Source: a virus. From it: 64,000 nucleotides of DNA. This document shows positions 1 to 64,000 of this stretch, one piece after another. Within the stretch, counting starts at the first letter, position 1. Every line of letters begins with the position of its first letter. Below the pieces are notes generated by a model. The model worked only from the letters and a program-made list of their open reading frames with translations. It was not told the origin of the DNA and searched no databases. The stretch lies in the IMG/VR virus record IMGVR_UViG_3300044692_000034, positions 32,001 to 96,000 of that record, one strand, 5' to 3'. A program made the position numbers and the translations under genes.

Positions 1-61
1 CAACGCTTACGGTGGCGCGCTCTGTGGTGGTGTCCGGCGCGGCGGTGGTGGGCGTACTCAT
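1..61 (-). CDS. 5' end of a gene running off the window (MSTPTTAAPDTT...), probably leaderless
   Basis: ATG at 61 lies 7 nt after a -10 box (TAGTCT, 69-74); frame is open to the window edge. Confidence 0.5.
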   Translation of the reverse strand, partial: MSTPTTAAPDTTTERATVSV

Positions 62-68
62 AGACAGA

Positions 69-97
69 AGACTAGTGCAGGGTGGGCCGCAAGGCAA
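69..97 (-). promoter_or_regulatory. sigma70/HrdB-like promoter TTGCCT-N17-TAGTCT
   Basis: Read directly on the minus strand in the intergenic gap. Confidence 0.55.
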
Positions 98-100
98 GCA

Positions 101-406
101 CTAAAGTTCAGGGTCGTAGCCGGTTATCTCTCTCAGCAGCCGCACACCCTCGCCGCCCTTGTACACCGACCAGCACCCCCGCTTCACCTCGACGGTCGCT
201 TGGTGCTCATCGTGCAACCGGCGCAGCAGCGACCGCGTCACCGACAGCGACAGGCCGCACTCGTTTGCGACCTGCCGAACCGTCGAGTAGCCACGCCCGT
301 GCCTGTACCAGCCATCCGACCGCCCTTGCAGACGGATGGTTGTCGCCAGCGCAACAAGAACCGCACGCTCGCGCTCACTCAGCGAGGTGGGCATCTTTCC
401 GCTCAA
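101..406 (-). CDS. winged-helix/HTH-like DNA-binding protein (start uncertain)
   Basis: STVRQVANECGLSLSVTRSLLRRL helix-turn-helix pattern. Confidence 0.5.
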   Translation of the reverse strand: MSGKMPTSLSERERAVLVALATTIRLQGRSDGWYRHGRGYSTVRQVANECGLSLSVTRSLLRRLHDEHQATVEVKRGCWSVYKGGEGVRLLREITGYDPEL

Positions 407-936
407 GGATCTCCGTCAGGTGGCTGACAACGCGGTCGAGCTTGCCGGTGCGCGCAATGGTTAGCGCCTGCCTGATGGCCGTTTCGAGGCCTTGTGCACG
501 GTCGGTGGAGTTGAGGGCGTTGGCGATCTTGAGGGCGTTGGCTATGCCCCGCTCGTTCCCGTAGCTGCGAGCGACCTCATCGACGAACGGCGTGCCTCCG
601 ACGACGACCACGCAGGCGATGTTGGGGTGAATCTCCAGCGCCTTGTACCGCTCGGTCGGTCTCATTTCACGAGGCCCCACACGATGTCCATGGCGCGGAC
701 GGGATCCATCTTGGCGAGCTTGTCGCGGTTCTTCTCGTTGAGCTTGTCGGCGACGGCGACGAGCGCCTGCGCGGAGACGGCGTCGATGAGCACGCCCTTG
801 TACCGCCGCGCGCTGTGCGCCGCAACGATCTCCCTGCACGTGCTCACGAGATCTCCCTGCTGCCGCTCCTCGATCATGCCAAGCCAGAGCGCGAGGTCCG
901 GGTCGTAGTCGGGTGACGTCTCGTCGAGTAGCGGGT

Positions 937-1746
937 TCATGCCGGCACCTCCTGCTTGCCGTGGTCGCGGATAAACGCCTTGGCGCGTGCGTTGCTGCAC
1001 CAGTACGGCACCTTTTCGCCGGCGCCACCATGCGTCCGGCAGTACCCGTGATGGTCGAAGTCGCACATCTCGTCGTCGACATGCTCCGCGAGAAGGTTCG
1101 CGGCTTCTTCGACGGCATGCGCCAGGTCGTGATCCTCTTCGACGGCGAGCACCCACGTCACCCGGCCGCCGGCCATCGTCCGCAAGTTGAACGTCACGGA
1201 CCGGTCTCCCTCGAACTGGAAGTAGACGACGTCATAGTCGCGGCCCTTGAGGTCGGGGTCGGACATATGGTGGTGGCCGACGTGCCCGTCCCTCTCCTTC
1301 ATGTAGCGTCGCACGTCCTCGTTGTCGCGTAGGCTCGTGTCGATGGACCACACGCCGTACGTGGTGCCGGCCATGATGTGGACCCACGGGCGGCCGTCGG
1401 AGAGCGACTTGGTGCTTATGCGGATGCCGCCGTCGCGGGCGCCGTCCGTCCAGTTGCCGGGGCCGTCCTTGAAGTGCTCGCTCGCACGGACCTCGGGTCG
1501 CAGCAGATCCAGGTTCTCGTTGACGGCGACCCACGTGTATCGCTTGCCGACGAACATGCTGCGCAACCGCGCGTACACGAACGGTGCGTTGACGAGGGTC
1601 AGGTAGCCGTACGCGGACCAGGCGTTGACTCGCCGCTGCTCGCGGCGTTCGTAGTCTTGTGCGGCGAACAGGCGGGGCGCGGCGCGGCGAGCACGAGCGG
1701 CGTCATTGGTGGTGGGCATGTTGACAGAATGGCGTGCGGTTGCCAT
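937..1746 (-). CDS. hypothetical phage protein
   Basis: 269-aa ORF with natural composition and a C-terminal Cys/His cluster (CDFDHHGYCRTH...C). Confidence 0.6.
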   Translation of the reverse strand: MATARHSVNMPTTNDAARARRAAPRLFAAQDYERREQRRVNAWSAYGYLTLVNAPFVYARLRSMFVGKRYTWVAVNENLDLLRPEVRASEHFKDGPGNWTDGARDGGIRISTKSLSDGRPWVHIMAGTTYGVWSIDTSLRDNEDVRRYMKERDGHVGHHHMSDPDLKGRDYDVVYFQFEGDRSVTFNLRTMAGGRVTWVLAVEEDHDLAHAVEEAANLLAEHVDDEMCDFDHHGYCRTHGGAGEKVPYWCSNARAKAFIRDHGKQEVPA

Positions 1747-1773
1747 CGTGGCAAGCGAGACGTGCCGTACGGG

Positions 1774-2124
1774 CTAGCTGCCGAACGCCTTGCCGATGGC
1801 GTCGGCTGCACTCCCCGGCTGCGGCACGATGACACCGAAGACCTGGCCAACACGAAGGACGAGCAGCTTCTCTTCGTGCACGTCGACGTAGGCGCCGGCG
1901 TTCGCAGGGAACACGACGTGATCGCCGACCTTGACGGGCATCTCGATGTCGTGCTGTCCCCACCAGTCGAGGCCGGGGCCTGCTGCGAGCACGATGCCGT
2001 GATGCGGCGGCATCTGCGCCTCGTAGCGGTTGGCGGGGAGCACGAGGCCGCTCTCGCGGACCTCCTCTCGCTCCAATTCTTTCACGACCAGGTAGTCGAA
2101 GATCGGTTGTAGCTGGTCGGGCAT
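1774..2124 (-). CDS. groES: co-chaperonin GroES family protein
   Basis: LQPIFDYLVVKE...ESGLVLP...GIVLAAGPG...MPVKVGDHVVF matches the Cpn10 pattern; ATG overlaps the upstream TAA. Confidence 0.9.
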   Translation of the reverse strand: MPDQLQPIFDYLVVKELEREEVRESGLVLPANRYEAQMPPHHGIVLAAGPGLDWWGQHDIEMPVKVGDHVVFPANAGAYVDVHEEKLLVLRVGQVFGVIVPQPGSAADAIGKAFGS

Positions 2125-2327
2125 TAGATCCACCCCGTGGCGCCGGCCTCGACCCACGGGCCGGTGTCGTCCCACTCCCAGATGCCGTCCGTGTCGATGG
2201 TTCCGACGTCGCCGTTGTCGCACTCGTACCTGATCGTCAGGTCGTGCGGGTCGAAGCGCCACGTGACGATCGGTGAGGTCTCGTTGATCTCGGCGAACGC
2301 ACGCTGCTGCTCTGCGCTGGGTTCCAT
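2124..2327 (-). CDS. hypothetical protein
   Basis: Short ORF (MEPSAEQQ...) coupled to both neighbours. Confidence 0.55.
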   Translation of the reverse strand: MEPSAEQQRAFAEINETSPIVTWRFDPHDLTIRYECDNGDVGTIDTDGIWEWDDTGPWVEAGATGWI

Positions 2328-2545
2328 CAGTGAACCGCGATCCCTTCTGAGTTCAGTTCGGCGAGGCGAGCTTGCAGCGCCAGCGTGGCGTACGCGTTCC
2401 CCATGGTCGCGTACACGGCGCCGTTCTCGGGGTAGACGGCGCGTTTGTCGTCGGCGAGCCGCAGGCATGCCCGCGCCCGCGACTCGAAGTAGTCAGCGCT
2501 CGCGTCGCTGGTGTCTTCGTCGGTGAGTAGCGCGTCCAGGTGCAT
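2327..2545 (-). CDS. hypothetical protein
   Basis: MHLDALL... with GGAG SD, coupled to the next gene. Confidence 0.55.
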   Translation of the reverse strand: MHLDALLTDEDTSDASADYFESRARACLRLADDKRAVYPENGAVYATMGNAYATLALQARLAELNSEGIAVH

Positions 2546-2547
2546 GG

Positions 2548-3234
2548 TTAGGACTCCTGCTGGGGGGCGCTGTCCCCGCCGGCCCACGCCGGGTCGTTGC
2601 GCAGCTCCTCGCGGCTGTACATGCGCCAGTTGTAGTCGAACAGGTGGTTGTGGGAGTTGCCGTCGAGGTTGTACTTATTCGGCGACACGCTCACCTTGAA
2701 GAAGGAGCGCATGCCGCCGGGGTCCGGGATGATCGGCGTGCAGTGGATGACGCTCGGGTCGAGCCGGTAGATCGTGTTGGCGTCGCCGTCCATGACCCTG
2801 ATCTTGTTGTCGCCTCGCATGGCGGAGAGTCGGATCTGCTGCTCGAACTGGTGGGCCGACTCCACGTGGTCCTTGCTGATGTCGTCGAACTGCCCGACGG
2901 CGAACCTTGTGGGCCACTGGTCGGCCCAGATGTAGTTGATGTCGTCGCTGCCGAAGCCGTCGGCGTGCCAGCCGGGACGGTTGAGCGGGTTGCCGGGCGT
3001 CGCAAACCCGCGCTTGGCGGTCACGTACACGTAGTGCCCGTCGTTGACGCCCTCCGCCCACACGATCCCCTCGATCGTGTTGCGCATGAACTCCAGGCTC
3101 GGTGGCAGGAGGATCACGTCGCTGTGCGCCATGACGACCGGTAGGTACAGCCACGTGCAGAACTCGCGCCACTCCGGCAGCAGGTGGTCGCGGTCGTAGA
3201 TCCCCGGGTGCTGCCCGTATTTGTAGTCGGTCAT
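2548..3234 (-). CDS. putative 2OG-Fe(II) dioxygenase-fold protein
   Basis: RPGWHADG (HxD), distal IHCTP His, RSFFKVS Arg; start re-assigned to MTDYKY (ATGA overlap). Confidence 0.55.
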   Translation of the reverse strand: MTDYKYGQHPGIYDRDHLLPEWREFCTWLYLPVVMAHSDVILLPPSLEFMRNTIEGIVWAEGVNDGHYVYVTAKRGFATPGNPLNRPGWHADGFGSDDINYIWADQWPTRFAVGQFDDISKDHVESAHQFEQQIRLSAMRGDNKIRVMDGDANTIYRLDPSVIHCTPIIPDPGGMRSFFKVSVSPNKYNLDGNSHNHLFDYNWRMYSREELRNDPAWAGGDSAPQQES

Positions 3235-3632
3235 TGTTTCTTCGCGAAGAGCGTGTTGTATTCGAAGATGATGTCGGCTGTGCCGTAAGTGCCTTCCATG
3301 TACGACGCAGGGTCCACGCTCATCTCTTCGCACAAGTCGACGTATGTGGCTGACTTGATGCGCAGCTCGCGGCCTTCCTCTGTCGTCACCATGCCCTCGC
3401 CCTCTGCGGTGAGGTCGACGTGGTACGTGTCCCATGCGTACCTGAGCGCGTCGATCTTGTCCCACGCGAACGCTCGGCGCTCGCGGTCGAGCCACAGCAG
3501 CTCATTGTCACCGTACACACCGCACGAGCACGTCGCGCCCTCGTCTCCCTCGGTGGGGTGGCTGTGCCGGTAGGAGCATGACGGCTCGTGCTCCGCCTTC
3601 GGCTGCTTCGCGCATTCGACGACCCACGGCAT
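3231..3632 (-). CDS. hypothetical protein
   Basis: Coupled ORF with an N-terminal Cys/His cluster. Confidence 0.6.
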   Translation of the reverse strand: MPWVVECAKQPKAEHEPSCSYRHSHPTEGDEGATCSCGVYGDNELLWLDRERRAFAWDKIDALRYAWDTYHVDLTAEGEGMVTTEEGRELRIKSATYVDLCEEMSVDPASYMEGTYGTADIIFEYNTLFAKKQ

Positions 3633-4177
3633 CAGGGCACCACCGGCCCCGGTTCGACGTCTTCTTCTTTTTGGGTCGCCCAGTCTTCAGATGTGTCTTC
3701 GCGTAGTTCGTTGACGTAGCCCTGCCACGTGTCCTCGGGGAGAGACACGCTCTCCTCGCCGACGACGATGCTGACGTACCAGCGGCCTTGCACATCCCAC
3801 CGGCGCGCTGTCCGTACGTCACCGGCGCCGACGCCGATGGTGTAGGTGCGGCCGGGGTACCAGCGGCCGGCGCCGATGCAGAAGTCGGTTGCGGCCATGC
3901 GGATCGCTTGCCGCAGCGAGTCGCAGTGGTAATCGGTCGGCGACAGCGACTGCTCGCCTTCGGACTCCCATGCGCTGTGGATGCTGATGCGCCACACGTA
4001 GTCGCTGATGCCGTCCTGTGCGATGAGGAGCGCCTCTTTCAGGCGGGCGAGTTGCGCCGCCGTGCGGGCCGCTTTCTTGCTCAAATCGTTGAGCACGTAC
4101 TCGTCGAGCGTTGGCACTAGGACTCCCGGTACATGGTGGGCATTGGCGCCGAGGATACCCGCAGGCACCCTCGGCAC
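3632..4177 (-). CDS. hypothetical protein (true start probably downstream of 4177)
   Basis: ORF track; stop coupled to the next gene. Confidence 0.5.
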   Translation of the reverse strand: MPRVPAGILGANAHHVPGVLVPTLDEYVLNDLSKKAARTAAQLARLKEALLIAQDGISDYVWRISIHSAWESEGEQSLSPTDYHCDSLRQAIRMAATDFCIGAGRWYPGRTYTIGVGAGDVRTARRWDVQGRWYVSIVVGEESVSLPEDTWQGYVNELREDTSEDWATQKEEDVEPGPVVP

Positions 4178-4193
4178 AAGGCAGAGCGTTCGG

Positions 4194-4478
4194 CTACTCG
4201 TCGACCACGGTTGCTTCGAGGAGGGCGGCTACGGCACTAACCGCATCCTCGTGGTCGACGTCGAGTTCTACGGCCCAATCGTCGGCCCAGTGATCGGGGT
4301 CGAGCCATGCCGCGAAGTGCATGGTGTGCCCGCCGATCGTCAGCTCGACCTCGGTGCCGAGTTCTTCCATCACCGCGTCGCGTAGTGCGTCGAACACGGT
4401 GTCGTCGTTGGTGAGGTAGCCGGCGGTGTGAGTTGCCCGGAACGCGCCGGGCACGAACTGGAATGGGAGCTTGCGCAT
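4194..4478 (-). CDS. hypothetical acidic protein
   Basis: 94-aa ORF with natural composition. Confidence 0.6.
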   Translation of the reverse strand: MRKLPFQFVPGAFRATHTAGYLTNDDTVFDALRDAVMEELGTEVELTIGGHTMHFAAWLDPDHWADDWAVELDVDHEDAVSAVAALLEATVVDE

Positions 4479-4814
4479 GCGTGCGACCTCAGTCGTTGAT
4501 GAGCGCGACTTCGATCTTGCCGTGCAGGTGCAGGAGCCTGATGAGGTCGCGTGCCTCTGCTGCCTGCTCCGTCTCAGGACCAGCAGCCACGACCCCCTCG
4601 AGGAACGGGACCATGGACGCGGTGATCTCCGTCCACCCGCCGGTCAGGCTCCCGTCATGGCCCCACAGCTTCGGGGCAAGCGCCCACTTGATGTCGTAGC
4701 CGACCGGCTGGGGCTCCGCCAACGGGCGCCAATGAAGATGGCTATGCGGCATGGCATAGACACAAGCGGGGACCACACCCTGAGCAGGCGTGGCCCCCGG
4801 CGCCGTGTCTCTCC

Positions 4815-5504
4815 CTAGCTCGCGGCCTTCTTCGCGGCGAGCCGGGCGTCGCGGCACGCCCGGCACTCGTCGCCGCGCTTGTCCCCGCCGATCGTCGGGA
4901 ACTTCGTGACGGGGTGCAGGCCGGCGCCGAGCTTGCAGTTCGCGCCGTTCTTGCACTCCTTCTGGCCGTCCTTGCTGACGGTGGAGGCGCGCGGCGCGCG
5001 GCGCCCGCTCGCGGTCGTCTCCGCGTTCGCGGCGGCCTCGCTCGCGGCCTTGGCGGCGTCGGCCTCGGCCGCCTTGCTCGCGCGGACGGCGGCGGCACGC
5101 CGGGCGGTTGCGGCACGCGGGTTCTCGTCGGCGTCCTCGCCGTGCTCCGCCATCCACGCGTCGCCGACGGCGATCATCTCCTCGACAGCCTTGGCCTGCT
5201 CCGGCTTGCCGGCGTCGCGGAGGTCCCCGAGGAGCCCCTGCCACTTCGAGATCGTCTTGGCGTTCTCGGCGGGCGAGTTGCCCTCCAGCTTCTTGAGCGC
5301 CTGCTCACGCGGCGTCGGCGGCGTGGACTTCTCGGCCTTCGGCGCGGCGGTGGCCGGCTTCTCCGAGCCCTTGCCGTTGATCTTCTCGGCCTCGGCCTCG
5401 GCGAGCTTCTTCGTGGTCGGCTGCCCCTTCGGCTGGCCGTTGACCTCGACCTGGAACTTGCGGCCCTTCTTGACGACGACTGCCGTCTCCGTGCTCGTGC
5501 TCAC
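4815..5504 (-). CDS. Lys/Ala-rich histone-like/nucleoid-type protein with C-terminal Cys4 zinc finger
   Basis: K/A-rich; ECKNGANC...ECRAC; GTG start with AAGGGAG SD and its own promoter. Confidence 0.6.
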   Translation of the reverse strand: MSTSTETAVVVKKGRKFQVEVNGQPKGQPTTKKLAEAEAEKINGKGSEKPATAAPKAEKSTPPTPREQALKKLEGNSPAENAKTISKWQGLLGDLRDAGKPEQAKAVEEMIAVGDAWMAEHGEDADENPRAATARRAAAVRASKAAEADAAKAASEAAANAETTASGRRAPRASTVSKDGQKECKNGANCKLGAGLHPVTKFPTIGGDKRGDECRACRDARLAAKKAAS

Positions 5505-5552
5505 GGTGTGACTCCCTTTGTGGGTAGCGGGTGGTGGGCGGTACTTGAAGTG

Positions 5553-5580
5553 AATGTACAGCACTCACCAGGTATTGCAA
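5553..5580 (-). promoter_or_regulatory. promoter TTGCAA-N16-TACATT
   Basis: Read directly; the same 16-nt spacer class recurs at 29268, 31962 and 43741. Confidence 0.65.
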
Positions 5581-5590
5581 CCTTCTTCCA

Positions 5591-5854
5591 TCAAACCTGT
5601 GGGCAACCGTTCGGGTGCACACGCTTGTACGTCAACTGCATCTCCTCCAGCACCAGCGACCTTGCCACCGACTCCGGCATCGCAGCGTCAGCCGGCATTG
5701 AGACGCGGAAGATCGGATTACCTGGTCGGCCCGTGTTCGTCTCCGCGATCCAGCAGCCCTCAAACCCTCCTATCGGACCGCCCTGGAACCCGAGCCACCG
5801 CATCGAGAAATCCGGCCACGCCGGTATGTCAGCTGTCACCATGCTCGACAGCAT
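5591..5854 (-). CDS. hypothetical protein
   Basis: 87-aa ORF directly after tRNA-Tyr. Confidence 0.45.
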   Translation of the reverse strand: MLSSMVTADIPAWPDFSMRWLGFQGGPIGGFEGCWIAETNTGRPGNPIFRVSMPADAAMPESVARSLVLEEMQLTYKRVHPNGCPQV

Positions 5855-5858
5855 AAGG

Positions 5859-5944
5859 TGCGCGGAGTAGGAGTCGAACCTACGCAGTCAGAGACGGCGG
5901 CTTTACAGGCCGTTGGGCTCAAAACCACATGCCCAGGTCCGCGC
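5859..5944 (-). tRNA. tRNA-Tyr(GTA)
   Basis: Acceptor GCGCGGA/TCCGCGC+A, anticodon loop CTGTAAA, long variable arm, T arm GTAGG-TTCGACT-CCTAC; atypical D region. Confidence 0.85.
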
Positions 5945-5954
5945 ACAAACAAAG

Positions 5955-6036
5955 CGGAGGGCGCGGGAGTCGAACCCGGAGCTGGTTAGGCTCGCACGAT
6001 TAGCAATCGCGCTGCGGCACCGGACGCTCACCCTCC
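5955..6036 (-). tRNA. tRNA-Ser(GCT)
   Basis: Acceptor GGAGGGT/GCCCTCC+G, loop TTGCTAA, variable arm GAGC/GCTC, T loop TTCGACT. Confidence 0.85.
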
Positions 6037-6055
6037 AAAGGAGGAGTGGGGTATC

Positions 6056-6560
6056 GCCGGTGACTACCGTGCTCCCGAAGAACGGTGCGAACGCGGTCGA
6101 ACAAGCTACGGTCTGAGCGGAGCTTGATCGAACGAATCGGCTTGCGCCGCAGAAGGTGCGGGTCGAGCGGCACGGCCGGGCAGTGTAGCCGAGGAGAGCG
6201 GGCGGCCGGGAGTGCACATCCCTGCTGGCCGCCCTCCTCTCTCTCTGTGGGTCGGTCTCCCGGCGGTCCGTGTCGGGAGACGGTGCACTTACCTCACACT
6301 GCGAAGTTTACGGGGCTCGCGCCCCCGATAGCTTGTCGACGACGCGAGCCCTGATCCTGCGAAGCACCATCTCAGCCGACTTATGTCCGGATGCCTGGCC
6401 TGGCAGTTCAGGGGTTCGAATCCCTTGCCGGAGTGCCCGAGTTCACCGAGACCCCTGGCGCTCAGTCACGTGTCGCGACATCTTGCTAACGAGGAGGCAG
6501 GGCTACTGCTCTTGCAGTCGGGGCCACTGGTGGTGCTTGGCAGGCAAGGTAGCCGCCAGC
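6056..6560 (+). ncRNA. candidate large structured RNA (or ssDNA) element of unknown family
   Basis: About 500 nt without a credible ORF, made of consecutive hairpins (6137-6166, 6194-6241, 6255-6281, 6313-6351), a long-range stem 6356-6369/6531-6544 and a T-arm-like AGGGG-TTCGAAT-CCCTT (6410-6426); wobbles are mostly G-T on +. Confidence 0.45.
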
Positions 6561-6588
6561 GGCCCAGCATGCAACTTGAACCGTTCGG

Positions 6589-7521
6589 CTAGTTGGTGAC
6601 GTGCGGCAGCGCATTGATCGCCGCGAGGGCGTCGGCCACGTAGATCGTGGCGCCCTCGGCCGGCGGCGTCGGGTCCGGGGGGGCCGGCGGGTCCGGGTCC
6701 GGGGGCGGCGTCGGAGTCGGCGGAGCGGGCGGGTTCGGGTCGGGCTGCCCGCCGAGCTGTTCGACGTCGTCGTTGAGCTGTTCGGCGTCGAAGCCGTTGA
6801 CGCTCAGGCCGTTCTTGAGCATGTCGTACGAGAGGACGCCGTACCCCTCGTCCATGTACTTCTTGATCCAGGACGGCGCGACCTTCTGGAGCTGCCCCCA
6901 CGTGACCACGAGGAACATGTCCTCGGCGACGAGATAGCCGACGACGATGACATCGTGGCCGCCTTCGATATGCGCGCCCTTGACGACGGTCCACGGCTCA
7001 CCGGCGTTGAACTGGTTCATCGCGGAGTCGGGGAACTCGACACCGATCGACGCCGCGCCGAACAGGTAGATCGCCATCTTGAGGTTCGTGACGTCGCCTG
7101 GGGTGATGGAGACGTACGCGCCGATCTTGTGGACCGAGCCGTCGGTGGCGAGGTGCATGCCCGTCTTGCGCCGGTAGTTCAGGGCGTCGAGCATGACGGT
7201 GCCCTGGTCCGTGTTCGGCTTCTTCGGGTTGAAGCCGGTGATGGCGGTGTAGAGCGCGAGCGCGTCCTTGTCCGTCACCGTCACGGGCGTGCCCGCCTCG
7301 GCGTTCCACAGCATCGTGCCGTGCCCCGCGTCCGCCTCGACGCAGTCGCCGTACTCGTCGTTGCCGAGCATGCCCCACCCGTCCGCCGGGAACAGGTCGT
7401 AGTTGCCGAGGTCCGTCGTCGGCAGCAGCGGCAGGTCGATGTCCTTCGTGTACCGCGTCATCTGGAGAGTGCGCGGGTCGTACTTGGCCGGGGCTTTGCC
7501 CAGCGGAAGAGGAGGACTCAT
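6589..7521 (-). CDS. papain-like (C1/C39-type) cysteine peptidase with Pro-rich linker, possibly cell-wall related
   Basis: MLGNDEYGDCV (Cys), GGHDVIVVGY (His), VVTWG; PDPNPPAPP repeats. Confidence 0.7.
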   Translation of the reverse strand: MSPPLPLGKAPAKYDPRTLQMTRYTKDIDLPLLPTTDLGNYDLFPADGWGMLGNDEYGDCVEADAGHGTMLWNAEAGTPVTVTDKDALALYTAITGFNPKKPNTDQGTVMLDALNYRRKTGMHLATDGSVHKIGAYVSITPGDVTNLKMAIYLFGAASIGVEFPDSAMNQFNAGEPWTVVKGAHIEGGHDVIVVGYLVAEDMFLVVTWGQLQKVAPSWIKKYMDEGYGVLSYDMLKNGLSVNGFDAEQLNDDVEQLGGQPDPNPPAPPTPTPPPDPDPPAPPDPTPPAEGATIYVADALAAINALPHVTN

Positions 7522-7557
7522 GCGCGGCATCGTAACCGCCGCCGCATGAGAGCCTTC

Positions 7558-7878
7558 TTACGATGGGCGCAGCGGCCAGTAACCGAGAGTCACGGCCACG
7601 AGATGTGGCAGCCCCCAGTCCTTGCCTTCCTGCCCCCTCGTGCCGAGCCACAGCAGGCACTCAGCCTTCGCCCGCTCCATCGTCGGGCGCGGCTCTGCAC
7701 CGCCCATCTCAGCTTTGACCGCCGCACCACCCGGCGGGGCGGTCATCTTCTCGACGGCGCCCATGATGGCGCGGAGCTGATTCTGTGGCACGAGCCGTAC
7801 CCACCGGTCGCGGCCCGCCTGCCAGTTGGCCGCTTGCTCCGGCTGGTCGTACTCGGCGTACATGGTGAGCGGGGTCAT
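7558..7878 (-). CDS. hypothetical protein
   Basis: Coupled to the upstream glycosyltransferase (ATGA overlap). Confidence 0.55.
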   Translation of the reverse strand: MTPLTMYAEYDQPEQAANWQAGRDRWVRLVPQNQLRAIMGAVEKMTAPPGGAAVKAEMGGAEPRPTMERAKAECLLWLGTRGQEGKDWGLPHLVAVTLGYWPLRPS

Positions 7879-9647
7879 AGGATCGCCGGCCGTCCGTTCC
7901 TTTCGATGACTTGCACGGCCGACAACTCTACCGGCAGCCCACAGGACCGACAGAGCCCCGTCTTCCTGTCCTTGTTGCTGATCACGTCAACGCACGAGCA
8001 GAGCATGCCCCACGAACGGAGCCTGTCCCGGTTCTGCCGGTCGGCGACGGCTGCGTGCTCGTCGCACAGCTCCTCGATGTCGCTGATCGGCTTCTCCATG
8101 CCCTTGATCTGCCTCCACCCCGATGGCACGCGCCGCGCCGCTTGCCGCTCGATGCCGGCCTTCTTGCACCACGCGCACGGGCCGCGCTCGATCCGCTCCT
8201 CCTCTCGGCGCGTGTAGTACACGTTCTTGTCGGCGAGTCGTTGCGCTCCACGTGAGCCCGCCCAATGCTCGACGACGACCGCCGCACCGGGGTTCTCGAA
8301 GTCGGGGAGCGCCACACCGTCCGGCGTGAACTTGCCGCCCGTGAGGTCGAGCGCCGGCACGGCCTGCCCCATCTCGGGCTTGGCGTTCCACAGCTCCCGG
8401 CCGTCGAGCGGGTTCACGTACGTGTGGTGGTTCTGCATCACGATGATCGGCTGCGCCCTGAACAGGCTCCGCCGCGTGAACCACTCCGGGAAGAAGTCGG
8501 GCTTCTTGACGCGGGCTGCTTCCATATCTCGCATCACGACGAGCCCAACGTCCTCCTCTGCATGCTTCAACCGCTCACGGAAGTTGCTCGGCACCGTCGC
8601 CACCAACTCGTCAGCATCGATGACGAAGAACCAGTCACCGGGGTCGCTCACACCAAGCGCCGTCGTAAACAACGACGTACGCTTCTCGACCTCACTCTCC
8701 CACGGATACGGCGGGATGTGCAGTGTCACACCCATCCCCAGCTTCGCACACACCAGCACAATGGACCCGAGCTGGTCCCCCGGACTCATGTGCTCCTTGC
8801 CCGGGTAGAGCTTGTACCTGCCGTCCATGGCGACAACGTGGTCGACGCCGGCGGCGGCCATGCGCGTCAGGCAGCCGGTGAGCACCTTGATCGGCTCGTT
8901 GAAGAACGAGAGCAGCGCGACGATCCGTTCGCCGCGTGGTGCCTGCACGTGGCGCGGCGGCTGCTTGTTCTCCCCGACCTCGTCTTCCGGCACTTCGATG
9001 TCGTCGGGGACGTCTGTCCACCGGACGGCTTGTGGCTTGGCTCCGATGAGCAGCCGCTTCTGCGGCGCTTCGTCGAGTTGGTTCCACCGCTCCTTGACGT
9101 GGAAGACGAAACCGTCTCGCGGCGAGATGATCCCGATACCTGACTGCGCGAGGTTGTACGAGAGGACGTAGTCCATCTGACCACCAAACTCGCTGACCTC
9201 CAGCGGGTGGTCGAGCCACAGCTCACGGGTCATGCACGTGAGCGCGAGCCCCGCGAACGTGGTGTCGATGACCTCGTACTCCTCGACCTCGTCCTTGGTC
9301 ATGAACGCGTAGCTTGTAACAAGCGGCGGCGGCGGCGGCAGCACGTTCGTCGTCAGGTTCATGAGTGGTGTGTCGGCCGCGAGCTGGCAATAGCCGGTCA
9401 CGCACAGGTCAGTGTTCTCATCGTGGAGCGCGAGCACCGCCGCGAGCGCTTCCGGCGTCGGCCGCGTGTCGTCGCTAATGACGACATAGCGGTCAAAGCT
9501 CGTGGCTTTGATCGCCTCGTTGATCGCCCATGCCGCCTGCCGCTCGGGCATGTACTGGATCCAGCACTTCGCCACCGGGAGAGACGCGAGCGCTTCCATG
9601 CAGTCGGGTATCTCACGCGGGTTCAAGATCATCAGTGCGGTGTTCAT
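7875..9647 (-). CDS. two-domain GT-A-type glycosyltransferase
   Basis: YVVISDD in the N-terminal domain; ALLSFFNE...VVAMDG...FFVIDADE (DxD) in the second domain. Confidence 0.75.
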   Translation of the reverse strand: MNTALMILNPREIPDCMEALASLPVAKCWIQYMPERQAAWAINEAIKATSFDRYVVISDDTRPTPEALAAVLALHDENTDLCVTGYCQLAADTPLMNLTTNVLPPPPPLVTSYAFMTKDEVEEYEVIDTTFAGLALTCMTRELWLDHPLEVSEFGGQMDYVLSYNLAQSGIGIISPRDGFVFHVKERWNQLDEAPQKRLLIGAKPQAVRWTDVPDDIEVPEDEVGENKQPPRHVQAPRGERIVALLSFFNEPIKVLTGCLTRMAAAGVDHVVAMDGRYKLYPGKEHMSPGDQLGSIVLVCAKLGMGVTLHIPPYPWESEVEKRTSLFTTALGVSDPGDWFFVIDADELVATVPSNFRERLKHAEEDVGLVVMRDMEAARVKKPDFFPEWFTRRSLFRAQPIIVMQNHHTYVNPLDGRELWNAKPEMGQAVPALDLTGGKFTPDGVALPDFENPGAAVVVEHWAGSRGAQRLADKNVYYTRREEERIERGPCAWCKKAGIERQAARRVPSGWRQIKGMEKPISDIEELCDEHAAVADRQNRDRLRSWGMLCSCVDVISNKDRKTGLCRSCGLPVELSAVQVIERNGRPAIL

Positions 9648-10369
9648 GCGGCTCCCTCTAGCACAGGTGCCGCGCCAGTCTCACGCAGCTCTTCGACTCG
9701 TTCGAGGACGTGCAGTGCGTCGGTGAGGCTGCACATGCCGGAGCGCGACCCCATGAAGTTGTGCCACTGCGCGAACAGCGGCTTGAGCCGGTGCGCGCAT
9801 AGGTCAAAAGCGCGCTCGCCCCACGCCGGTCCGACGGTCTCGATGCGGCGCACCATCTCTGTGTAGTTCGCCTTCGTGCTGTACTCGGCGTGCCCGAAGC
9901 CCAGGAACCTGACGAGGTCGACGTCGTGCGTGACGAGGTCGAGCCAGATGTCGGGGCTCGGGCGCGTCCCCCACCGCACCATCTTGACGGTCGTCTGTGC
10001 GCGCTGCGGGCGGGTGCTGCCAGCGATGATCGCCTGCACGATTGGGTTCCACCTTTCGGTGTAGCCCACGGCCGGCCGGCTCGCCCCGATGAAGTCACGT
10101 AGGCGTGCCATTTCGTTCGCGCTCGCCGCACCGGGCTTCTCGATGAGCAGCCGCTCACAGATCCGCTCGATGTCGACAGAGACCTCGGCGAGATGTTTGA
10201 TTGGTACAGCGACGACAGCAGCCGAGTAGTAGACGCCTACTGGGACGTCAAGTCGCATCGCGCCGGCGTCGGGGCGTGGGTCGACGGTAGTGACGCGGTA
10301 CCCGAGGTTGCGGAGCGTGTCAGCGTGGAACCTGCCCATACGGCCATGCCCCACGACGAGGGCTCTCAC
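9644..10369 (-). CDS. Gfo/Idh/MocA family NAD(P)-dependent oxidoreductase
   Basis: VVGHGRMGRFH Rossmann motif, LIEKP, VGYTERWNP, DLVTHDVD. Confidence 0.88.
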   Translation of the reverse strand: MRALVVGHGRMGRFHADTLRNLGYRVTTVDPRPDAGAMRLDVPVGVYYSAAVVAVPIKHLAEVSVDIERICERLLIEKPGAASANEMARLRDFIGASRPAVGYTERWNPIVQAIIAGSTRPQRAQTTVKMVRWGTRPSPDIWLDLVTHDVDLVRFLGFGHAEYSTKANYTEMVRRIETVGPAWGERAFDLCAHRLKPLFAQWHNFMGSRSGMCSLTDALHVLERVEELRETGAAPVLEGAA

Positions 10370-10632
10370 GCCTGCTCCGCTGCTGCCTGACGAGCCTGCA
10401 CCGTCTCCCGGACCTGCGTGATCTCGACGCCGGGGCCGAGCACCATCACCGGCACCTTGAACCCCCACTGCTCAGAGACGTGCGCCTTGATATCTCCTGC
10501 CAGCTCCTTGAAGTCGTGGTTCGGCATGGTCTTCCACGTGTCGCCATCCAAGCTGAAGACGAGCGCGTCTCCCGGCTCCAACGTCAGCTTCCGGACCTCG
10601 ATGTCCATGAGCCGCTTTAGGTCGTCGGTCAT
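10366..10632 (-). CDS. hypothetical protein
   Basis: Coupled ORF (MTDDLK...) with SD. Confidence 0.6.
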   Translation of the reverse strand: MTDDLKRLMDIEVRKLTLEPGDALVFSLDGDTWKTMPNHDFKELAGDIKAHVSEQWGFKVPVMVLGPGVEITQVRETVQARQAAAEQA

Positions 10633-11003
10633 GCTTCCTCTCCTGTGATCTGCCGCCACCATGCGACAGCTTGAACCCGGTTTCTGACCCCAATGCGCGG
10701 ATAGATCTGCGCAAGGTGATACTTCACTGCCTGCTCTGTCGTCGACAACCGCGCCGCTATCTCAGAGTTCGTGAACCCTTCGGCGAGCAGTGTCACGACC
10801 TCTGCTTCGGTGCGCGAGAGCCCGTGACTAACGTCACGGCGCGTCCCCTCGTCCGGCGTGAACTCGTACGCCTCCCGGTTGTAGACGACCGTCTCAACCG
10901 TCTGCGAGCCGCACTGATGGCAATACGGTGTCTCGCGCTGCAACCTGCAAGCCCGGCACACACGGATTTTGACGCCCTTTGGCCATAGCGGTACGCCGCT
11001 CAT
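10629..11003 (-). CDS. zinc-ribbon plus LuxR-type HTH transcriptional regulator
   Basis: CRAC...CHQC, then LSRTEAEVVTLLAEGFTNSEIAARL...VKYHLAQIY..IGVRNRVQAV. Confidence 0.85.
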   Translation of the reverse strand: MSGVPLWPKGVKIRVCRACRLQRETPYCHQCGSQTVETVVYNREAYEFTPDEGTRRDVSHGLSRTEAEVVTLLAEGFTNSEIAARLSTTEQAVKYHLAQIYPRIGVRNRVQAVAWWRQITGEEA

Positions 11004-12652
11004 CGGCCCACCACCGCAACCATCGGCACCTTCGGCTCGACCATTAGGTCGGCGCCGCCGACGCAGTTGGCCATACCAAGCGCCGTCAGGCCGTCAATGA
11101 CGCGCACCTCTTGCAAGGCCGCCGAACGGCTCGTCGCCGGCCGGTCGAACCTGTACTTGTCTCCCGGCAGCTTCCGTGCTATCGCATTCATGATGTGCGA
11201 GCGGAGAGCACCATGAATCTCCTCCCTCTCTCCTGTCGTTCCGTCAACGACGATGTCGGGAACGCGGCACCAGCGAAGCCACCTCTCCACCACATCGCTG
11301 TCAGGTGCCGCGCCGCCACGCAACGCCTGCATGAACGCGTCGTAGTCCTGCTGCGCGTTCGCGTTCCCTTGAGACCGATCAACGACGTCGCAGCCGATCT
11401 CTTCCTCAAGCCAAAGCATCGTGTCTTCGGCTTTGGTGGTGTCCATCACGACCATCTTGATGGGGTTGCGTGCGTGGATCGCCAAGAAGGCGTCACGCAC
11501 GTGCACAGGGCTGAGCGTTGTGCCATCGCGCGGCGGCTCAAGGATCCATGCCTGCCCGATGAGACGCAGCTTGCGGTGCGGGATCCACAGCGGCACGAGC
11601 GCCGTCGTGTCGAGGCTCCATGCGAAGTCGGCACCGACGATGATGGGCACACCCTTCGGCAGGATGCCTTCGGGGGCTTCTTCGAGTTGCCCCGCCTCCA
11701 GCACGGCGTCATCCCAGTCGGCTTCGTTGACGGCTGCGCTACTCGACCGCGCCGGGATGTTGCACGTGAGCCGCAGCCACCCCTCGCCGTAATCGAGCGT
11801 CGGGCTCGCGCGCTTGCGCCGTAGGCTCTCCTCCGTGATCTTGGCGAGCGGGTTCGCCTGCTTCACGATGGAGATGTCTTCGACGAGTCGGCGGTCTGGG
11901 ACGGCGTACTCGTGCAGGACGCTCGTGTCCGTCTCGTAGCGGCCGAAACACACGCCGCGCTTGGTGCTCTTCGTCGCGTGCTGCCGCAGCGAGTCGCGTG
12001 ACTTCTCAAAGTCGCTGCCCGGCTCACCGGACGTCGAGATCATGACGATGCTCGCGCCGCGCTTCTCACACTTGCCCTTCCACAGCCGATACAGGCCAAG
12101 GTCGCGGTGCCGGTGCCCCTCGTCGATGACCGGCAGTGTGGGGATGACGCCGTCTGCTGTGTCCTTGTCGGCGGCGTACACCTTGAGGCCCTGCCCGCCG
12201 TTGAACCGGTGCTTGATGAGCCGTGTGCCCTTGATCTCGTACGGGCCGTCGCACGAGCCGCGCTCACCTGGCAGAGCGTTCTCATCGGGTACGGTCGGGC
12301 CGTCCTTCATGTACAGCAGGCCCGGTGTGCGCTCAATGAACCCCTTCGCCTGTGTGAACAGGATCTCCGCCTGGTCGCGAGACGCGGCGCCGATAGGCAC
12401 CCACGGCTCGTTCGTGACCTCCAGGTGGTAGAGACAGATCTCCGCGATGAACGTTGTCTTGGAGTTGCCCTCCGGGACGATCAGCCAGCACTCTTCGTAG
12501 CCGTGAAGGACGTCTGCCATGAAGTCGAGCTGCCACCGCTCCGGCGGATGCCTCTTCCCGTCCTCGAAGACCAGCTCAGACGCCCAGCGCTTGAAGTGCG
12601 CGAGCGTGCCGGGCTGGCCCTGGACCTGCCCTGGCCACTCATGCCACGCCAT
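11000..12652 (-). CDS. terL: phage terminase large subunit
   Basis: ERWQ Q-motif, Walker A-like VPEGNSKTT, AASRDQA, Walker B VIDEGH, ISTSG coupling motif, KQANP, nuclease VGADFAWSLDTTAL and IDGLTAL. Confidence 0.9.
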   Translation of the reverse strand: MAWHEWPGQVQGQPGTLAHFKRWASELVFEDGKRHPPERWQLDFMADVLHGYEECWLIVPEGNSKTTFIAEICLYHLEVTNEPWVPIGAASRDQAEILFTQAKGFIERTPGLLYMKDGPTVPDENALPGERGSCDGPYEIKGTRLIKHRFNGGQGLKVYAADKDTADGVIPTLPVIDEGHRHRDLGLYRLWKGKCEKRGASIVMISTSGEPGSDFEKSRDSLRQHATKSTKRGVCFGRYETDTSVLHEYAVPDRRLVEDISIVKQANPLAKITEESLRRKRASPTLDYGEGWLRLTCNIPARSSSAAVNEADWDDAVLEAGQLEEAPEGILPKGVPIIVGADFAWSLDTTALVPLWIPHRKLRLIGQAWILEPPRDGTTLSPVHVRDAFLAIHARNPIKMVVMDTTKAEDTMLWLEEEIGCDVVDRSQGNANAQQDYDAFMQALRGGAAPDSDVVERWLRWCRVPDIVVDGTTGEREEIHGALRSHIMNAIARKLPGDKYRFDRPATSRSAALQEVRVIDGLTALGMANCVGGADLMVEPKVPMVAVVGR

Positions 12653-12833
12653 CGCGCCCCTCTAGGAACCTGCGTACGTCTTCCTGCTCAGCAGCCTTGA
12701 GGGCTTCGTAGGCTTCTGGTTTGAGGAGCTTGTGCGCCGCAGCGTCGATCTTCTCGCTGGCTCGCCGTAGCGACTCGACCATCTCCTCGTCGAAGAGGGA
12801 GATCGTGTGTACGACGTGCGGCTCCTCGCTCAT
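12639..12833 (-). CDS. small hypothetical protein
   Basis: Coupled between the protease and terL. Confidence 0.55.
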   Translation of the reverse strand: MSEEPHVVHTISLFDEEMVESLRRASEKIDAAAHKLLKPEAYEALKAAEQEDVRRFLEGRDGVA

Positions 12834-13429
12834 CGTGACCGCTCAGTGGTGATCAGCGTGAACGGCTCCCGGACGCCGGCGCCGTGGTGCTGCGCCGCGT
12901 CGAGCGCGTACGGCAGGTGAGCAGGGTCCGGCCCGTTGAGGCGTGCGCCGAGCGCGTGCAGGGCGCCGAGCGCGTGGTATGCCCCTGACCCGACGGCGTT
13001 GTACCCGTAGGAGGTGCGGCACACATGGAAGTCGCTGTCGACGGAGAACAGGTAGCCGGCGACGCCGACGAGCCATGTCCCGCCCGTCTCCGTCCCATTC
13101 TCGACCTTCGTGTAACCGTGCTCCTTGAGTGCCTGCCTGACCTTCGGGACGTACTTGGTGACCATCCACCGGAGCCACCACTCGTCCGCGTCATCGGGGT
13201 CCCATTCGGTGTCGTCGTCTTGCGGGTTCGGGGGCTCGGCGTGGTACCTGAGGATTTGCAGCATCCGGTAGCTGCTCGTCCCACCGATGACGAAGTTGTA
13301 GTCGGGGCCTTCGTAGACCCATGCCTTGGCGTCGAGCCGCACTCCCGCGTTGCAGAAGTCAGCTGCACCGAAGGAGTCGAAGCCGATGATGGTCTCGCCT
13401 TCGTACTCCATGCCGACGACGCATGTCAT
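12830..13429 (-). CDS. HslV/proteasome-like Ntn threonine protease
   Basis: N-terminal M-T-CVVG nucleophile, IGFDS, AVGSGAYHALGAL. Confidence 0.82.
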   Translation of the reverse strand: MTCVVGMEYEGETIIGFDSFGAADFCNAGVRLDAKAWVYEGPDYNFVIGGTSSYRMLQILRYHAEPPNPQDDDTEWDPDDADEWWLRWMVTKYVPKVRQALKEHGYTKVENGTETGGTWLVGVAGYLFSVDSDFHVCRTSYGYNAVGSGAYHALGALHALGARLNGPDPAHLPYALDAAQHHGAGVREPFTLITTERSR

Positions 13430-13638
13430 CGGCGGCTCCCGGCTGCGCGGGGGCGTGGCCGCACACGGTTGGTGCGGGGGGCGTCGGCCTCGTCTCTCTC
13501 CTCCATGAGGCCATCCGCAATGAGCTGGTTCTCGACCGCTCGCGTGAGGTACGTATTGAGGCCAATGTCGCCGCGTGCCTGGTCGACCAACCTTTTGGTC
13601 TCGTTGTCCAGTCGAAGCGGAACCCGCTCAAGGGCCAT
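13426..13638 (-). CDS. ribbon-helix-helix DNA-binding protein
   Basis: RVPLRLDNETKRLVDQARGDIGLNTYLTRAV. Confidence 0.7.
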   Translation of the reverse strand: MALERVPLRLDNETKRLVDQARGDIGLNTYLTRAVENQLIADGLMEERDEADAPRTNRVRPRPRAAGSRR

Positions 13639-13720
13639 CTATGTCCGTCCTTGGGTTGTTGACGTAACTTCCGTCTCGACCCGACGGACCGTGCTAGAGG
13701 CCACCCTCCTCTATGAGCGC

Positions 13721-13758
13721 ATCATAGGGATGGCACCATTAGGCGCCAAGTGGCACAT
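13721..13758 (-). promoter_or_regulatory. promoter TTGGCG-N17-TATGAT overlapped by three 10-bp-phased boxes (TGGCAC/AGGCGC/TGGCAC)
   Basis: Boxes at 13731, 13741 and 13751; -35 at 13744-13749, -10 at 13721-13726. Confidence 0.55.
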
Positions 13759-13970
13759 CCGTTTAGGCCGCTAGCCGCTAGTTTCCTGTGCGTAGCTGCT
13801 GATGCTGGACTCAACCGGCATCTTGAACGACCCAGAGCACGGCACCACGTGGTTTAGAGGGTCCAATCGTTGGTGCGCTGTCATGCGCGGCTCGTCGTTG
13901 ACAAGCTCAAGTTCGCGGCGAGAACCGCACGTAACGCAGTCGCCCCACAGCGGCGGATGACCATAGACGG

Positions 13971-14486
13971 TCAATTACGTAGCCGGCCGGTGAGTACAGG
14001 CTTTGCACGAGGGGGCCGCTCCCGTGGCGGGTCAGGTTTGCGCGGAGAGGGTGGCGGCGAACCTGCGTCCGAAGGGGGGTCCTCCTCCGGAGCCGCCACG
14101 GGAGCAGTACTGCCCCCTACCCGCTTCTTGCGCTCCGCAACTGGCTTCGCACGCACCGGTTTCTCCGTAGCAGTAGGCGCCTCCACGGCGCGTCCCCGGC
14201 GCAGCCCGCGTGCCATGCCGACGTACATGGACTGCGGCAGCTCGGGCTCAGGGTCTGCCGGCTCGGGTGGGAGGTCCGGCACCACCGTAAGTACGCGCCC
14301 ATCCTCCCCGGCAAACGTCTTCTTGATGCCCAGCCGGATGAGCTGACGGTCCATGAGCATCTTGGACCACGGGTCACCTTCGAGGATCAGCTCTATGAAC
14401 CTTGTGCGCGAGACGTCGCCGCGAGCCGCCTCAAGCGCTTCGTGCAGGTCGTGCTCAAGCTTGATGTTGACCGCGATCTTCGGCAC
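13971..14486 (-). CDS. ribbon-helix-helix protein with Pro-rich tail
   Basis: AVNIKLEHDLHEALEAARGDVSRTRFIELIL, similar to the 13426-13638 product (ARGD motif). Confidence 0.65.
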   Translation of the reverse strand: MPKIAVNIKLEHDLHEALEAARGDVSRTRFIELILEGDPWSKMLMDRQLIRLGIKKTFAGEDGRVLTVVPDLPPEPADPEPELPQSMYVGMARGLRRGRAVEAPTATEKPVRAKPVAERKKRVGGSTAPVAAPEEDPPSDAGSPPPSPRKPDPPRERPPRAKPVLTGRLRN

Positions 14487-14707
14487 ACCCGGAGGGTAGC
14501 CACATCAAGGACCATCCGCGACCCTCCACGTACCGCCTGACCTTAGACGGGTGCCAGCCGATCATGTACTTGATGATCGGAGCGGCGTTGACTACGACGT
14601 CTCGCTGTACGACGGCGCCCGCCACGAACCCTCTCTTGCCTCCGGAGTCGACCCGGATGATTCCGTTGAGGGTTCCCGGCGAGTGCATCTCGACCCAGAT
14701 GCCTCGC

Positions 14708-15379
14708 CTACGACAAGTCGGCGACGGCTGGTCCACAGTCGATGCTTGCGCGGCGGTGCATGAGGAGCCGGCCGAGCCAGTTCTCGCCCCACAGCTCTTC
14801 GACGCCACCGTCCTCCTTGTCGCGACGTCCCCAGCACTTGCCCGGCGGCCGGCGAGCCCACCCGCCCGGCGGCTTGGTGACCCAGATGGCTCCCCACCTG
14901 ACGTCGCCCCAGGTGTTGCCCTCGACGAGCATCCTGTACCCGGTCTTGACCAGATTCTCACGCAGTGTGGCGTCCATGAACTTTTGGCACAAGAGCCATG
15001 CCATGCCCCACTGAGCGAAGCCACGATCCCAATCGGGTTGGAGGTCGTCGACGATGCCGCCCTTGGCTGACGGCTTGCCGAGCTTCTTGGACGCCCCGGC
15101 GGAGTCGGCCGCGAGGACCTGGAGAGCGACCTCAAGCTTGCTCGTCTTGAACGCTTGGAACGGTCGCTCGTTGCCGTTGACGATCAGAGTGTTGCCGACG
15201 ACGCGGACGTTGTAGAGCGCGGCCATGTCCTTGACCGCGTCCATGTCGCCTTGCAGCCATGTCACGTTCGAGAGGAAGCCATTCTCGGCACCGATGCGTA
15301 GCGCGATCAGGTGCCCATCGAAGAAGTTGCTCGCCCACGACATGTTGTCGCGGAACTCGTAGATCGGGCCGGCGGCCAT
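14708..15379 (-). CDS. NADAR (YbiA-like) family protein
   Basis: IYEF...WASNFF, ERPFQAFK, QKF...LVKTG...LVEGNTWGDVRWG, GENWLGRLLM. Confidence 0.85.
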   Translation of the reverse strand: MAAGPIYEFRDNMSWASNFFDGHLIALRIGAENGFLSNVTWLQGDMDAVKDMAALYNVRVVGNTLIVNGNERPFQAFKTSKLEVALQVLAADSAGASKKLGKPSAKGGIVDDLQPDWDRGFAQWGMAWLLCQKFMDATLRENLVKTGYRMLVEGNTWGDVRWGAIWVTKPPGGWARRPPGKCWGRRDKEDGGVEELWGENWLGRLLMHRRASIDCGPAVADLS

Positions 15380-15672
15380 CAGGAGAACTCCACTCGCAGC
15401 GACTCCGGTGTGGTCGCGTACAGCGGCACGAGAACGCCGTAGTCCGCAAGATGCCCGTCCTCGAAGACGACATGCACGTACGTGGCCACCTCCGTTCCGA
15501 TGACCACCTTGCGCCGCTCGATCGAATGCACGTACCCAAAGGCGTCGCCGGTGCCGCTGACGCCAACCACGCGCACCGGCTCGTGGTCGAGCATCCGCTT
15601 CAAGGCCAGCTCCTCGCGCGTGAACGTCTTGGTGTAGGTCACTGAACCCCTTCCGTCGTGTATGTACGTCAT
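15379..15672 (-). CDS. hypothetical protein
   Basis: Coupled ORF (MTYIHDG...). Confidence 0.55.
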   Translation of the reverse strand: MTYIHDGRGSVTYTKTFTREELALKRMLDHEPVRVVGVSGTGDAFGYVHSIERRKVVIGTEVATYVHVVFEDGHLADYGVLVPLYATTPESLRVEFS

Positions 15673-16100
15673 GCGACTCCCTCGCGGCGCCACGCCGGGA
15701 ACGGAATCTCGTCCTCGTACCGCCACCACCGGTACCTGAACCCACGGAACCCCTTGACGATCGCGAGCCCTGCCGGGTGGCTCGTGCCCGCCGGCCCCGG
15801 GAGCGTGCACGCCACGGCCCCGCCGCGCCGCACAAGCGCGTAACCGCGCCCGTCACCACCAAAGCGCGTGCTGTACGGCTCCACCTCGACAAGCGGTGCG
15901 TAGCCGCGTAGATGCCCGTGCGCAACGACATACACGCGGTCACCGGGGACGATGTCCGGCCTGCGCTTGCCGATGTTGAAGCCGTATTCGAACTCGCCTT
16001 CCCATTCGACTGGCTCCCGGCATGCGTTGTCTGCCGCAAGGTCACCCTCGCACAGCCACTCCGACCACAACTCCTTCGGGACCGTTACGACGACGTCCAC
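15669..16100 (-). CDS. ASCH/PUA-like hypothetical protein
   Basis: PGDRVYVV..G.LRGYA and KGFRGFRY resemble ASCH-like phage proteins. Confidence 0.45.
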   Translation of the reverse strand: MDVVVTVPKELWSEWLCEGDLAADNACREPVEWEGEFEYGFNIGKRRPDIVPGDRVYVVAHGHLRGYAPLVEVEPYSTRFGGDGRGYALVRRGGAVACTLPGPAGTSHPAGLAIVKGFRGFRYRWWRYEDEIPFPAWRREGVA

Positions 16101-17408
16101 GCGTCCTCCTTGAGCACGCCCACGAGCGGCGTGCCCGTGCGCCACTCGCGCGGCGGCGTCTGCTTGAGCGAGTTCCAGAAAGCTTCGAACGCTCGGCGGA
16201 GTTCGAGGCGGGTGGCGTGGTAGCCAGCCGTCCAGAGCCACATCCGCCTGTACCAGCCGTCACTGAGCGCGTCGATGTCCGCTTGCGTCGCGTTCATGTT
16301 CGCCATCTCAATCCTCTCGCGGTTCCGTGGTGCCCCAGTGACGCGGCCGGGACGTAGCCGTCAAAGCTTCGTCGATTTCTTCGTGTACGCGTGCGTCTCT
16401 CTCGCCGTTGAGCTTGTCGCGCTCGGCACGACGAACGTCCTCCGTGTACTTCTTGAGCAGCGTGAGAATCGGTTCGCCACTAGCAGACTTCGCCACAATC
16501 GTCGCCCGAAAGAACGCGAGATGCGCCTCATGAAATCCCTGCGAGTCGGTCACGGCCTCTCCCATCCTGCTTGGAATGCGTACCGGCACATCGGCTCCCC
16601 CCACCGGCACGACTCCCAGAACGTCTTCCCGGCACGAGCTGCTTCCTGCCCAGCCCCATACAACGCCGGGTACCGCGACTTCAGCATCACCGCATCCATC
16701 TCTGGTACGCGCTCCGTCGGGCCACGTCGGACCGGCTCAGGCACATCCTCGAAAGATGACGGTTGGTGGGGCACGAGAGCAGCAGGCTACCGGCTGTATG
16801 GCCACCGCGCTACGTCGAGACGTTCCCACTCGTTGTGGCTCGACTTCAGCGACGCGAACAACCTCACCTTGTCAAGGTCCTGCACCACCTTGAACGCTGC
16901 GTTCTCCCAGCGTTGCAGCAGCCGCCCATGCCCAGCGATGGGCTTGCCGTGTGCGCCGCTCAGCGGGTAGACGTCCCACACGAACCGCATGGTGTCGAGG
17001 TCGTCGGTGGAGTAGGGCGCGTACCCGCACCACACGAGCACACCAATCGCGTCAGGGTCGATCCACGGGATGCTCGTTTCGACGACGAGGTCACCGGGCT
17101 CGGGTGGATCGAGATCGCCGGCCTGTTCGTCGGCATACACGACCTCGCGGGCCGTCTCCACCACGAGCATGAGTTCGTCACGCGTCACCGTGGATCGAAC
17201 TTCCTTCCCATGCCACGGGTTGGGACGACCTCGATCGTGCTCGGCTCGACGTCTTCGATCTCCACCCATGCACGATGGACGGAGACCGGGCCGCCGTACT
17301 CCTGCGCGCTTGCGATGACATCCACAGCGGCGGCGAGGGCCTTAGCGTTCAGCTCGTGGTTGTCGTTGTCGGTTGCGATCTTTAGGACCGCCATGCGCTG
17401 CGGCCCCA

Positions 17409-17945
17409 TCAGATGACGCAGACGGACTCGAACTTGCCCTTGCCGCCGTCCGGATTCACGAACACGAGCCCGTGGCAGCGGAGCACACCGTCACGCCCGT
17501 TGACCTTGGACTGCCACGAACATTGCGCGCCACCATCGGACGTCTGCGCGCACCCGTTGATCCTCCACATCATCGCCCACGGCTCATGGTGCTTCGGGCC
17601 ACGGCCGTGAGCGTGGTACTTGTGGCCCCACTGCCTGACGTGCCAGCCGACCTGCTGCTCCGCCTTGTCCATGGCGACGCTCAGGTCGACAACCGGCGGT
17701 TGTGTCTGCGCGAGCGCCGACGAGACGAGCACGCCGCCGGCGACGATGATCATGGCGATCGTGAGGTAGAACACGATCCTTGCCTTCGTACGATTCATGC
17801 TGCTGCCCTTCGTGCGTTGATCCTGGCCTCCAAGTTGCGGCCGCATGGTACGCAGACCGCATAGAAGGTCCCCTCTTCTTCGTCGACGACGATCCTGTGT
17901 GTAGCGACGATTCCGTAGCGACCGACCCAGTCGCACGGCTCGCAT
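17409..17945 (-). CDS. secreted/membrane protein (likely start MNRTKAR near 17800)
   Basis: N-terminal hydrophobic segment IVFYLTIAMIIVAGGVLVSSALA. Confidence 0.5.
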   Translation of the reverse strand: MRAVRLGRSLRNRRYTQDRRRRRRGDLLCGLRTMRPQLGGQDQRTKGSSMNRTKARIVFYLTIAMIIVAGGVLVSSALAQTQPPVVDLSVAMDKAEQQVGWHVRQWGHKYHAHGRGPKHHEPWAMMWRINGCAQTSDGGAQCSWQSKVNGRDGVLRCHGLVFVNPDGGKGKFESVCVI

Positions 17946-18248
17946 GTCACGGTAGGCCCATCGAGTGGTTCGATGTACGGGCCTTCTCGCGGGAACTGGT
18001 CAGGGTCTTCGTCGCCGAACACCATCAGACGGTGTACTCCTGTATCCGCGCCTGCATCGCATTGACCTGCTGCTGCCACCAGTCGAGGTCCTCTCCGGCT
18101 TCGAGTACCGTGAGGATCGTCTCCTTCACGTACGCTGCGACGTGGTCGGCACCGTACAGGCACACAGCCGTGACAAAGAACGCGTCGTCCGTCACGAGCC
18201 TGCGCGAAATCTCAAGCCTGCGTTCGTCTTCTGTTAGCTGCGGCTCGC

Positions 18249-18710
18249 TCATGGACCCTCCGCGTTCGCGATCTCAAGCAGCACGTCCGCATGACAAGGC
18301 AGCGGAGCACACCAGCACACCAAGTGCTTGCCGCGTAGCGTACGCCGCGCCTGCTGTCTCAGGGGCTCTTGGCTGTCGGCAGCCATCCACGCGCGATATT
18401 CCTCAATCGCTCGCTCTCGTGTGAAGAACACACCAAGCGGCTCCTCATACGGCCCGATGTGCTCGCTCGCGACATTGAACGGGTTCCCCCACGATGTGGG
18501 GCGGCCCACGTACACCGCGTCCGGAGGTGCCAGCTCTGCGCCGCTGCGCCTGGACCAGACTCGCGGTGTGGGCGGCTCCGTGGCGCTGCTCATGTGGCAG
18601 CGCGCGCACTCGTAGTGGGCCGGCCGGAGCATGCCCACCGGCCGCCATAGGTGACGGCAGAACGGAGCCGGCGTTGTGTTCATGCCCTTTGGCACCCATT
18701 CGTCGGTCAT
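18249..18710 (-). CDS. DUF4326 domain protein
   Basis: AVYVGRPTSWGNPF...LRGKHLVCWCAPLPCHADVL. Confidence 0.85.
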   Translation of the reverse strand: MTDEWVPKGMNTTPAPFCRHLWRPVGMLRPAHYECARCHMSSATEPPTPRVWSRRSGAELAPPDAVYVGRPTSWGNPFNVASEHIGPYEEPLGVFFTRERAIEEYRAWMAADSQEPLRQQARRTLRGKHLVCWCAPLPCHADVLLEIANAEGP

Positions 18711-19026
18711 GGCCACAGCCTCTCGTAGACCCAACCGGAGAAGTGCTTCCAGCGGAGAGCTAGCCACCGCCGCAGGTCGTACACGTCGTGCTTCAGGTAG
18801 TAGAAGCGGCCGGCGTTGTACGGCTTGATCCCGCGCTCAGCGCCTGACCGCCACATCGACTTCGACCATTGCCGTGGCTGACATGTCCATGATCTTGCCG
18901 TTCGCCTTGTGCACGCACATCTGGGTCTGCCCCGGCTTGATCTCGATCGTCTCGACCTTGCCGCAATTGCGGCACCACATGAACGCGTAGCCGAGCGGCG
19001 GGTCAATAGGAACGCTGCGAGTGATT

Positions 19027-19413
19027 CTAATCACGGCTCTCCAAGCGTATTTCGATTTGGTCGCAGCGGTCGAGCAGCCCGTCTAGCTCTTGGTTCAGGT
19101 GCGCCGATGCCATCACGATGAGCATCTCGTTCGTTGGTAGCTGCTCCCACGGACCGAACCTATCCTCCAGCGCCGAGCCCAGCACACCGAACGTCAGGTA
19201 TGTCGTCTCGTCCAGATACGGGACGCTCGAAGCGCCGCTCACCCGATTTACATCGACCACGACACCGCCGCTGGTGGTGAGCAGCACCACACCTGTCCCG
19301 AACTCGTAGCTGACCGGAGGCACGGGCGGGCTGGTGATTTGGTGCCGGTGCTGTGCGAGCCACTTCGCCGCTTCGGCGCCACAGACAGAGATCTGAATCT
19401 TCTTCTTTTTCAT
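19027..19413 (-). CDS. hypothetical protein
   Basis: Coupled to the helicase. Confidence 0.55.
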   Translation of the reverse strand: MKKKKIQISVCGAEAAKWLAQHRHQITSPPVPPVSYEFGTGVVLLTTSGGVVVDVNRVSGASSVPYLDETTYLTFGVLGSALEDRFGPWEQLPTNEMLIVMASAHLNQELDGLLDRCDQIEIRLESRD

Positions 19414-21143
19414 CGTGCGCGGTGGCGCTTGAGCGCAGCCTCAGCCATGCGCCGCACGCGGTCGCCAACGTCCACGTTCGATGCTGACAACAGGTCGACG
19501 TCGGGGTTCATGATGGGCTCGGCCTGGCCGCGCTTGATCCCGAGCACCTCGAGGACGGTGGGATCGCTGCCGTATTCGCAGTTGAGGTAGTACGCGACCA
19601 CCGGGTCGTTCATGTCCATGCCGTCGCGGTTGAGTCGGCCGATGAGCTGGTCGTGCATTTTCGGTGACCAGTCAAGCTCACCGAAGACAACTACGTGGCA
19701 GACCTCTTGGAGGCCGTCGAGCCCTGCGCCGGCACGCAACGACATGAGCATCAGGCGGCACTCGGGGTCCTCGCGGAACCGCTTGAAGTTCGCGTCCTTC
19801 TGCTTGACGGACTCCGAGCCGGAGAACATGACCGGCTTATGGTCCTTGAGCTTATCGAGCATGATGTCGTAGACGTCGCGGTGCCACAACGCGAGCACAA
19901 CCTTGTCCTCCTCCTCCAGGAGCAGGTCGGTGAACGCAGCGACGTACGGTGCTTTGGCGATGCCGGTCGCGCGACGCATCTGCCAGTCGAGATCACCGCG
20001 TGCTTCGAAGAGTTCTTCGCGGGTGCCGCTGCCGCTGATGATCATGTTGGCGAGCGCGAGCGTCCCATGCGCCTTCAGCTCGGCGTCGAGGACTGACTCG
20101 TTGCAATCGACGATGTGCGGGACGACGACGACGTCCGGCAGTTCTTTGCCGACCTCCTTGCGCGTCCTGGCGAACAAGAGGTTCTCGGCACGTAGGTGCG
20201 ACCCGAGCGCACGCGGGTCGTTCACGATGATCTTGTCGTTTCCGCCCTCGTGGCCCCACGCGTTCTTGAACTCGGAACGTGTGCCGAGCGCGCCCGGCTT
20301 GATGACCTCGTAGATGTTGTGGACCTCGCCGCCGTAGTTGTAGACCGGCGACGCCGTCGCCCCCACGACGAAGAGTGCCTGCTCCGCGACGATCTGCGCC
20401 GCCGTGTACTTGTCGGACTCATCGCGACGGAGCTGCTGCGCCTCGTCGAACACGACGGTGCGCATGATCCCCTTGAGATGACTCGCCCAGCCCTTGAGCT
20501 TGTGGTACGAGCAGATGAGCACTTCGGGGGCGTGCCCGTAGTAGCCGCGAGTCGTCGTAATGTTGTAGACGGAACCCTTCCGGATGATGTGCGAGTTCAC
20601 CATCGGGAAGAATTTCGTGATCTCACGCTGCCACTGGAGTTGGACGTGGACCTCGCAGACGATGAGCATCGGCAACGCTTCGTAGTCGCGCATCGTCAGG
20701 AGCGTGGTGAGCGTCTTACCGAGCCCCACGTCATCACCGAGGATCAGCCGCTTGACCGCGAGGATCATGTCGCTGCCGGTGACCTGGTAGTTGTACGGCT
20801 CCATGACCGGCCAGTGCCCGTTCGGGCTCAGCGACCCGCCAGCAAGGATCTTCTCGACGAGGTCTTGGCCGTCGTCGTACTCGCGGCTGCGTGCCTTGAG
20901 CACCGCACTGTCCTTTTCGGACATGTTCATGGGCCAGCGCATGAGCGCCCACTCGAGGTTCTTGCTGACCTCGGGCGTCTCCGTGAACACGAGCGCGCCG
21001 GTCTTGTTCTGCTTCACCTGCCGGAAGATGCGTTTCATCATCTCGGTCACGTGCGGTGCGCAATTGACCGTCCACGTACCGTTGTGCTCACGGCCGTCGA
21101 CGAGCCCACCCGGTGTGTACTTGACTGTGCCGTACGTCTTCAT
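19410..21143 (-). CDS. SNF2-family helicase/ATPase
   Basis: LGDDVGLGKT, VFDEAQ, ATASP, GAGLDGLQ, ELDWSP..HDQLIGRLNRDG. Confidence 0.92.
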   Translation of the reverse strand: MKTYGTVKYTPGGLVDGREHNGTWTVNCAPHVTEMMKRIFRQVKQNKTGALVFTETPEVSKNLEWALMRWPMNMSEKDSAVLKARSREYDDGQDLVEKILAGGSLSPNGHWPVMEPYNYQVTGSDMILAVKRLILGDDVGLGKTLTTLLTMRDYEALPMLIVCEVHVQLQWQREITKFFPMVNSHIIRKGSVYNITTTRGYYGHAPEVLICSYHKLKGWASHLKGIMRTVVFDEAQQLRRDESDKYTAAQIVAEQALFVVGATASPVYNYGGEVHNIYEVIKPGALGTRSEFKNAWGHEGGNDKIIVNDPRALGSHLRAENLLFARTRKEVGKELPDVVVVPHIVDCNESVLDAELKAHGTLALANMIISGSGTREELFEARGDLDWQMRRATGIAKAPYVAAFTDLLLEEEDKVVLALWHRDVYDIMLDKLKDHKPVMFSGSESVKQKDANFKRFREDPECRLMLMSLRAGAGLDGLQEVCHVVVFGELDWSPKMHDQLIGRLNRDGMDMNDPVVAYYLNCEYGSDPTVLEVLGIKRGQAEPIMNPDVDLLSASNVDVGDRVRRMAEAALKRHRAR

Positions 21144-21508
21144 AGACCCGAGTTCATTAGCTGGTACATGGCAACACGCTTGCCACCCACCGTGCGCGGC
21201 ACGTTGCGGTGAGCGGTCTTGGTGGTAACGAGCATGAGCGCGGAGACTCTAGGAGACTGCGCGTAGCGCGCGAGCTGACGCTGTACATCACGCCACCCGC
21301 CCTTCACCTTGACTTCGACGCCGAGCGAGCCCCACAAGACAAAGTCGATGCGGTCGTGCTCGTTGAGCCTGACCTCCGCCTCATACGGGATGCTGTTGTC
21401 CTCCCACAGCCTGCCGAGTGCTAGCTGCAATAGCCGCTCAGACGTGACCAGGAACCTGGACTTGCCAAGCAGCACATGGACGACATCGATTTGCTCTGCT
21501 GTGGTCAC
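21140..21508 (-). CDS. PD-(D/E)xK restriction-endonuclease-fold protein
   Basis: E...RIDFV...GVEVK...QLARYA. Confidence 0.75.
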   Translation of the reverse strand: MTTAEQIDVVHVLLGKSRFLVTSERLLQLALGRLWEDNSIPYEAEVRLNEHDRIDFVLWGSLGVEVKVKGGWRDVQRQLARYAQSPRVSALMLVTTKTAHRNVPRTVGGKRVAMYQLMNSGL

Positions 21509-21798
21509 TTGCGGTACCGCCGCGACAGCTCGTCGAAGTTGAACTGCTCTTCCATCTCAGGAGTTGGGCAGCCGACCTGGAACGAAATGCCGGTGACCTT
21601 GTTCTCCCACGACACCCAGCGGCGGTCGTCCTCGCCGCCTTCCATGAAGTACTTGCCCTCTTTGGCTTCTTCGACGATGCGGTCGTAGTCCTTTTGAGTC
21701 TTGGCGTACGTGTACACCCTGACCGCATCGAGCGTGCACCCGCGTGGCAAGACCACTGTCGGCTCGTCGCTCACGTGTCCCCCTTCTCCATCGCCCAC
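21505..21798 (-). CDS. hypothetical protein
   Basis: Coupled ORF. Confidence 0.5.
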   Translation of the reverse strand: MGDGEGGHVSDEPTVVLPRGCTLDAVRVYTYAKTQKDYDRIVEEAKEGKYFMEGGEDDRRWVSWENKVTGISFQVGCPTPEMEEQFNFDELSRRYRK

Positions 21799-22136
21799 AA
21801 CGCGTGCGGCTGCACTATGCCACCGTCAGCCCGTTCGTAGGCTCCTGACATGAGCGCGTACTGCATCGGCCGGTCGTGGCAGGGCATGGCCCGCGCAAGC
21901 CTGTGGAAGGCAACGAGCGTGTCGGCCTCCTCGGCGTTCTGTATGAACGGGTTGTCCGGGAACCTGCGCTCGTAGGCTGCCTGCGTCTGCCACGGCTCAC
22001 GCGGCGGCTCCGTGAGCTGCTTGTCCTTGGACCAGTACCGCCGTGGAGAGCTGTCCATAACGTGTAGGGCCATGCCCGCAGCAAACGGCAGACCCCACGG
22101 CTCCCAGCCCCATGCGTTGACTCCGACGGTAGGCAC
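21771..22136 (-). CDS. hypothetical protein
   Basis: ORF in a co-oriented string. Confidence 0.5.
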   Translation of the reverse strand: MPTVGVNAWGWEPWGLPFAAGMALHVMDSSPRRYWSKDKQLTEPPREPWQTQAAYERRFPDNPFIQNAEEADTLVAFHRLARAMPCHDRPMQYALMSGAYERADGGIVQPHALWAMEKGDT

Positions 22137-23227
22137 TACTCGTCGTCTTCGGGCTCTTCGTCGGGCTCGGGTTCGATGAGCTTCTTGGTCGGGTCCGTCT
22201 CCGCAAGGAACTTCGCAACATCCTGATAACGACCGGCGACCTGCGAGAGCACTCCCTTGATCTCGTCCTCTCGTTCGACCTGCTCCTCCATGCGGTCCTC
22301 GTCGACGTAGCCGTCAACGGCATCCTTGACGAGTTGCACGAGGTCGGCAACAGAAAGCGCATCGAGTTCCCATGACTCGTACCCGTACCGTGCCACGTAA
22401 TCGCCGGCTCGTGAGTCGGTCAGCTTGGCGGGGTTGGGCGGCGGGTTGTACTGGCGGACCTGGTCCATGTTGAGCGCGATGCGGTCAACCTCGAAGCTGT
22501 CGGTGAGCGCGCCGGTGTACCAGCCAATGTCGTCCTGGCGACCCTTCGGTCCCTCTAGGCCGAGGTCTTGCGCCACGAACAGCGAGATGCGTTCGTGGAT
22601 GTCGCGGCTCATGTCCACGCCGCTCGGGTCGTGGTCGCCCAGATGGATGATGCGGACCCGCTTGCCCTCGTTGATCTTCTCGCCGATGCGCTGAGCCGCC
22701 GACCACATCTCCGACTGGCTCGTGTACCCACGGCACGAGAAGAACGGCACGTCCAGGTCCGGGCAGGCGTCCTCGAGGACGCCGACGAGTGCGTCCTTCT
22801 CGATCCACGCCTCAAGGTAGTAGTCCTGGTCGGCCCAGCGGTCGACCATGAACTGCTTCGCGGCGGCGCGGAGGAGCGGCTGCGGACCAGACCAATGCGG
22901 GTTTTGTTCGAGGTTGCGCGTGCGGTCGACGAGGTAGTCCCAATCGAGGTAGCCGGCGAGCCTCGCCTCGTTGAGAATCACGCCGAGCTTGTCGTAGTTG
23001 GGGGTCGCGTTCTTGGTGCCGTTCGGGTCCTTGACCCACCGCGTCCCGGTCCACGTGAACGTCCAGTCGTCGGGGAAGAGGTCCTGCGCGACGAACTGGT
23101 AGTAGAGCTGCCGGAGCGTCATGCTGTAACCCTGCGCCGCGTTCTCAGCGCAGATCCGCTCGGCCCAGTAGATGATGTACTGACCCGTCCTCTGGAAAGA
23201 CTTCTCAATGTACTGAACGCGTGCCAC
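22136..23227 (-). CDS. winged-helix + TOPRIM protein (topoisomerase VI-A/Spo11/JetD-like)
   Basis: TLRQLYY (Tyr), EAWIEKDAL, CRGYTS, HLGDHDPSG (DxD), WELDAL. Confidence 0.8.
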   Translation of the reverse strand: MARVQYIEKSFQRTGQYIIYWAERICAENAAQGYSMTLRQLYYQFVAQDLFPDDWTFTWTGTRWVKDPNGTKNATPNYDKLGVILNEARLAGYLDWDYLVDRTRNLEQNPHWSGPQPLLRAAAKQFMVDRWADQDYYLEAWIEKDALVGVLEDACPDLDVPFFSCRGYTSQSEMWSAAQRIGEKINEGKRVRIIHLGDHDPSGVDMSRDIHERISLFVAQDLGLEGPKGRQDDIGWYTGALTDSFEVDRIALNMDQVRQYNPPPNPAKLTDSRAGDYVARYGYESWELDALSVADLVQLVKDAVDGYVDEDRMEEQVEREDEIKGVLSQVAGRYQDVAKFLAETDPTKKLIEPEPDEEPEDDE

Positions 23228-23812
23228 TACTCCCCTCCTCTCCGGCCACCAGTGGCCACGACTCCCATGTCTCGCGGGTCAGTACGTCGAACCCCCCGGC
23301 CGTTGCCGGCATCCACGGCCGGTCCTTACCGAGCCTGAACGCCACGCACACCGCCTGCACGTACGGTACTTCAGGCGGCCACCATGTCTCAACCCCGAGC
23401 CGCCGCATTCCATCGGCACTCTCGCGCACCTCGCCGATGCTGAGCCTGTCTGTGACGGCACTCACGAGACGTAGAAGATGACCGGCAGGCACGGTATAAG
23501 ACAGACGTACACCTTGCCGTTCTCGCCAACGAACACGCCGCACCAGATGTCGCGCCACACGAATTTGACGGTGATGCAGAGCCACGGGCGCAGATACTCG
23601 GCATGCGAGGCAAGAACCTTGTACCGCAGGTCAATCCCTCCGTCGGGAGTGGGTCTGAGCGACAATGGCTCGGCGTCGTCGATGATGTTGATGACGCGTT
23701 TCTTTAGCGGGATCAGTCTCATAGCGGTTTCGTGTTCTCCGGGTGCAGCCACTCGCCGCATTTGCAGATCAGCGTCTCGATGAATTCGCCGACCCAGATC
23801 TTTCTGTTGCAG

Positions 23813-24292
23813 TTAGGACAGCGACGCCACACGGTCTCCTCCTACGCTGTCGTATAGGTCAAGGCTTACGCGCTCGACCCCGTCGTAGGCGTTGAACGAG
23901 ATGCCGCACCACAGCGATGCCTTGCCTCTGATCGGGTACCACCACGAGCCGTCTGTGTCGGCCTTTTGCGTGTCCCAATCCTTCGGCACGCCGTACTTGC
24001 GCCTGACCGAGTCCTTGTTGTCTCGGTCGGTCAGGCTTGCGCATTGGCTCGGGACCATGTACCCGTCGCCTTGCTTGACCTGGACGACGACGTGGCGTAC
24101 CCCGTTCGGTGCCGGCGTGTGCAGTCGATGCGCCGTCACCACGAGAGCACATGCGCACACGACGACCATTGTCACGATGCGTGTCCATGGTTGCCGCCAC
24201 GAGAACGAACTCGCAGACGACTCTGTCTCCCCTTGCATCGGAGACTTCCTCTCTGGCCCCCTGCCGTACAGATCATCCGCACGTCGTGCCAT
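23813..24292 (-). CDS. membrane-anchored hypothetical protein
   Basis: TM segment IVTMVVVCACALVV. Confidence 0.5.
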   Translation of the reverse strand: MARRADDLYGRGPERKSPMQGETESSASSFSWRQPWTRIVTMVVVCACALVVTAHRLHTPAPNGVRHVVVQVKQGDGYMVPSQCASLTDRDNKDSVRRKYGVPKDWDTQKADTDGSWWYPIRGKASLWCGISFNAYDGVERVSLDLYDSVGGDRVASLS

Positions 24293-24711
24293 CAGTTCAC
24301 GAACGTCCTTCCGGCTCTACGGTCCACTTCGTGCTGCTCGTAATGGTCATAGTGCGTCTCCTCGATGCGCTTGAAGTAGCGCTTGAGGTCTTCGACTTCG
24401 GGCCGCTCGAACAACCTGTTGCGGGTGTTGCAACCCGGGCAGATGAACTGGCCCTCGTCCATATGCCAGCGGTCCCCGCCGGTGCACCCGTGCGGACCCT
24501 CGTACCAGTGCGTCTGGATGTACACGAGGTTCTTGACGGCGTACCGCCGGCCGCAAGCGTGGCACATGACCCGAGTCTTACGCTTCGCTTTGTTGACCAG
24601 CGTCCTTATGCGCGACGCCTCGACCTCCGTAGCCCTGAGCTGTTCGAGCAGCCCCTCCAGCTCAGCCGGCGGATACACCTTGGACTTCTTTGGACGTAGC
24701 CGTGTGGCCAT
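24292..24711 (-). CDS. zinc-finger protein
   Basis: CHAC...CPGC. Confidence 0.6.
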   Translation of the reverse strand: MATRLRPKKSKVYPPAELEGLLEQLRATEVEASRIRTLVNKAKRKTRVMCHACGRRYAVKNLVYIQTHWYEGPHGCTGGDRWHMDEGQFICPGCNTRNRLFERPEVEDLKRYFKRIEETHYDHYEQHEVDRRAGRTFVN

Positions 24712-25049
24712 TACTCCAAATCCCCTCCCGGCCCCGGCGGGATACGCCCCTCATCGATGAGCTGCTGCGCCCGTGTCTGCGGCACGAGCGGCGGCAACCC
24801 ACGAGCACGACGCCACGCTTGCTCAGCGTGGTACGCACCCTGAGCCTGTGTCATAAACGGGCCTTTGTGTGGTGGCCGGAGCCCGGACTGCGGCTCCCTG
24901 TCCTGCGGCATGGCCTGGCAGAAGTGGAGCCTGCACCGCTTGCACCGGCCTCCGTCGTTCTGGCCGTGCCAGCAACCGGGGCAGTAGTGCGTACAACCCG
25001 CTTCCTTAGCCTCCTGGAAGCGGGCCATCTTCTCCTGCGTGACCACGAG

Positions 25050-25838
25050 CTACAGCCTGTCCGCCCACGCCTGCCAGACGACCTTCTGGCACAACCGCGA
25101 CGCCTCGGTTGTGTCGACGCGCTCCGGCCATGACTTGGCAGCGATGATCTCCCGCTCCAGAGCGCGAGCCATGTCGAGCGTTCCTTCCAGCTCTTCGGTG
25201 ACCTGGCCGAGAGTCCACTGGCCGCGCTTGATCGCGATGAGCATGTCCGCGTCGTTGCTGGTGCGGTTGACGATGAGCTTCCATGTCTGGAGCAGGTCGA
25301 CGAGCATGTGCGCCAACCGGATCGCATGCGACGCGTTCTTGACGTCGTAACCGAACTCCTCGGCGAGAGCGCGTCGGCGTTCGCCCATGTACGCCTGGTC
25401 GGTCGGCTTGCTCTTCATCTTCGAGACCTGGCCGGCGATGTACCCCATGAACGCCGTGATCGTCTGCTGTGTCATCGTGAACATGCCACGCGACTGGATG
25501 AGCAAGCGCGCCGGCTCGCTCAGAACATCGTAATCGTCGAGCCACAGCATCGTGAGCACGTTCGGGTTGCCCTTGCACAGCAGCCGCACGAACTTCACGA
25601 CATCGTAGATGACGACATCCCATGGGCCGTTCATGACGTTCTTGGTGCCCTGCGAATGCCCGTACGTCTCCAACCCGAAGTAATAGCCGGGCGGCAGCAC
25701 AACGACATCCATCATGTCGATGTCGTCGGTGCCGAAGCGGTCATCGGCCTCCGGCGGGATCGTGGTGCCGTGCGCCTGGCTACCCCGGTATCCCGAGAGG
25801 ATCGCCCACTCAGACGGCTCGTACACGAACTCGGTCAT
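25050..25838 (-). CDS. Pol-beta superfamily nucleotidyltransferase (YcgL/NrdC.11-like)
   Basis: YRGSQAHG...DDIDMM (GS/DxD), LLCKGNPNVL, YDVKNASHAIRL. Confidence 0.85.
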   Translation of the reverse strand: MTEFVYEPSEWAILSGYRGSQAHGTTIPPEADDRFGTDDIDMMDVVVLPPGYYFGLETYGHSQGTKNVMNGPWDVVIYDVVKFVRLLCKGNPNVLTMLWLDDYDVLSEPARLLIQSRGMFTMTQQTITAFMGYIAGQVSKMKSKPTDQAYMGERRRALAEEFGYDVKNASHAIRLAHMLVDLLQTWKLIVNRTSNDADMLIAIKRGQWTLGQVTEELEGTLDMARALEREIIAAKSWPERVDTTEASRLCQKVVWQAWADRL

Positions 25839-25845
25839 GCGTCTC

Positions 25846-26379
25846 CTAGAACGGCACGTGCTGCCGGTTGTGGTCGTTGATCGCATGGCAGGCGCACGCG
25901 CACGGCAACGACCCCATGGGGCCACGCTTCTTGAGGCAATGCTCGTGGTCGCCGCGCACGCAGTCCATCGAATGCATGTCGCGGCCGAGCTGTAGGCGGC
26001 CATGCTGCGGCCCCGGCACCCCACAGTTCGGGCACACATCAACCCAGCCGGCGACCTGTACACGAGGCTGGCACTCGCAGAACCACGGGCCGAGAGTCGG
26101 CGGCTCGTACGGCGGCGTCGTCTCCTCCGCGTACGGCTTCCACCTGTCGTCTCCCGGAGCCGTCTGGATGCGTGTGCCCGGGTGGCTCTGTGTCGCCGGC
26201 ACCGGCTTGCTCCGCATCGTGACCGCGTTGAACGTGAGCTGGTCCCACAGCCGCGTGAACCACTCGACGTCGACGACGAGCGCAGCCGCCTCGGCGGAGT
26301 CTCCCTCGAACCAGTAGACCGCGTTCTCGGTGCTCGCGGCGAGCACCGACCCCGGTGTGCGCTCCTCGTTGTCGCTCAC
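25846..26379 (-). CDS. hypothetical protein, Cys-rich C-terminus
   Basis: ORF track; CxC/CxxC motifs. Confidence 0.5.
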   Translation of the reverse strand: MSDNEERTPGSVLAASTENAVYWFEGDSAEAAALVVDVEWFTRLWDQLTFNAVTMRSKPVPATQSHPGTRIQTAPGDDRWKPYAEETTPPYEPPTLGPWFCECQPRVQVAGWVDVCPNCGVPGPQHGRLQLGRDMHSMDCVRGDHEHCLKKRGPMGSLPCACACHAINDHNRQHVPF

Positions 26380-26831
26380 TGCGCACCCTCCGGGATCTTC
26401 TTCATCAGGTAGTAGTTGAGTGCCGTGTCATCCGCCGGCACCGTAGTCGGCCCCTGGTAGACGTACAGGCAGCCGCGACCGTCGTCGGCGTTGTCCGATG
26501 GGCGAAGGTAGATGTACTCGAACTCGCCCATGCCGACGACGAGGAAGCCTGCAACGCCCGTGCCGTGGTTCACGAATGGGACGTAGTGAACGATGGTGTC
26601 GTCGTGCCCGTACTCGGTGGGCGGAAGCAGCAGCTCGATGCCGGACTCGACCACACGGCCGTTGTCGTTCGGGAAGTAGAGGTACACGTAGCCGGGTGCG
26701 ACAGCGATCGGCACCTTGACGTTCGGGTCGTCGTTGCCATTGGCAGGAGGCGCGCCCATGAAGCAGTCGGAGCCCTCGTGGCGTGCCATGAGTGCCTGCA
26801 CTGACCTGTCGAAGTCGTCGGGGTCGAACAC
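26376..26831 (-). CDS. hypothetical protein
   Basis: Coupled ORF with SD. Confidence 0.55.
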   Translation of the reverse strand: MFDPDDFDRSVQALMARHEGSDCFMGAPPANGNDDPNVKVPIAVAPGYVYLYFPNDNGRVVESGIELLLPPTEYGHDDTIVHYVPFVNHGTGVAGFLVVGMGEFEYIYLRPSDNADDGRGCLYVYQGPTTVPADDTALNYYLMKKIPEGAQ

Positions 26832-27180
26832 TTGCGCTCCTCGTCGGTGGTGGGTATAGCCACCCTAGTGAGTGGCTTAGTTCAAAACAAGCTGGTACGC
26901 ATCGGCTGCGTGTGAGCCTCTATCCACACCTCGACCATGTCAACGTACGATGCTTTGACGTATCTCCTGAGCAGCGCGCCGCCGCACCGAGGGCAGTGAT
27001 AGCCGCGACCGTACATTGGCGTACCCGGTGGCTCGACGTATCCGCAAGGCGGAGAGAGTCTGTGGTCTTCGAACGGATGCGCGAGCCAATAGCCCTCAGC
27101 GAATACTCCCTGACAGACGTAGGCACCACGTATGTACGTCCTGCCGGCCAACGGAGGAAGCCAATGGGTCTGTCTTTCGT

Positions 27181-27537
27181 TCATCGTCGTACCCTCGCGT
27201 GTGGGTCGACCTCGGCATGGTGCTTGTCGCAAAGCAGCATGTCAGGCATGCCGCCCTTGCCGTGGTGCGCCTGGAGCATGCCCGCGTCTCGCACCGGACA
27301 GCGCGTGCCCTGCGGCAAGTCCACAAACACCGTGAGCCCACCAACCGCAGCGCACTGACCCCCGTACAGAGCAAGCATGCGGCGTCTGAAGTCGTCCTGC
27401 TCCCGCCGCTGCCTGCCCTTAGACCAGTGCGCCCCAGCCGGACGGGGCTGAGGCGCACTCGGTTGACACAGACCGCAGTAGCGGTCGCCCTGCGGGATCG
27501 GGCGCGAGCAGTTCTTGCACGTCCCGAAGATCGTCAT
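27181..27537 (-). CDS. HNH-like endonuclease with zinc ribbon
   Basis: CKNC...CGLC, LQAHH...LLCDKHHAEVD. Confidence 0.65.
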   Translation of the reverse strand: MTIFGTCKNCSRPIPQGDRYCGLCQPSAPQPRPAGAHWSKGRQRREQDDFRRRMLALYGGQCAAVGGLTVFVDLPQGTRCPVRDAGMLQAHHGKGGMPDMLLCDKHHAEVDPHARVRR

Positions 27538-28200
27538 CTACTGCGTGGTGGAGCGCGTGCCGGTGCCCGTCGGCACCTCGGGGTTGTCCGTCTTCGACGT
27601 GTCCGTCTTGCTGATCTCGGCGGACTCGTCGAGCTGGAGCTTCACCGGCGTGTCGATCTTGAACGGCTGGTCGCTGATGTGCGCACCCTCGGATGGGAAC
27701 CTGAGGATCGCACCCGTGATGGAGATGGCGACGTACCCCGAGTTCGATGTGCCCTGATGGACGCCGTTGGGTTCGGCGAGCCCGATGTCTCCGCACCCGT
27801 CCGGGATGTTCGTGCCGCCACCGATGTGCTGGCAGTAGAGCTGCACCGGATTCGTGACCTCATCTCCGGCCGGCTGCGGCGCGCCGCGCGTGACGTAGTG
27901 CGCGTACGGCGTGCCGTCCATCGCGACCATCGTCACATACCACAGCTTGTTCGGGTCGGCGTCGGCGGTGTAGAAGGCGTCCTGGACGCGGAGCGCGGCG
28001 GAGTCGTGCAGGTACGGCAGCTTCTCGGCCTTGCGCAGCTCACTGATCTGCTTGTCGATGTACGTGACGTCCTGCTGGACGATGTTCTGCTGAGCCTTGA
28101 CGAGCTTGCGCTTCGCGGCGCTCGTGCATGCCGTGGCGCCGAGCCCCAGGGGGACGATAAGCAGCAGCCACAGCCAACGACGACGACGATTCTTGAACAT
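27538..28200 (-). CDS. putative lipoprotein
   Basis: RRRR + hydrophobic signal + lipobox-like GATAC; later AEPNGV motif. Confidence 0.7.
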   Translation of the reverse strand: MFKNRRRRWLWLLLIVPLGLGATACTSAAKRKLVKAQQNIVQQDVTYIDKQISELRKAEKLPYLHDSAALRVQDAFYTADADPNKLWYVTMVAMDGTPYAHYVTRGAPQPAGDEVTNPVQLYCQHIGGGTNIPDGCGDIGLAEPNGVHQGTSNSGYVAISITGAILRFPSEGAHISDQPFKIDTPVKLQLDESAEISKTDTSKTDNPEVPTGTGTRSTTQ

Positions 28201-28214
28201 GGGCGGTGCGGGCC

Positions 28215-28799
28215 TCAGCCGCAGTCGACGGAGTACCCGTCGGGGATCGGGTTGGGGAGCGTGATGCGGTCCGGCAGCCCCGCGTCCTTGAACACGTTCG
28301 CGGTGCTCTGCGCAGAGCGACTGTTGTAGTCGGCGGCGGACTTCGCCGCGACGTCACGAGCCGCCGACAGGTCCTGCTGGTCCGTCGTGATGTTCTTGAT
28401 GGCGACCTGCTGCTGGAGTGGGTCGCTGACGTCCTTCGCGGCGGCCTCGTCGGTCGCGAGCGTCTGCTGCGCGTTGCGGATCACCGCGAGCTGCGAGTTC
28501 ACGTCCTGGCACGTGTTGTGGAAGAACGCGATCTGCGCCTGCTTGTTCTCCGGCGAGTACACCTGCTTGTCCGTCCTGGAATTGACGGTGTGCTTCGCCG
28601 CCTCCCCCTCGAAGAACACAGAGCCCGTCGTCGCGACGCCCACGAGCGCCGCGACGACAAGCACGAGCACGAGCACGCCGACGACCCACTTCAGCGTCAC
28701 CCACCACGGATGCGCCTCGAACTCGTCAGCGCGGTCGTCCCACGTCGGGCTCTCGCGGTAGCGGTCGCGAGCATCGCGACGGGGCTGCCTACGCGACAC
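28215..28799 (-). CDS. membrane protein with coiled-coil ectodomain
   Basis: TM WVVGVLVLVLVVAALVGV; C-terminal YNSRS...F...LP..I. Confidence 0.7.
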   Translation of the reverse strand: MSRRQPRRDARDRYRESPTWDDRADEFEAHPWWVTLKWVVGVLVLVLVVAALVGVATTGSVFFEGEAAKHTVNSRTDKQVYSPENKQAQIAFFHNTCQDVNSQLAVIRNAQQTLATDEAAAKDVSDPLQQQVAIKNITTDQQDLSAARDVAAKSAADYNSRSAQSTANVFKDAGLPDRITLPNPIPDGYSVDCG

Positions 28800-29226
28800 G
28801 GCTCGCCCACTCCACCTTGATGCCGGCGCGCTTGAGGAAGGAGAGCGCGTCGCCGAGCGCCTTGGCACGACCGTCCTTCTTGCTGTACAGGTCGAGCGGC
28901 GAGCACCGCGCCTGGCCGCTCGCGAGGATCTCGCCGTGCTCGTCGCGGATGATCGCCAAGGTCCGGCCACCCCACGACGACAGATGCGACACGCGCGTCT
29001 TGCCGGCCGCCGCCTCCTCGCGCGTGAGGCCGTTCGCTCGGAGCACCGCGTCGTACTCCTCGCGCTGTCCGATCCTGTCGAGCGGCTTGATGGCCGGCAG
29101 CGTACGGCGGTTCCTGCGCGGCGTGCGCGTGTTCAGCTCCGCCGCGTAGTGGAGGTAGTCGCCATCGGAGCGCCCGTACCGCTCGTGCTGGTATTCGACT
29201 GTGCAACCCTCCATGACTAGTGTCAT
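28789..29226 (-). CDS. hypothetical phage protein
   Basis: GQARCSPLDLYSKKDGRAKALGDAL motif; AGGAG SD. Confidence 0.65.
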   Translation of the reverse strand: MTLVMEGCTVEYQHERYGRSDGDYLHYAAELNTRTPRRNRRTLPAIKPLDRIGQREEYDAVLRANGLTREEAAAGKTRVSHLSSWGGRTLAIIRDEHGEILASGQARCSPLDLYSKKDGRAKALGDALSFLKRAGIKVEWASRVA

Positions 29227-29267
29227 CGTTCTCCTTCTCCGGCCGGTGTACTTGGCTTGAGTCGTGA

Positions 29268-29295
29268 AGTGTACGCGCCGTTTTGGTCAGTGCAA
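29268..29295 (-). promoter_or_regulatory. promoter TTGCAC-N16-TACACT
   Basis: Read directly. Confidence 0.65.
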
Positions 29296-29505
29296 GCGAC
29301 GCGTGTCGCTGCTACCGAAGCGCCGTGACGCGCCGCACGGCAGATTTCACGTCCTGCGCGAAGAGTTTGATCTCCTTCTCCGCGATGACGTGCTCCGTGT
29401 ACCCTACGTCGCCGCGTCCGGGCGGTTCGTCGCGCTGCGAATGCGGGACGCGAGCAACAACCACGTGACGCTCGACGAACTCAGTTTCGGGCCACTTCTC
29501 CGCGC

Positions 29506-30015
29506 TCATGCGAGACCATCCTCAGGGTCGTACTCCGGCATGCCATCGATGACAGCTGCCATGTCGACGCCGCACTTCGCCAAGTGCTCGACCACTGTTG
29601 CCATCGCCTCGTTGATGGTGACCTTGACGTGTGCCAGCTCGCGGGCGGCCTTGAGCAGGTCTTGCCCGGCGCGCTGGTTGGCAGCGTGCCGGGCGTCGTC
29701 GAGCTGCGCCTCGCTCTCGTTGAGCGCGTCGCACTGCGCCTGCGCGATCGCCATCACGTCCTTGAGTGCCCTCTTGAACGACCACTTCGGGCGGCGGCTC
29801 AAGGCGCGTACCGTCGCGACCCTGTCGACCTCGTGCATCGTGGCGCCGTTCGTGATCACCACCGACAGGCCGCTGTAGTTGTCGCCCCTGGCCGGCGTCT
29901 CGTCGCCGCTGCCCTCGGCGACGGGGTTGTCGCCGACAGGTCGGCATTGCACGACCCACTCGTGGGAGCCGGGTACGATGACTCCCACGGTGCTCAGGTA
30001 CTCCCTCGGTTCCAT
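29506..30015 (-). CDS. hypothetical coiled-coil protein
   Basis: GGAGAGG SD; follows the TROVE gene. Confidence 0.6.
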   Translation of the reverse strand: MEPREYLSTVGVIVPGSHEWVVQCRPVGDNPVAEGSGDETPARGDNYSGLSVVITNGATMHEVDRVATVRALSRRPKWSFKRALKDVMAIAQAQCDALNESEAQLDDARHAANQRAGQDLLKAARELAHVKVTINEAMATVVEHLAKCGVDMAAVIDGMPEYDPEDGLA

Positions 30016-30037
30016 AGCCCTCTCCTGCGATGGGTTA

Positions 30038-31792
30038 CTACGAGTTCACGAGGACGAACTCGGCCATGACGCCGGGCGCCGAGGCGTCGAGCCCGACCAT
30101 GTCGAGCGAGTGCGGGTCCCGGGGGCCGCAGATGGACGACCGACCGGCGGTCATCGAGTGAACGATGAGCTTGGCGTTGATGCCCATCTGCTTGCGGTAC
30201 TGGTTCAGCGCCTCGGACGGGTGGATGACGCCGCTCCACGTCTCATTGTCCGTGTACACGACGAACGCGTCGTACTCGCGGCGCTGCTCCAGCGCCCATA
30301 GCATCGGCAGTGCGCAGTCGGTGCCACCGAAGTTGAGGTCGTTGACGGAGGAGCAGACGTCGGTGATCCGCTGGCGCGGGCTCACGTTGAGCTGCGTTAG
30401 GACGGCAGCCGGCGCTGTCCTGTCAGCGTTCGCGATCAGGCCACGCCCGGCCGTGCCGTCGCTGAACGCGACGACGTCGTAGGGGTTGTCGAGCATGAGT
30501 GGCAGACTCATCGCGACGCTTGCCTCTCGTGCCGTGGTGTTCGGCAGGCCGGTGCACATGTTGCGGTTCATTGACTGCGAGACGTCGTACGCGATCAGCA
30601 ACCGCCCCATGGAGACGACGTTGTCGAACGCGAGGTAGTACGCCTCGTCAAGCGCGTCGATGACTCGTGACACCGGGGTCCACGTGCCGGTGCCCTGCTC
30701 GCTGCGCCCGTGCGCGTACGTCCGCGCCGCGACGAACAGCTTCATTGGGTGCACGAGCGAGCGACGGATGTGCTCCGGATTCGAGAGCTGCTGCACGACG
30801 AGGTCGGTCGCGGAGGAGACGCCGGTGAGCAGCGTCTTGCCGTTCTTGTCCGGGCGACTCATGCGCGGCAGGTTCCGGATAAGCGCGGTCATAGGCATGC
30901 CGGCCTTGAGCAGCGCGAACCACACATCGGACGTCATGTGCTCGGCTGGGATCGCCTCGTGCGGCACCGCCCGGCCGTATGCCGCGATCGTCGCGCACAC
31001 ATCCTGCGGGCTCGTCGCCTTCACCAGCTCCTCGTACGCCACGACCGGCCCGATGAACGCCGCGTACCGCTCGGGGTCGTGGTCGTTCAGGATGTCGTTG
31101 TACTCCGCCTTCTCGCGATGCGTCGCCCAGTCGATGAGCGTGCGGTGCTGCCAGCTCGCCATCGCCGTGCCCTGCTCATGCAGGGGCAGGCCCCCGAGGT
31201 AGCCTCCCTCGACGGCGTACGGGTGCGCCTGCCGCATGACGTCACGGTGCGTCCACCCGTACCGCTGCCGGTACTTGACCATCTGGTACGCGACGTCTTC
31301 GGCCGACTTGTTCAGGTACCAGCGGGTGATGGCCTTGCGGAACCCGCGTCCCCAGCCGCGCATGTCCTCGCAGAAGGACAGGAACATGAACAGGGTGCTC
31401 GCGGTGCGGCACACGACGGGGATCGCAGCGAGGCCGGCCTCGCGGACGTCCTGGCGCTCGTGCGAGCAGAGCACGGCGAGCGCGTAGATGCCCGGGTCCT
31501 GCTTCGGGGCGCGGCCCGCCACGCTCACGTTCACGACCTCGGCAACGGTGCGGACGGCGTCCTTCTCGATGCACCGCAGCAGCGCGTCGACGTTGTCGAG
31601 CGTGAGCTTGTCCTGCCCGGCGTAGTACGTGCCGCCTTCGCTGCCGATGACGAGCCACCGGCGCAGACGCGCCCAATCGCCCGCCTGCCATACGTACCCG
31701 CCCGCCGGATTCTTGACCTGGCCCGAACCCGGAAGCGGCCGCGACTGCGGCGTCTTCACCGCACGTCTGGTGCCTCTCTTCAGGTAGCTCAT
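30038..31792 (-). CDS. rsr: Ro60/TROVE domain RNA-binding protein (Rsr-like)
   Basis: QVKNPAGGYVW, RLRRWLVIGSEGGTYY, GWGRGFRK, YQMVKYRQRYGWTHRD, vWA MIDAS DVSQSM, GGTDCALPM, YTDNETW; start MSYLK with GGAGAGGAG SD. Confidence 0.95.
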   Translation of the reverse strand: MSYLKRGTRRAVKTPQSRPLPGSGQVKNPAGGYVWQAGDWARLRRWLVIGSEGGTYYAGQDKLTLDNVDALLRCIEKDAVRTVAEVVNVSVAGRAPKQDPGIYALAVLCSHERQDVREAGLAAIPVVCRTASTLFMFLSFCEDMRGWGRGFRKAITRWYLNKSAEDVAYQMVKYRQRYGWTHRDVMRQAHPYAVEGGYLGGLPLHEQGTAMASWQHRTLIDWATHREKAEYNDILNDHDPERYAAFIGPVVAYEELVKATSPQDVCATIAAYGRAVPHEAIPAEHMTSDVWFALLKAGMPMTALIRNLPRMSRPDKNGKTLLTGVSSATDLVVQQLSNPEHIRRSLVHPMKLFVAARTYAHGRSEQGTGTWTPVSRVIDALDEAYYLAFDNVVSMGRLLIAYDVSQSMNRNMCTGLPNTTAREASVAMSLPLMLDNPYDVVAFSDGTAGRGLIANADRTAPAAVLTQLNVSPRQRITDVCSSVNDLNFGGTDCALPMLWALEQRREYDAFVVYTDNETWSGVIHPSEALNQYRKQMGINAKLIVHSMTAGRSSICGPRDPHSLDMVGLDASAPGVMAEFVLVNS

Positions 31793-31824
31793 CAGGTCAC
31801 AACTCCTCTCCGGTGAAGTTAGGG

Positions 31825-31955
31825 CGTCGCACGGGCATGTTGCGTGAACCTTGTCCGCCGGCAACGCTCACGCGTCCCGACCTTAGATACCGCTCTATGA
31901 GCGACGTATCAGGGTTTCAACCTGAGATAACAGACTCACAGCGGCCCGTACGACG
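31825..31955 (-). ncRNA. Y RNA-like ncRNA no. 3 (~131 nt, no tRNA module)
   Basis: Terminal stem CGTCGTACGGGC/GCCCGTGCGACG (U-G wobble on minus); shared GGGCCG..., GTTATCT and ACATGCCCG motifs. Confidence 0.75.
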
Positions 31956-31961
31956 TAGAGC

Positions 31962-31989
31962 AGAGTACACCATGCCAGCGACCCCGCAA
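31962..31989 (-). promoter_or_regulatory. promoter TTGCGG-N16-TACTCT for Y RNA no. 3 and rsr
   Basis: Predicted +1 falls on about 31955, the first base of the Y RNA stem. Confidence 0.65.
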
Positions 31990-32012
31990 CCAACAAACAG
32001 TCGCAGAAACGA

Positions 32013-32168
32013 CCGAGGGCCGTGCGGGCATGTGACGTAGACGAGGGATCTTCGCTGGTGCTCTGCCTCTTGAGCTACCCGGTCCTTATGAGACGCGAGG
32101 CAGGATTCGAACCTGCAACCCCCAGCCTTGCCGGAGAACTCATCCACTTCGGCCCGCACGACCCTCGG
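32013..32168 (-). ncRNA. yrlA: YrlA-type Y RNA (tRNA mimic, ~156 nt)
   Basis: 17-bp terminal stem, GGGCCGA/CATGCCC Ro-binding helix; permuted tRNA module with T arm GCAGG-TTCGAAT-CCTGC, closed acceptor-like hairpin, D arm TAGCTCAAGAGGCAGAGC and GCTGG/CCAGC stem. Confidence 0.88.
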
Positions 32169-32191
32169 CTCGTGTGGCGCAGAGAGACGAA

Positions 32192-32267
32192 CGTATGCGG
32201 CGGGCATGTGATTCGCCAAGGGGTGTCGTAGGAAGATAACCCTCGGCTGTCGGCCCGCCGCGCTACG
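32192..32267 (-). ncRNA. minimal Y RNA-like ncRNA no. 1 (~76 nt)
   Basis: GCGGCGGGC/GCCCGCCGC stem; GGGCCGA, GGTTATCT and ACATGCCCG motifs shared with the other two. Confidence 0.75.
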
Positions 32268-32284
32268 CAGCGTACACCACTAGC

Positions 32285-33271
32285 TCAGCCAACACCATAC
32301 GTCATGAAGAAATGGCCGGGATAGTAATCGACGGTGCCGTAATCGATCGGGGGTGAGCCGTGCCCGATCGTCTTGCCACCGCCGACGTATATCTCCACAT
32401 GGCCGCCGTCCGCCGAGAACATTAGATCTCCCGGCTGCGGGTGCGTCGCGAGCGTGCCCTTCGATATCTGATCGAGCGTGTCGGTCCCGGGGTCTGGCGC
32501 GCCCGCCGCAAGGTAGATGGCCCTCGCCCACTGTGAACAATCTGTGCGGTCCGGTGCCGGCGGCATCGGGTTGTCAGTGAGCGCGCCTTCTTCGCTGTAC
32601 CGGTTGTATCCCGTCTTCGTTGAGAGCGTCGCTTCGGCTGCGCTGATGATCTTGGCGCGGACGCCGGCGAGGTCGCCTACGGCTGCGGCTGCGCCACGGT
32701 ACAGCGCAGCTTTCTCTTCGACTTCACTGACGTACCATTCGGCGTTGTTGTACGCAAGGATCGCCCGGTGGTAGTCCTGCGGCGCGCCGTTCGCCACGAG
32801 CATCCTGGCTGTGGCAGGCACCGCGTCTTTCGGATCGTAGACGTCGCCGCCCTGCCCGTACGCGTCCCACGTACTCGGCGGCCCGTTCTTGATGTTGAAC
32901 TGGCCGGGACCGGCGCAGCATCCGTACGCGTTGACGCCCGAGTGCACACCCGGTGCCGTACTCCGCCCATGGTCTGTTTCGATGCTGTAGATGCCGGCGA
33001 TGATCGCCCAGTCGATGTGGTACTCGTCACCTGCCTGCCTGTACAGCGTCAGCATGTCCGGTGGGATGTCAGCTACTGCGACGGTGCTCGGCGCGTACCC
33101 AACCTGACCACCGCCAAGGCCACCGACGAGCATGCCAGCAACGGCCATCAGGAAGACGTAGACCGTGGCGCAGAGCACGAACCCGGCGAGCAGAGCCTTG
33201 CTAACGAGGCTCGTGTCATCCCAGCGTTGCCGTGCCGCCCGAGCAGCGACGGTGACTTCCATGGACGCCAT
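32285..33271 (-). CDS. conjugative cell-wall hydrolase: lytic transglycosylase + NlpC/P60 (CwlT/VirB1-like)
   Basis: N-terminal TM; IDWAIIAGIYSIETDHG, GPGQF, AILAYN; TDCSQW, PQPGDLMF, HVEIYVGGG. Confidence 0.9.
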   Translation of the reverse strand: MASMEVTVAARAARQRWDDTSLVSKALLAGFVLCATVYVFLMAVAGMLVGGLGGGQVGYAPSTVAVADIPPDMLTLYRQAGDEYHIDWAIIAGIYSIETDHGRSTAPGVHSGVNAYGCCAGPGQFNIKNGPPSTWDAYGQGGDVYDPKDAVPATARMLVANGAPQDYHRAILAYNNAEWYVSEVEEKAALYRGAAAAVGDLAGVRAKIISAAEATLSTKTGYNRYSEEGALTDNPMPPAPDRTDCSQWARAIYLAAGAPDPGTDTLDQISKGTLATHPQPGDLMFSADGGHVEIYVGGGKTIGHGSPPIDYGTVDYYPGHFFMTYGVG

Positions 33272-33780
33272 CAGCTAAGCCCCGTGACCATCCAGCGGCC
33301 GTGCTTCTCCAAGGTGAGCTTCACAACGTAGTGGCGGTCGTGAGAGTCGAGTACCCATGCGCTCGTCGCCGCTTCGTTCTGCGTGATGTTCTTCACCTGC
33401 ACGAGCAACACCTTTGCCGTCGTTCTCCCCATGCTCGCGGGGGCTCGCGGCGGGTCAGCGAGCAACTGAGCCTTGAACTCAGGCGCGGCGTCGTTTAGGT
33501 CGCCTGGCGCGTTGCCGTACGAGAACGGCAGGTATTCCTTCAAGAACTGGCGCGTTGTATGGCGCGCTCCGGTGGAGTCCGGGTGCACAGGCAAGCCAGA
33601 CAACGTACCCGGAACCGGTGTCCTGACTGGGTCTGGCGGCTTCTCCGGGGCCGGCGTACGTGTCGGCTTCGGGGGCTGCGTCGGGTGCTGCCCGACAGGG
33701 TTCTGCGCGAGGTACCAAGCGAGCAGAGCAACGGCTACCGAGCAGAGCGCGACAGCCGCCGCTTTAGCTCTCGTCGACAT
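33271..33780 (-). CDS. membrane-anchored conjugation-associated protein
   Basis: Signal/TM, Pro-rich linker and NTF2-like pattern (FLKEYLPFSY...YVVKLTLEKHGRWMVTGL). Confidence 0.65.
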   Translation of the reverse strand: MSTRAKAAAVALCSVAVALLAWYLAQNPVGQHPTQPPKPTRTPAPEKPPDPVRTPVPGTLSGLPVHPDSTGARHTTRQFLKEYLPFSYGNAPGDLNDAAPEFKAQLLADPPRAPASMGRTTAKVLLVQVKNITQNEAATSAWVLDSHDRHYVVKLTLEKHGRWMVTGLS

Positions 33781-35854
33781 TCTCATCCTCTTCGACGTCC
33801 GTGTCGTCGTCTAGGCGGTCGTCTTGCTCCGTGTGCGTGCTCTCGACAAGCACACGCTTCTTTCTCTTGCTGCGACGCAACCTCCCTACTGCCTCGTCGT
33901 GAAGCTCGCGCGGGGTGCGACCCTCCTTCTGCGCGCCGCCCTCTCTCGTGTCGGCAGGTGTCGGGTCGTCTGGTGCCGTCCCGTCCGTAGCGGTAGCGGA
34001 CCCGCCTTGCGGCACACCCCTCTTGTTCGGATCGTGCTCCGTGCCGACGAGAGCCCACGCCACCCGGTGATTGCCCTTCTCGCCGTTCCCGCCCCCGTCG
34101 TTCAGGGCGGCTAGTTCTTCTTCGGTTGCGTACCGGTACTCGCGCTGACCGCGCTTGCCGCCGGCTCGCTTCCCGCGCCGCACACCGCCCGCTGTGTTAC
34201 GCCCCGGCTTGCTTGCGTCGCCCGGCTCCTCCGGCCAGCGCGGATCGGTGGTCCGCGTCGTCGAGCCACTGTCGAGGACGGCGTCGTCGTCCTCTGTGAT
34301 GTCGTCGTTGTTGCGCTTGCCGGCGTTAGGACCAGCGTCTGTCCCGTTGCCGCGCTGCGTACGGGAGCTGCGGAGCATGGACCGCACCGGGCGCATGGCT
34401 GCGTACATACCTGCGGCCGTGATAGCTGCGCTGCCCGTGCCGAGCCCGGCTGAGCGCCCGTGCGCGGCCTTGGCCAGCTCGTTGACGATGAGCTTGCGTT
34501 TGAGGTACACCGTCCAGAAAAACAACGTCTGGATGATGAACGCGACCTCGAAGCCGGCCCACTGTGTGGAGACGAGCAGAGCGGCGCTGACCCCCATGAG
34601 CACCGCTATGACGATCGCGTAAAAGATCTTGATGAATAGTGCGGTGGCGAGCCGCGTCGCCCACCATTTGACGAGGTCGATGCCGCGCGGGAAGATGCCG
34701 GCGACGAGCACTATGGGAGCGAGCCCGAAGAGCGCGAGCGCGACCACCTGCGCGATTATCACGGTCACAGAGAGACGGCCGAACAGGAGCATGAGAGCGA
34801 TCGCTCCCAGCCCAACAAGGAAGACGACCCTGACTCGTGAGAGCGCGCCGCCGGCTTGCTGGATGTCTACGGCTGCGCTGTCGTTCTTGTCGATCTTGCG
34901 TCCACGGAACTGCGCCGCGTACTTCGGGTCGTCTGGGACCTCTCCGCGTCTGAGTGCGTCGTACTCCTCGTCTCGTGCGTCCGTGCCGGGCGCTTGCCTC
35001 AGGAAGAACTTGGCGTAGCCGCCGTACCCGTTTGTGTCCTGCGTCGTGCTGCTGCGGCACACGTCAGCGAACGGGTTGCCTGGCGCCACCGACAGTGGGT
35101 AGCTGTCGTCTTGCGGCGAGGGTAGGTGCGTGTCGACGCAGTGCTCAAGGCCGCCGAACTCCAGGACGACCCACGGCTTGTAGATCATGATGTCGAACAC
35201 GTGGTCCGTGATGGACGTGCTCGGGTCGTCCCCCTTCTTGCCCACCGCACCGAATCCGTTCAGGAAGCTCGTGCTCACACCGTTAGCGAACTTGACCGCA
35301 CCACCGATGATGTATGTGGGGTTTGAGATGATGACGATGCACGCGACAGTGCATGCCAGCGACAGCGCGAACGCTGCGAAGACCTCGCCGGCTCTGCGTT
35401 GCACGAGCGCTCGCCACATGCCCCACACGCCCGCGCAGATGACCGCGAAGTACAGCCACCCTTGTGCGACGACCTGGCCCTCAAACTGTTGGACAGCTGC
35501 GGCGATAGCAGGCAACGCGCCATGCGGCCCCGTGATCAGCTGGAGATTGAACGCCCACGTGAAGACCTCGATGATCAGATTGAGGCCGTTGCAGATGAGG
35601 TCCCAGCCTTGCTGCGCGAACGATTGCCGCAGCTCCGGCACGATGCCGCCCGGGTTCGTGACACCGAAGTCGACGTGGTAGTCGAGGCCGTAGTTGCTGA
35701 GCGGGTACCTTGCCGCGAGCCCTTGCAGCCCTTGCGTCGGCCCGATGTTGACAAACGGGTCGCTGCCGAGGTATTCGGCGAATGCGCTCGCCGGCCCGAG
35801 TAGGTAGATCCCGAGCAGCCACGCTGCGACCTTGCCGGCTCTGCGTTTGATCAC
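33764..35854 (-). CDS. VirB6-like polytopic conjugation membrane protein (ConG/TcpH/Orf15-like)
   Basis: About 8 TM segments, YKPWVVLEFG motif, long hydrophilic C-tail; GTGA overlap with the VirB4 stop. Confidence 0.8.
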   Translation of the reverse strand: MIKRRAGKVAAWLLGIYLLGPASAFAEYLGSDPFVNIGPTQGLQGLAARYPLSNYGLDYHVDFGVTNPGGIVPELRQSFAQQGWDLICNGLNLIIEVFTWAFNLQLITGPHGALPAIAAAVQQFEGQVVAQGWLYFAVICAGVWGMWRALVQRRAGEVFAAFALSLACTVACIVIISNPTYIIGGAVKFANGVSTSFLNGFGAVGKKGDDPSTSITDHVFDIMIYKPWVVLEFGGLEHCVDTHLPSPQDDSYPLSVAPGNPFADVCRSSTTQDTNGYGGYAKFFLRQAPGTDARDEEYDALRRGEVPDDPKYAAQFRGRKIDKNDSAAVDIQQAGGALSRVRVVFLVGLGAIALMLLFGRLSVTVIIAQVVALALFGLAPIVLVAGIFPRGIDLVKWWATRLATALFIKIFYAIVIAVLMGVSAALLVSTQWAGFEVAFIIQTLFFWTVYLKRKLIVNELAKAAHGRSAGLGTGSAAITAAGMYAAMRPVRSMLRSSRTQRGNGTDAGPNAGKRNNDDITEDDDAVLDSGSTTRTTDPRWPEEPGDASKPGRNTAGGVRRGKRAGGKRGQREYRYATEEELAALNDGGGNGEKGNHRVAWALVGTEHDPNKRGVPQGGSATATDGTAPDDPTPADTREGGAQKEGRTPRELHDEAVGRLRRSKRKKRVLVESTHTEQDDRLDDDTDVEEDENVDES

Positions 35855-38298
35855 GTCGCCATCTGCCTTGCGCGTTCGGCGGGGTTGGTGTTGAGCTGCC
35901 GCAGGAGGCGCGGGCTGGAGACGTCGATCTGAGCGCGAACCACGTGCCCCCAGATGTCCTTCACGAAGCACTTGCCTTCTCGTGCTTCGACGATCATTTG
36001 CGCCAGCTCGTCGTTGTCGGGGTCGAGGTTGAGTAGCGCGAGCGCGTCGCGTGCCTCCTCCAGCGTCTCCATCCCGAAGATGTAGAACGTGCCGATGAGT
36101 TTGACGATCTCACCCGGGTCGGCGATGTGCTGCGACGCGATGAGAGACGTAGCGAACTTCGCGCGGCCTTGCCTGACAATGTCCCAGATGAGCCGGCGGC
36201 CACTCGGCGTGGCAAGCAGGAAGTGAGCCTCGTCGAGCAGCAGCGTCTTGTGGATCGTGCGGTCATTGTTGATGAGCCGCATGGCGAAGTATGCGATGAG
36301 CCTGAGGGTCGCAACGCTCAGCCGTTCGATCTCGTCGTAGTCGGCGCGACTGACCATGCTGTCCGGGAGCACGAGCGCGCTCGGCCGGATCACCGTGACC
36401 TGCGCACGGTCAATGAACTGGCGTTCGCCGTTGGAGAACGCGAGCCGGGCGAGCCCTGCCGCTGCGCGTGTGCCGAGCGCATCGCCGGCGGCGTTGGCGT
36501 CCTCTCCTGCCGACGTCCTCATGAGCAGGTCGATAACGGCTTGCGCACATGGCTTCTCCATCTCGGCGACGACCTGCGCTGCCTTACGCACCTGCGTACC
36601 CCACGTCGACGGCACGTTCGTCGGTAGCAGCTCCATGAAATACGAATAGGCGCCGTCAACGACCTGCGACCTCGGCAGGACCAGAAATGGATCGAGGAGC
36701 CCAGCGTACATCACCGGGTCGTCCAGATCTACGACTTCCACACGGCCCTTGAGTTCGTCAACCTCCTCCAAGTGGTGGTCGGGCTTCGGGTCGACGTCAA
36801 CGATCTGGCCGCCGGAGAGCGCGTCCCCCACCGCCATCAGCTCCGCCGCCGTGGTCTTACCAGACCCCTGCGTACCGGCGAGCAAGTACGCGCTCGCGCG
36901 GTTCTCCTCGGGGGCGCGGCGCAGGTCGTTGAACAGTGGCCGCTCGTGCCCGTGTTTCGGGCTACGTCGGTCGACGTACCCGATGTACGTGCCGCTCCGC
37001 GAGCCGAGATCGTGCGTGGCAATAGGCATGAGCGTCGCGAATTGCAGCGGCGTGAGCCAATCGCGGTAGTGCGTGACTCGGCCGCCGTCGACGCGTGGCA
37101 GGTGGTCGTAGAACGCCCGCTTTTGCGTCCCGACGGGCAGCCACAACTTCACGGTGCCGAACAAAGCCCGCAGCTCCGAGATCTTCGCTTTGACCTCGTT
37201 TGTGGTCTTGCACCCGCCGATAGCGAACGACACGCTCGTGCGGAGCAGCGGCGGTTGGTCACTGCGCCGGAGCCGCATGTCAAGCCGGCGAGCCTGCCGC
37301 GCGTCGTCCTCGGACGCCCATGACTTCGCGCCGGCTGCGCTCTCGTCCTCATCGCTGAGAACGTTGTCGGCATCGCGGACCTTGCGCTGCACCCTCGAGA
37401 TGGCCTGAGAGTTCGCCTCCCACTCCACATGCATGACCATGTCAACCGGGAAGCTCGCACGCTCCAACGGCGTGAACAAGAACTCCGACTCGCCGGGGAA
37501 GATCGTCTCGTCGGGGAGCGCACCGAGGTACAGGATCGCTTGCCACAGGACGCCCTCTTCGGTGCGTGCCTGGAGGAACCCCTCGGCGTTGCGGATCGGC
37601 TCGTTCCCGAGCGAGAGCATGTCCGTCCCGAGCGGCACGTAGGCGTCATGCCCGTCGTCGGTTTCGACGACCAGGGCGTTCGGCTCCCAGTAATCGTCGA
37701 GTGGTGGCTCGCCGTGCCCGCGATACGCGGCCCGCCGGAAAAGCCATTGCAGCTCTCGGGTGGTGGCACGCCGCGCCGGCAGCCGGTCCGTCACCGTGGC
37801 GTGCATTTCTTCTTCGGCCTCGATAAGACCGTTGATCTCGGCCTTGCTGATCGGGCGGAGCTTGCCGACACCAAGCGCGTCCTCGGCCGTCGCCCGGACG
37901 CGTTCCATGTCGCGGCCGAGCGCCACACCGAACCCGTCGGTTGCTTCGGTCACGATCCTCGGGATGAGGTAGAACTCAGGGAAGTACGCCTTGCGGCCGT
38001 TGATCTTGTCCTTGTGCTGCTCGACGAACTGGCGGAGCAGCTTCTCAGTCTTGTACCGGTTGTCGAGGTTCCGTAGTGCCTGCTGGACGTACGCCTCGAC
38101 CTCGTACTCGCGGTTGACGCGGTACAAGGAGTAGTCGGCCTTGACGTCGTGCGTGAACAACTGGAGCCGCGACGCCCACGAACCCTTGTCGCGAAGGTAC
38201 GGGTAGCTGATCGGGTTGACGCGGTAGATAGCGCCGCGCTCAGCGCCGCGACCGACAAGGATGTTGCCGTGCGCGTATCGCAACGGGAACTTGTTCAC
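35851..38298 (-). CDS. VirB4-like conjugation ATPase (ConE/TcpF/Orf16-like)
   Basis: 815 aa; Walker A AGTQGSGKT, VDVDPK, LLDPF, Walker B LLLDEAHFL, RQGRAKF...ASQ, GKCFVKDIWGHV. Confidence 0.92.
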   Translation of the reverse strand: MNKFPLRYAHGNILVGRGAERGAIYRVNPISYPYLRDKGSWASRLQLFTHDVKADYSLYRVNREYEVEAYVQQALRNLDNRYKTEKLLRQFVEQHKDKINGRKAYFPEFYLIPRIVTEATDGFGVALGRDMERVRATAEDALGVGKLRPISKAEINGLIEAEEEMHATVTDRLPARRATTRELQWLFRRAAYRGHGEPPLDDYWEPNALVVETDDGHDAYVPLGTDMLSLGNEPIRNAEGFLQARTEEGVLWQAILYLGALPDETIFPGESEFLFTPLERASFPVDMVMHVEWEANSQAISRVQRKVRDADNVLSDEDESAAGAKSWASEDDARQARRLDMRLRRSDQPPLLRTSVSFAIGGCKTTNEVKAKISELRALFGTVKLWLPVGTQKRAFYDHLPRVDGGRVTHYRDWLTPLQFATLMPIATHDLGSRSGTYIGYVDRRSPKHGHERPLFNDLRRAPEENRASAYLLAGTQGSGKTTAAELMAVGDALSGGQIVDVDPKPDHHLEEVDELKGRVEVVDLDDPVMYAGLLDPFLVLPRSQVVDGAYSYFMELLPTNVPSTWGTQVRKAAQVVAEMEKPCAQAVIDLLMRTSAGEDANAAGDALGTRAAAGLARLAFSNGERQFIDRAQVTVIRPSALVLPDSMVSRADYDEIERLSVATLRLIAYFAMRLINNDRTIHKTLLLDEAHFLLATPSGRRLIWDIVRQGRAKFATSLIASQHIADPGEIVKLIGTFYIFGMETLEEARDALALLNLDPDNDELAQMIVEAREGKCFVKDIWGHVVRAQIDVSSPRLLRQLNTNPAERARQMAT

Positions 38299-38855
38299 GC
38301 ATACACCTCCAGCCGCTCACCGTCTTTGACGTCAACTTCTTGTAGCTCGCCGGCTGCGTCTGCTCGCAGCGTCACACGAGTGTTCTTCATTGCGACCCTG
38401 ACGGGGGCGTTGGTCCTGACCTTGGCGGGGCCGTGTACTCGGCCACGGCGCAGCTCAGCACCCGAGATGTCCCACCGCACCGGCAAATCCTCCTGCCACT
38501 CCTCCCACGTCTCTTCCTCCTCGGGATTGTCGCGTAGGGCCTGGACGGTGCGCGCCCAGAGGTAGATGTGGATGGACCGGCCGTCGGGCGCTTCCTGGCG
38601 TGCCGCAAACGCCACGATGACAGCCAACGACCCGTATCTGAACCACCCGGGCATGAGCCCCATGACGAGCCCCGTACCCGGCGTGTGCGACAGCAGGTAC
38701 ACCACGAGAACCGTTCCGAACACCCAGGCTGCGGTCTGCGCCGGGATGCCGCCGGGGACCATCTTTGTGAGGTCGAAGTCCCATACGCGCCGGATGCGCC
38801 AATCGGTCCTGAAGACGCGTCTGTACGAGACGACGCGTATGCGCCGTTGCTTCAC
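38295..38855 (-). CDS. TcpE/ConD-like (VirB3-like) conjugal transfer membrane protein
   Basis: VSYRRVFRTDWRIRRV, two TMs, PDGRS motif; directly upstream of VirB4. Confidence 0.78.
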   Translation of the reverse strand: MKQRRIRVVSYRRVFRTDWRIRRVWDFDLTKMVPGGIPAQTAAWVFGTVLVVYLLSHTPGTGLVMGLMPGWFRYGSLAVIVAFAARQEAPDGRSIHIYLWARTVQALRDNPEEEETWEEWQEDLPVRWDISGAELRRGRVHGPAKVRTNAPVRVAMKNTRVTLRADAAGELQEVDVKDGERLEVYA

Positions 38856-39193
38856 GAGGTGCCGGCGATCTTGTGCCCGATCGCGGTGACCATGTTGACG
38901 ATGCTGCCGCCGTCGAACACGAACATGCCCGTGATGATCACGGCCGCGATGTAGCTGATGATGATCCCGAGCTTGCGTGCGCCGGGAAACAGGAACGCGA
39001 GTGCACCTGCGGCGACTGCCGCCTTCCACGGGGTCTTGACGTTGTCGAGGACCCAGTTGCCGGCGTTCTCACCGTAGTTCGCGTTGTCGGTTGGGTCGGC
39101 GAGCACGATGGCGGGACCGAGCGCTGCGACCATTGCCATCGCCATGAGCAGCAAGAACACGCGCCGCCCCATACGAGTCACTTGCTGCATCAC
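38852..39193 (-). CDS. small pilin/VirB2-like (TcpD/ConC-like) membrane protein
   Basis: Signal-like segment plus two TMs, 113 aa, canonical operon position. Confidence 0.65.
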   Translation of the reverse strand: MMQQVTRMGRRVFLLLMAMAMVAALGPAIVLADPTDNANYGENAGNWVLDNVKTPWKAAVAAGALAFLFPGARKLGIIISYIAAVIITGMFVFDGGSIVNMVTAIGHKIAGTS

Positions 39194-40050
39194 TTATCTC
39201 CTTCGTTCACTTTGGCTACGTACCAGCGGTCGCCCTTGACCAGCACGAGCCGATACCCGAGCGAGTACGACGCATCGTCCTCTTTTGCTGTCACCGTCGC
39301 GTACACCTGCCGCTCTCGTCCCTTCGCCGGCGCGAGCAGCCCGACACTGTTCACCTGGACGAGCTTCATCACGACAGGGCTCGCGCCGAGCTGCGCACCC
39401 GGGAGCGCCGGGCCGGCAGAGACGGCGTCTGCGTCGCCGGCAAGGTACGCCGTGAAGAACCTGTTGACGACGTCGAGTATGTCGCTCGACTCGTCGGGGC
39501 TGAGCTGGTCGAGGTCGTCGTTGTTGGGGGTGGCAACGAGCGGCGCGCTTGTCAGGCTCGGCAGCGCGTACACGACCAGCCCGTGGTTCTTGTCCGTCTC
39601 TACGGGCACGCCGAGGTATCTCGTCACAGCACGCCCGTTAGCCTGCATGGTCACAGCGACTGTGATGAGTGCGCGCTGCGACCCGGTCGTCGTCTCGTCA
39701 GACACGGCCGTGGCTTGCACGACCTGCGCCGGGGCCTTCTCGCCCCAGGTGGGGACCACGCGAGCACCAAGATTCGTCGAGACGAACGACTCAAGGTCCT
39801 GCTCGTAGAACCCGGGGTGCTTCGGATTGTACGAGAAGTACGTTCGCGCGAAGTCCATGGCGTACGCGCGAGCTGCATCGTCAGGCCACTGCGAACGCTG
39901 TTCTACGACCTTCGTTGGTCCTGCCGGCTTCGTCGGCGTTGTCGCAATAGCCGTGAGCCCCCGGAGCGCGATGATCACCAGGACGAAAGCGACCAGTCCT
40001 CGGCCTGCCTTCTTGGCGTACCCCTTGAGCTTCGTGCGCGTTGCCGCCAT
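39190..40050 (-). CDS. TcpC/ConB-like (VirB8-like) conjugal transfer protein
   Basis: N-terminal TM; AMDFARTYFSYN, RYLGVPV, VNRFFTAY, YRLVLVKGDRWYVAKV (two NTF2-like repeats). Confidence 0.85.
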   Translation of the reverse strand: MAATRTKLKGYAKKAGRGLVAFVLVIIALRGLTAIATTPTKPAGPTKVVEQRSQWPDDAARAYAMDFARTYFSYNPKHPGFYEQDLESFVSTNLGARVVPTWGEKAPAQVVQATAVSDETTTGSQRALITVAVTMQANGRAVTRYLGVPVETDKNHGLVVYALPSLTSAPLVATPNNDDLDQLSPDESSDILDVVNRFFTAYLAGDADAVSAGPALPGAQLGASPVVMKLVQVNSVGLLAPAKGRERQVYATVTAKEDDASYSLGYRLVLVKGDRWYVAKVNEGDK

Positions 40051-40156
40051 CCAATCCTCTCCGTGTTGGTGGCCGCTACATGATGCGGCGTTCGTTCGGT
40101 GAGGTGATGGTAGCCGGTCTGTCTAAGCCGCGACCATCATGAAACGGTGCGCATGC

Positions 40157-40420
40157 TTACATCGGCGGGATGGGTGGGCTGCTAGGCGGCCCAAGCGACT
40201 GTGACGCTTGCCACTGCCGCGCACGTTCCTCTGAGACGACACCGTGCCCCTTGCAGAAGTGACACATGATCGTATAGCGGCGGCCGGTGCCCGGCTCCTC
40301 CCTGCGCTCCACACCACCCTCACAGCATGGGCGCGGGCACTTGACGGACCCGCTCCCCAGCAATGCCGCCAAGTACCCGCCGGGCACGATACCGACGTTC
40401 TCGCTCATGCCCATCGCCAT
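40157..40420 (-). CDS. small DnaJ-type zinc-finger protein
   Basis: CPRPCCEGG...CHFCKGHG. Confidence 0.55.
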   Translation of the reverse strand: MAMGMSENVGIVPGGYLAALLGSGSVKCPRPCCEGGVERREEPGTGRRYTIMCHFCKGHGVVSEERARQWQASQSLGPPSSPPIPPM

Positions 40421-40439
40421 GCTGTGACCTACCTCTCGG

Positions 40440-41036
40440 CTAGCAGCCGACCCAGGCGCCGGCCCCTTGTTCCTTGTAGATGCGTGCCGCGCACGCGTCC
40501 TGGTCTCCTGGCACGTTCACGTCCAAGCCTTGGCAGACGCCGCCGGGCGAGTAGTGCGACCTGAGCGTCTGCCACCGGCCCGTTGCCCCCGACGAAGGAT
40601 TGGTGTTCGCCGGCCCCGTCGAGTAGTTGCCGTGAGACTCGTCCGCGCACGCCGGCAAGTTGGCGGCCACCCCGGACGAGACAACGCCGCTCGGTGCCTG
40701 CGGCGCGCCCATGGTGCGTGTGAGCAGCGGCGGCCCCGGCCACGGCACGCGCGCGCGCAACGCGCGGAGCTGCCGCAACGACTGCGCGATCTCGCCGCAG
40801 TGCGATGGCCTGATCTTGTGCGCACCGCTGTGGTAGCGATACCTGACCCCGAGGCGCCGGATGTTCCTGCCCGGTGCCCTGCGCCCGAACTTGTGACGTA
40901 CGGCGTAGTACTGCGCCGAGTAGTCCACGAGGAGTTTCCTCTCTCCGCAGACGGTGTGGCTCTGTTGCGTCGCCGCTTGCGCTGACCCTGTATGGAGCGC
41001 AGCGGTCGCAACGAGGACCGCTGTTAGCAGCCTCAT
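40440..41036 (-). CDS. secreted Rpf/SceD-like transglycosylase
   Basis: Signal peptide; CADESHGNY, GATGRWQ, DQDACAARIY..QGAGAW..C. Confidence 0.8.
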   Translation of the reverse strand: MRLLTAVLVATAALHTGSAQAATQQSHTVCGERKLLVDYSAQYYAVRHKFGRRAPGRNIRRLGVRYRYHSGAHKIRPSHCGEIAQSLRQLRALRARVPWPGPPLLTRTMGAPQAPSGVVSSGVAANLPACADESHGNYSTGPANTNPSSGATGRWQTLRSHYSPGGVCQGLDVNVPGDQDACAARIYKEQGAGAWVGC

Positions 41037-41110
41037 TCACCGACCTCCTTCGTTGGAAGCGGCGGACGCTAGCAGCCCTTATCTGTGCATGTCCATCAGC
41101 CATATGGCCA

Positions 41111-42127
41111 CTAGAAGAGCTGGTCCACAGAGGGGTACACGGTCAGCGGGGTTTGAGGCCAGCCGCGCATTGCTGTCGGTTGCTCCCTGACTTGTAGCCG
41201 CTCAGGGAAGTCGGGCAGCATGTCGGCCTTGCCAGGAAGGCCGTGCGCTCGCGCCCACCGCGTCCCCATCTGCTTCACGTGGACGGCGGTCGGCTTCTGT
41301 TCTTCGATGTCGAAGATGGGTTGGATCGGGTTGTGGGCTCGCCACACGAGGTCCCACATCCAATTTTCGTCGACGGGGCGTGCTTTTGGGCCGCTCTCTC
41401 CACCGATGATGATCTCGTCGATGTCGCGCAACGACAAGCCGCCATCGGTCTCGTCATGACCATCGTGCCAGTAGTGCCGCTCGCGCATGTCACCGGGGTC
41501 GCCGGTCTGCATGTCGCGCGGGTACGGATCATAGCTCGTGGTGTACATGGGGAGTAGCGGCCCGAGCAGCGGCTCAGCGCTGATAAACCGCACTGCCGTG
41601 TTCGTGTCGCGAAGCAGGTCGGCGCGCGACACGAACGCACGGTTCTCGATCGTAACGCCATGCCAGATGTGCGCTGGTGTCGGAAGGCCACCGCCGGAGA
41701 TGCTGTCGGCTGCTGCGTGGTGTCCTTGCGACGTGAGCAGAATGCGCAGGTTGGCCCAGAACGCCGTGTTGTTGAGCAGATTCCTCATTCGCTCAGGGCG
41801 TTTGGTCAGGACGCGGTAGATGTGCTGTGGTGCGGCCATCATCGTCGCGTACACCTGCAAGATGAACCCGACCTGGATGTCGTCGTGGAACAGGTCGCTG
41901 AGCGAATTGACGAAGATCATGCGCGGCGACGTCCATCGGATGGGGACTTCAAGTCTGTTCGGATGAAGCGTGATCGGTATCTCGCCGCGCTCGAACCGCA
42001 TGCCGCGCTCACGGAACGGCATCGTGTCGGCGATGTAGCAGTGAGCGCATCCGGGGCTGATCTTCCGACAGCCCCACGTCGGGTTCCAAGTGTCTGTCGC
42101 CCATGAAATAGCCGTGCGACCAGGCAC
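41111..42127 (-). CDS. phage Gp37/Gp68 family (DUF5131) protein
   Basis: ISWATDTWNPTWGCRKISPGCAHCY, FVNSLSDLFH, LTKRPER, FISAEPLLG, IGGESG, VKQMG. Confidence 0.92.
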   Translation of the reverse strand: MPGRTAISWATDTWNPTWGCRKISPGCAHCYIADTMPFRERGMRFERGEIPITLHPNRLEVPIRWTSPRMIFVNSLSDLFHDDIQVGFILQVYATMMAAPQHIYRVLTKRPERMRNLLNNTAFWANLRILLTSQGHHAAADSISGGGLPTPAHIWHGVTIENRAFVSRADLLRDTNTAVRFISAEPLLGPLLPMYTTSYDPYPRDMQTGDPGDMRERHYWHDGHDETDGGLSLRDIDEIIIGGESGPKARPVDENWMWDLVWRAHNPIQPIFDIEEQKPTAVHVKQMGTRWARAHGLPGKADMLPDFPERLQVREQPTAMRGWPQTPLTVYPSVDQLF

Positions 42128-42332
42128 TACTTCACCATCTCCCTCATCGTTCTGACGTACACCTCGGCGTGCCCGAGCATGTCATCAAACGATGCGACGA
42201 GCCGGGCGCGTATCGCCGCGAGCATCCGCGCCCCGTGACATGCGCTGACCATGCCAGCGCAATCCTCCCCTGCACGCGCGTTGCAGTCAGGGCAAGAGAC
42301 TTCGGCGATCGCCTCGTACACGGTTGGTGCTT

Positions 42333-42833
42333 TCATTCTGGCCACCCCAGGTAGTTCGGGCACTTGTCAGGCCCGTGCTCTGAGAGTTTGCCACCGTGAC
42401 CGCATCGCAGGCACGTGCGCACCACATGCCCTTCGTAAACGGCGTTGCCTTCGACCCACTCTACGTCCCACCACAGCGGTGTGTCAGCCGTGAGCCCGAT
42501 CTTCAGGAGCCTGCGCGCCTCAACCCGGCCTGCTTCCTTCAAGCGGTACTGAGCCCTGCCCCTGTGCCCGTACGTAGACCACGCGTAGCCGCGCCGCACG
42601 AGTGCCGTACACGCGCCCCCGAGCACAAACCCCGGCTGCTGCCACCCCGAGTACGAGTGCCCTCCCTTCGCGCCGCTGCCGTTCCTGCGTACCCCGTGCC
42701 CGAGCTTCGCGCGGTACGCGAGGTCGCTCGCGAGAGCGGGGCCGTGCCCTGACACCATTTCAAGGTCGTACAGCGCGAGTAGCAGGCGCTGCCCCGTCGG
42801 TGTTAGTGGCGTATCCCGACCCGTGCCCGCCAT
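42333..42833 (-). CDS. winged-helix-like protein with zinc ribbon
   Basis: LTPTGQRLLLAL...ASDLA...YRLKEAGR; CLRC. Confidence 0.5.
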   Translation of the reverse strand: MAGTGRDTPLTPTGQRLLLALYDLEMVSGHGPALASDLAYRAKLGHGVRRNGSGAKGGHSYSGWQQPGFVLGGACTALVRRGYAWSTYGHRGRAQYRLKEAGRVEARRLLKIGLTADTPLWWDVEWVEGNAVYEGHVVRTCLRCGHGGKLSEHGPDKCPNYLGWPE

Positions 42834-43017
42834 GACGTGTCGTCAGCTCCTTGGTCGATGTCGTCGTAGCGGATCGCTGCGAGCCCGTTCCTGAGGCCGG
42901 CCGCGACACCTTGAGCCGGCCGCCCGGCATCGAGGTCACGTAGCGCCAGCTCCAGCAACAACCTCAGCGATGCCTGCTGCTCACTGTCTGCCATGCCCTG
43001 CTCCTCTCCAGAGACAG

Positions 43018-43045
43018 CAGAGCCCCGGCGGCGGCCGGGGCTCTG
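43018..43045 (-). terminator. intrinsic terminator-like hairpin
   Basis: CAGAGCCCCGG/CCGGGGCTCTG 11-bp stem after the 43071-43685 gene. Confidence 0.6.
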
Positions 43046-43070
43046 TCAGCGTGCGTGTCCTGGCGTACGG

Positions 43071-43685
43071 CTAGGCGGCCTGCGCCGGCTCGGACTCGGG
43101 GGTGTCGGCGCCACCCTGGCCGTCGCCCGCGTCCTCCTTCTTCGCGGGCGCGGCGGCGGCGAGCCGATCCTCGGCCGTCCCGTCGAGCTGCCAGCCGTAC
43201 GCGATCAGCGCGGCGGCCACGTGACGCGGCCGGATCGCGGCGGCCTCGTCGACCTGGCCGACGAGCGCCTTGAGGGGCTTCGTCGAGCCGCCCTCGGACC
43301 GGGCGAACGCGGCGAGGCGCTCGCTCGCGGACTCGAACGTCGGCGCGCTCTCGCCCTCGGGCACCTCGACGCCGTCGCCGTACAGGCCGGCGATGACGAG
43401 CAGGTTCTCCGTGGTCTCCCCGCCGGCCTTCTTGAGCGCCTTCGTGAACGCCCTGTCCATGAAGTCCTGCTGCTTCGGCGACGCCGGATTCTTGTAGCCC
43501 GGGACGAGCCGGACGAGCTTCGAACGCTGGACGACGTGGTCCTTGTACTTCGCGCGGCCAGTGCCGGCCTTCTTCGCGGCGGTCTTCTTCGCGACGGGCT
43601 TGGCCGCCGGAGTACCCGACGCCTTCTGCGCCCGCGCGGCGGCCTTCTCGGCTGCGCTGATCGTGGGGGTCTTTTCGTTGGCCAC
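43071..43685 (-). CDS. histone H1-like Lys/Ala-rich protein
   Basis: AAKPVAKKTAAKKA N-terminus; GGAGG SD; own promoter and terminator. Confidence 0.7.
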   Translation of the reverse strand: MANEKTPTISAAEKAAARAQKASGTPAAKPVAKKTAAKKAGTGRAKYKDHVVQRSKLVRLVPGYKNPASPKQQDFMDRAFTKALKKAGGETTENLLVIAGLYGDGVEVPEGESAPTFESASERLAAFARSEGGSTKPLKALVGQVDEAAAIRPRHVAAALIAYGWQLDGTAEDRLAAAAPAKKEDAGDGQGGADTPESEPAQAA

Positions 43686-43740
43686 TTCGGGGGTCCTCCT
43701 CTGGGGTCTTGCACGCCTTGCGGTCGTTGTCTAGAACTCG

Positions 43741-43768
43741 ACTATACAGACGGCTGACCGGTTTACAA
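43741..43768 (-). promoter_or_regulatory. promoter TTGTAA-N16-TATAGT with upstream AT tract
   Basis: Read directly; AAATTTTT UP-like tract at 43781-43788. Confidence 0.7.
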
Positions 43769-43804
43769 GGGGTTGCGGCGAAAAATTTCTGCGCCGCAGC
43801 TCGG

Positions 43805-44029
43805 CTAGTCAGCGTCGTCGAAGTACTCGTACCCGACCCTGACGATCTTCTCACCGGTGTCGGCGCGGCACGCGACGATCTCGTTCCCGCCGTGATGCAG
43901 GCACATCTGCCATGCCGCATCCCTCGCGGCGGCGGCGTCGACCATCCCGTTCTCGTCGACATTGACATTGGCCGTATACCCGAGCGGGCTCTCTTCGTTG
44001 TCGCGGTAGAAGTTGATGCGTGCGATCAT
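43805..44029 (-). CDS. hypothetical protein
   Basis: GGAG SD, 74 aa. Confidence 0.6.
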   Translation of the reverse strand: MIARINFYRDNEESPLGYTANVNVDENGMVDAAAARDAAWQMCLHHGGNEIVACRADTGEKIVRVGYEYFDDAD

Positions 44030-44050
44030 CGTGGTCTCCGTTTAGACACG

Positions 44051-44079
44051 AAAGGGCGGCGTGCCGAAGCGACGCCGCC
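44051..44079 (-). terminator. intrinsic terminator
   Basis: GGCGGCGT-cGC-TTCG-GC-ACGCCGCC followed by CTTTCGTGT. Confidence 0.65.
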
Positions 44080-44094
44080 GAGTGTACGTGGTTG

Positions 44095-45171
44095 CTACGC
44101 CACCGCGACTTCGTGGATCAGCGCGCGCAGCTCTCGCTTCTCCCGCGAGTTCCGCAGCATGGAATCGGTGAAGCGCGTCTCGCGACTGCGGTTGCCCTTC
44201 AGGTGGTCGAGGAACTCCGTGCCGGCGAGATGCAGCCCGTAGCCTGTACCACGGTGCGCGTCCGGGATCGTCGGGGAGTTCTCCAGCAGGTTGCGAACGG
44301 CCGCGCGAGCCGTCTCGATGTTCTGCACCTTGGTGTCGCTGACGACGCTCGTGATCGCCTCGGGCGGCATCGGGATGAAGCGCTTCACGAACTCCTCGCG
44401 GCGCATCTTGTTGATCTTCAGCTTGGCCAGTTCGTTGGCCATCGTGACGTACACCGGCGTCTGCGTGCGCAGGCCCTTCAGCGCGTCGCGGGCCTCCTCG
44501 ATGCGCTCGGCGTAGTTCGCCGTGTGCCGGAACGTGAAGTTCGTGCCGAGGCGGTTGGCCTCGGCCTCGCTCGCGGCCTCGGTGTTGGCGCAGACGACGC
44601 GGACGGTGGTGGAGCGTGCCTTGAGGCTCGCTGTCCCGTCATGCGCCCACGTGACACAGATGAACGGAAGGATGGGGGAGTCGTCGCCCTTGATCTGGAT
44701 GGGCTCGTCGAGCCACGCGAGGACCCAGCAGAGCGCGCCCATCTTGAGGACGCCGGCGGACTCGTACTTGGCGTTGCCGGACGTGTCCGCGCCGAGGATC
44801 ATGTCCATGACGTCCCAGCCGACCGAGTTCTGGATCAGGGTGTACGACTCCTTGCCCTGGAACATGATCTGGTCGTGCGTCGGGTCGCCGGGCATGTCCT
44901 TGACCATCGTCTTCCAGCCGGGCGTCTCGCCCTTGCAGTAGAAGATGTCGCCGTCAGGCATGACGATGTACGGCTTGTCGAACCCGGGCCTGGCGAAGTC
45001 GTCGAGGTCGACGGGGTCGCCAATGCGAGCGGAGCGCTCCTCGACGATCGTGAAGTCATGGCCCGCCAACTTGATCGCTTCCTCTCGGCCGGGGAAGTCT
45101 TCCAGGACCGTTCCGAGTCCGTGCCACGCGGGCTCGTTCACAAAAAAACCGTCTTCGAAGTAGGCGGGCAT
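44095..45171 (-). CDS. DUF932/DUF945 phage/plasmid-related protein
   Basis: EPAWHGLG, YTLIQN, YESAGVL, AHDGTAS, TVRVVCANT, FRHT. Confidence 0.88.
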   Translation of the reverse strand: MPAYFEDGFFVNEPAWHGLGTVLEDFPGREEAIKLAGHDFTIVEERSARIGDPVDLDDFARPGFDKPYIVMPDGDIFYCKGETPGWKTMVKDMPGDPTHDQIMFQGKESYTLIQNSVGWDVMDMILGADTSGNAKYESAGVLKMGALCWVLAWLDEPIQIKGDDSPILPFICVTWAHDGTASLKARSTTVRVVCANTEAASEAEANRLGTNFTFRHTANYAERIEEARDALKGLRTQTPVYVTMANELAKLKINKMRREEFVKRFIPMPPEAITSVVSDTKVQNIETARAAVRNLLENSPTIPDAHRGTGYGLHLAGTEFLDHLKGNRSRETRFTDSMLRNSREKRELRALIHEVAVA

Positions 45172-45267
45172 GCTAGGCGCTCCTCGGGGTGTTGGCGGTG
45201 GGCTGCATTGAGGAGCAAAGCTACAGGTACGCACTGTTCCTCTCAACAGTTGCCGTCAACTTTGCAT

Positions 45268-45681
45268 CTACACCGCCAGTCCAAACTGCACATGTCCGCC
45301 GCGTAGCTTCTTTTCGGTATGCGGATACTCGAACTCGAACGTAAGCTGGTCGCCGTAGTCGACGTAGATCGGCTCACGCACGCGAGGCGTCACGGGGCTG
45401 CCGTCAAGCGGCTCATTGAAATGCGGACGGCGTACGCTCGCGACGCGTACCAACGGGACATGCACATCCCCGGAACCGTCCCACAACTTCGCGAACGCGC
45501 TCGACGCCGCCACGTGCTCGACATAGCCGCGCACACGCGCCCGGTCTGCCGGCGCATCCCGCACATCCACCGTGCCGGCGTGCGCGCCCTGCATGAGCAC
45601 AACGACCTCACGCTGAGACGCCCACGCGCCGCGCAGCTCCCACGCGATTACATCGGGTTGCCGTTCAGGGTGCAGACTCAC
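45268..45681 (-). CDS. hypothetical protein
   Basis: ORF track; QLTFEF motif. Confidence 0.5.
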   Translation of the reverse strand: MSLHPERQPDVIAWELRGAWASQREVVVLMQGAHAGTVDVRDAPADRARVRGYVEHVAASSAFAKLWDGSGDVHVPLVRVASVRRPHFNEPLDGSPVTPRVREPIYVDYGDQLTFEFEYPHTEKKLRGGHVQFGLAV

Positions 45682-45860
45682 TCGGCGTCTCCTGATGAGC
45701 CACGCCGAGGTAGAAGCCGCTCGTGCTCAGCTCGCCCAGCAAATCGCCGGCGGCGTGAGAGTCAGAGCGTAGGCCGTTGACGCGTCGCATCGCAGCCATG
45801 AGAGCCGACACCGCATCGAGAGCGTTGACGCGGTGCAGAGTGTTCGGCGGGCGGTCCACG

Positions 45861-46409
45861 TCACCCATCGTAAACCACCGGCACAACCGCCTTCGGTATG
45901 TACAGCGGGTGCTCAGGCTCGCCGCCCTTGCACAGCCTGAGCGCGTACAGCTCGCTACGCGCCGCGTCCCGTAGCAGGCGCGTTACGTGCTGAGCCCTGC
46001 CGTCGACAGGGCCTTTGTTGGCGCCCCACGCGCACACGATGCGGCCGGCGCGCGCAGCCTCTTGCGTGAGGTAGTTGTCGTTGAGTGGCCCTACCGGGTC
46101 CTCGGCCGCCGCCATGTCACGCGGCTTCGTCGCTCGGTACGCGTACAGGTTGCAGACGACCAAGCCGCCATACCCCCAGCGCTGCGCGTACCCGACGCAC
46201 TTACGCACCGTCGGGTCGAGCTTGTGTTCCGTCGCTGTGCTCGGGTTGAGCATGACGAACAAACAGATCTGGACGGTGTGGTCCCACACGCGCCAGAGCC
46301 GGTATCTGTGAACCGGCTCGGCAGTCCCGTTCTTGTGGTACGTGGCTCCCTCTCGACCAAGGATGTCGCCCCACGCTTCGATGACGGGAGACTCAGTTGC
46401 CTCGTTCAC
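45861..46409 (-). CDS. DUF1643 domain protein
   Basis: RYRLWRVWD, FVMLNPSTA, DPTVRKC, NLYAYRATKP, VCAWG, PEHPLY. Confidence 0.92.
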   Translation of the reverse strand: MNEATESPVIEAWGDILGREGATYHKNGTAEPVHRYRLWRVWDHTVQICLFVMLNPSTATEHKLDPTVRKCVGYAQRWGYGGLVVCNLYAYRATKPRDMAAAEDPVGPLNDNYLTQEAARAGRIVCAWGANKGPVDGRAQHVTRLLRDAARSELYALRLCKGGEPEHPLYIPKAVVPVVYDG

Positions 46410-46597
46410 CTTGCGACTCCTTTATGACGTCGTCGATGGCCTTGTCGACGGTGCGCCGCATCAGCTCCTTCATCTGTGGATCGTCCATGTACAGCCACGG
46501 GCTCAGGTCGTAGATGCTGCATCCCAGGGCCTCGGCGACCTCGCCGAGGTTCTTGCCCTCGGTGCTGTACATGTGCCGAGCACGCGCCATAGCTTCT

Positions 46598-47605
46598 TCA
46601 GAGAGCCGAAACGGGCGAGCCATCGCCGTATACCTCCGCCGCTCGCAGATGCTCTTCGACTTGCGCGATGTACCGCTGGACGTCAGCGGCCGGACCCCGC
46701 TCGGCCGGTGCGGTCGGCAGCGACCACACTTCCCACCAGTACATGTCGATTCCCTCGAACCATGCTTGCGCGACACCGACTCTGGCTTCGCTGCCCTTGC
46801 GCCAGCGGTACAGCGCCCTCTCTGAGAGCCCCAGCCGCTTGGCCAAGCTCTCTTCGCTGAGCACCGTCACGTGCGTGCCGTCTTCAGCGATGTCGACGTA
46901 AGCCGCGAGGTACGCCTCAATGGCAGCAAGCAACGCCCGTGAGTCGATTGTCTTGTAGTTGCGCTGTGTGCGCACCTGCGTCGACTTCGGAACTACCTGG
47001 TCGGGGTGGACCCCCTCGCGCTTCTCCTTCCGGAGTCGGTAGCCGATACGACCGACCTCCAGAGCTTGAGCGTGTCGGACGGGGTCCTGCTTACGGCGCT
47101 CGCGGTACGCCTTCTGCGACGCCCTGACCTTCTCTCTGTTCCGCGCGCGCCACCGCCTTGACGCGGCCGTGTCAAGCTCGCGCTTGCGTTGCCGTGCCTC
47201 CTCGGTCATGACACCTTTCCGGTACGTGACCCAGTTCTTGTCGCACGTCTTGCAGTAGTACCGCTCTTCGCCGTAGAACCCTTCGGCGAGAGGCTTGACG
47301 TCCTTGCAGCGTGCGCAGCGCCGCACAACGACGCCGTCTTCCTCCCAGGTGGCGCGGCGAGCTTGCGCCCGCTCCTCCCGCTCAGCTTCTTCTTTGTCGT
47401 GGCACGCCTGGCAGACAGCCGACCGCCGCCGCGACACACCACGGCCCTTCTTCCCGTCCCCCCACGGGAACGCGCGGCCCGGCTTCTTCTCAAGGCAGTG
47501 GAAGCAATGCCGCCACGTACACAGCGGCCCATCGAGCTTGCACTCCTCGCACTTCTGCTGCCGGCCGACGAGAGTGCCCCTACCGCACGGGCACGGCTTC
47601 ACCAC
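46598..47605 (-). CDS. multi-zinc-finger protein with C-terminal HTH (start uncertain)
   Basis: Several CxxC pairs; SEESLAKRLGLSERALYRW. Confidence 0.55.
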   Translation of the reverse strand: MVKPCPCGRGTLVGRQQKCEECKLDGPLCTWRHCFHCLEKKPGRAFPWGDGKKGRGVSRRRSAVCQACHDKEEAEREERAQARRATWEEDGVVVRRCARCKDVKPLAEGFYGEERYYCKTCDKNWVTYRKGVMTEEARQRKRELDTAASRRWRARNREKVRASQKAYRERRKQDPVRHAQALEVGRIGYRLRKEKREGVHPDQVVPKSTQVRTQRNYKTIDSRALLAAIEAYLAAYVDIAEDGTHVTVLSEESLAKRLGLSERALYRWRKGSEARVGVAQAWFEGIDMYWWEVWSLPTAPAERGPAADVQRYIAQVEEHLRAAEVYGDGSPVSAL

Positions 47606-47889
47606 CGTCTGCTTGCCCGTCCGGGTCTGTCCCGCAGAGCGGGCAAGCTCCGACGAAGGCACCGTCTGGTTCGACCCAGGATCCGCAGCCGGTGCAACGG
47701 CGAGCGCCGTGACCGACGAACCGCCAGCGTTCGTCGTCTCCGCGTCCGACTCGTCGGTAGAGATACCGCCCACGAGCAGCTTCAGCGTGGCACCACCCTC
47801 GCGAGTCGATCCACCTGAACGTCTCCGACCGCGCGGTCGCGGTTGAGCCGTCGAAAGGTCCTCCTTCGACGGCTCTGCGGGCCATGCGC

Positions 47890-48819
47890 TCACTTGACCG
47901 ACGCGAACAACGCCGCGACGCGCTCGATCTCGTCGTCGGTCGTCCGCGCCTCGACGGCCTGGATGGGCTTGCCGGCGCGGGCGCGCTCGAGGAGCTTTGC
48001 GCGCTGCTCATTGCGCGTGTCATGCAGGCCCTCGATGTAGCTCGCCGGGCGCACGAGACGTTCCATGGCGCGCCCCGCAGCCGCCATCTGCCCCTCGCTG
48101 AGCACGTCCAGGTCGAGCAGGCCCGCAGGCGGGAGCGCGCGTAGCGTCTCCTGCCACGCCAGCTCCAGCACGACGAGGTGAGCGTTATTCTCGTTGCCGC
48201 GAGCGACGACCACCCCAAGCGCCTGATTCGTACGCTTCGTCCATCTGACGACGGCAGCCTTGCCAGTGCGCTTGAGCCCGACGTACACCATGCAGACGAA
48301 CTTGTGCGACGACTGGTCGCGCGGGAGGACGTAGTGCGCGTCGCGAACCAGCTCGCGCGGCACGTGCGCGAGCGAGACGGTCGCCTCGATGTTCATGCCG
48401 TCGATCTTGGTGTTGATGTCGATGGCCTTGAGCTGTTCCGTAAGGTCGACCCACGACTCGGCGTGCCACACGCCCCACTCGATGCGCTCCTCGACGACAG
48501 TGGTCGCCGGCGCCGTAGCCAGCTCCACCGGCGGCGGCTGCTCCTCTTGCGCGAACGGGTCCACGTCCGCCTGAGCGGGAGCCGGTGCGGCTGCCGGCGC
48601 CGGTGCGCGCACGGGCTCGATGATCGGCCCTTCGTCGAACGGCGCGAAGAGGTCGAGGTTCAGCTCGGGCTGCTGCTCGACGGCAGGTGCCTCGGCGGGT
48701 TCGTTGACGACGACGCGCCTGACCTCGTGCTGCGCCTCCACGAGCTTGCCGGACGCCTTCATGAGCGAGACGTCCGCGCTCGCCCTGCCGACCTTCAGCG
48801 TTGTCCTTTGGTTTGCCAT
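47890..48819 (-). CDS. divergent Ku-like DNA end-binding protein
   Basis: TLKVGRASADVSLMKAS; YVLP...LKRTGKAAVVRWTKRTNQALGVV...LAWQETLR; LHDTRNEQRAKLLE follow the Ku core pattern. Confidence 0.7.
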   Translation of the reverse strand: MANQRTTLKVGRASADVSLMKASGKLVEAQHEVRRVVVNEPAEAPAVEQQPELNLDLFAPFDEGPIIEPVRAPAPAAAPAPAQADVDPFAQEEQPPPVELATAPATTVVEERIEWGVWHAESWVDLTEQLKAIDINTKIDGMNIEATVSLAHVPRELVRDAHYVLPRDQSSHKFVCMVYVGLKRTGKAAVVRWTKRTNQALGVVVARGNENNAHLVVLELAWQETLRALPPAGLLDLDVLSEGQMAAAGRAMERLVRPASYIEGLHDTRNEQRAKLLERARAGKPIQAVEARTTDDEIERVAALFASVK

Positions 48820-48849
48820 GTTTGTCCTAGCCCCCTGCGTGGACGCGGC

Positions 48850-49614
48850 CTACGCGCCGCGCGTGGTGGTGTGCTTGCCGAGACTGCGGCTCCGTCCCGG
48901 CTCCGCCTGCTCGTCTCCGTCGTCGATCCGGCCGCCGCGCGTCTCGTACATGGCAGCGCTCGCCGACGCGTATACGTCGCTGCCCTGCGATGCGAACGTT
49001 GCCGCGAGCCCGGAGCTGCGACGCATCGACGCCCGCACGCCGGTGTCCGTGGCGGCGTAGTTGAACGCCTCGCCTGCGTCGGCGAGACCCATCTCCCGTG
49101 CCGTCGCCTCGGCCGACTGGTTGGCGCCGATGTACAGGAACCGCCAGCCCTCCTTCTTGCGCTCCGCGATGGCCTCGGCGCACGTCTCCGCCGACGCCTC
49201 GCTCTTGTTGTTCTTGCCGTCGGTGACGATCACCATGAGCACGGAGTCGTCTTCGTCGACGACCTTGTCGATCTCCGCGCCGTACTCGATGATCGCGTCG
49301 AATAGCGGCGTCTTGCCGCGCGGTTTGAAGTCGTCTGACGTGATCTCGTTGACCTTGTCGGGCTTCTCGCCTTTGACCTTGATGCGCAGCACCTCGTGCG
49401 GCGGCTGCCAGTCGAACCACGCCATCCAGATGCGCGTGCCTTTGACACCCTTGAGCCCTGCCGTGAACTCATTGACGCCGACGATGGTTGCCTCCTTGAT
49501 CCTGCCCATCGAGCCGGACTCGTCGAGCAGCATCGCGACGATGCGCTTGCCCTTCGCCTTGGTGTCCTTCACGGCCTTTGCCGCATCGGCGGCCGACTTG
49601 TGGTCGTCTGACAT
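48850..49614 (-). CDS. vWA domain protein
   Basis: LLDESGSM, PRGKTPLFDAI, IVTDGKNN, WRFLYIGANQ. Confidence 0.9.
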   Translation of the reverse strand: MSDDHKSAADAAKAVKDTKAKGKRIVAMLLDESGSMGRIKEATIVGVNEFTAGLKGVKGTRIWMAWFDWQPPHEVLRIKVKGEKPDKVNEITSDDFKPRGKTPLFDAIIEYGAEIDKVVDEDDSVLMVIVTDGKNNKSEASAETCAEAIAERKKEGWRFLYIGANQSAEATAREMGLADAGEAFNYAATDTGVRASMRRSSGLAATFASQGSDVYASASAAMYETRGGRIDDGDEQAEPGRSRSLGKHTTTRGA

Positions 49615-49626
49615 ACGCGTCTCCTC

Positions 49627-50490
49627 CTAGTAGATGTTCAGCCTGCGACACGCCCGCAGGAACTCCATGCGCGCCACGGAGTACGGCATGCCGAACATGC
49701 ACCTGACTCCATCGGGCAGCACACAGTCTGGTGTGTCCCAGCCGGCTTCGGCGGGGCACAGGACCTTCCCTTCGCAGAACCGTGCACGTAGGTCAGCTCG
49801 CTTGACCTTCTCCCTCGTCTCGTTGCTCGGAAGCGGCACGCCAAGCGCCTCCAACACCACGGGCTGCATCAGCTCGTCGAGTTCGACGACGATGCCGGCG
49901 TCGATACAGCCCTGCGCCGCATCGGGGAAGTACGGCGCGTCGCGCTCCTCGCAGTAGGCCCGGATGGCGTCCATGGCTGCACGTTGCGCAAGCGTTTCGA
50001 GAGCGCGCTTGAGCGGCGAGCCGAGGTCGGTGATGTACGCCTCGTGGGCGTCATGGCAGAGCGCGTACTGACGCTCGGAGAGCGGCGCGTCGAGGTACAT
50101 GGAGTCGAAGATGTCGAGCACGAGCATGGAGTGCTCTGCGACGGAAAGCGGCCACAGCGTCTGGCCGAAGAACCGGTTGCAGTTGGCGAGGCCGGTCGCG
50201 ACATCGTCGAGGCAGATGCCCTCGGCGAGCGGGGCGAGGAAATCGATCGGCCCCTTCGTGAGCCCGTTGATCGATGTGCGGCTCGCGGGGTGGTTGCCGC
50301 CCGGATTGATCGTATGGTTCGGTTCGCTGTCGGCCGACAGGATGGCGCGGCGCTGCATCTCCTCGTCGACGCTCATGCTCTCCGGCTTCTCCTGCGCCTC
50401 TCGCACCCTCAGCTCGTCAGGGGTCGGGTCGCGGTGGCAGTGCGGACACCTGATGCCCAACGTCTCGTACATGCTCGGCGCAACGCTCAC
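49627..50490 (-). CDS. HD-domain 5'-deoxynucleotidase (YfbR/YfdR-like)
   Basis: LANCNRFFGQT, SVAEHS, ALCHDAHEAYITDL.SPLK, VKRAD. Confidence 0.85.
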   Translation of the reverse strand: MSVAPSMYETLGIRCPHCHRDPTPDELRVREAQEKPESMSVDEEMQRRAILSADSEPNHTINPGGNHPASRTSINGLTKGPIDFLAPLAEGICLDDVATGLANCNRFFGQTLWPLSVAEHSMLVLDIFDSMYLDAPLSERQYALCHDAHEAYITDLGSPLKRALETLAQRAAMDAIRAYCEERDAPYFPDAAQGCIDAGIVVELDELMQPVVLEALGVPLPSNETREKVKRADLRARFCEGKVLCPAEAGWDTPDCVLPDGVRCMFGMPYSVARMEFLRACRRLNIY

Positions 50491-50538
50491 CCTAACCCCA
50501 TTTCTTTCATGACTACGTAGTTGGCCAACTATAGCCGC

Positions 50539-51318
50539 CTAGCCGGCGGCAGGCGGCCAATCTCCAGGAGGCGCGAGGTCAGGCATAAACATGATCTCGC
50601 ATGCCATGACTCCTGGCTTGTACACGGCACTGAATGTCACCACTTCGAACCGGTCCCATCGGTCGTCGGGGATCCAGCCGCCGAGCGGGTCGACGAGCTG
50701 CACCGGCTTCTTTGGGTCGAACTTGGAGGCGTCCTTCTTGCGGCCCTGGTGGACCTCGACAACGTCTGTTTCGAGTAGTTCCGCGATGAACGTGTTTGCG
50801 ATCTTCCAGGTGTACCGCGAGGCGCCGACGTCACCGAGCGGACCTTGGTCCCAATCGATGTCAGCGTAGTTGACCTCGAAGTACCTGCCGCGCACGAGCG
50901 TGTCTCCGAGGAACTTGCAGAACGGGTACACGAGGTTGTCGCGGTCACGCCGCTGCCTGTTCTCGAACGTGAACTCGACGTGAACCATCATCCGCTCGCA
51001 GCCGCGCGGCAACGACGTCGCATGCAACGCCTCCGCAAACGCCGTCTGCCACATCTTCTTGCGCGGCTGCCACACCATCGGATCCTCGCCGTTGTCGTTC
51101 TCGAACGGCTCCGGAAACCCGTGGTGCTCGATCCAGTAGTACGCCCGCTTGCACACCCGGCACAACCCGTGCCCCCGCTTCGGCTTCTTCGCCGGCGGCA
51201 CGAACTCGTGGTGCCGCTCCAGCCTGATCGTGACCGGCTCGACCGTCGGATACTCCGGTGCGGGTTCTTCTGGTATGGGCAGCCCCATCTGTGTCATGAA
51301 ACGGAACGATACCGCCAC
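50539..51318 (-). CDS. RusA-like Holliday junction resolvase fold
   Basis: VEFTF..RQRRDRDNL....K.LGD.L...GWIPDD. Confidence 0.6.
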   Translation of the reverse strand: MAVSFRFMTQMGLPIPEEPAPEYPTVEPVTIRLERHHEFVPPAKKPKRGHGLCRVCKRAYYWIEHHGFPEPFENDNGEDPMVWQPRKKMWQTAFAEALHATSLPRGCERMMVHVEFTFENRQRRDRDNLVYPFCKFLGDTLVRGRYFEVNYADIDWDQGPLGDVGASRYTWKIANTFIAELLETDVVEVHQGRKKDASKFDPKKPVQLVDPLGGWIPDDRWDRFEVVTFSAVYKPGVMACEIMFMPDLAPPGDWPPAAG

Positions 51319-51958
51319 GCGTACGGCTCAAGCTTGTCCACCGCAACATGTGCTCCTTGCAGCAGAACGCCGACACTCGAGGGATACCTACCAGCGACTT
51401 GCCGCACAGCCGGCACACCTTGTGACTTCTCGCGGCCTGACGTCTGTACACCATGCTATGTGCACGAGAACAGAACCGTGAGTCGCGTCGCTTAGCAGCG
51501 AATCGTTCGTTGCAGTACAGGCAGCGTCGCCGGCGACAACAGATGCGGTCCCTGTGCGTCTTCGGCTGGAACTCTCGCTTGCACCAATCGCACAGCCGAG
51601 GCGGCGGCGGCGTCTTTGACCGGCGGCGACCCTTGTAAGCGCATGTCGGTGTGCAGAATCGACCATTCTTACGTCCCACGAACGGTGTGTCGCACGCTGC
51701 GCACACGTGCTGGTAACGCGGCTGACGGCGCAACGGCCTGCACTCGGGACACAGGACCTGGTCACGCCGGTTAGCGAGAAACGCGTCAGCACACTCCTCG
51801 CAGTACTTGAGCATCGCCGGCTCGGGCTCGATGCCCTTAGTCCACGTACCCACAGCAGACGGCGACACCCCCAACATCTCCGCGATCACGCGCACGCTCT
51901 CGCCGTTGGTCTTGAGCACACGAGCACGAGTCTTGACAACCTCGGAGTACAGCGTCAT
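50945..51958 (-). CDS. HTH plus tandem zinc-finger protein (3' end overlaps the next gene)
   Basis: GESVRVIAEMLGVSPSAVGTW then five C..C...F.......FC...C/H repeats. Confidence 0.6.
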   Translation of the reverse strand: MTLYSEVVKTRARVLKTNGESVRVIAEMLGVSPSAVGTWTKGIEPEPAMLKYCEECADAFLANRRDQVLCPECRPLRRQPRYQHVCAACDTPFVGRKNGRFCTPTCAYKGRRRSKTPPPPRLCDWCKREFQPKTHRDRICCRRRRCLYCNERFAAKRRDSRFCSRAHSMVYRRQAARSHKVCRLCGKSLVGIPRVSAFCCKEHMLRWTSLSRTRGGIVPFHDTDGAAHTRRTRTGVSDGRAGHDQAGAAPRVRAAGEEAEAGARVVPGVQAGVLLDRAPRVSGAVRERQRRGSDGVAAAQEDVADGVCGGVACDVVAARLRADDGSRRVHVREQAAA

Positions 51959-52129
51959 ACAGCTACTCCGCGCCTCTTGACCTCTGCAACAACGAGAGCA
52001 AGAGTCCAGTACCCACCAAAGTGTTCGTAAGCGTCACCCGCTCGCGCCCACTCCTCTCTCAGCTCCTCGTCGCTCATCTCGACGAGGAGCTGTCGGTACT
52101 CGGACTCTCGGCTCTCAGCGCTCACGTGC

Positions 52130-54952
52130 CTAACCGCAGCCGGTGTTGTGCGTGGGGTCCCTCTGGCACGTCCAGCACGTACCGGTACGCACCATGACTC
52201 CGCCGCAGTGGCACGGCTTGGTGCCGGTGGGTCGCAGCTCCACGACCTTGCCGCTGAGCGGTACGGCCGGAAACTTGCCGTTCTTGTGGACGATGTCGAC
52301 GAGCGGTTCGCCACCCACGAAGAACGCCGGCCCCGTCTTCTCTACCTCCTGCGCGTCAAGGCGCGCGGTCATCGTGGCCTTGACGTCGTCGGTGAGCACG
52401 CCGGCTTCCTCTGCGTCCGTGACGCTGCCGTAGCGCGCCATGAACCAGCGCCAGATGTAGTCCGGCACGCTCGATGCGTTCCAGATCTCCGGGTTGCTCG
52501 TCTCACCCCGGGGCTCGAACTCCTCGCCGATGAACTGGTGTGCGAACTGCTCGGCCGGGACGCCGTACTGGAGCCCGACGCTCACGGCCTTCGCCCAGCA
52601 GCCCAGCATGCCGCTGAGGAACGACCCCTCGTTCCCGAACCCGTTGACGAAGATCTCGCCGGGCGTGCCGTCCTCGTGGTGACCGACGGTCAGGTACCCC
52701 TTGTGGCCGCCGACCGTGAACTTGTGCGTCACGGACGTGCGGGTGTCGGGAAGCCGGCGCCGTTGCGGCAAGTACATCGCCACATCGGCCTCGGCAGCCG
52801 TCTCGGCAGGACTGTTCTTCTTGATGTGCGTGAGCGCTGCCGTGACCTTGCTGTTGTCACGGAAGACGCTGATGCACTTGGCGCCACCCTTCCATGCCCT
52901 CACGTAGCAGTCGAGCACGTCCTCGCGGGTCGCCACCTCGGCGAGATTGACTGTCTTGCTCGGCGCGCCGGAGAGGAACGGTTGGATCGCGCAGACCATG
53001 TCGATATGCCCGTGCGCGTGGATGTCGTTTGCGCAGTCGAAGACCCGCCGGTCGCTGTCGACGATGAGCGAGTGGAATCGGTCGAGGTCGTTGCTGATCA
53101 GCGCCTCGACTGCCTCTTCGATGACGTCCGGGAGGTACCCGAGCCGATCCATGGCACGCCCCACCGCACGATTGACGATGATGACGCTGCCGCCGCCCGC
53201 GAGGCCCTTGTGCTTGATGAGCGAGAAGTCAGGCTCGCAGCCGGTGGTGTCGCAATCCATCAGGTGCGACACCGTGCCGGTCGGGGCGATGACGGTCACC
53301 TGCGAGTTGCGGTAGCCGCCCACGTCACCGAACTCCACCGCGTCGGACCAGTCGTCGACGGCAGCGGCCCACAGCGGCGTCGGCATCTCGGCGCGTGACA
53401 GCGCACTGTTGTGCTTCGAGATGACGGCGCGGTGCGTCGCCTTGTTCTCCTCGTAACGGTCGTACGCGCCGAGGGATTGAGCGAGCACAGCGCTGCGCCG
53501 GTACGAGCGGCCGGTGAGCAGAGCCGTGACGCTCGCGGCCATGTCCCGACCCTCAGGCGAGTCGTACGCGAGGCCCTGGCACATGAGCAGCGCGCCGAGA
53601 TTGCTGTAGCCGAGGCCGAGCTGCCGCAGCTCACGCGTGTTCTTGTCGATCTGTGGGGTGGGGCCTTCGGAGTATTCGCAGCAGATGTCCATCGCCGTGA
53701 TCAGGATGTCGATCGTGTGCCGGTATCCGTCGACGTCGAAAGACCCGTCGCTGTTCAGGAACTTGAGCAGATTGATCGATGCGAGATTGCAGGCAGAGTC
53801 CTCGTTGAGCCACGTCTCGGCGCACGGGTTGCACGTCGTGATGGGGCTGTACTTGCCGTGTAGGTACGGTGTCGTGTGCCACTCGTTCGCACGGTCAAGG
53901 AACACGAGCCCGGGGTCGCCGCAGACCCACGCGGCGTCCACAGCCGTCCTGAGCAGGTCACCGGCGTTGACGGTCTGCACCGTGTCGCCCGTGACGCGCG
54001 CCGTGAGCGACCACTGGTCCGTCGTGCTCATCCCCGTGGCACGCCGCATGAACTCATCCGATGCTCCGACTGAGAGGTTCGCGTTCTGAAAGCTCGTAAC
54101 CTCCGCGATCGTCTTTTCGCCCTCGGGGGTGAACGGATCGATGTTGTGGCCGGCGTCCCTGAGCGTGCGCATGCGGCCGTCTTCGCGGCGCTTGCACTCG
54201 ATGAAGTCGAAGATATTCGGATGGTCGGCGTCTTCGATGACCATCTTCGCTGCTCGGCGGTGCGCGCCGCCGGACTTGAGCGTGCCGGCATTGGCGTCCC
54301 CGAGGCGCATGTACGACGTCGGGCCGCTCGCGTAGCCGCCCGTGCTCAGCGTCTCCATGTCACCACGCAGTGCACTGATGTTGACGCCCGAACCGGCGCC
54401 GGACTTGAAGATCGCAGCCTCGGTGTTGACCCAATCCATGATAGAATGCTGGCCCTTGCCGCCCATCTTCTCGCCGAGCATCGTGTCCTCGATGCGAAGG
54501 AGGTAGCACGCGCTCGCGCACTGCCGGCGCCCCGGCACGCCCAGGTTGAGCCACACCGGCGTGTTGAACGCAGCCATCTGGTGGAGCAGGATGTAGCTCA
54601 GCTCGTCGAAGAACGTCAGGGCCGCCGACGCGTTACGCCACGCACCGTCGCCCGTCGGGTCGCCGAAGTACCCGGCGTTGTAGCCCCAGATGGTGATCTG
54701 CTCCACTACGCGCCGGACCATCGACCGGACGCTGTTCTCCTTCGCGCCGTTGACAGTTGCGAAGTACAGCTTGGCGGAGACGCCGACCGCTTTGGGGCTC
54801 CAATCGGCGGGGTACTCGACGTCCTTCTGCGAGAAGTCGCCTAGCTCGGCGTCGCCACGAGCCCAGGAGATGTCGTTGTAGGGGTTGCTGCCCTTCTTGG
54901 TGAAGCGCCGCCCAATCGGCACTTTCTTCTTCGGTGTGTCTAGAGCTGTCAT
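52130..54952 (-). CDS. nrdJ: class II (B12-dependent) ribonucleotide reductase with C-terminal TSCPD domain
   Basis: FNTPVWLN, ASACY, FKSGAGSG, TCNPCAE, ACNLASINL, IAPTGTVS, SKTVN, RRRLPDTR..THKF.VGG. Confidence 0.93.
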   Translation of the reverse strand: MTALDTPKKKVPIGRRFTKKGSNPYNDISWARGDAELGDFSQKDVEYPADWSPKAVGVSAKLYFATVNGAKENSVRSMVRRVVEQITIWGYNAGYFGDPTGDGAWRNASAALTFFDELSYILLHQMAAFNTPVWLNLGVPGRRQCASACYLLRIEDTMLGEKMGGKGQHSIMDWVNTEAAIFKSGAGSGVNISALRGDMETLSTGGYASGPTSYMRLGDANAGTLKSGGAHRRAAKMVIEDADHPNIFDFIECKRREDGRMRTLRDAGHNIDPFTPEGEKTIAEVTSFQNANLSVGASDEFMRRATGMSTTDQWSLTARVTGDTVQTVNAGDLLRTAVDAAWVCGDPGLVFLDRANEWHTTPYLHGKYSPITTCNPCAETWLNEDSACNLASINLLKFLNSDGSFDVDGYRHTIDILITAMDICCEYSEGPTPQIDKNTRELRQLGLGYSNLGALLMCQGLAYDSPEGRDMAASVTALLTGRSYRRSAVLAQSLGAYDRYEENKATHRAVISKHNSALSRAEMPTPLWAAAVDDWSDAVEFGDVGGYRNSQVTVIAPTGTVSHLMDCDTTGCEPDFSLIKHKGLAGGGSVIIVNRAVGRAMDRLGYLPDVIEEAVEALISNDLDRFHSLIVDSDRRVFDCANDIHAHGHIDMVCAIQPFLSGAPSKTVNLAEVATREDVLDCYVRAWKGGAKCISVFRDNSKVTAALTHIKKNSPAETAAEADVAMYLPQRRRLPDTRTSVTHKFTVGGHKGYLTVGHHEDGTPGEIFVNGFGNEGSFLSGMLGCWAKAVSVGLQYGVPAEQFAHQFIGEEFEPRGETSNPEIWNASSVPDYIWRWFMARYGSVTDAEEAGVLTDDVKATMTARLDAQEVEKTGPAFFVGGEPLVDIVHKNGKFPAVPLSGKVVELRPTGTKPCHCGGVMVRTGTCWTCQRDPTHNTGCG

Positions 54953-54953
54953 C

Positions 54954-55589
54954 CTAGTCGAATAGTTTCGTGGTTTCCAGGTCGCCGCGCTTCTTGAGGA
55001 GCCTGTACCCCTCGTTAGCCCATTGCTCGAACCTGTCGGCAATGTCGCAGATCATTGTGATGCCGTCCTTGCGCTCTGCGTTCGTGCCTTCCGCCTTGCG
55101 CGTCCCGAACTCGCCTCTGTAGGGATACGCACCGATGTACGCGATCGCCCACTTGATTTCTTCGGGCTTGTACTTCTTGAGCCACTTCTCAACCGCGTCG
55201 AAGCGGTCGTCGGTTAGCTTGCTGTTCGGATGCCCGGTCTGCTCTTTCCAGTAGTTGAAGATGTCCTGAACGATTGGCCGCTTCGGGCTCTTTGCTCTCG
55301 CGTTGTCACGCTCATTCTCCAGCCGCGTGACCTTTGACCTATAGCTGCGTAGCTCCCTCTCCGCTTCGGCGAGTTGCTGCAACGCTCGTTCTGCTTCCGT
55401 CTTGTAGTGCTGGCAGTCTTCGCACAGTAGCTCACCGGTGGTGCCATCGACGAGCCGTAGCTGAGGTCGCGGGGCCTGCGGATCTGCGACCTGGCTCGGG
55501 TGGTACGAGTGGTGGTAGTCAGGCGCAATCGAGTCCGGCAGCAGGTCGTCCGGGTGCACTCCTCCTAGCTCATCGATGGCTCGTGCCAT
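54954..55589 (-). CDS. phage replication-initiator-like protein (coiled coil + conserved C-terminal helical domain)
   Basis: DIFNYWKEQTG...LTDDRF...Y.PEEIKWAI pattern. Confidence 0.5.
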   Translation of the reverse strand: MARAIDELGGVHPDDLLPDSIAPDYHHSYHPSQVADPQAPRPQLRLVDGTTGELLCEDCQHYKTEAERALQQLAEAERELRSYRSKVTRLENERDNARAKSPKRPIVQDIFNYWKEQTGHPNSKLTDDRFDAVEKWLKKYKPEEIKWAIAYIGAYPYRGEFGTRKAEGTNAERKDGITMICDIADRFEQWANEGYRLLKKRGDLETTKLFD

Positions 55590-56221
55590 TACGACTCCTC
55601 GATCGCCGGCCGAGTACGAAGAGGCCTCTCGCGGTGCCGCATGACCTTGCCCTTGAGACCCTGCATGAACGCCTGGTTCCTGCACCCGTTGGGGCAATCG
55701 ATGTACAAGCCGCCGCCGGGCTCGGCGGGCTGCGCAGCAATCCTAATTTCACCGTACACAGGATCGTTTCTCGTGTACGCCGGGACTGCCTGTCTTGGTG
55801 CTCTTGTCCTCAGCCATGCCCCCTGCGCCCCGCAGAACATGCAGTCGCAGCTCACCATGACCATCCACGGCTCGTGAATCTCGTCGAGCAGCGCCAAGAC
55901 GTCCATGAGCTTCTTTGCGCGGCGTGCCGGCGGGGGCGGTGGTGCGACATCGATGCTGCGCGCGTGGCTCTCGCCCGGCCGCAGCAGGTCACGGTACGTC
56001 AATCCGAGAGGACGAAGGATGTCGTTGATCTTGCAGTCGTACACGAAACAGTGCACGCTCGCGTTCCCTTCGAGCCCTTCTTTGACGAGCAGGTTGTGAT
56101 CGTCTCCGTCGTGCGCCGGGCACTTCGCACGGAACTTGTGGATAGGGCCGCGCGGATCGAACCCATGCGCGTCAAGCGCCTCGTACACAGTGCGGCAAGG
56201 GTCCGCGCTCACCCTATCCAC
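55589..56221 (-). CDS. primase-type CHC2 zinc-finger protein
   Basis: AKCPAHDGDDHNL...VHCFVYDC. Confidence 0.7.
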   Translation of the reverse strand: MDRVSADPCRTVYEALDAHGFDPRGPIHKFRAKCPAHDGDDHNLLVKEGLEGNASVHCFVYDCKINDILRPLGLTYRDLLRPGESHARSIDVAPPPPPARRAKKLMDVLALLDEIHEPWMVMVSCDCMFCGAQGAWLRTRAPRQAVPAYTRNDPVYGEIRIAAQPAEPGGGLYIDCPNGCRNQAFMQGLKGKVMRHRERPLRTRPAIEES

Positions 56222-56694
56222 GCCCCAACGCGACGCTGACTCGGCCTCCAGTAGTACTCGTACTGGCACTGCTGGCACAGCGGCTCCCCGGTCTCAGGCA
56301 GCTTGACAACCGCCGGCCTGTCAGTGTGGACGTGGCACCACTCCCACCCCGGGTACGTCCCACGGAACGGAAGCCCGTCTGCTTCGGGGTCGACCATACC
56401 GCCGTCTTGCGTGACGTGCACCGCGATGGTCGGCACGGGCATATGGGTGCGGTCTGTCTGGAATGGGCCGCAATGCGGCCCCTCGCAGATCGTGTACTCG
56501 TGCTCGTAGTGGACGACCTTGGCGTACCCGCACACGGGGCACAGCCTCAGGATCCACATGAGTGGGCGGTCGCCTGGTGTCTCACGCAGGTTCGTTGAGT
56601 CGCAGCCGCCGCACTTCTCTGGCAGCGTGTCCATCGTGCCGGCTGTGTACGACCCGCAGTCGAGACACTGAACCTGTTTTTGCGGACGTATCAC
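56209..56694 (-). CDS. multi-zinc-finger hypothetical protein
   Basis: Multiple CxxC motifs. Confidence 0.55.
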   Translation of the reverse strand: MIRPQKQVQCLDCGSYTAGTMDTLPEKCGGCDSTNLRETPGDRPLMWILRLCPVCGYAKVVHYEHEYTICEGPHCGPFQTDRTHMPVPTIAVHVTQDGGMVDPEADGLPFRGTYPGWEWCHVHTDRPAVVKLPETGEPLCQQCQYEYYWRPSQRRVGAWIG

Positions 56695-56696
56695 AG

Positions 56697-57827
56697 CTAC
56701 GCCTCAACTTCGGGGTTGCCGCACGCCTCGGACGCCTTCTTCGGGTCGCCCTTGGCGAACACGAGCACGTGCTGATGGCAGCGCTCAAGCTTGCGGCTCG
56801 CGTTCACGTGCTTCGCGGCGCGGAGCATGGCCGTGCCCACGGAGCCCAGCAAGATGGCCTCGTTGTACAGGTGCATGCCGCAATCCTGCGCCGCCTGAAT
56901 CGCGTCCTTCATCACGCCGTACGCGAAGCCTGTCTTCTTGTTGCGGACCTCGCCGAGCACCCACACACTGAACGCGTCCTTGACGAGCAGGTCAGTTGAC
57001 TGAGCCATCGCGGAGCGCAGCATTGCCCTGAACGTCGAGTACGGTGCCGTCGACAGGTCGCGCGGGTCGTCGCTGTACACCTCCAGGTCGGCGTATGGCG
57101 GGCACGTCATGACCAGGTTGGCTTTGTCGAGTCCCATCGACCGCAGGCTGGTAGCGTCGCCCTCGTGCCACGTAGGCGCCGCAGGCGTACGCCCGAAATC
57201 AAATGCTCCGCTGAGGATTTCCTCAGCCTGCTTGCGATTATCCTCGACCTGTTCTGGCCGTAGCTCGACGCCGGTGTACTCGCGGCCGAGCGCGCCGGAG
57301 ACGACACCGCGCACAGCACCACCCGCGAACGGGTCTAGGACCTTGAGCCCTGGCGCACTGAACCAGCGGACGATGATCTCGCACAGCAGCGGATCGAAGA
57401 CGCTCGTGCCGGTCTTGAGTGACCCACTTGCGCCTTCCATCTCCTTCTCGCGGTCGTAGTACTTGGTGCGGAACTCCTTGGTCGAGATCTCCCGGCCAAG
57501 CTCCGCCTCGACCTCCGCCTTACGCGTGTAGAACTTCGGGTCGCCGTTGACGCCGGAGTTCATCATGAGACCCTTGTCGCGGCCCAGCTCTGAGCGGAGC
57601 CCGATGCTCAACCACTGGTCGCGACGTTCCTTCCAGTACCCGGCGCGCGTGTCGAGCACAGTGAACGGCGGCACCACGAACTTGTCGGTCAGTTTAGGCG
57701 CGGCGCCCTTGATGGCAATGACCTCGCCGGCGAGGTTGCGTTGCTCACCGTGGTCAACCTCCATGTCGAATCCGAGCTGCGGTGTGAGCGCATCCTTCAA
57801 CGCAGCGTCTGCCTTCTTACCGGCCAA
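56697..57827 (-). CDS. amino (N6-A/N4-C) DNA methyltransferase, paralog 1
   Basis: TSVFDPLLCE, LDPFAGGAVRG, GVELRPEQ, TCPPYADLEVYSDDPRDLS, HQHVLVF.KGD. Confidence 0.88.
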   Translation of the reverse strand: MAGKKADAALKDALTPQLGFDMEVDHGEQRNLAGEVIAIKGAAPKLTDKFVVPPFTVLDTRAGYWKERRDQWLSIGLRSELGRDKGLMMNSGVNGDPKFYTRKAEVEAELGREISTKEFRTKYYDREKEMEGASGSLKTGTSVFDPLLCEIIVRWFSAPGLKVLDPFAGGAVRGVVSGALGREYTGVELRPEQVEDNRKQAEEILSGAFDFGRTPAAPTWHEGDATSLRSMGLDKANLVMTCPPYADLEVYSDDPRDLSTAPYSTFRAMLRSAMAQSTDLLVKDAFSVWVLGEVRNKKTGFAYGVMKDAIQAAQDCGMHLYNEAILLGSVGTAMLRAAKHVNASRKLERCHQHVLVFAKGDPKKASEACGNPEVEA

Positions 57828-58041
57828 GGCTCACCTCTCCCTTCCCTACCGTGAGGTGCCACCCGCCGCACGCATCGCAGCGATACGCACCCCCCGGTTC
57901 GACCTCTGCTGGCACAGCCGCCTGCGCGTTCTCCATGTGGATGCTCACGGCCCGGCGTAGAGCCCTGCCCTGCGTACTGAAGTAAGCTTTGCCGGTCGGG
58001 CACACCGGCGTCGTCTTGTGTGGCTGCCGCTTCAGGCTCAT
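57817..58041 (-). CDS. small zinc-finger protein
   Basis: CPTGK...AYRCDACGGWHLT. Confidence 0.65.
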   Translation of the reverse strand: MSLKRQPHKTTPVCPTGKAYFSTQGRALRRAVSIHMENAQAAVPAEVEPGGAYRCDACGGWHLTVGKGEVSLGR

Positions 58042-59516
58042 ACGTCAAGCTCCGCCATGCCGCACGCCTCAGCCGCCTTCTTCCAGTCGCCCTTCACGAA
58101 CACGAGAACGTGCTGGTGGCAGCGAGTGATCTTGCGGGTACGCATGCTGCCCGCAGACCGCAATGCCGCAGTGCCGATGGAGTTCACGAGGACCAGCTCG
58201 TTGTAGAGCGGCATGTCGCATTCGCGCGCCATGAGCTTCGTGTCAGTCACGAGGTCGTATGGCATGCCCGATTTGGCGTTGCGTGCCTCACCGATCACGA
58301 CCACGGCGAAGCGGTCCTTCTTCAGGCGCTCGGCTGCTGCTGCTAGAGCTTGCGAGAGGAGCGCACGGAACGTCGCATACGTCGCCGTCGAGAGATCGCG
58401 TGGATCGTCGGAGTAGACCTCCAGGTCCGCGTAGGGCGGGCACGTGAAGATGAGGTCAGCGCTTGTCGGAGCGTCGGCGATGTTGCGAAGCTGTGTGGCA
58501 TCTCCCTCGATCCACGTCGGCTTGATGAACTCGCGACCGATGTCAATGCGGTCGGCGGTGTTGACGGTCGTGCAACGCGCGTTGAGCCATTCGGCTTGGT
58601 CGCGGTTGTCGGTGACCTGCTCGGCGCGTAGCTCGATGCCGGTGTAGCGGCGGCCGAGCACGCCGGCCATGATCCCTCTCACGGCCCCGCCAGCGAAGGG
58701 GTCGAGCACGACGGCGCCGGGTGCACTGAACCAGCGGTACGCCACTTCGCAGAGCAAGGGGTCGAAGATGCTCGTGCCGGTCTGCTCGCCCGGTTCGTTG
58801 TAGATCGTCTCGGGCCGCATGCCGATCGTCTTCCACGCGCTGCGGCGTTCCTGCCAGTACGCCTGCCGCGTGTCCAGGATCGTGAGCGGCGGCACGACGA
58901 ACTTGTCGGACAGGCTCGGTGGCTTGGTGAGCACTGTCTCGACCTGTATGTTGAAGCCGAGCTGCGGGGCGAGAGACGCCGCGAGCGTCGCATCGGCGCC
59001 GGTGCCTTCTTGCTTCGGCTCGGCGCCCTCGCGGTTCTGCTCGAACTTCTCGCGTCCGGGCCATGCCAGCGCGTCGGTACGCAGAGAGCGGCGCCGTAGC
59101 GGCTCATGCCCGCCGTCCACAGCCCCGAACAGGTCGGCTGCCGGTTCCGGTTCCGGCTCGGGCTCGGGCTCCGGCTCCGGCGTGGACTCGGGAGCCGACT
59201 CCTCGACGACGACCAGTTCTTCCGGTGCCGGTGGCGCATCGGGCACAGCTACGCCGCACGTCCCGTCACAGTCTGTGAACCCGCATGCGCCGCACGCGGC
59301 GTCGACGAGCGTCTGGCCCCTCACGGGCACGGGCGCAAGCACAGGCTCATCCCACTCAGGTTCGTAATCGGTCTCCGGCTCCGGCTCGTCGAACAACGAC
59401 GGCCCCGCCGAGCTGACCTTGCCTAGAGCACGCGCGCGTTCGATAGCTGCACTAGCAGATGCCAGTGCCTCTGGAGACATGTTCTCCAGACCCCTCTTCG
59501 GTTCAGCGCGGGCCAT
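58038..59516 (-). CDS. amino DNA methyltransferase, paralog 2, with acidic Pro-rich N-terminal extension
   Basis: Same motifs as paralog 1 (DPFAGGAVRG, TCPPYADLEVYSDDPRDLS); PEPEPE tract. Confidence 0.88.
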   Translation of the reverse strand: MARAEPKRGLENMSPEALASASAAIERARALGKVSSAGPSLFDEPEPETDYEPEWDEPVLAPVPVRGQTLVDAACGACGFTDCDGTCGVAVPDAPPAPEELVVVEESAPESTPEPEPEPEPEPEPAADLFGAVDGGHEPLRRRSLRTDALAWPGREKFEQNREGAEPKQEGTGADATLAASLAPQLGFNIQVETVLTKPPSLSDKFVVPPLTILDTRQAYWQERRSAWKTIGMRPETIYNEPGEQTGTSIFDPLLCEVAYRWFSAPGAVVLDPFAGGAVRGIMAGVLGRRYTGIELRAEQVTDNRDQAEWLNARCTTVNTADRIDIGREFIKPTWIEGDATQLRNIADAPTSADLIFTCPPYADLEVYSDDPRDLSTATYATFRALLSQALAAAAERLKKDRFAVVVIGEARNAKSGMPYDLVTDTKLMARECDMPLYNELVLVNSIGTAALRSAGSMRTRKITRCHQHVLVFVKGDWKKAAEACGMAELDV

Positions 59517-59989
59517 CAGACAGCTAGTGAGTCCTGGCCTGCCACATCGCCCTTCTCGCGATGGTTGCTCGGGCGGCCCATCCACTGCCGGATGGTTCCG
59601 ATCTTCGGCCACCGGTGGTTGGCCAGAAGGAAGTCGTCGAGCTTCGCGAAGAACGCTTCGCGCTTCTCCGGGTCGGACGTGAGTTCCTTGTCCTGCGCCG
59701 GCTCGGTAAGCGCGTGCCACGGCGCGTCGAACTCCAGCGCCGCCTCAGTGAGCCCCGTCGACGACCAGAACGCGGCGACGGCCTCGGCCTCGGCCAGCCG
59801 TTGCAGGCGCGTCACCGACCCCTGCACCGGGATGTCGAACATCTCGGCCATCTGCTCACGCGTGTACGAGCTGCCAAGCCGGTAGACGGCGTCGACGATC
59901 AGCAGGAGCATGCGCGTTGGCACGGCGTCCGACTGCTTGATCAGTCCGAGCTGCTGAAAACTCGTGTACTTGCTTCTGTAGCGGCTCAT
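59516..59989 (-). CDS. hypothetical protein, possible HTH
   Basis: Coupled ORF; TREQMAEMFDIP. Confidence 0.55.
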   Translation of the reverse strand: MSRYRSKYTSFQQLGLIKQSDAVPTRMLLLIVDAVYRLGSSYTREQMAEMFDIPVQGSVTRLQRLAEAEAVAAFWSSTGLTEAALEFDAPWHALTEPAQDKELTSDPEKREAFFAKLDDFLLANHRWPKIGTIRQWMGRPSNHREKGDVAGQDSLAV

Positions 59990-60204
59990 TACTCCTCCTT
60001 CGGAGCGGTCGGCAACGCGCTCCGGATTCTGTCCAATTCCCTCATCTCGTTCCGGTAGCTCTCGTGGGCCGCCTCCCTGGCCCGCTTGATCTCCCGTATC
60101 GCCCTACGCCACGTCTTCTTGTCTTCTTTGCTCGCGCTGCTGTCAATGAGCCCAACGATCCAGTCCAACTCGTTAGGTGTCAGCTCTGCGCGCGCTACAG
60201 CCAT
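59989..60204 (-). CDS. hypothetical protein
   Basis: Coupled ORF. Confidence 0.55.
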   Translation of the reverse strand: MAVARAELTPNELDWIVGLIDSSASKEDKKTWRRAIREIKRAREAAHESYRNEMRELDRIRSALPTAPKEE

Positions 60205-60522
60205 CAGCAGTCCAACCGTTCGACGCCGACGGCAAAGATGGCTCGCTCGGCTTCGAGCGCCGCTGCGTCAGCGACAAACTCGGCCGAGCAGCCCGGGTTC
60301 TGAATGGCGTTGAGGGTCGCCATACGAACCCTCGAACGGATCTGGCCGACCGCATTGCTGCCCAGCGCGTAGCGCCGGGCCGGCTTCGCACCGGGTCCCA
60401 GGAGCGAAGCGCGAACGAGATCGGCCTGTGTCGTAGACGACACGGATCCGGACGTATGAGATTGAGAACCACCAGTAAGATCCGGCACAACGCCTCCCTC
60501 ATAGGCGTTCGTTAGGACGGTC

Positions 60523-60731
60523 GCTCAGTCGTATGGACCCCGGCTGAGCAGAGAGCACAGCGTATACCCGCCCGGCGCGAGCATGTTGGGGCGTCTCGCC
60601 GAAGTGTCTGGCGCGGCGCCCTAACTTGCCGCTCTACATGAGAGACCCGGCCGCATACCCGCCAAATGCAGGCGGTCTGCGGGTTTTGAGAGTGTCGTCA
60701 ACTACCCGTTTGGTAGCCGTGCTGACACTCT
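60523..60731 (+). other. intergenic array of four hairpins (structured RNA or ssDNA element)
   Basis: Stems 60523-60549, 60585-60625, 60642-60687 and 60689-60731; wobbles G-T on +. Confidence 0.4.
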
Positions 60732-60750
60732 TCCGGACCTCTCGGCCCGC

Positions 60751-61335
60751 TTAGTCCAACGGACCTTTACCGTTGCCCTCGGCGAGCACCTTTTCCATCT
60801 TGGCCCTCATGTTGTCGAGGAGCCGGCCGGCGCCGCTCGTGTTGCCCGCCGCAAGCATGCGGTCGAACTCGCGCATCACCGCGTCTTCGCCGGTGCCGAG
60901 GTACTCGACGAAGATCGGGGTCAGCTCGGCGCTGACCTTCCACTCCTCGATGTTGCGGGTGTCGTCGTCGCGCCACTCGCCGATCGGCGTCTTGATGTAG
61001 CGTGAGACCTGGCAGAGCGCCGACACCCGGACGCGGCTACGCGGGTCGATGAGGCCGCCACGCAACGGGACCTGAGCACCACGCATCGCAACACGCGTCG
61101 TGACCGTCTCGTTCGGGCCGACGAGGTTGTTGACGGTGATCTCCGGGTCGCCGTCGAGAACGCCGTTCTCGAAGAGCTGCTGCTGCGTCAGGTCCTGCTC
61201 GTGCGCGCCGTTGGCCGCAGCCGCCGCGCGCTCCGCAATCGTCAGCGGCTTGCCCTTCGGCTTCTCGTCCTCGCCGACCAGCTCACTGCGCGGCGTCTCC
61301 TTCTGCCCACTCTTGTTCGTTGTTTGGTCGCTCAT
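60751..61335 (-). CDS. hypothetical protein
   Basis: GGGAGG SD, natural composition. Confidence 0.65.
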   Translation of the reverse strand: MSDQTTNKSGQKETPRSELVGEDEKPKGKPLTIAERAAAAANGAHEQDLTQQQLFENGVLDGDPEITVNNLVGPNETVTTRVAMRGAQVPLRGGLIDPRSRVRVSALCQVSRYIKTPIGEWRDDDTRNIEEWKVSAELTPIFVEYLGTGEDAVMREFDRMLAAGNTSGAGRLLDNMRAKMEKVLAEGNGKGPLD

Positions 61336-61610
61336 CCGATCCTCCCGTCAACGCCGACACCACGATGTCGACCAGTTTCATGTAGTGCTTGCCTGACCGC
61401 TCAAACCGCACATCGAGAAACCCGGGGTTGTCGACTGCGATCCCGCTGCGCTTGATGTCATACTCGCACAGCGCCCTCGCGGCAGCCTCAAGGCGGTCCT
61501 TGGTGAGCGGCAGGGTACTGCCGCCTTCCTCTTGCTGCTGCCGGACCTGCTCTTCTTGCCGCTTCTCGTCCTCCCGCACGAAGTCTTCGAACAGGTTGCC
61601 CCAGCCTGTG

Positions 61611-62090
61611 TCAAGTGGCCCCGCCATCTGTTCCTTCCGTGTCGTAGTACCGCTCAAGGTACAGGACCCTGTCATCGTGGCCGTCGAGAAGTTCGAAGAA
61701 CGTGCGTGGTAGCTCCGTCACGCGCACCTTCCTGTTGTGCCGCTCATGATTGTCGTGGCAGCCACGGCACAGCGGTATGACGTTGCGCCACTCCAACTCA
61801 AGGCTGAGGAAGTGCTGTACCGGCAAGATGTGATGCGGGTCAATCCATGACGGGCTGCCGCACACGACACAGCAGCCCTCGGTTGCCGCGTACGCCAGTT
61901 CTTTCACCGCATCTGGTAGCGGGTCGCGGCGGTTGCTGTTCGCCACAGCGCGTTGTTTAAACTCACGCACCTTGCCGGCGTCAGCCTTGAGCGGCTTGTC
62001 ACCCGGCTTAAGCCCTGACGTCCGCTTGAGCCCCTTCTCAGGGTCGCGTTTGAGCGGCTTGTCCCCCCGCCGTAGCTGCGACCGTTTCAA
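61611..62090 (-). CDS. HNH endonuclease
   Basis: CVVCG...DPHHILP...NVIPLCRGCHDNH; basic LKR repeats at the N-terminus. Confidence 0.85.
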   Translation of the reverse strand: MKRSQLRRGDKPLKRDPEKGLKRTSGLKPGDKPLKADAGKVREFKQRAVANSNRRDPLPDAVKELAYAATEGCCVVCGSPSWIDPHHILPVQHFLSLELEWRNVIPLCRGCHDNHERHNRKVRVTELPRTFFELLDGHDDRVLYLERYYDTEGTDGGAT

Positions 62091-62614
62091 AAGAGCCGCG
62101 TGGGGTCTAGCTCGATGTCGAACTTCTGTTCCAGCTTGCGGACGTCGTCGGCGATCGCGAGGTTGTAGACGGGCACGCCGTAGTGCCGGCACAGCCGCAT
62201 CGACTGCGCGGTGCCGCCGGTCTCGCGGCCGTTGGGCGTCCAGCACACTTGCATGTCAACAGGCTCGTTGCAGTTGCGGCCGAGCACCTGATGCGTATTC
62301 CTCGCCATGAGCAGCTGACCCGTACTCCCGAGCCGGTCCCACGCAGGATGGAACTTGCGCGCCAGCATCATCGCTAGCGGCGTCGGATAGTTGTAAACCT
62401 TCGCGGCCAGCAACGGCACGTTCTTGTTGAACGACATGAACGGTAGATAGACCGTCGCGTGCGTACCAGCGCCCTTCTCGAACGCCTGGTCCATGCCGGC
62501 GGCGTGCCCGCTGTAGCACTCCCACGACAGGCTCGCGAGATGCTGCGCGAGCCTGTACGCCATCTGCATGACCTCGACCGGCGAACGTCGCGACCCTACG
62601 CCTGCATAAACCAT
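62087..62614 (-). CDS. SLOG/DprA-like nucleotide-binding protein
   Basis: YAGVGSR, SGHAAGMDQAFEKG, MARNTHQVLG, CWTP...GGTAQ. Confidence 0.78.
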   Translation of the reverse strand: MVYAGVGSRRSPVEVMQMAYRLAQHLASLSWECYSGHAAGMDQAFEKGAGTHATVYLPFMSFNKNVPLLAAKVYNYPTPLAMMLARKFHPAWDRLGSTGQLLMARNTHQVLGRNCNEPVDMQVCWTPNGRETGGTAQSMRLCRHYGVPVYNLAIADDVRKLEQKFDIELDPTRLF

Positions 62615-62656
62615 TTGATCCTATGCCTTCATGTTTGCTGCTACCGCCGGCTGCAT

Positions 62657-63268
62657 CTACTCTCCGTCGTCGCACACCATGCCCGAACCGTACACGCTCG
62701 TATACGTTCGCCAGTCAACCCACGCGTCGCCGACCCAGAAGCCCCACACGCGAGCCGCCCGACCAGTCACGACCAGCGTCCATGCGCCCTCGGCGCGTGT
62801 CCTTGTGATGTGGGCGTGCTCGGCCTTGCGGTACCTGATGCATGGCGCTCGCATGATCTCGACCGTGTAGCCGGAGCCGTTGCACTTCGGGCAGTTGAGC
62901 CACGGGCCGCCTCCGTTCACGGCTCCGGGGCGCATGCACTCGCACGTGGTGAGGTCTTCGTACATGCCGCGCAGCACAACCGTGACGAACGGCCATGGGT
63001 GGTCGTGCGTGTCGCGGTCGTGCGAGTTCGGCAAGAAGCGGTGGAGCATGACCTTGTGCGAATGCGTCGACGTTGACCCGTCCGGCAGCGTCACGGCCTC
63101 GCGGCTTGTCGTGAACAGCATCCACCGCAGCAGCACCGGGCACGCTGCGTCGCCGATGACCTCGGGGTTGTGCCACCACCGCGCGACCCTCGGCGCCACG
63201 TAGCTGACCAGCGAAGCCAACGCCGTTGCCAGCCACGCCACACCCCACACCTTCAAGTGCTTCCGCAC
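62657..63268 (-). CDS. cupin-fold protein with inserted zinc ribbon
   Basis: LHRF...HDHPWPF...LRGMYE, H.H.I, WTLVVTG...WGF; CEC...CPKC insertion. Confidence 0.7.
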   Translation of the reverse strand: MRKHLKVWGVAWLATALASLVSYVAPRVARWWHNPEVIGDAACPVLLRWMLFTTSREAVTLPDGSTSTHSHKVMLHRFLPNSHDRDTHDHPWPFVTVVLRGMYEDLTTCECMRPGAVNGGGPWLNCPKCNGSGYTVEIMRAPCIRYRKAEHAHITRTRAEGAWTLVVTGRAARVWGFWVGDAWVDWRTYTSVYGSGMVCDDGE

Positions 63269-63272
63269 AGTG

Positions 63273-63998
63273 CTACTCCTCGTCGCTTACAGGCTCATCT
63301 TGCCGGCGCTCAGATGCGCCCATCCACACCCTGGACCCGAGGGACTTGTCCCAGTCGGAGAACTCCTGCGTGGCCGGCGTCTTCGACTCCACGCGGTCGA
63401 AGGAGCCGAGCCTACCACCAAGGTTGTCGACGAAGTGGACGAGGGTGGCAGCGCGTGTCGCCGGCGCCACACTCGCGCCGTGCTCAACCCTGCCGTGGTG
63501 CGAGCAGATGATGTGCAGCAGCTCATCAAACAGTGCGTTGTCGTCAAAGTCTTCTGAGATCTGCTCGATACATGACGAGACCAGGTGGAACGTGAGCGGC
63601 AGCTCCCCGAAGAGCATGCCGTGTGTCGTCATGCTCACCGTGTAGCCGTCGAGCGCGTACACGTTGATCTTGCCGATGTCGTGCAGGAGCGCGCCCGCGA
63701 GAGCCAAGTCGTAGTTGATCTCACCCGGGAAGTTGCCGGCCATGAGACGTACCCCCTCGGCCACCGTCACAGTGTGTTCGAGCAGACCATGCTTGTACGC
63801 CTGGTGGACCTTGAGCGCAGCCGGCGCATCGACGAACCGCTCGTACGTCTCGTCGTCGTTGAAGATCATCGTGAGCAACGAGACGATCGGCGGGCTCGTG
63901 ACCGTCTTGAGCAACGCATCGAGCCGGGCGCATAGGCTCGCCACGGAGTCCTGCGGCCCCTGCACGAGATCGACGATATTGTACTCGTCGTCCTTCGC
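63273..63998 (-). CDS. HD-domain 3'-5' exoribonuclease YhaM/Cbf1-like (5' end beyond the window)
   Basis: APAALKVHQAYKHGLLEHT, GALLHDIGK, LLHIICSHHGR.EHG, VHFVDNL. Confidence 0.88.
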   Translation of the reverse strand, partial: AKDDEYNIVDLVQGPQDSVASLCARLDALLKTVTSPPIVSLLTMIFNDDETYERFVDAPAALKVHQAYKHGLLEHTVTVAEGVRLMAGNFPGEINYDLALAGALLHDIGKINVYALDGYTVSMTTHGMLFGELPLTFHLVSSCIEQISEDFDDNALFDELLHIICSHHGRVEHGASVAPATRAATLVHFVDNLGGRLGSFDRVESKTPATQEFSDWDKSLGSRVWMGASERRQDEPVSDEE

Positions 63999-64000
63999 AG

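Follow-up and report, generated by a model that had tools for sequence, protein, structure and literature searches.

In phage T4, the tRNA region specifies, besides the tRNAs, two small stable RNAs whose function is unknown. GOLLD and ROOL, two large tRNA-adjacent phage RNAs, are still without known function, and co-transcription has been suggested as a possible reason for their position near tRNAs (Weinberg et al., 2017, PMC5737381). YrlA and the bacterial Y RNAs contain a tRNA-like module (Chen et al., 2014, PMC4201824; Rfam RF02553).

Here we analyzed a window of 64,000 nucleotides, bases 32001-96000 of one 141,737-bp virus record of IMG/VR (65% GC, CheckV completeness of 96%), in which a gap of 552 nt at positions 6037-6588, hereafter the block, lies between tRNA-Ser(GCU) and a peptidase-like gene. 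The block shares with GOLLD and ROOL a size class of ~500-600 nt, a phage genome as its location and the adjacency to tRNAs, whereas it fails their covariance models and lacks a well-supported multi-junction fold, because the interior of the domain proposed for it folds like shuffled sequence. It also resembles the promoter-leader-tRNA operons of large phages (e.g., T4) in presenting a hairpin-rich non-coding stretch on the same strand as clustered tRNAs, with a host-type early promoter upstream, and the tRNAs would be processed out of the transcript. However, the leader considered here would be as long as ~500 nt for only two tRNAs. Taken as a whole, the block is a genuine non-coding, hairpin-rich spacer that contains a predicted minus-strand promoter and an orphan T-arm, and it probably represents an ordinary operon leader/terminator region.

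Coding status and genomic setting of the block

The gene that borders the block at 6589-7530 on the minus strand encodes a papain-like peptidase of 313 aa (phrog_19005, with a weak PF00112 match). Downstream of the block, ARAGORN predicted tRNA-Ser(GCU) at 5954-6036 and, 9 nt after it, tRNA-Tyr(GUA) at 5857-5944, both on the minus strand; the whole 141,737-bp record holds three tRNA genes only. With Rfam, tRNA-Ser(GCU) scored 40.5 bits against a class II tRNA-Sec-like model and tRNA-Tyr(GUA) 34 bits, with the class II tRNA-Sec model as the best one, both values being under the gathering score. The genes around the block and both tRNAs are all encoded on the minus strand.

The initial annotation had described about 500 nt of this region as a non-coding element, and our analyses bear this out. 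Codon-position GC was flat in every ORF of 6037-6588, while flanking genes showed GC3 values of 0.86-0.95 and a GC2 of ~0.44, and a sliding three-phase GC plot was flat from ~5950 to 6550. Since the small ORFs of the block lack this coding signal as well as any PHROGs or Pfam match, they were rejected as genes, and 6037-6588 is truly non-coding. The gene map and the periodicity map of the whole genome are crude and noisy, and the rank of this gap among those of the genome is only imprecise.

Some neighboring features deserve mention in their own right. An ORF of 87 aa at 5591-5854 on the minus strand starts 2 nt past the 3' end of tRNA-Tyr; it shows a moderate coding signal (GC3 of 0.76), has no family match, and may be co-transcribed with the tRNAs. 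Further downstream, a promoter-like TTGCAA-N16-TACATT is present at 5549-5580 on the minus strand, in front of the gene whose end is at 4815, and an AAGGGAG ribosome-binding site at ~5519-5513 suggests that this gene starts near 5496 and not at 5564. The longest run without codon-position GC periodicity, of about 1.5 kb, is located near the left end of the genome (genome 1231-2760), and a number of the genome's most stable local hairpins lie at genome ~400-1900, overlapping that stretch.

Known RNA families, the T-arm and the search for relatives

No Rfam family was matched at the gathering score anywhere in the 64-kb window, and when 5500-7000 and 6340-6560 (221 nt, lax filters) were scanned by E value, only the two tRNAs and noise came back. 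Thus, the block matches no known family, be it at the gathering score or at E values up to 10; GOLLD (RF01998) and ROOL (RF03087) had no match in 5500-7000 at E up to 10. A tmRNA or RNase P identity, which the initial annotation had listed among the outcomes that would speak against a new RNA, was not found either: RNase P RNA covariance models had no match in the block, the Rfam tmRNA families had none at E up to 10, and ARAGORN with default settings called no tmRNA. When ARAGORN was run with -ps80, it returned only a flagged permuted tmRNA call that runs into the peptidase gene and carries an atypical tag, ASGPACNLNRSASW. Position 70 of the putative acceptor strand reads as G, where the G3-U70 pair of a tmRNA would require U. 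The tmRNA and tRNA calls obtained with relaxed thresholds (-ps70/80) were rejected as spurious, intron-containing or low-score ones. Models of the mascRNA type gave nothing significant on the block.

On the + strand, the block contains a T-arm-like hairpin with the stem 6409-6414/6422-6427 and the loop TTCGAAT, in agreement with the embedded T-arm motif reported earlier. Its T-loop 11-mer, GGTTCGAATCC, occupies 6413-6423 and is correct on the + strand only, the closing pair being A-C on the minus strand. The pattern GGTTCGA[AC]TCC occurs in five copies in the 141.7-kb genome, the other four belonging to the three tRNAs and to a YrlA-like RNA. Because only ~0.16 copies would be expected by chance according to our own arithmetic, these five copies indicate that a real tRNA-type arm is present at 6413. 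The arm is part of a three-way junction at 6386-6432 on the + strand, formed with a 5-bp stem (6386-6390/6428-6432) and a 4-bp hairpin (6392-6405). Folding of 6384-6434 yielded this junction as the local minimum-energy structure (-19.7 kcal/mol), with a z-score of only -0.95 versus shuffles.

The remainder of a tRNA was not recovered around this arm. The block sequence offers neither a D-arm partner nor a GAGC partner for a D-stem; of a tRNA or tRNA pseudogene cloverleaf only the T-arm with its canonical loop is present, and no tRNA model matched on the + strand. Among 185,579 species genomes, none contained the 23-mer that spans the T-arm and the acceptor strand. This absence, together with the fact that neither an integrase nor a resolvase was found in the genome, makes an attP site or a host-tRNA fragment unlikely. 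Judged by its sequence, the T-arm of the + strand is most plausibly an orphan arm of tRNA-like type or the relic of a tRNA-type element.

In order to compare the block with YrlA and the Y RNAs, we looked for a permuted tRNA-like module (T-arm, capped acceptor stem and D-arm) and for a Ro60-binding terminal stem. The block and these RNAs both have a canonical T-loop: the 11-mer of the block is identical to that of the phage's own YrlA-like RNA, and Ro60 is encoded by the phage too. In contrast, the block has no D-arm mimic, no match to RF02553 and no copy of the Ro-binding stem motif of the phage (ACATGCCCG and CGGGCCG...ACATGCC are both absent from it), and its T-arm lies 26 kb away from the gene for Ro60 and belongs to the opposite strand. 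Paralogy with the Ro60-linked Y RNAs was also considered and rejected, because a shared 11-mer, CTCCGGCAAGG, and the T-loop similarity were at the level of chance in a local alignment test. The Y RNA locus itself gave a partial YrlA (RF02553) match at 32056-32124 on the minus strand (31 bits, E value of 3.6e-4, with a gathering score of 69), which covers the permuted tRNA-like module beside the Ro60 gene. There, three candidate Y RNAs in tandem (31840, 32033 and 32209) share the Ro-binding motif ACATGCCCG.

Searches for relatives of the block were negative throughout. No copy was found elsewhere in its own genome, blastn against 50,697 phage records matched tRNA-Ser only, and nhmmer and blastn against 166 fetched loci gave no match. 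Patterns for tRNA-Ser and the T-arm had no matches in IMG/VR, patterns for the promoter architecture described below produced single random matches in unrelated, low-GC or non-phage DNA of IMG/VR and GTDB, and pattern searches of GTDB genomes found no homologs of the block. Relatives of the peptidase, among the matches listed, reached at most 53% identity in IMG/VR and at most 49% in the fetched JGI loci, and none of these fetched loci was syntenic with or similar to the block; the protein collection contained peptidase homologs of 55-62% identity (P0002-P0008). For terL, there was no relative in IMG/VR and no tblastn match (E <= 1e-5) in the 50,697 phage records. With no close relative found in IMG/VR or phage records, the large terminase (11000-12652, minus strand) marks the lineage as very isolated.

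Secondary structure of the two strands

Folding of the whole block gave -248.1 kcal/mol on the + strand (z-score of -2.67 versus dinucleotide shuffles) and -233.2 kcal/mol on the minus strand (z-score of -3.47). The lower energy of the + strand, by 15 kcal/mol, is an effect of composition, as the shuffles of the two strands are 16 kcal/mol apart as well, and a + strand preference is absent from the folding z-scores. We also compared the block with the genome background, made of 284 same-size windows whose energy was regressed on G, C and U content. After this adjustment, z-scores were -1.64 on the + strand (rank 16) and -1.49 on the minus strand (rank 25), which places the block among the top 6-9% of same-size windows in a genome of 65% GC. 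When the regression was done on GC only, the + fold had a z-score of -2.0, and 4 out of 142 windows were equally good. The predicted minus-strand RNA, 6539-6037, folded with a z-score of -1.98. Consequently, the previous description of a highly structured element of ~500 nt holds to the extent that both strands fold better than their shuffles, the + strand having no advantage, but it is overstated given the rank of the block within its own genome. Such a modest global structure fits a leader/terminator zone better than an ornate RNA.

At the local scale, the back-to-back hairpins of the initial annotation were corroborated by folding against shuffles, and five real hairpins, which we named B to F, are located within 6092-6356. 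Hairpin B (6094-6134) is a 14-bp inverted repeat, all Watson-Crick, that folds on both strands (segment 6092-6136, z-scores of -2.27 on + and -2.45 on minus). Hairpin C (6137-6166) has a 12-bp stem, 6137-6148/6155-6166, with four G-U pairs, and forms on the + strand only: the segment 6135-6168 gave -20.6 kcal/mol and a z-score of -5.65 on the + strand, compared to -10.3 kcal/mol and -1.40 on the minus strand. The strongest local structure is hairpin D, a 55-nt imperfect palindrome of ~21 bp at 6191-6245 that folds on both strands (6188-6248, -36.8 kcal/mol and z-score of -3.85 on +; -35.3 kcal/mol and -3.20 on minus). It belongs to the top 1% of 60-nt genome windows on both strands, a level of stability that ~80 other places of the genome reach on each strand, and is a candidate terminator or processing stem. 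Hairpin E (6255-6281) comprises 11 bp with two G-U pairs on the + strand and 9 bp on the minus strand (6250-6286, -21.0 kcal/mol and z-score of -2.64 on +; -14.2 kcal/mol and -1.85 on minus). Finally, hairpin F (6311-6353), with a GC-rich stem of 11-15 bp, is slightly better on the minus strand, where it lies in the top 1% of 60-nt windows (6308-6356, -29.5 kcal/mol and z-score of -4.55, compared to -26.3 kcal/mol and -4.28 on +); by analogy, it is a candidate terminator devoid of a U tract.

The initial annotation had also noted that non-Watson-Crick pairs were mostly G-T pairs of the + strand. The four in 6137-6166 are indeed present, and across the local hairpins 11 G-U pairs were counted on the + strand versus 3 on the minus strand; yet this excess comes mostly from hairpin C and has a p value of ~0.06 in our own binomial estimate. 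Helices B, D and F, as well as the long-range helix described below, are nearly entirely Watson-Crick and fold equally well on either strand, so that terminators, processing stems or DNA palindromes would account for them as well as an RNA fold. Three features read better on the + strand, namely hairpin C, the additional pairs of hairpin E and the T-arm, and the reading that we prefer does not account for them.

The long-range stem proposed to close a multibranch domain does exist as a complementarity: 6356-6369 and 6531-6544 pair at 13 of 14 positions, all Watson-Crick, and enclose 6356-6544. The ~190-nt domain itself did not withstand folding. While 6354-6546 had z-scores of -1.8 (+) and -1.3 (minus), the interior 6380-6528, with the closing helix removed, folded no better than shuffles (+0.5 on the + strand and +0.8 on the minus strand). 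In addition, the outer 5-6 nt of the long-range helix are upstream of the predicted minus-strand start. As this start falls inside the 5' arm, that part of the helix could form only in read-through transcripts. The pseudoknot suggested between 6211-6217 and 6283-6289 was discarded, since it relies on two copies of the palindrome GTGCAC, a site as common as chance predicts (48 observed in the genome versus 47.9 expected).

Predicted promoter and possible roles of the block

The promoter motif that we used was derived from the leaderless ATG-CCN-ACN genes of this phage and consists of GAACG, 7 nt, TTGC, 19 nt, a TAGTCT-like hexamer and 6-7 nt to the start. The strict pattern GAACG-N6-8-TTGC-N18-20-TANNNT, applied to both strands of the whole genome, had 8 matches, versus 0 in 20 Markov-random genomes. 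Seven of these 8 matches front leaderless ATGCC early genes, and the eighth is located at 6586-6546 on the minus strand. This newly recognised, predicted promoter of the phage's own early class, of sigma-70 type, is composed of GAACG (6586-6582), 7 nt, TTGC(AT) (6574-6569) and TACCTT (6551-6546); it starts 3 nt past the peptidase stop codon (6589-6591) and points into the block, with a predicted start at ~6538-6539. As in the early leaderless cassettes of the phage, GAACG-N7-TTGC-N19-TAnnnT is followed on the same strand, but the site at 6586-6546 is not succeeded by an ATG-CCN-ACN gene 6-7 nt past the -10. Instead, the -10 is followed by GCCTGCCAAGCACC, with no start codon or ORF behind it, and what lies ahead of the promoter is non-coding DNA and then the tRNAs. 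The -10 hexamer, TACCTT, also deviates from the family consensus TAGTCT and is that of tRNA-Met: TTGNNN-N16-18-TACCTT has two copies in the genome only, this one and another directly upstream of tRNA-Met.

A loose scan for TT[GC]NNN-N16-19-TANNN[TA] over both strands of 5500-6700 found six minus-strand sites and no + strand site. Among the former is a weaker promoter-like site in hairpin B (TTCGAT at 6132-6127, 18 nt, TAGCTT at 6108-6103, minus strand). A generic sigma-70 and terminator scan of 5200-7200 gave nothing on either strand. These results run against the earlier proposal of a + strand transcript diverging from the tRNAs, as the promoter match is on the minus strand and 5500-6700 holds none on the + strand; the co-transcription view of GOLLD and ROOL (PMC5737381) likewise points to the tRNA strand.

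With about as much confidence as doubt, we regard the block as a boundary, namely the leader and terminator zone of a minus-strand unit co-transcribed with the tRNAs, and not as a divergent large RNA. In this model, a phage early-class promoter would be used by host RNA polymerase 3 nt past the stop codon with which the terL-to-peptidase operon ends, and minus-strand transcription would start at ~6538. The transcript would cross a weakly structured stretch of 180 nt and then the GC-rich hairpins F, E and D, which, devoid of U tracts, would probably be partial terminators or processing/stability stems, acting on the transcript of this promoter as well as on read-through from the upstream operon. 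Transcription would go on into tRNA-Ser and tRNA-Tyr, the weaker site in hairpin B may reinforce it, and RNase P cutting at the 5' end of tRNA-Ser would free the leader. The hairpins at the ends of the phage's early cassettes are GC-rich and lack U tracts, like F and D. Since no intrinsic terminator (GC-rich hairpin plus U tract) was found in a consensus scan of 5200-7200, we infer a terminator role for the hairpins of the block by analogy with those of the cassette ends. Several observations speak against the leader reading: ~500 nt is long for a leader, the tRNA-Met promoter being ~11 nt upstream of its tRNA; the -10 TACCTT is not that of the promoter family consensus; the long-range helix has the predicted start within its 5' arm, so that 5-6 of its pairs could not form in this transcript; hairpin C (z-score of -5.65) forms on the + strand only, with hairpin E better on that strand too; and the T-loop 11-mer is correct on the + strand only.

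The same promoter could instead serve a discrete, stable minus-strand ncRNA, either of ~235 nt (~6539-6305) and ending at hairpin F, or consisting of the whole ~500-nt leader, which RNase P would free and which would act in trans, as suspected for the tRNA-adjacent GOLLD and ROOL. A promoter followed by no ORF and by a strong GC-rich hairpin is the typical layout of a small-RNA gene, similar promoters serve the Y-RNA-like genes of this phage, a compact phage genome retains ~550 nt of non-coding DNA here, and the tRNA-adjacent context is common to GOLLD and ROOL. We consider such an RNA unlikely, though not strikingly so, given that the segment from the start to hairpin F folds no better than shuffles, that the z-score of the whole transcript is only -1.98, and that neither an Rfam match, even with lax filters, nor a homolog among the searched phage records, IMG/VR, GTDB and the 166 loci was obtained. 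Another view, that of a largely functionless spacer in which decayed tRNA-type genes or recombination scars coexist with DNA palindromes (protein-binding sites or bidirectional terminators) and any RNA made from it would be of no consequence, is distinctly improbable to us. It would accommodate the orphan T-arm without the rest of a tRNA, the strand-symmetric, all Watson-Crick helices B, D and F, as DNA palindromes would be, and a stability that is modest versus the genome background, with local hairpins just as strong at ~80 other sites of each strand. It has to face, however, an intact early-class promoter motif pointing into the block, the rarity of 550 nt of junk in phage genomes, and the fact that no tRNA remnant beyond one arm is detectable.

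As hairpin C and the T-arm are better on the + strand, a new structured RNA of that strand, antisense to the tRNA leader and carrying a T-arm module that might work with the Ro60/Y-RNA or tRNA-repair genes of the phage, is kept at a low probability; we give it only a slight chance. In its favor are the T-loop 11-mer, otherwise confined to tRNAs and the YrlA-like RNA, the three-way junction as a local minimum-energy fold, the + strand hairpin C with its four G-U pairs, the 11 G-U pairs of the local hairpins against 3, and the GC-only regression (z-score of -2.0, 4 of 142 windows as good). Nevertheless, no promoter-like site faces this way in 5500-6700, the + strand advantage vanishes after base-composition control, the T-arm has no D-arm partner and its junction a z-score of -0.95, the tRNA, tmRNA, YrlA and mascRNA-type models all stayed below significance, ACATGCCCG is absent from the block, and the Y-RNA locus resembles the block no more than chance would predict. 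Very improbable indeed is a structure of single-stranded DNA, such as the single-strand origin proposed previously or a replication or packaging site. Several inverted repeats do occur in a non-coding block ~4.5 kb from terL, but the single-stranded DNA folds are symmetric and modest (z-scores of -2.34 and -2.29), iteron-type direct repeats, integrase and resolvase were not found, and no extremum of the cumulative GC skew falls near genome 38 kb (minimum at 102.8 kb, maximum at 7.7 kb), for which reason a replication origin at the block was rejected. To our knowledge, a 142-kb tailed dsDNA phage has no need for a single-strand origin.

If the preferred leader/terminator reading is true, the block is an ordinary regulatory or leader region whose value is one of annotation: the early-promoter family would extend to a stable-RNA operon, and the block would mark where the terL-peptidase operon gives way to the early region. 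Its importance would be larger should the leader turn out to be a stable RNA that acts in trans, or the orphan T-arm to have a function. There is a small probability that this isolated actinophage lineage makes a new, stable and structured RNA from the block, be it the minus-strand version in a GOLLD/ROOL-like context or the + strand version, whose T-arm module would interact with tRNA-handling enzymes or with Ro60/RNA-repair genes. The same phage carries Ro60/Y-RNA and RNA-repair-type genes, and a link of the block to RNA functions of this kind is speculation.

Three further observations concern the promoter motif, the tRNAs and the genome as a whole. A GAACG-N7-TTGC match is located at 6130-6145 on the + strand, overlapping hairpin C, with no TAnnnT -10 at the right distance; in the whole genome this half-motif has 13 matches, 4 of them on the + strand, versus ~1 expected by chance. 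Cumulative GC skew falls near-monotonically from ~7.7 kb to ~102.8 kb of the genome, close to tRNA-Met, and is flat thereafter, so its minimum at ~102.8 kb may mark a switch point of replication or transcription. The promoter-like TTGTGG-N17-TACCTT of tRNA-Met is found at genome 102276-102304 on the minus strand (~70276-70304 in window numbering, past the end of the window) and ends ~11 nt before the tRNA, and CTCCTCC is present just upstream of the mature 5' end in both tRNA-Met and tRNA-Ser.

Follow-up and report, generated by a model that had tools for sequence, protein, structure and literature searches.

The operon that we analyzed runs on the minus strand from position 32285 to position 40050 of the window, i.e., the whole 64,000-nucleotide stretch taken from an IMG/VR virus record (IMGVR_UViG_3300044692_000034). 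It consists of seven genes, coupled in translation, that belong to a Gram-positive type IV secretion system (T4SS) of the Tcp/Con type, in the order TcpC/VirB8-like, two-transmembrane (TM) pilin-like, TcpE/VirB3-like, VirB4/TcpF, VirB6-like, putative second VirB8-like NTF2 protein, and SLT+NlpC/P60 hydrolase (Table 1). All seven genes of the initial annotation were found there in that orientation. The overlapping start and stop codons that it described proved to be 4-nt GTGA/ATGA overlaps at most junctions, after two starts were revised. The TcpE-like gene overlaps each of its neighbors by 4 nt, and the start of the VirB6-like gene was moved to a GTG that overlaps the VirB4 stop.

Table 1 Features at and around the T4SS operon, with revised extents (window positions, except where C1, the full contig, is given)
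Feature	Length (aa)	Position	Strand	Evidence
DUF5131 (Gp37/Gp68), upstream phage flank		41111..42127	-	PF07505, 3.7e-61
Rpf-like transglycosylase-domain protein, secreted	198	40440..41036	-	Signal-peptide-like N terminus; just upstream of operon
Small Cys-rich zinc-ribbon-like protein (g87)	87	40157..40420	-	Between Rpf-like gene and TcpC
TcpC/VirB8-like	286	39190..40050	-	PF12642, 5.5e-19, 69 bits; six-frame match 69.9 bits
Pilin-like/TcpD-like, 2 TM	113	38852..39193	-	Weak PF04956 TrbC/VirB2, 18.6 bits, under cutoff
TcpE/VirB3-like membrane protein, start revised	186	38295..38855	-	PF12648, 27-28 bits, cutoff 29.9
VirB4/TcpF-type ATPase	815	35851..38298	-	PF12846 (AAA_10), 1.7e-46, 159 bits; NCBIfam TcpF, 9.3e-50
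VirB6-like polytopic membrane protein, start revised	696	33764..35854	-	NCBIfam CD3337/EF1877 mobilome membrane protein, 6.9e-29 (100.9 bits, under curated cutoff of 120)
Putative second VirB8-like subunit	171	33271..33786	-	N-terminal TM, Pro-rich linker, NTF2-like domain
Membrane-anchored CwlT/TcpG-like wall hydrolase	328	32285..33271	-	PF00877 NlpC/P60 plus SLT-type half
Ro60 (TROVE + vWA), downstream phage flank		30038..31864	-	PF05731 + PF25045
TerL, large terminase		11000..12652	-	phrog_9, 4e-38, residues 22-508; PF03354, 27.6 bits
FtsK/TraB-like ATPase, membrane anchored (outside window)		C1:140224-141642		FtsK/SpoIIIE domain, one N-terminal TM

The VirB4/TcpF, VirB8-like/TcpC, VirB6-like, and CwlT/TcpG-like peptidoglycan hydrolase genes place the operon in the MPF-FA/FATA class. 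TcpC carries one N-terminal TM segment (residues 18 to 36). In VirB4, both the Walker A motif (GTQGSGKT, residues 475 to 482) and the Walker B motif (D689 E690) lie in invariant alignment columns and are intact, as had been read from the sequence. The TcpE-like gene stands at the expected position, and its ICE homologues carry PF12648. At least three strong TM segments were found in the VirB6-like protein, whose homologues have weak TrbL matches. The SLT-type N-terminal half of the hydrolase was recognized through homologues, which carry SLT_2/SLT and NLPC_P60. Its E98 and D244-C245-S246 are invariant, and a TM segment lies at residues 31 to 49.

The gene that the initial annotation had called only a membrane protein, at 33271 to 33786, was reassigned. 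Its product combines a TM segment with a predicted NTF2-like domain of VirB8-type fold. Using an AlphaFold model of this protein (pLDDT 83), Foldseek returned mostly NTF2-like folds (E values of 5e-3 to 2e-2), among them 3ub1 (NTF2-like conjugation protein) and 4o3v (VirB8-like). Members of the same family are encoded between VirB6 and the hydrolase in 14 ICE loci. The model suggests a second VirB8-like subunit.

The likeness to the ICEBs1, Tn916, and pCW3 modules that had been drawn earlier holds for gene families and order. The same families as in the phage recur in the Tcp locus of pCW3 (Clostridium perfringens) and among the Con genes of ICEBs1 and Tn916, namely TcpC, TcpE (in the phage scoring just under the cutoff), TcpF-type VirB4, CD3337/EF1877-type VirB6, and a bifunctional hydrolase. 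However, identity of the phage VirB4 to plasmid homologues is only about 25%, and unlike these three elements, the phage operon has no adjacent TcpA/VirD4, no recognized relaxase or oriT, and no plasmid or ICE backbone.

Pfam searches bore out the phage-type flanks, i.e., DUF5131 (Gp37/Gp68), DUF932, and Ro60. The Rpf-like protein matched PF06737 below the cutoff of 27 both here (21 bits) and in its orthologue from the diverged relative L008 (22.8 bits), and it is possibly an accessory muralytic enzyme. No family match was found for the small Cys-rich protein in Pfam or NCBIfam. A 224-aa open reading frame (ORF) at 40429 to 41103 was rejected as lying in the wrong frame, and the overlapping Rpf-like frame was taken instead.

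The source record is a 141,737-bp IMG/VR virus with a CheckV completeness of 96%. The contig holds 204 ORFs, nearly all on the same strand, has a uniform GC content of 65.0%, and is a genuine tailed phage. Virion genes, to be confirmed elsewhere on the contig, were found there: portal (PF04860, 124 bits), S78 prohead protease, HK97 major capsid protein, adaptor, major tail protein, and a 2,057-aa tape measure. Together with TerL, these place the phage among the Caudoviricetes (HK97 fold). TerL lies 19.6 kb from the operon on the same strand, close to the 20 kb first estimated, and with TerL as a landmark the operon sits between the packaging genes and the virion genes, co-oriented with the surrounding phage genes as described. 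A lysis cassette (holin-like plus CHAP/PG-binding) is present separately, which makes the T4SS hydrolase unnecessary as an endolysin. The host is probably a soil actinobacterium of the Solirubrobacterales/Thermoleophilia, judging from T4SS homology and from portal relatives in Thermoleophilia genomes. Such portal relatives (40 to 44% identity) occur in 2 of 401 Thermoleophilia genomes, and IMG/VR holds two contigs with portal relatives; none of these has a linked VirB4.

The closest VirB4 homologues are chromosomal copies from Solirubrobacterales, Gaiellales, and Conexibacter, with 35 to 48% identity and the same gene order. In the tree, the VirB4 proteins of the phage and L008 form a clade with 100% support and a long stem among Thermoleophilia ICE copies. 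The ICE modules of this class, e.g., those of Solirubrobacter deserti (NZ_JAPCID010000003), Conexibacter, Patulibacter, and Paraconexibacter, share with the phage the order TcpC, two-TM protein of about 100 aa, TcpE, VirB4, VirB6-like, and hydrolase, and some loci include the NTF2 protein. A gene for a protein of about 100 aa takes the position of the phage pilin-like gene in 58 of 80 ICE loci, and the VirB6-like gene directly follows VirB4 in 66 of the 80. Identity to the phage reaches 45% for the VirB6-like protein and 62% for the SLT domain. Only the operon genes of the phage have homologues in these loci. Beyond the shared genes, the ICE loci encode a T4CP-like ATPase of 880 aa (two TM segments and Walker A/B; 46/80 loci), a Replic_Relax relaxase (25/80), DNA methylases, and an ArsR-type regulator, whereas none of the four was found in the phage. 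A hidden Markov model of the T4CP-like protein built from the ICE loci had no match in the phage. Searching PDB sequences with the 880-aa protein, and with the lysis-region proteins, was uninformative.

Six-frame searches (E ≤ 1) gave no relaxase (PF13814, PF03432, PF08751, and PF02486), and the six-frame search for a VirD4-type coupling protein (PF02534) was likewise negative. Within the sensitivity of Pfam, neither ParA/ParB nor plasmid Rep was detected (139 further ORFs and 50 single scans, E ≤ 1e-3), the bulk scans covering nearly all ORFs. Analysis of 8-mer clusters revealed no clt- or oriT-like repeats near the operon and no clt-like cluster near the FtsK-like gene; the only clusters of five copies lie in a hairpin-rich, terminator-like stretch (C1:238-641). 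The only candidate motor in the phage is the FtsK/TraB-like ATPase, whose gene is 68 kb from the operon. Its best NCBIfam match is Streptomyces plasmid TraB (5e-13), at 48 bits far under the family cutoff of 800. Its PHROG family is annotated as FtsK/SpoIIIE-like morons, and in a PDB sequence search it was closer to FtsK than to any T4CP. Complex prediction of this protein with TcpC scored 0.19 against a mark of 0.32, which is evidence neither way. In Tcp systems the FtsK-like TcpA is the T4CP, and a double-stranded DNA (dsDNA) substrate has been proposed (PMC12857230). The TcpA of pCW3 is an FtsK-family motor, and the phage genome at least has a protein of that family.

On balance, we believe that a tailed-phage lineage of about 142 kb captured the channel half of a host ICE T4SS and now keeps it as a phage module. 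A domesticated mating-pair channel is favored because the channel genes are intact and under selection while none of the ICE DNA-processing genes was recognized. Of the two alternatives in the initial annotation, the domesticated T4SS therefore fits the data, whereas the conjugative phage or phage-plasmid with a second transmission route stands as a hypothesis only. Long ago, the lineage would have captured only the mating-pair-formation half of a host ICE Tcp/Con-type system. In infected cells, the products may build an envelope-spanning channel from the VirB4 motor, a membrane pore of VirB6 and VirB3, two VirB8-like subunits that span the wall, and the small pilin-like protein. The anchored SLT+NlpC/P60 hydrolase would open the peptidoglycan, perhaps with the upstream Rpf-like enzyme. 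Such a channel could support contact-dependent export into neighboring cells, and its likeliest candidate substrate would be DNA in the form of the phage genome or of a replication intermediate. The DNA might be fed in by the phage FtsK/TraB-like ATPase, by analogy with the FtsK-like TcpA of pCW3, or by a resident ICE through its coupling proteins and relaxase. That the phage uses two routes, making virions and also passing its dsDNA genome from infected or carrier cells to touching neighbors via the Tcp-type channel and the FtsK/TraB-like motor with no relaxase, is conceivable but not likely.

We consider it unlikely that this is an autonomous conjugative phage or phage-plasmid, which would produce virions and also transfer itself by means of an unrecognized relaxase/oriT and an FtsK/TraB-like coupling motor, with a plasmid or carrier state. 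The complete channel gene set under selection and the encoded FtsK/TraB-like membrane ATPase would suit such an element. Moreover, Tcp systems pair their FtsK-like T4CP with an atypical relaxase family, MOBM (TcpM), that is related to tyrosine recombinases and unlike classical relaxases, and TraB-type motors require no relaxase (PMC12857230). However, six-frame and bulk Pfam searches returned no relaxase, VirD4, integrase, or plasmid replication or partition gene, so a conjugative phage is not supported. The T4CP and relaxase that go with the ICE module were not carried over, and no repressor or maintenance module was recognized, which leaves a stable donor state unsupported. The phage shares a membrane-anchored FtsK/SpoIIIE ATPase with the TraB dsDNA conjugation of Streptomyces, but TraB systems work without a T4SS channel (PMC12857230), unlike the phage gene set. 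Phage-plasmids (P1, N15, and SSU5 groups) also blur the boundary between phage and conjugative or plasmid element. Compared with them, the pattern here is reversed, with T4SS channel genes and no recognizable plasmid maintenance genes.

A non-conjugative role for the channel seems doubtful to us as well. It could export a protein effector, mobilize, block, or exclude resident ICEs and IMEs, or release or take up DNA, with an indirect benefit to the phage. In its favor, the operon has no recognizable DNA-processing gene, and the hosts of the clade often carry homologous ICE T4SSs, whose T4CP and relaxase could act in trans. Subsets of T4SS core subunits can function, and some T4SSs lack a VirD4-type T4CP (PMC12857230). 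However, neither a candidate effector nor a toxin-immunity pair was seen beside the operon, the low VirB4 identity to the ICE copies makes cross talk uncertain, and phage precedent for such a role is absent.

Far less probable is that the operon is passive cargo, i.e., a recently inserted or recombined ICE fragment that is nonfunctional and decaying. The ICE gene set is only partial, and phages with a whole inserted ICE exist, e.g., Streptococcus phage IPP61 with its complete Tn916-type element. Against this, all seven ORFs are intact and tightly coupled. Every T4SS gene gave a dN/dS of about 0.16 to 0.23 at a dS of about 1, values that are approximate with dS near saturation and that compare two lineages (one full genome plus three short related fragments). 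Relative to L008, these approximate values were 0.17 for TcpC (72% identity), 0.22 for the pilin-like protein (69 to 71%), 0.22 for TcpE, and 0.16 for VirB4 (79%); outside the operon they were 0.15 for the Rpf-like protein (84%) and 0.26 for the Cys-rich protein (67%). As first noted, the operon is as GC-rich as the phage (64.8% versus 65.0%), compared with a median of 73.4% for ICE VirB4 genes, while in L008 the VirB4 gene has 62% GC and the sequence overall 61.6%. The T4SS genes are under purifying selection, and their composition is ameliorated in both lineages; the long stem branch also speaks against recent arrival. The lack of an integrase or att site at the edges was confirmed, with no PF00589 match, no recombinase family in bulk Pfam scans, no excisionase, and no direct repeat of at least 14 nt flanking the operon. 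Its orientation is that of the phage genes, unlike IPP61.

Although the contig is metagenomic, an assembly chimera of a phage contig with an ICE or plasmid contig can be discounted almost entirely, because both junctions recur in diverged relatives that were assembled independently from three other runs (SRR29078251, SRR29078107, and SRR29078250) and GC and GC3 are continuous over the edges, with phage genes on either side. The DUF5131-Rpf-like-g87-TcpC junction is kept in L008 (57% identity for DUF5131), and the hydrolase-Ro60 junction is kept in a second relative, L105, where Ro60 again comes next to a hydrolase of 80% identity. Amino acid identities of the junction relatives span 57 to 84%. 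The module does not stem from misassembly, nor is it a recent ICE insertion.

Single-protein queries of IMG/VR found no close VirB4 or TerL relatives. A VirB4 profile search there returned only AAA_10 ORFs of about 420 aa with 22 to 26% identity, on three contigs of 175 to 198 kb, none of which had a TcpC match above the family cutoff. Searching JGI metagenomes with the phage-clade VirB4 pair gave no match. INPHARED phages gave no TerL match and three VirB4 records (24 to 26%); the one inspected, IPP61, proved to be a prophage into which a Tn916-type ICE has inserted. In prophages with an inserted ICE and in phage-ICE tandems (IPP61 + Tn916; Sci Adv 2026, PMC13651849; the “conjugative prophage” Phi1207.3), virion and T4SS genes are contiguous, as they are here. 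However, the Tn916 of IPP61 is complete and separable, lies on the opposite strand, and brings an integrase, an excisionase, and a tet(M)-like gene of its own, whereas the present phage has channel genes only, co-oriented and ameliorated, at a fixed locus in the lineage and with no recombinase or att site.

The T4SS channel is a stable, selected part of the phage genome and not an ICE that landed by chance in a prophage. Phages and conjugative elements are regarded as two separate engines of horizontal transfer. If the channel moves phage DNA, the virus could spread without strict dependence on receptors and virions. Were the two-route reading true, receptor-based resistance would be bypassed, and no earlier phage would have been shown to encode a conjugation-like transfer of its own. 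If the channel has another role, it would represent a new way for a virus to use T4SS components, with neither a dedicated coupling protein nor a relaxase. According to recent reviews, a complete channel half without recognizable DNA-processing genes has not been reported in a tailed phage, and phages are absent from the 2025 T4SS review (PMC12857230). Our data also define an uncharacterized T4SS/ICE family, widespread among the Solirubrobacterales, and supply specific genes that can be tested in cultivable relatives such as Solirubrobacter, Conexibacter, and Patulibacter.

A promoter scan of 31800 to 42400 found no sigma-70-type promoter, and the leaderless promoter motif of the phage is confined to C1:0-36 kb plus one match at 77 kb. 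Downstream of the operon, Y-RNA-like elements precede Ro60, with a YrlA-like Rfam match at 32056 to 32124.

All seven genes that the initial annotation had assigned to a type IV secretion (T4SS) operon were found on the minus strand, in the order it gave, most with Pfam or NCBIfam matches, some of them weak (table). With the starts of the TcpE and VirB6-like genes revised, 4-nt overlaps (GTGA/ATGA) joined most adjacent genes, much as had been described. Both Walker motifs of VirB4 (A and B), already reported as intact, fell in invariant alignment columns, as did the SLT Glu and NlpC/P60 Asp-Cys-Ser residues of the hydrolase. As judged from these alignments, the catalytic residues of both proteins are intact.

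The sixth gene had been described simply as encoding a membrane protein. Its 171-aa product does begin with a transmembrane (TM) helix, but the structural model (pLDDT 83) continues through a Pro-rich linker into an NTF2-like domain. Foldseek returned mostly NTF2-like folds with weak E-values, including 3ub1 (a conjugation protein, NTF2-like) and 4o3v (VirB8-like). This family occupies the same position in 14 ICE loci. Given the predicted TM helix and the conjugation- and VirB8-like matches, the protein is a predicted second VirB8-like subunit. In the gap between the hydrolase and Ro60 genes (window 31865-32284), we observed Y-RNA-like elements; a partial Rfam YrlA match at window 32056-32124, minus strand (31 bits, E 0.0018), was under the gathering score.

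Features of the T4SS operon and of the phage contig that carries it (G000:C1, or C1, is the whole contig; L003 is a piece of it; L008 is a contig of a diverged relative)
Feature	Coordinates	Strand or placement	Match or remark
TcpC	within window 32285-40050	minus	PF12642, 69 bits
113-aa protein, 2 TM	within window 32285-40050	minus	weak TrbC/VirB2 match
TcpE	window 38295-38855 (start revised)	minus	PF12648, 27-28 bits, slightly below cut-off
VirB4	within window 32285-40050	minus	AAA_10, 159 bits; NCBIfam name TcpF, 9e-50
VirB6-like polytopic protein	window 33764-35854 (start revised)	minus	CD3337/EF1877 family, 101 bits
171-aa protein	within window 32285-40050	minus	TM helix and NTF2-like domain (predicted)
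NlpC/P60 hydrolase	within window 32285-40050	minus	SLT-type N-terminal half, seen in homologues
Secreted protein	window 40440-41036	directly upstream of operon	weak Rpf-like transglycosylase domain; kept in L008
87-aa Cys-rich protein (g87)		directly upstream of operon	kept in L008
TerL	window 11000-12652		phrog_9, 4e-38, nearly full length
Ku homologue	window 47890-48819		
Portal	G000:C1:131121-132854	outside window, operon's strand	PF04860, 124 bits
S78 prohead protease		outside window, operon's strand	
HK97-fold capsid protein		outside window, operon's strand	
Head-tail adaptor		outside window, operon's strand	
Major tail protein		outside window, operon's strand	
Tape measure, 2057 aa		outside window, operon's strand	M23 domain
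Large tail proteins		outside window, operon's strand	
Lysis cassette	L003:14740-16100 (G000:C1:106740-108100)		183-aa 2-TM holin-like gene, then 276-aa CHAP/PG-binding-like protein
FtsK/SpoIIIE-domain protein, 472 aa, one N-terminal TM	C1:140224-141642		PF01580, 37-38 bits; phrog_1358, 8e-38

The claim of a phage-like genome with a terL gene was borne out. C1 is an IMG/VR virus record of class linear, 141,737 bp long and 96% complete by CheckV; the window covers its positions 32001-96000. Its GC is 65% along the whole length, it has three tRNA genes, and terminal repeats are absent. A GC3-guided gene call gave 204 ORFs, nearly all minus-strand. In the direction of transcription, the T4SS follows the virion genes and precedes TerL, and it is thus inside the phage rather than next to it. 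The remaining gene content is typical of large phages: class II RNR, Ku, RecT, a PD-(D/E)XK nuclease, an SNF2 helicase, Ro60, RlaP, NADAR, DUF932, DUF5131, DUF1643, Cpn10, MazG and DNA methylases. The 276-aa lysis protein carries CHAP-like (WCQCF ... DHVGV ... EGN) and PG-binding-like motifs recognised by eye; neither it nor the holin-like protein had a match in Pfam (E<=1e-3) or PDB searches.

TerL and the portal are 52-88 kb apart, whichever way the genome closes, and no terminase adjoining the portal was recognised. HK97-type siphoviruses do not usually have their packaging genes arranged in this way. The contig encodes Ku, and no module for integrase, partition or repressor functions was recognised on it. 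In this it resembles mycobacteriophages in which Ku circularises the genome after injection. The operon genes are Shine-Dalgarno-led and overlapping, unlike those of the left 36 kb, where we noted a leaderless promoter-like motif (TTG[AC]NN, 16-18 nt, TA[GC]NNT, 5-9 nt, ATG/GTG); G000:C1:1-36000 (window 1-4192 and upstream) held 15 of 16 minus-strand matches, with none on the plus strand. Close to the left end of C1, where the minus-strand gene array has its 3' end, two copies of GAGCGGCCCG-loop-CGGGCCGCTC, a GC-rich hairpin, occur 57 nt apart (L001:546-641, equal to G000:C1:546-641). The pair may act as terminators, or instead as a packaging or terminal signal.

A chimeric assembly at the operon edges fared worst among the alternatives. 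Searching with VirB4 turned up a protein 79% identical to it, on Logan contigs of other runs. One of these, L008 (8.2 kb), has the order DUF5131, Rpf-like, g87, TcpC, pilin-like, TcpE, VirB4, VirB6-like, with 57-84% amino-acid identity to C1. In a third run, contig L105 carries the hydrolase (80%), a gap of ~450 bp and then Ro60 (70%). Thus, both junctions recur in a clearly diverged relative that was assembled independently.

A recently inserted ICE is likewise contradicted. Between the two lineages, dN/dS was 0.16-0.23 in every T4SS gene at a dS of ~1 (near saturation), and flanking phage genes were similar. Operon GC is 64.8% vs 65.0% for the contig, in keeping with the initial annotation, and L008 has 61.6% overall and 62% in its VirB4 gene; in the closest bacterial VirB4 genes the median is 73.4%, so the operon's composition has ameliorated. 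As had been remarked of the edges, no tyrosine integrase was found on C1 and no direct repeats of at least 14 nt flank the operon. By these sequence comparisons, the operon is neither an assembly chimera nor a fresh insertion. The sample, all of it metagenomic, comprises a single near-complete genome plus three related short fragments.

A VirB4 profile scan of species-representative genomes yielded 80 ICE loci, to which tblastn of all phage ORFs matched only the operon's own genes. Clustering of the ICE neighbourhoods revealed a protein of 880 aa with Walker A/B motifs and two TM helices near its N-terminus in 46 of the 80 loci (L028:16289-18931 and 45 others, in Solirubrobacterales), which is probably a T4CP-like coupling ATPase. 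It had no Pfam or PDB sequence match, and this putative coupling-protein family is therefore unannotated. A Replic_Relax relaxase was present in 25 of the 80 loci, and DNA methylases and an ArsR-type regulator were also conserved near the ICE T4SS. In the phage, the 880-aa family HMM found nothing at E<=10, and six-frame searches (E<=1) found no Replic_Relax, MOBP-type Relaxase, TrwC, Rep_trans or VirD4; the missing relaxase also speaks against a recent ICE. Pfam scans of nearly all other phage ORFs found no recombinase genes and none for partition or plasmid replication. The only related ATPase found was the FtsK/SpoIIIE-domain protein, whose best NCBIfam match is Streptomyces plasmid TraB (5e-13, far under cut-off) and whose sole PDB relative is FtsK.

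The phage does encode the channel parts: VirB4 as motor, VirB6 and VirB3 in the membrane, VirB8-like wall-spanning proteins and a peptidoglycan-opening hydrolase. In monoderm systems, such components build the channel. Conservation of these genes argues that the phage would assemble and use its own Tcp-type channel in infected cells. We moderately favor a functional, selected channel for contact-dependent export. The initial annotation had proposed a conjugative phage or phage-plasmid, or a domesticated T4SS; the conserved channel module in a phage stood, but the relaxase, VirD4, partition and replication genes were not found in the searches described. That the phage genome is truly transmitted by two routes, a reading counted within our estimate for an export channel, seems unlikely.

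In Tcp systems, coupling proteins of the TcpA family are FtsK-like, with a double-stranded substrate proposed; dsDNA transfer by Streptomyces TraB needs no relaxase, and some T4SSs lack VirD4 (PMC12857230). Due to these precedents, it is mechanistically conceivable that the FtsK/TraB-like phage motor would feed dsDNA into the Tcp-type channel. The complex prediction for TcpC and the FtsK-like protein scored 0.19 vs a mark of 0.32, which speaks neither for nor against this route. Otherwise, the channel may draw on a resident ICE for coupling proteins and relaxases in trans, carry a cargo other than DNA, or interfere with ICE transfer.

The proposed resemblance to MPF-FA modules held on the channel side, where the features of the MPF-FA/FATA (Tcp/Con) class were found, TcpE with a score slightly below cut-off. 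Of its DNA-processing side, the searches of the phage found no relaxase and, in place of a VirD4 hit, the distant single-TM FtsK/SpoIIIE-domain protein. The recombinase and att sites of an ICE and the replication and partition genes of a phage-plasmid were also absent from our search results. Three INPHARED records matched VirB4 (24-26%), one being Streptococcus phage IPP61. This is a prophage into which a whole Tn916-type element has inserted, on the opposite strand; integrase, excisionase and tet(M)-like genes come with that element, whereas no integrase was found in the phage here. Known overlaps are prophages with whole ICEs or phage-ICE tandems. The phage lineage here, without recognised lysogeny genes, instead carries an MPF-only module, fixed and ameliorated, which is a new variation on these.

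The 80 loci came nearly all from Solirubrobacterales, Gaiellales, Conexibacter, Patulibacter and other Thermoleophilia, with VirB4 identities of 35-48% and the gene order of the phage operon; identity to PLSDB plasmids was at most ~25%. In a quick maximum-likelihood VirB4 tree, the phage copy and L008 paired with 100% support among ICE sequences, on a stem of 1.34 substitutions per site and with a deviant amino-acid composition, for which long-branch effects were flagged. Of the 401 Thermoleophilia genomes sampled, two contained portal relatives (40-44% identity), in neither case linked to VirB4. Since T4SS homologues and portal relatives both sit there, the host is likely a member of Thermoleophilia.

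Two Thermoleophilia-type VirB4 loci, L036 and L037 (CAZMVL010000042/73), belong to a MAG that bears the label Paraperlucidibaca (Pseudomonadota); the tree places L036 together with a Patulibacter locus, and a binning contaminant is therefore most likely. Short contigs L106 (JGI 3300068058) and L107 (SRR30224763), 58-60% GC, carry VirB4, VirB6-like and SLT+NlpC/P60 hydrolase genes, the hydrolase having the phage-type architecture (52-58% identity); the NTF2 gene is absent from both. In the 16-kb contig L012 (JGI 3300012092, Ga0136621_1000455), the T4SS module forms a perfect mirror image (IS605 OrfB-like, TcpC, TcpE, VirB4, TrbL-like, then the same genes reversed), which is probably a palindromic assembly artefact.

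Follow-up and report, generated by a model that had tools for sequence, protein, structure and literature searches.

The minus strand of the window (the whole stretch of DNA analysed here, 64,000 nucleotides) carries at 32285-40050 an intact seven-gene operon encoding, in this order, a TcpC protein, a protein with two transmembrane (TM) segments, a TcpE-like protein, a VirB4/TcpF ATPase, a VirB6-like protein, a single-TM protein and an NlpC/P60 hydrolase. All seven reading frames are uninterrupted, and their stops and starts overlap or abut. The TcpC-like (VirB8-like) channel protein (39190..40050, 286 aa) matches PF12642 at 5.5e-19 (69 bits against a cut-off of 27) and the HMM of a cellular protein cluster at 4e-60, and its single hydrophobic segment corresponds to one N-terminal TM. 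It is followed by a 113-aa membrane protein (38852..39193; cellular cluster HMM, 8e-9), hydrophobic at about residues 8-34 and 73-102, whose reading frame shares its first 4 nt with the end of the TcpC gene, and by a TcpE-like (VirB3-like) membrane protein of about 186 aa (38295..38855), with its start placed at a GTG overlapping the stop of the upstream gene. The latter matches PF12648 at 5e-6, its 27.3 bits falling just below the cut-off of 29.9, and the HMM of a cellular orthologue cluster at 7e-25. The channel ATPase of the VirB4/TcpF family (35851..38298, 815 aa; AAA_10 1.7e-46, NCBIfam TcpF 9e-50) has intact nucleotide-binding motifs (Walker A GTQGSGKT, Walker B LLLDEA). The polytopic VirB6/ConG/TcpH-like membrane protein (33764..35971, up to 735 aa) contains at least three long hydrophobic stretches and matches the CD3337/EF1877 mobilome membrane family NF046089 at 7e-29 (101 bits, below the cut-off of 120) and a cellular cluster HMM at 9.5e-135; conserved in position after it is the gene for the 171-aa single-TM protein (33271..33786; cellular cluster HMM, 6.8e-21). 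The last gene (32285..33271) encodes a membrane-anchored NlpC/P60 cell-wall hydrolase of 328 aa in a CwlT/TcpG-like position, with Cys (DCSQW) and His (GHVEIY) motifs present, a PF00877 match above threshold (25.8 bits, GA 23) and a cellular cluster HMM match at 1.6e-40. Judged from sequence, these genes may well make up a complete type IV secretion channel of the Gram-positive (Tcp/Con/Tn916-like) type, a reading that is part of the explanation favoured below and held, like it, at about even confidence.

Upstream of the operon, on the same strand, lie genes for an 87-aa zinc-ribbon-like protein (40157..40420; CxxC...CxxC, read in the translation), which has no match in Pfam, PHROG or NCBIfam, and for a secreted Rpf-like (transglycosylase-like) protein of 198 aa (40440..41036) with a signal peptide and a PF06737 match on residues 139-198 (5e-4; 21 bits, below the GA of 27). 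An alternative frame for the latter at 40429-41103 was rejected, as a GC3 of 0.85 points to 40440-41036 as coding. The initial annotation had recognised only a small Zn-finger gene and an Rpf-like gene upstream of TcpC and no coupling protein or relaxase in the window, and both observations hold: Pfam scans of the 39 window ORFs found neither a T4CP nor a relaxase. Across the whole 141.7-kb record to which the window belongs, six-frame searches likewise gave no match at E<=1 to Rep_trans, Relaxase, MobA_MobL, TrwC or Mob_Pre, to RepSA, or to T4SS-DNA_transf and TraG-D_C (VirD4/TraG/TrwB type), and none at E<=0.1 to tyrosine or serine recombinases (Phage_integrase, Resolvase), while HMMs derived from the T4CP-like and Replic_Relax clusters of the cellular loci found nothing at E<=10. 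The absence of a relaxase is thereby one seen by sequence-profile searches with five relaxase families, RepSA and the local Replic_Relax HMM. One published scheme recognises a self-transmissible conjugative system by co-localised VirB4, T4CP and relaxase genes (PMC3158045); here the only FtsK-family gene lies 70 kb off and no relaxase matches. What we find corresponds instead to the MOBless T4SS of the same work, in which VirB4 is clustered with channel genes, a T4CP may or may not be present and a relaxase is lacking, and within the favoured explanation the phage system would, at the same even confidence, be classed under that definition as a T4SS of this relaxase-less ('MOBless') kind whose coupling ATPase is split off from the channel.

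The record itself (IMG/VR IMGVR_UViG_3300044692_000034, from soil) is that of a tailed phage, with genes for portal, prohead protease, HK97 capsid, TerL and RecT/PD-(D/E)XK, a CheckV completeness estimate of 96%, and a host that probably belongs to the Solirubrobacterales. Having a tailed phage as the carrier replicon alters the question that the initial annotation had posed. Conceivably, the operon could be a passenger without function, or a chimera created in assembly, given that one long phage contig only carries it and that it is absent from INPHARED and IMG/VR relatives. However, the seven closely packed frames with their preserved motor and hydrolase motifs argue against this, as do the GC content of the operon (64.8%), which matches that of the whole phage (65.0%; FtsK-like gene, 65.3%) rather than that of the cellular homologues (about 72.7%), the strand that it shares with the neighbouring phage genes on both sides, and a VirB4 protein of 79% identity on a short run-assembly (Logan) contig from a second sample. 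We thus regard a passenger or chimera as very unlikely. The phage VirB4 is 35-47% identical to the VirB4 proteins of 160 Solirubrobacterales and soil-metagenome loci, and it forms a long basal branch with its 79% identical sister, not nested within a cellular clade. No flanking repeats were seen around the operon, and nothing resembling an oriT or an att site was recognised in the phage. The operon could well be a long-standing resident of the phage genome, which we believe about as firmly as the whole explanation to which it belongs.

The initial annotation had also proposed that a non-canonical enzyme, the Tyr/TOPRIM protein encoded at 22136..23227 (minus strand, 363 aa; phrog_6247, 1e-98), might substitute for the relaxase. 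The fold assignment is borne out, since the AlphaFold model (pLDDT 83.8) has Topo VI subunit A as its top Foldseek matches (9o0g/1d3y, probability 1.0) and the invariant residues Tyr42/43, Glu139/143 and the DxD motif are in place. Enzymes of the Topo VI-A/Spo11 fold become joined to DNA covalently through a 5'-phosphotyrosyl bond, a point in favour of the proposal. The substitution itself, however, finds no such backing: the family has its own PHROG and numbers at least 8000 homologues of phage type, about 50% identical, as against 18 relatives of the phage VirB4, in a comparable length range, in the same database; no Topo VI-A homologue was found by tblastn in the 160 cellular loci; and the gene sits 9 kb from the operon amid replication and repair genes. 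With nothing tying so large a phage family to the operon, we rejected this candidate, and a relaxase role for it or another such phage enzyme is the least probable of the readings considered here.

The suggestion that the DNA-processing genes lie elsewhere on the genome proved right for one component. Profile searches of the full genome for T4CP/FtsK and relaxase genes returned a single FtsK_SpoIIIE match, outside the window, in a membrane-anchored ATPase of the FtsK/TraB/TcpA superfamily (472 aa; genome positions 140224-141642), and no relaxase or rolling-circle initiator. The gene lies at the contig end, about 70 kb from VirB4 (about 64 kb were the phage genome circular). Its product has an N-terminal TM region, a PF01580 match of about 38 bits (cut-off 24) and intact Walker A/B, RGR and QKP motifs; it shares 34-38% identity (E to 1e-41) with FtsK/SpoIIIE proteins of Streptomyces plasmids, including pSVH1, plasmid TraB is the NCBIfam model that it matches best, and its PDB sequence matches comprise FtsK and TcpA, the coupling protein of pCW3. 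Two T4CP families are known, one of them being the FtsK type (TcpA), and t4cp genes frequently lie far from virB4, such that a non-adjacent coupling protein alone is not unusual (PMC12102498). Several observations speak against the pairing of this pump with the channel. The two are separated by 70 kb in the phage genome, and FtsK-like genes are common where there is no channel: many actinophages, including Mycobacterium and Streptomyces phages, have FtsK/TraB-like genes but no channel operon, and a relative by its head module has an FtsK-like profile match (2e-43) and no AAA_10. Nor did a search turn up an FtsK-like protein of about 79% identity as a counterpart to the sister VirB4.

The cellular relatives speak for the pairing. 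Full-length homologues of the FtsK-like protein (1e-85 to 1e-93) occur in three genomes (G001, G002 and G003) that are also those with the closest VirB4 copies, and in G001 and G002 they stand on the same contig and strand as VirB4, 12.6 and 16 kb downstream of it. In both cases exact direct repeats of 46 and 48 bp, which include tRNA-Thr and tRNA-Asp ends, enclose the two genes, delimiting a 21.8-kb element at tRNA-Thr in Solirubrobacter deserti and a 25.3-kb element at tRNA-Asp in a MAG. The element VirB4 proteins are 45-46% identical to that of the phage and the element FtsK-like proteins 40-45% identical to the phage ATPase. Neither element contains another coupling protein or a Replic_Relax gene, the FtsK-like protein being the only sizeable Walker-A protein besides VirB4 in both; in G001, it is followed by RepSA (1e-143), an excisionase-like HTH_17 gene and an integrase. 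This linkage covers two Solirubrobacterales genomes, the closest operon relatives that can be followed on one contig. In a sample of 151 genomes, 17 of which have a VirB4 of the operon family, the FtsK type is present in three of the four closest-clade genomes and in none of the 16 other VirB4-bearing ones (Fisher p ~0.0035, hand-calculated; p = 6.6e-5 against a background of 2/150), figures that come from four related genomes and are phylogenetically non-independent. Counting against the pairing, the same FtsK type is also found without VirB4, in two further Solirubrobacterales genomes (G021 and G078) and as second copies in G001 and G002.

Comparison with cells in this way connects the family of the FtsK-like ATPase with the nearest cellular relatives of the operon. 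The best explanation in our view, to which we give about an even chance of being correct, is that the phage carries the channel of a Solirubrobacterales element family together with its likely pump, without its DNA-processing and maintenance genes. Which genes are present, which are missing, what they are homologous to and where the cellular elements begin and end is shown by the analysis; that pump and channel cooperate in the phage, and on what substrate, we infer. The two hydrolases would open the cell wall, VirB4 would assemble and energise the TcpC/TcpE/VirB6-like channel, and the FtsK-like hexamer would dock as the substrate motor; the substrate, for which double-stranded DNA in unprocessed form or protein is the most plausible candidate, would then be moved without relaxase-primed single-strand transfer.

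Two other arrangements deserve consideration. First, the channel might work without any coupling protein, in protein export to neighbours, in envelope remodelling or release, or in the exclusion of competing elements, with the distal FtsK-like gene unrelated to it. The initial annotation had likewise suggested a channel exporting proteins or RNPs in place of DNA, which is still a serious rival. The arrangement is consistent with the classification of relaxase-less VirB4 clusters as putative protein-exporting T4SS (PMC3158045), with the existence of T4CP-less systems such as Ptl and Brucella VirB (cited in PMC12102498), with the thought that relaxase-less MPF_FATA-like systems were co-opted in Patescibacteria (PMC12102498), with the distance of the pump from the channel and the frequency of FtsK-like genes in VirB4-less phages, and with the extra secreted Rpf-like hydrolase directly upstream of the operon. 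However, no candidate secreted effector was identified, and the phage ATPase is much nearer to its element-borne homologues than to the 'FtsK-like translocases' of phages (24-31% identity), and we consider this arrangement possible, if less likely than a pump-driven channel. Second, the phage may provide the hardware only, with a relaxase and an origin of transfer supplied in trans by a resident host element, or with the channel mobilising such elements. Suitable partners are common in the presumed host order, in which 59 of the 66 related loci with full flanks have a T4CP-like ATPase and 38 of the 66 a Replic_Relax gene, 5-9 kb downstream of the related operons, and about one in nine of the sampled genomes bears a family VirB4. 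Cross-compatibility is nevertheless doubtful, since the phage VirB4 is so far removed in identity from the cellular ones, and with no recognisable oriT-like or att-like site on the phage side we hold this arrangement to be unlikely.

Returning to the pump-driven channel, its part list and gene order are those of the Tcp (pCW3), Con (ICEBs1) and Tn916 orf13-16 systems (MPF_FATA/FA), running from TcpC (VirB8-like) through small membrane proteins, TcpE (VirB3-like), VirB4/TcpF and a polytopic VirB6-like protein to a wall hydrolase, and those systems also employ a coupling protein of the FtsK family (TcpA/ConQ type). For the TcpE-like and VirB6-like members of the phage set, the family models score below their cut-offs, while the HMMs of conserved neighbours of cellular VirB4 match strongly. 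In those elements, however, the coupling protein and the relaxase are encoded in the same locus, and the carrier is not a tailed phage. Relaxase-free VirB4 channels, with or without a T4CP, are likewise known from the MOBless T4SS (Guglielmini et al. [quoted passage not shown] Phage and conjugation genes are physically linked, as here, in phage-ICE tandems (PMC13651849), yet those consist of complete elements side by side, with their own integrases and the complete ICE transfer machinery, unlike a bare channel operon amid phage genes with no integrase, relaxase or flanking repeats. The Solirubrobacterales elements hold the closest cellular homologues of both the operon and the ATPase, with the FtsK-like protein as the sole candidate coupling motor in each, but they keep the two 12-16 kb apart rather than 70 kb, carry att sites and cargo that the phage does not, and, in the tRNA-Thr element, include RepSA, an excisionase-like gene and a tyrosine integrase, none of which the phage has.

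The TraB/TraSA proteins of Streptomyces plasmids and AICEs (pSVH1, pSAM2) resemble the phage pump in their motor domain (34-38% identity) and membrane anchor. On its own, TraB translocates dsDNA that has not been processed, with no relaxase involved (PMC4447253, PMC3429521), and its C terminus recognises clt (PMC4447253). Residues 157-455 of the 472-aa phage protein align to residues 375-668 of the 772-aa pSVH1 protein, and it stops about 17 residues past this alignment, without a counterpart of some 100 C-terminal residues and hence without the clt-recognition part of the pSVH1 type. Of the features of AICE/TraB systems, the phage has the FtsK/SpoIIIE-domain protein; the clt-recognition region, RepSA and an integrase were not found in it, nor were the Rep and spd genes of TraB-type systems. 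TraB systems, for their part, need no VirB4 channel, whereas the phage has a VirB4 operon. It is tempting, if rather speculative, to suppose that the T4SS channel and the FtsK/TraB-like pump could together pass unprocessed dsDNA, of the phage or otherwise, to a neighbouring cell, giving the phage a second, particle-independent and relaxase-free means of transmission, an extension that we consider doubtful. If it were true, a virus would be using a hybrid of both actinobacterial conjugation mechanisms.

The channel operon proved to be as the initial annotation had described it, with seven genes in order on the minus strand, their motifs present and their stops and starts overlapping or abutting. 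It runs from TcpC (39190-40050; PF12642, 5.5e-19) through a 113-aa membrane protein with two hydrophobic regions (38852-39193), a TcpE-like protein (38295-38855), the VirB4/TcpF ATPase with intact Walker A and B motifs (35851-38298; AAA_10, 1.7e-46; TcpF model, 9e-50), a polytopic protein of the CD3337/EF1877 mobilome family (33764-35971) and a 171-aa single-TM protein (33271-33786) to an NlpC/P60 hydrolase with its Cys and His motifs (32285-33271). Upstream, on the same strand, lie an 87-aa CxxC...CxxC protein (40157-40420) and a secreted Rpf-like protein, whose PF06737 match (5e-4) is below the cut-off and whose coding frame is 40440-41036, replacing 40429-41103. The minus-strand gene run just upstream of these (41111-49614) encodes DUF5131 (41111-42127), DUF932 (44095-45246), DUF1643 (45861-46409), Ku-like (47890-48819) and VWA (48850-49614) proteins, and is of a type frequent on mobile elements.

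The absence of a coupling protein and of a relaxase from the window, also claimed initially, was borne out by Pfam scans of 39 window ORFs, among which neither was found. Six-frame searches of the whole phage genome at E<=1 likewise returned no Rep_trans, Relaxase (MOBP), MobA_MobL, TrwC or Mob_Pre domain, no RepSA, and neither T4SS-DNA_transf nor TraG-D_C. Their sole relevant match was FtsK_SpoIIIE on the minus strand at genome 140224-141642, which is 70 kb away from VirB4 and 95 bp short of the contig end. Judged from sequence, the best-supported reading is that the phage would carry a relaxase-less T4SS, of which this distal FtsK/TraB/TcpA-type ATPase is likely to be the coupling motor.

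In the FtsK-like protein, 472 aa long, the Walker A (GEPGSGKS), Walker B, RGR and QKP motifs are all intact and a hydrophobic region lies at the N terminus. The protein's top NCBIfam match is plasmid TraB; among PDB sequences it matches FtsK and TcpA, the coupling protein of pCW3. It is 34-38% identical (E to 1e-41) to FtsK/SpoIIIE proteins of small Streptomyces plasmids, including a 772-aa protein of pSVH1 presumed here to be TraB, which is on record as the plasmid's transfer protein (PMC4447253), and only 24-31% identical to the "FtsK-like DNA translocases" of Mycobacterium and Streptomyces phages. The family showed no relation to VirD4-type proteins by hhalign, and a search for a sister protein at about 79% identity found none. 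The pSVH1 protein differs in having some 100 C-terminal residues without counterpart in the phage protein; in TraB it is the C terminus that recognises clt (PMC4447253), and nothing convincing in the way of clt-like repeats was seen near the FtsK-like gene or in the ORF-poor contig start. In that start (genome 1-2700) GC-rich hairpins and short repeats crowd together and no ORF is convincing, the opposite contig end being the one 95 bp from the start of the FtsK-like gene; both ends may be physical genome ends.

The phage DNA had no match in INPHARED by megablast, tblastn with VirB4 matched only three Firmicutes records there (24-26% identity), and IMG/VR, scanned with the VirB4 and FtsK-like proteins and a VirB4 alignment, gave no relatives; a related VirB4 was found in no INPHARED or IMG/VR phage. 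A protein search yielded 18 relatives of VirB4, one of them 79% identical and on a short contig, and an alignment-based scan yielded 160 loci (35-47% identity) in Solirubrobacterales genomes and soil metagenomes. Clustering the ORFs of these 160 loci gave a conserved order of TcpC, a 2-TM protein, TcpE, VirB4, the polytopic protein, (a 171-aa-like protein), the hydrolase, a C5 methylase, an 880-aa protein and a Replic_Relax (PF13814) protein. In one metagenome contig (L099:1791-14444) the operon stands as a perfect-looking inverted duplication, mirrored from TcpC to the polytopic gene, which is probably an assembly hairpin artefact. Counterparts of phage genes in the 160 loci comprise the channel genes only, plus stray weak methylase and tail-region-protein matches.

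The 880-aa protein has two TM segments and Walker A/B motifs; it has no Pfam match, and its cluster profile was likewise without a match among PDB sequences. The cluster (c4; L016:16289-18931 and 77 other loci) spans 860-1280 aa, lies downstream of most Solirubrobacterales channel operons and directly upstream of the Replic_Relax gene. Comparison with VirD4-type proteins by hhalign gave only a weak Walker-B match, and the AlphaFold model is poor (pLDDT 55.6), yet Foldseek places it in the VirB4/HerA/TrwB/Cagbeta superfamily; for these reasons we call it T4CP-like rather than a T4CP, and the low-confidence model points to a probable divergent coupling protein. In one clade (that of locus L139) a canonical VirD4-type protein adjoins TcpC, and another (that of L095) has a HerA/FtsK-like ATPase. 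Where flanks were full, such an ATPase lay within 10 kb in 59/66 loci and Replic_Relax in 38/66. In most cases the T4CP-like and Replic_Relax genes were located 5-9 kb downstream. HMMs of the T4CP-like and Replic_Relax clusters found no match in the phage.

The three loci nearest the phage operon (L009, L010 and L012; 44-46% identity) are among seven that have no T4CP at all within 10 kb, and all three of their genomes encode full-length homologues of the FtsK-like protein (40-45% identity, 1e-85 to 1e-93). In both genomes contiguous enough to check, the homologue is found downstream of VirB4 on the same contig and strand, at a distance of 12.6 kb in Solirubrobacter deserti and of 16 kb in a MAG, and exact direct repeats enclose the two genes as a single element. 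The S. deserti element (L009 with L175; contig C62 91011-112804, 21.8 kb) is flanked by 46-bp repeats at 91011 and 112759, the second of which overlaps tRNA-Thr and adjoins a tyrosine integrase; that of the MAG (L012 with L176 and L178; contig C21 1578271-1603531, 25.3 kb) is flanked by 48-bp repeats at 1578271 and 1603484, the second overlapping tRNA-Asp. VirB4 and the FtsK-like protein are the only sizeable Walker-A proteins inside either element, and neither contains a member of the T4CP-like or Replic_Relax clusters. After the FtsK-like gene in S. deserti come RepSA (1e-143), an excisionase-like gene with HTH_17 and the tyrosine integrase; the pairing of FtsK-like gene and RepSA resembles conQ-nicK of ICEBs1.

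This FtsK type is rare, being present in 3/151 sampled Solirubrobacterales genomes; it occurs in 3/4 genomes of the closest VirB4 clade and in 0/16 other sampled genomes with VirB4 of other clades (Fisher p about 0.0035, hand-calculated; p = 6.6e-5 against a 2/150 background), although these p-values overstate independence because the genomes are related. The best-supported reading of these comparisons is that the phage channel and ATPase would both derive from one Solirubrobacterales integrative element family, whose Rep, Xis and Int genes are absent from the phage. Both elements combine a Tcp-like T4SS with an FtsK-like Tra, and the tRNA-Thr element has the pSAM2-type backbone of RepSA, HTH_17 gene and tyrosine integrase. 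An element family is defined outside Actinomycetales in which that backbone (integrase, excisionase-like gene, RepSA, FtsK-like Tra) is joined to a T4SS operon, and it is open to experiment because one element sits in a cultured strain, S. deserti CPCC 204708. AICE-type elements went undetected outside Actinomycetales, a Bifidobacterium case excepted, in a 2012 actinobacterial survey (PMC3429521).

The initial annotation had further floated a Tyr/TOPRIM protein (363 aa; 22136-23227, minus strand) as a substitute for the relaxase. Its guess at the fold holds: the protein matched phrog_6247 "DNA topoisomerase" at 1e-98, its predicted model (pLDDT 83.8) matched Topo VI subunit A with probability 1.0 as well as the MksG nuclease, and the Tyr, Glu and DxD residues are invariant. 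The relaxase role is not supported and was rejected on distribution, there being at least 8000 homologues (about 50% identical), many of them from contigs of phage size, and no link to the operon in the comparison with the 160 cellular loci. This Topo VI-A/Spo11-like phage family, with its Tyr and TOPRIM, is very large, well conserved and without a Pfam model.

The replicon is a genuine tailed phage. Its record (141,737 bp, of which bases 32001-96000 make up the window; classed linear, 96% complete by CheckV, nearly all genes on the minus strand) holds portal, prohead protease and HK97-type capsid genes at genome 128-133 kb, a large terminase (window 11000-12652, minus strand), RecT, a PD-(D/E)XK nuclease, ribonucleotide reductase, Ro60, SNF2, Ku and DNA methylases. 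Some 87 kb separate the terminase from the portal/protease/capsid genes (genome 131121-132854), unlike in the head-module relative L179, where terminase is directly upstream of portal; L179 and L180, a second such relative, are too distant to inform on operon or pump conservation in the lineage. The phage yielded neither a tyrosine nor a serine recombinase, and hence shows no sign of integration. GC content is 64.8% in the operon, 65.3% in the FtsK-like gene and 65.0% in the phage, against a median of 72.7% in cellular homologues and 72.6% in cellular FtsK-like genes; no att-like repeats surround the operon; and in the VirB4 tree no cellular clade takes in the phage or its 79% sister, which together make up a long basal branch, a placement subject to long-branch caveats. 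Together these features argue against recent capture, chimeric assembly or decay.

We infer that the two, pump and channel, work together in the phage. This is weakened by their 70-kb separation, by the occurrence of the same FtsK type in genomes and loci without VirB4, and by FtsK-like genes in phages without VirB4, including the head-module relative G156. The latter, a 43.8-kb phage record (IMGVR_UViG_3300028831_000243) lacking VirB4, has a portal 48% identical to that of the phage and an FtsK/TraB-like protein (L181; contig C1 38803-39834) in an 814-aa open frame.

The conjugation channel and the tailed virion are customarily seen as alternative DNA vehicles. Here an apparently non-integrating phage, in which DNA-processing and maintenance genes are absent, nonetheless keeps a full Gram-positive conjugation channel together with what is probably the motor from that element family. 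Should these components act jointly, either relaxase-independent transfer would proceed through a VirB4 channel, merging the T4SS and TraB paradigms, or phages would use T4SS channels for a non-DNA purpose. TraB needs no relaxase to move dsDNA (PMC4447253, PMC3429521), and VirB4 clusters that lack a relaxase count as putative protein exporters (PMC3158045). T4CPs, of VirD4 or TcpA type, are often encoded far from virB4, and Ptl and Brucella VirB have no T4CP at all (PMC12102498). Phage-ICE tandems, unlike this phage-borne operon, are complete elements side by side (PMC13651849).
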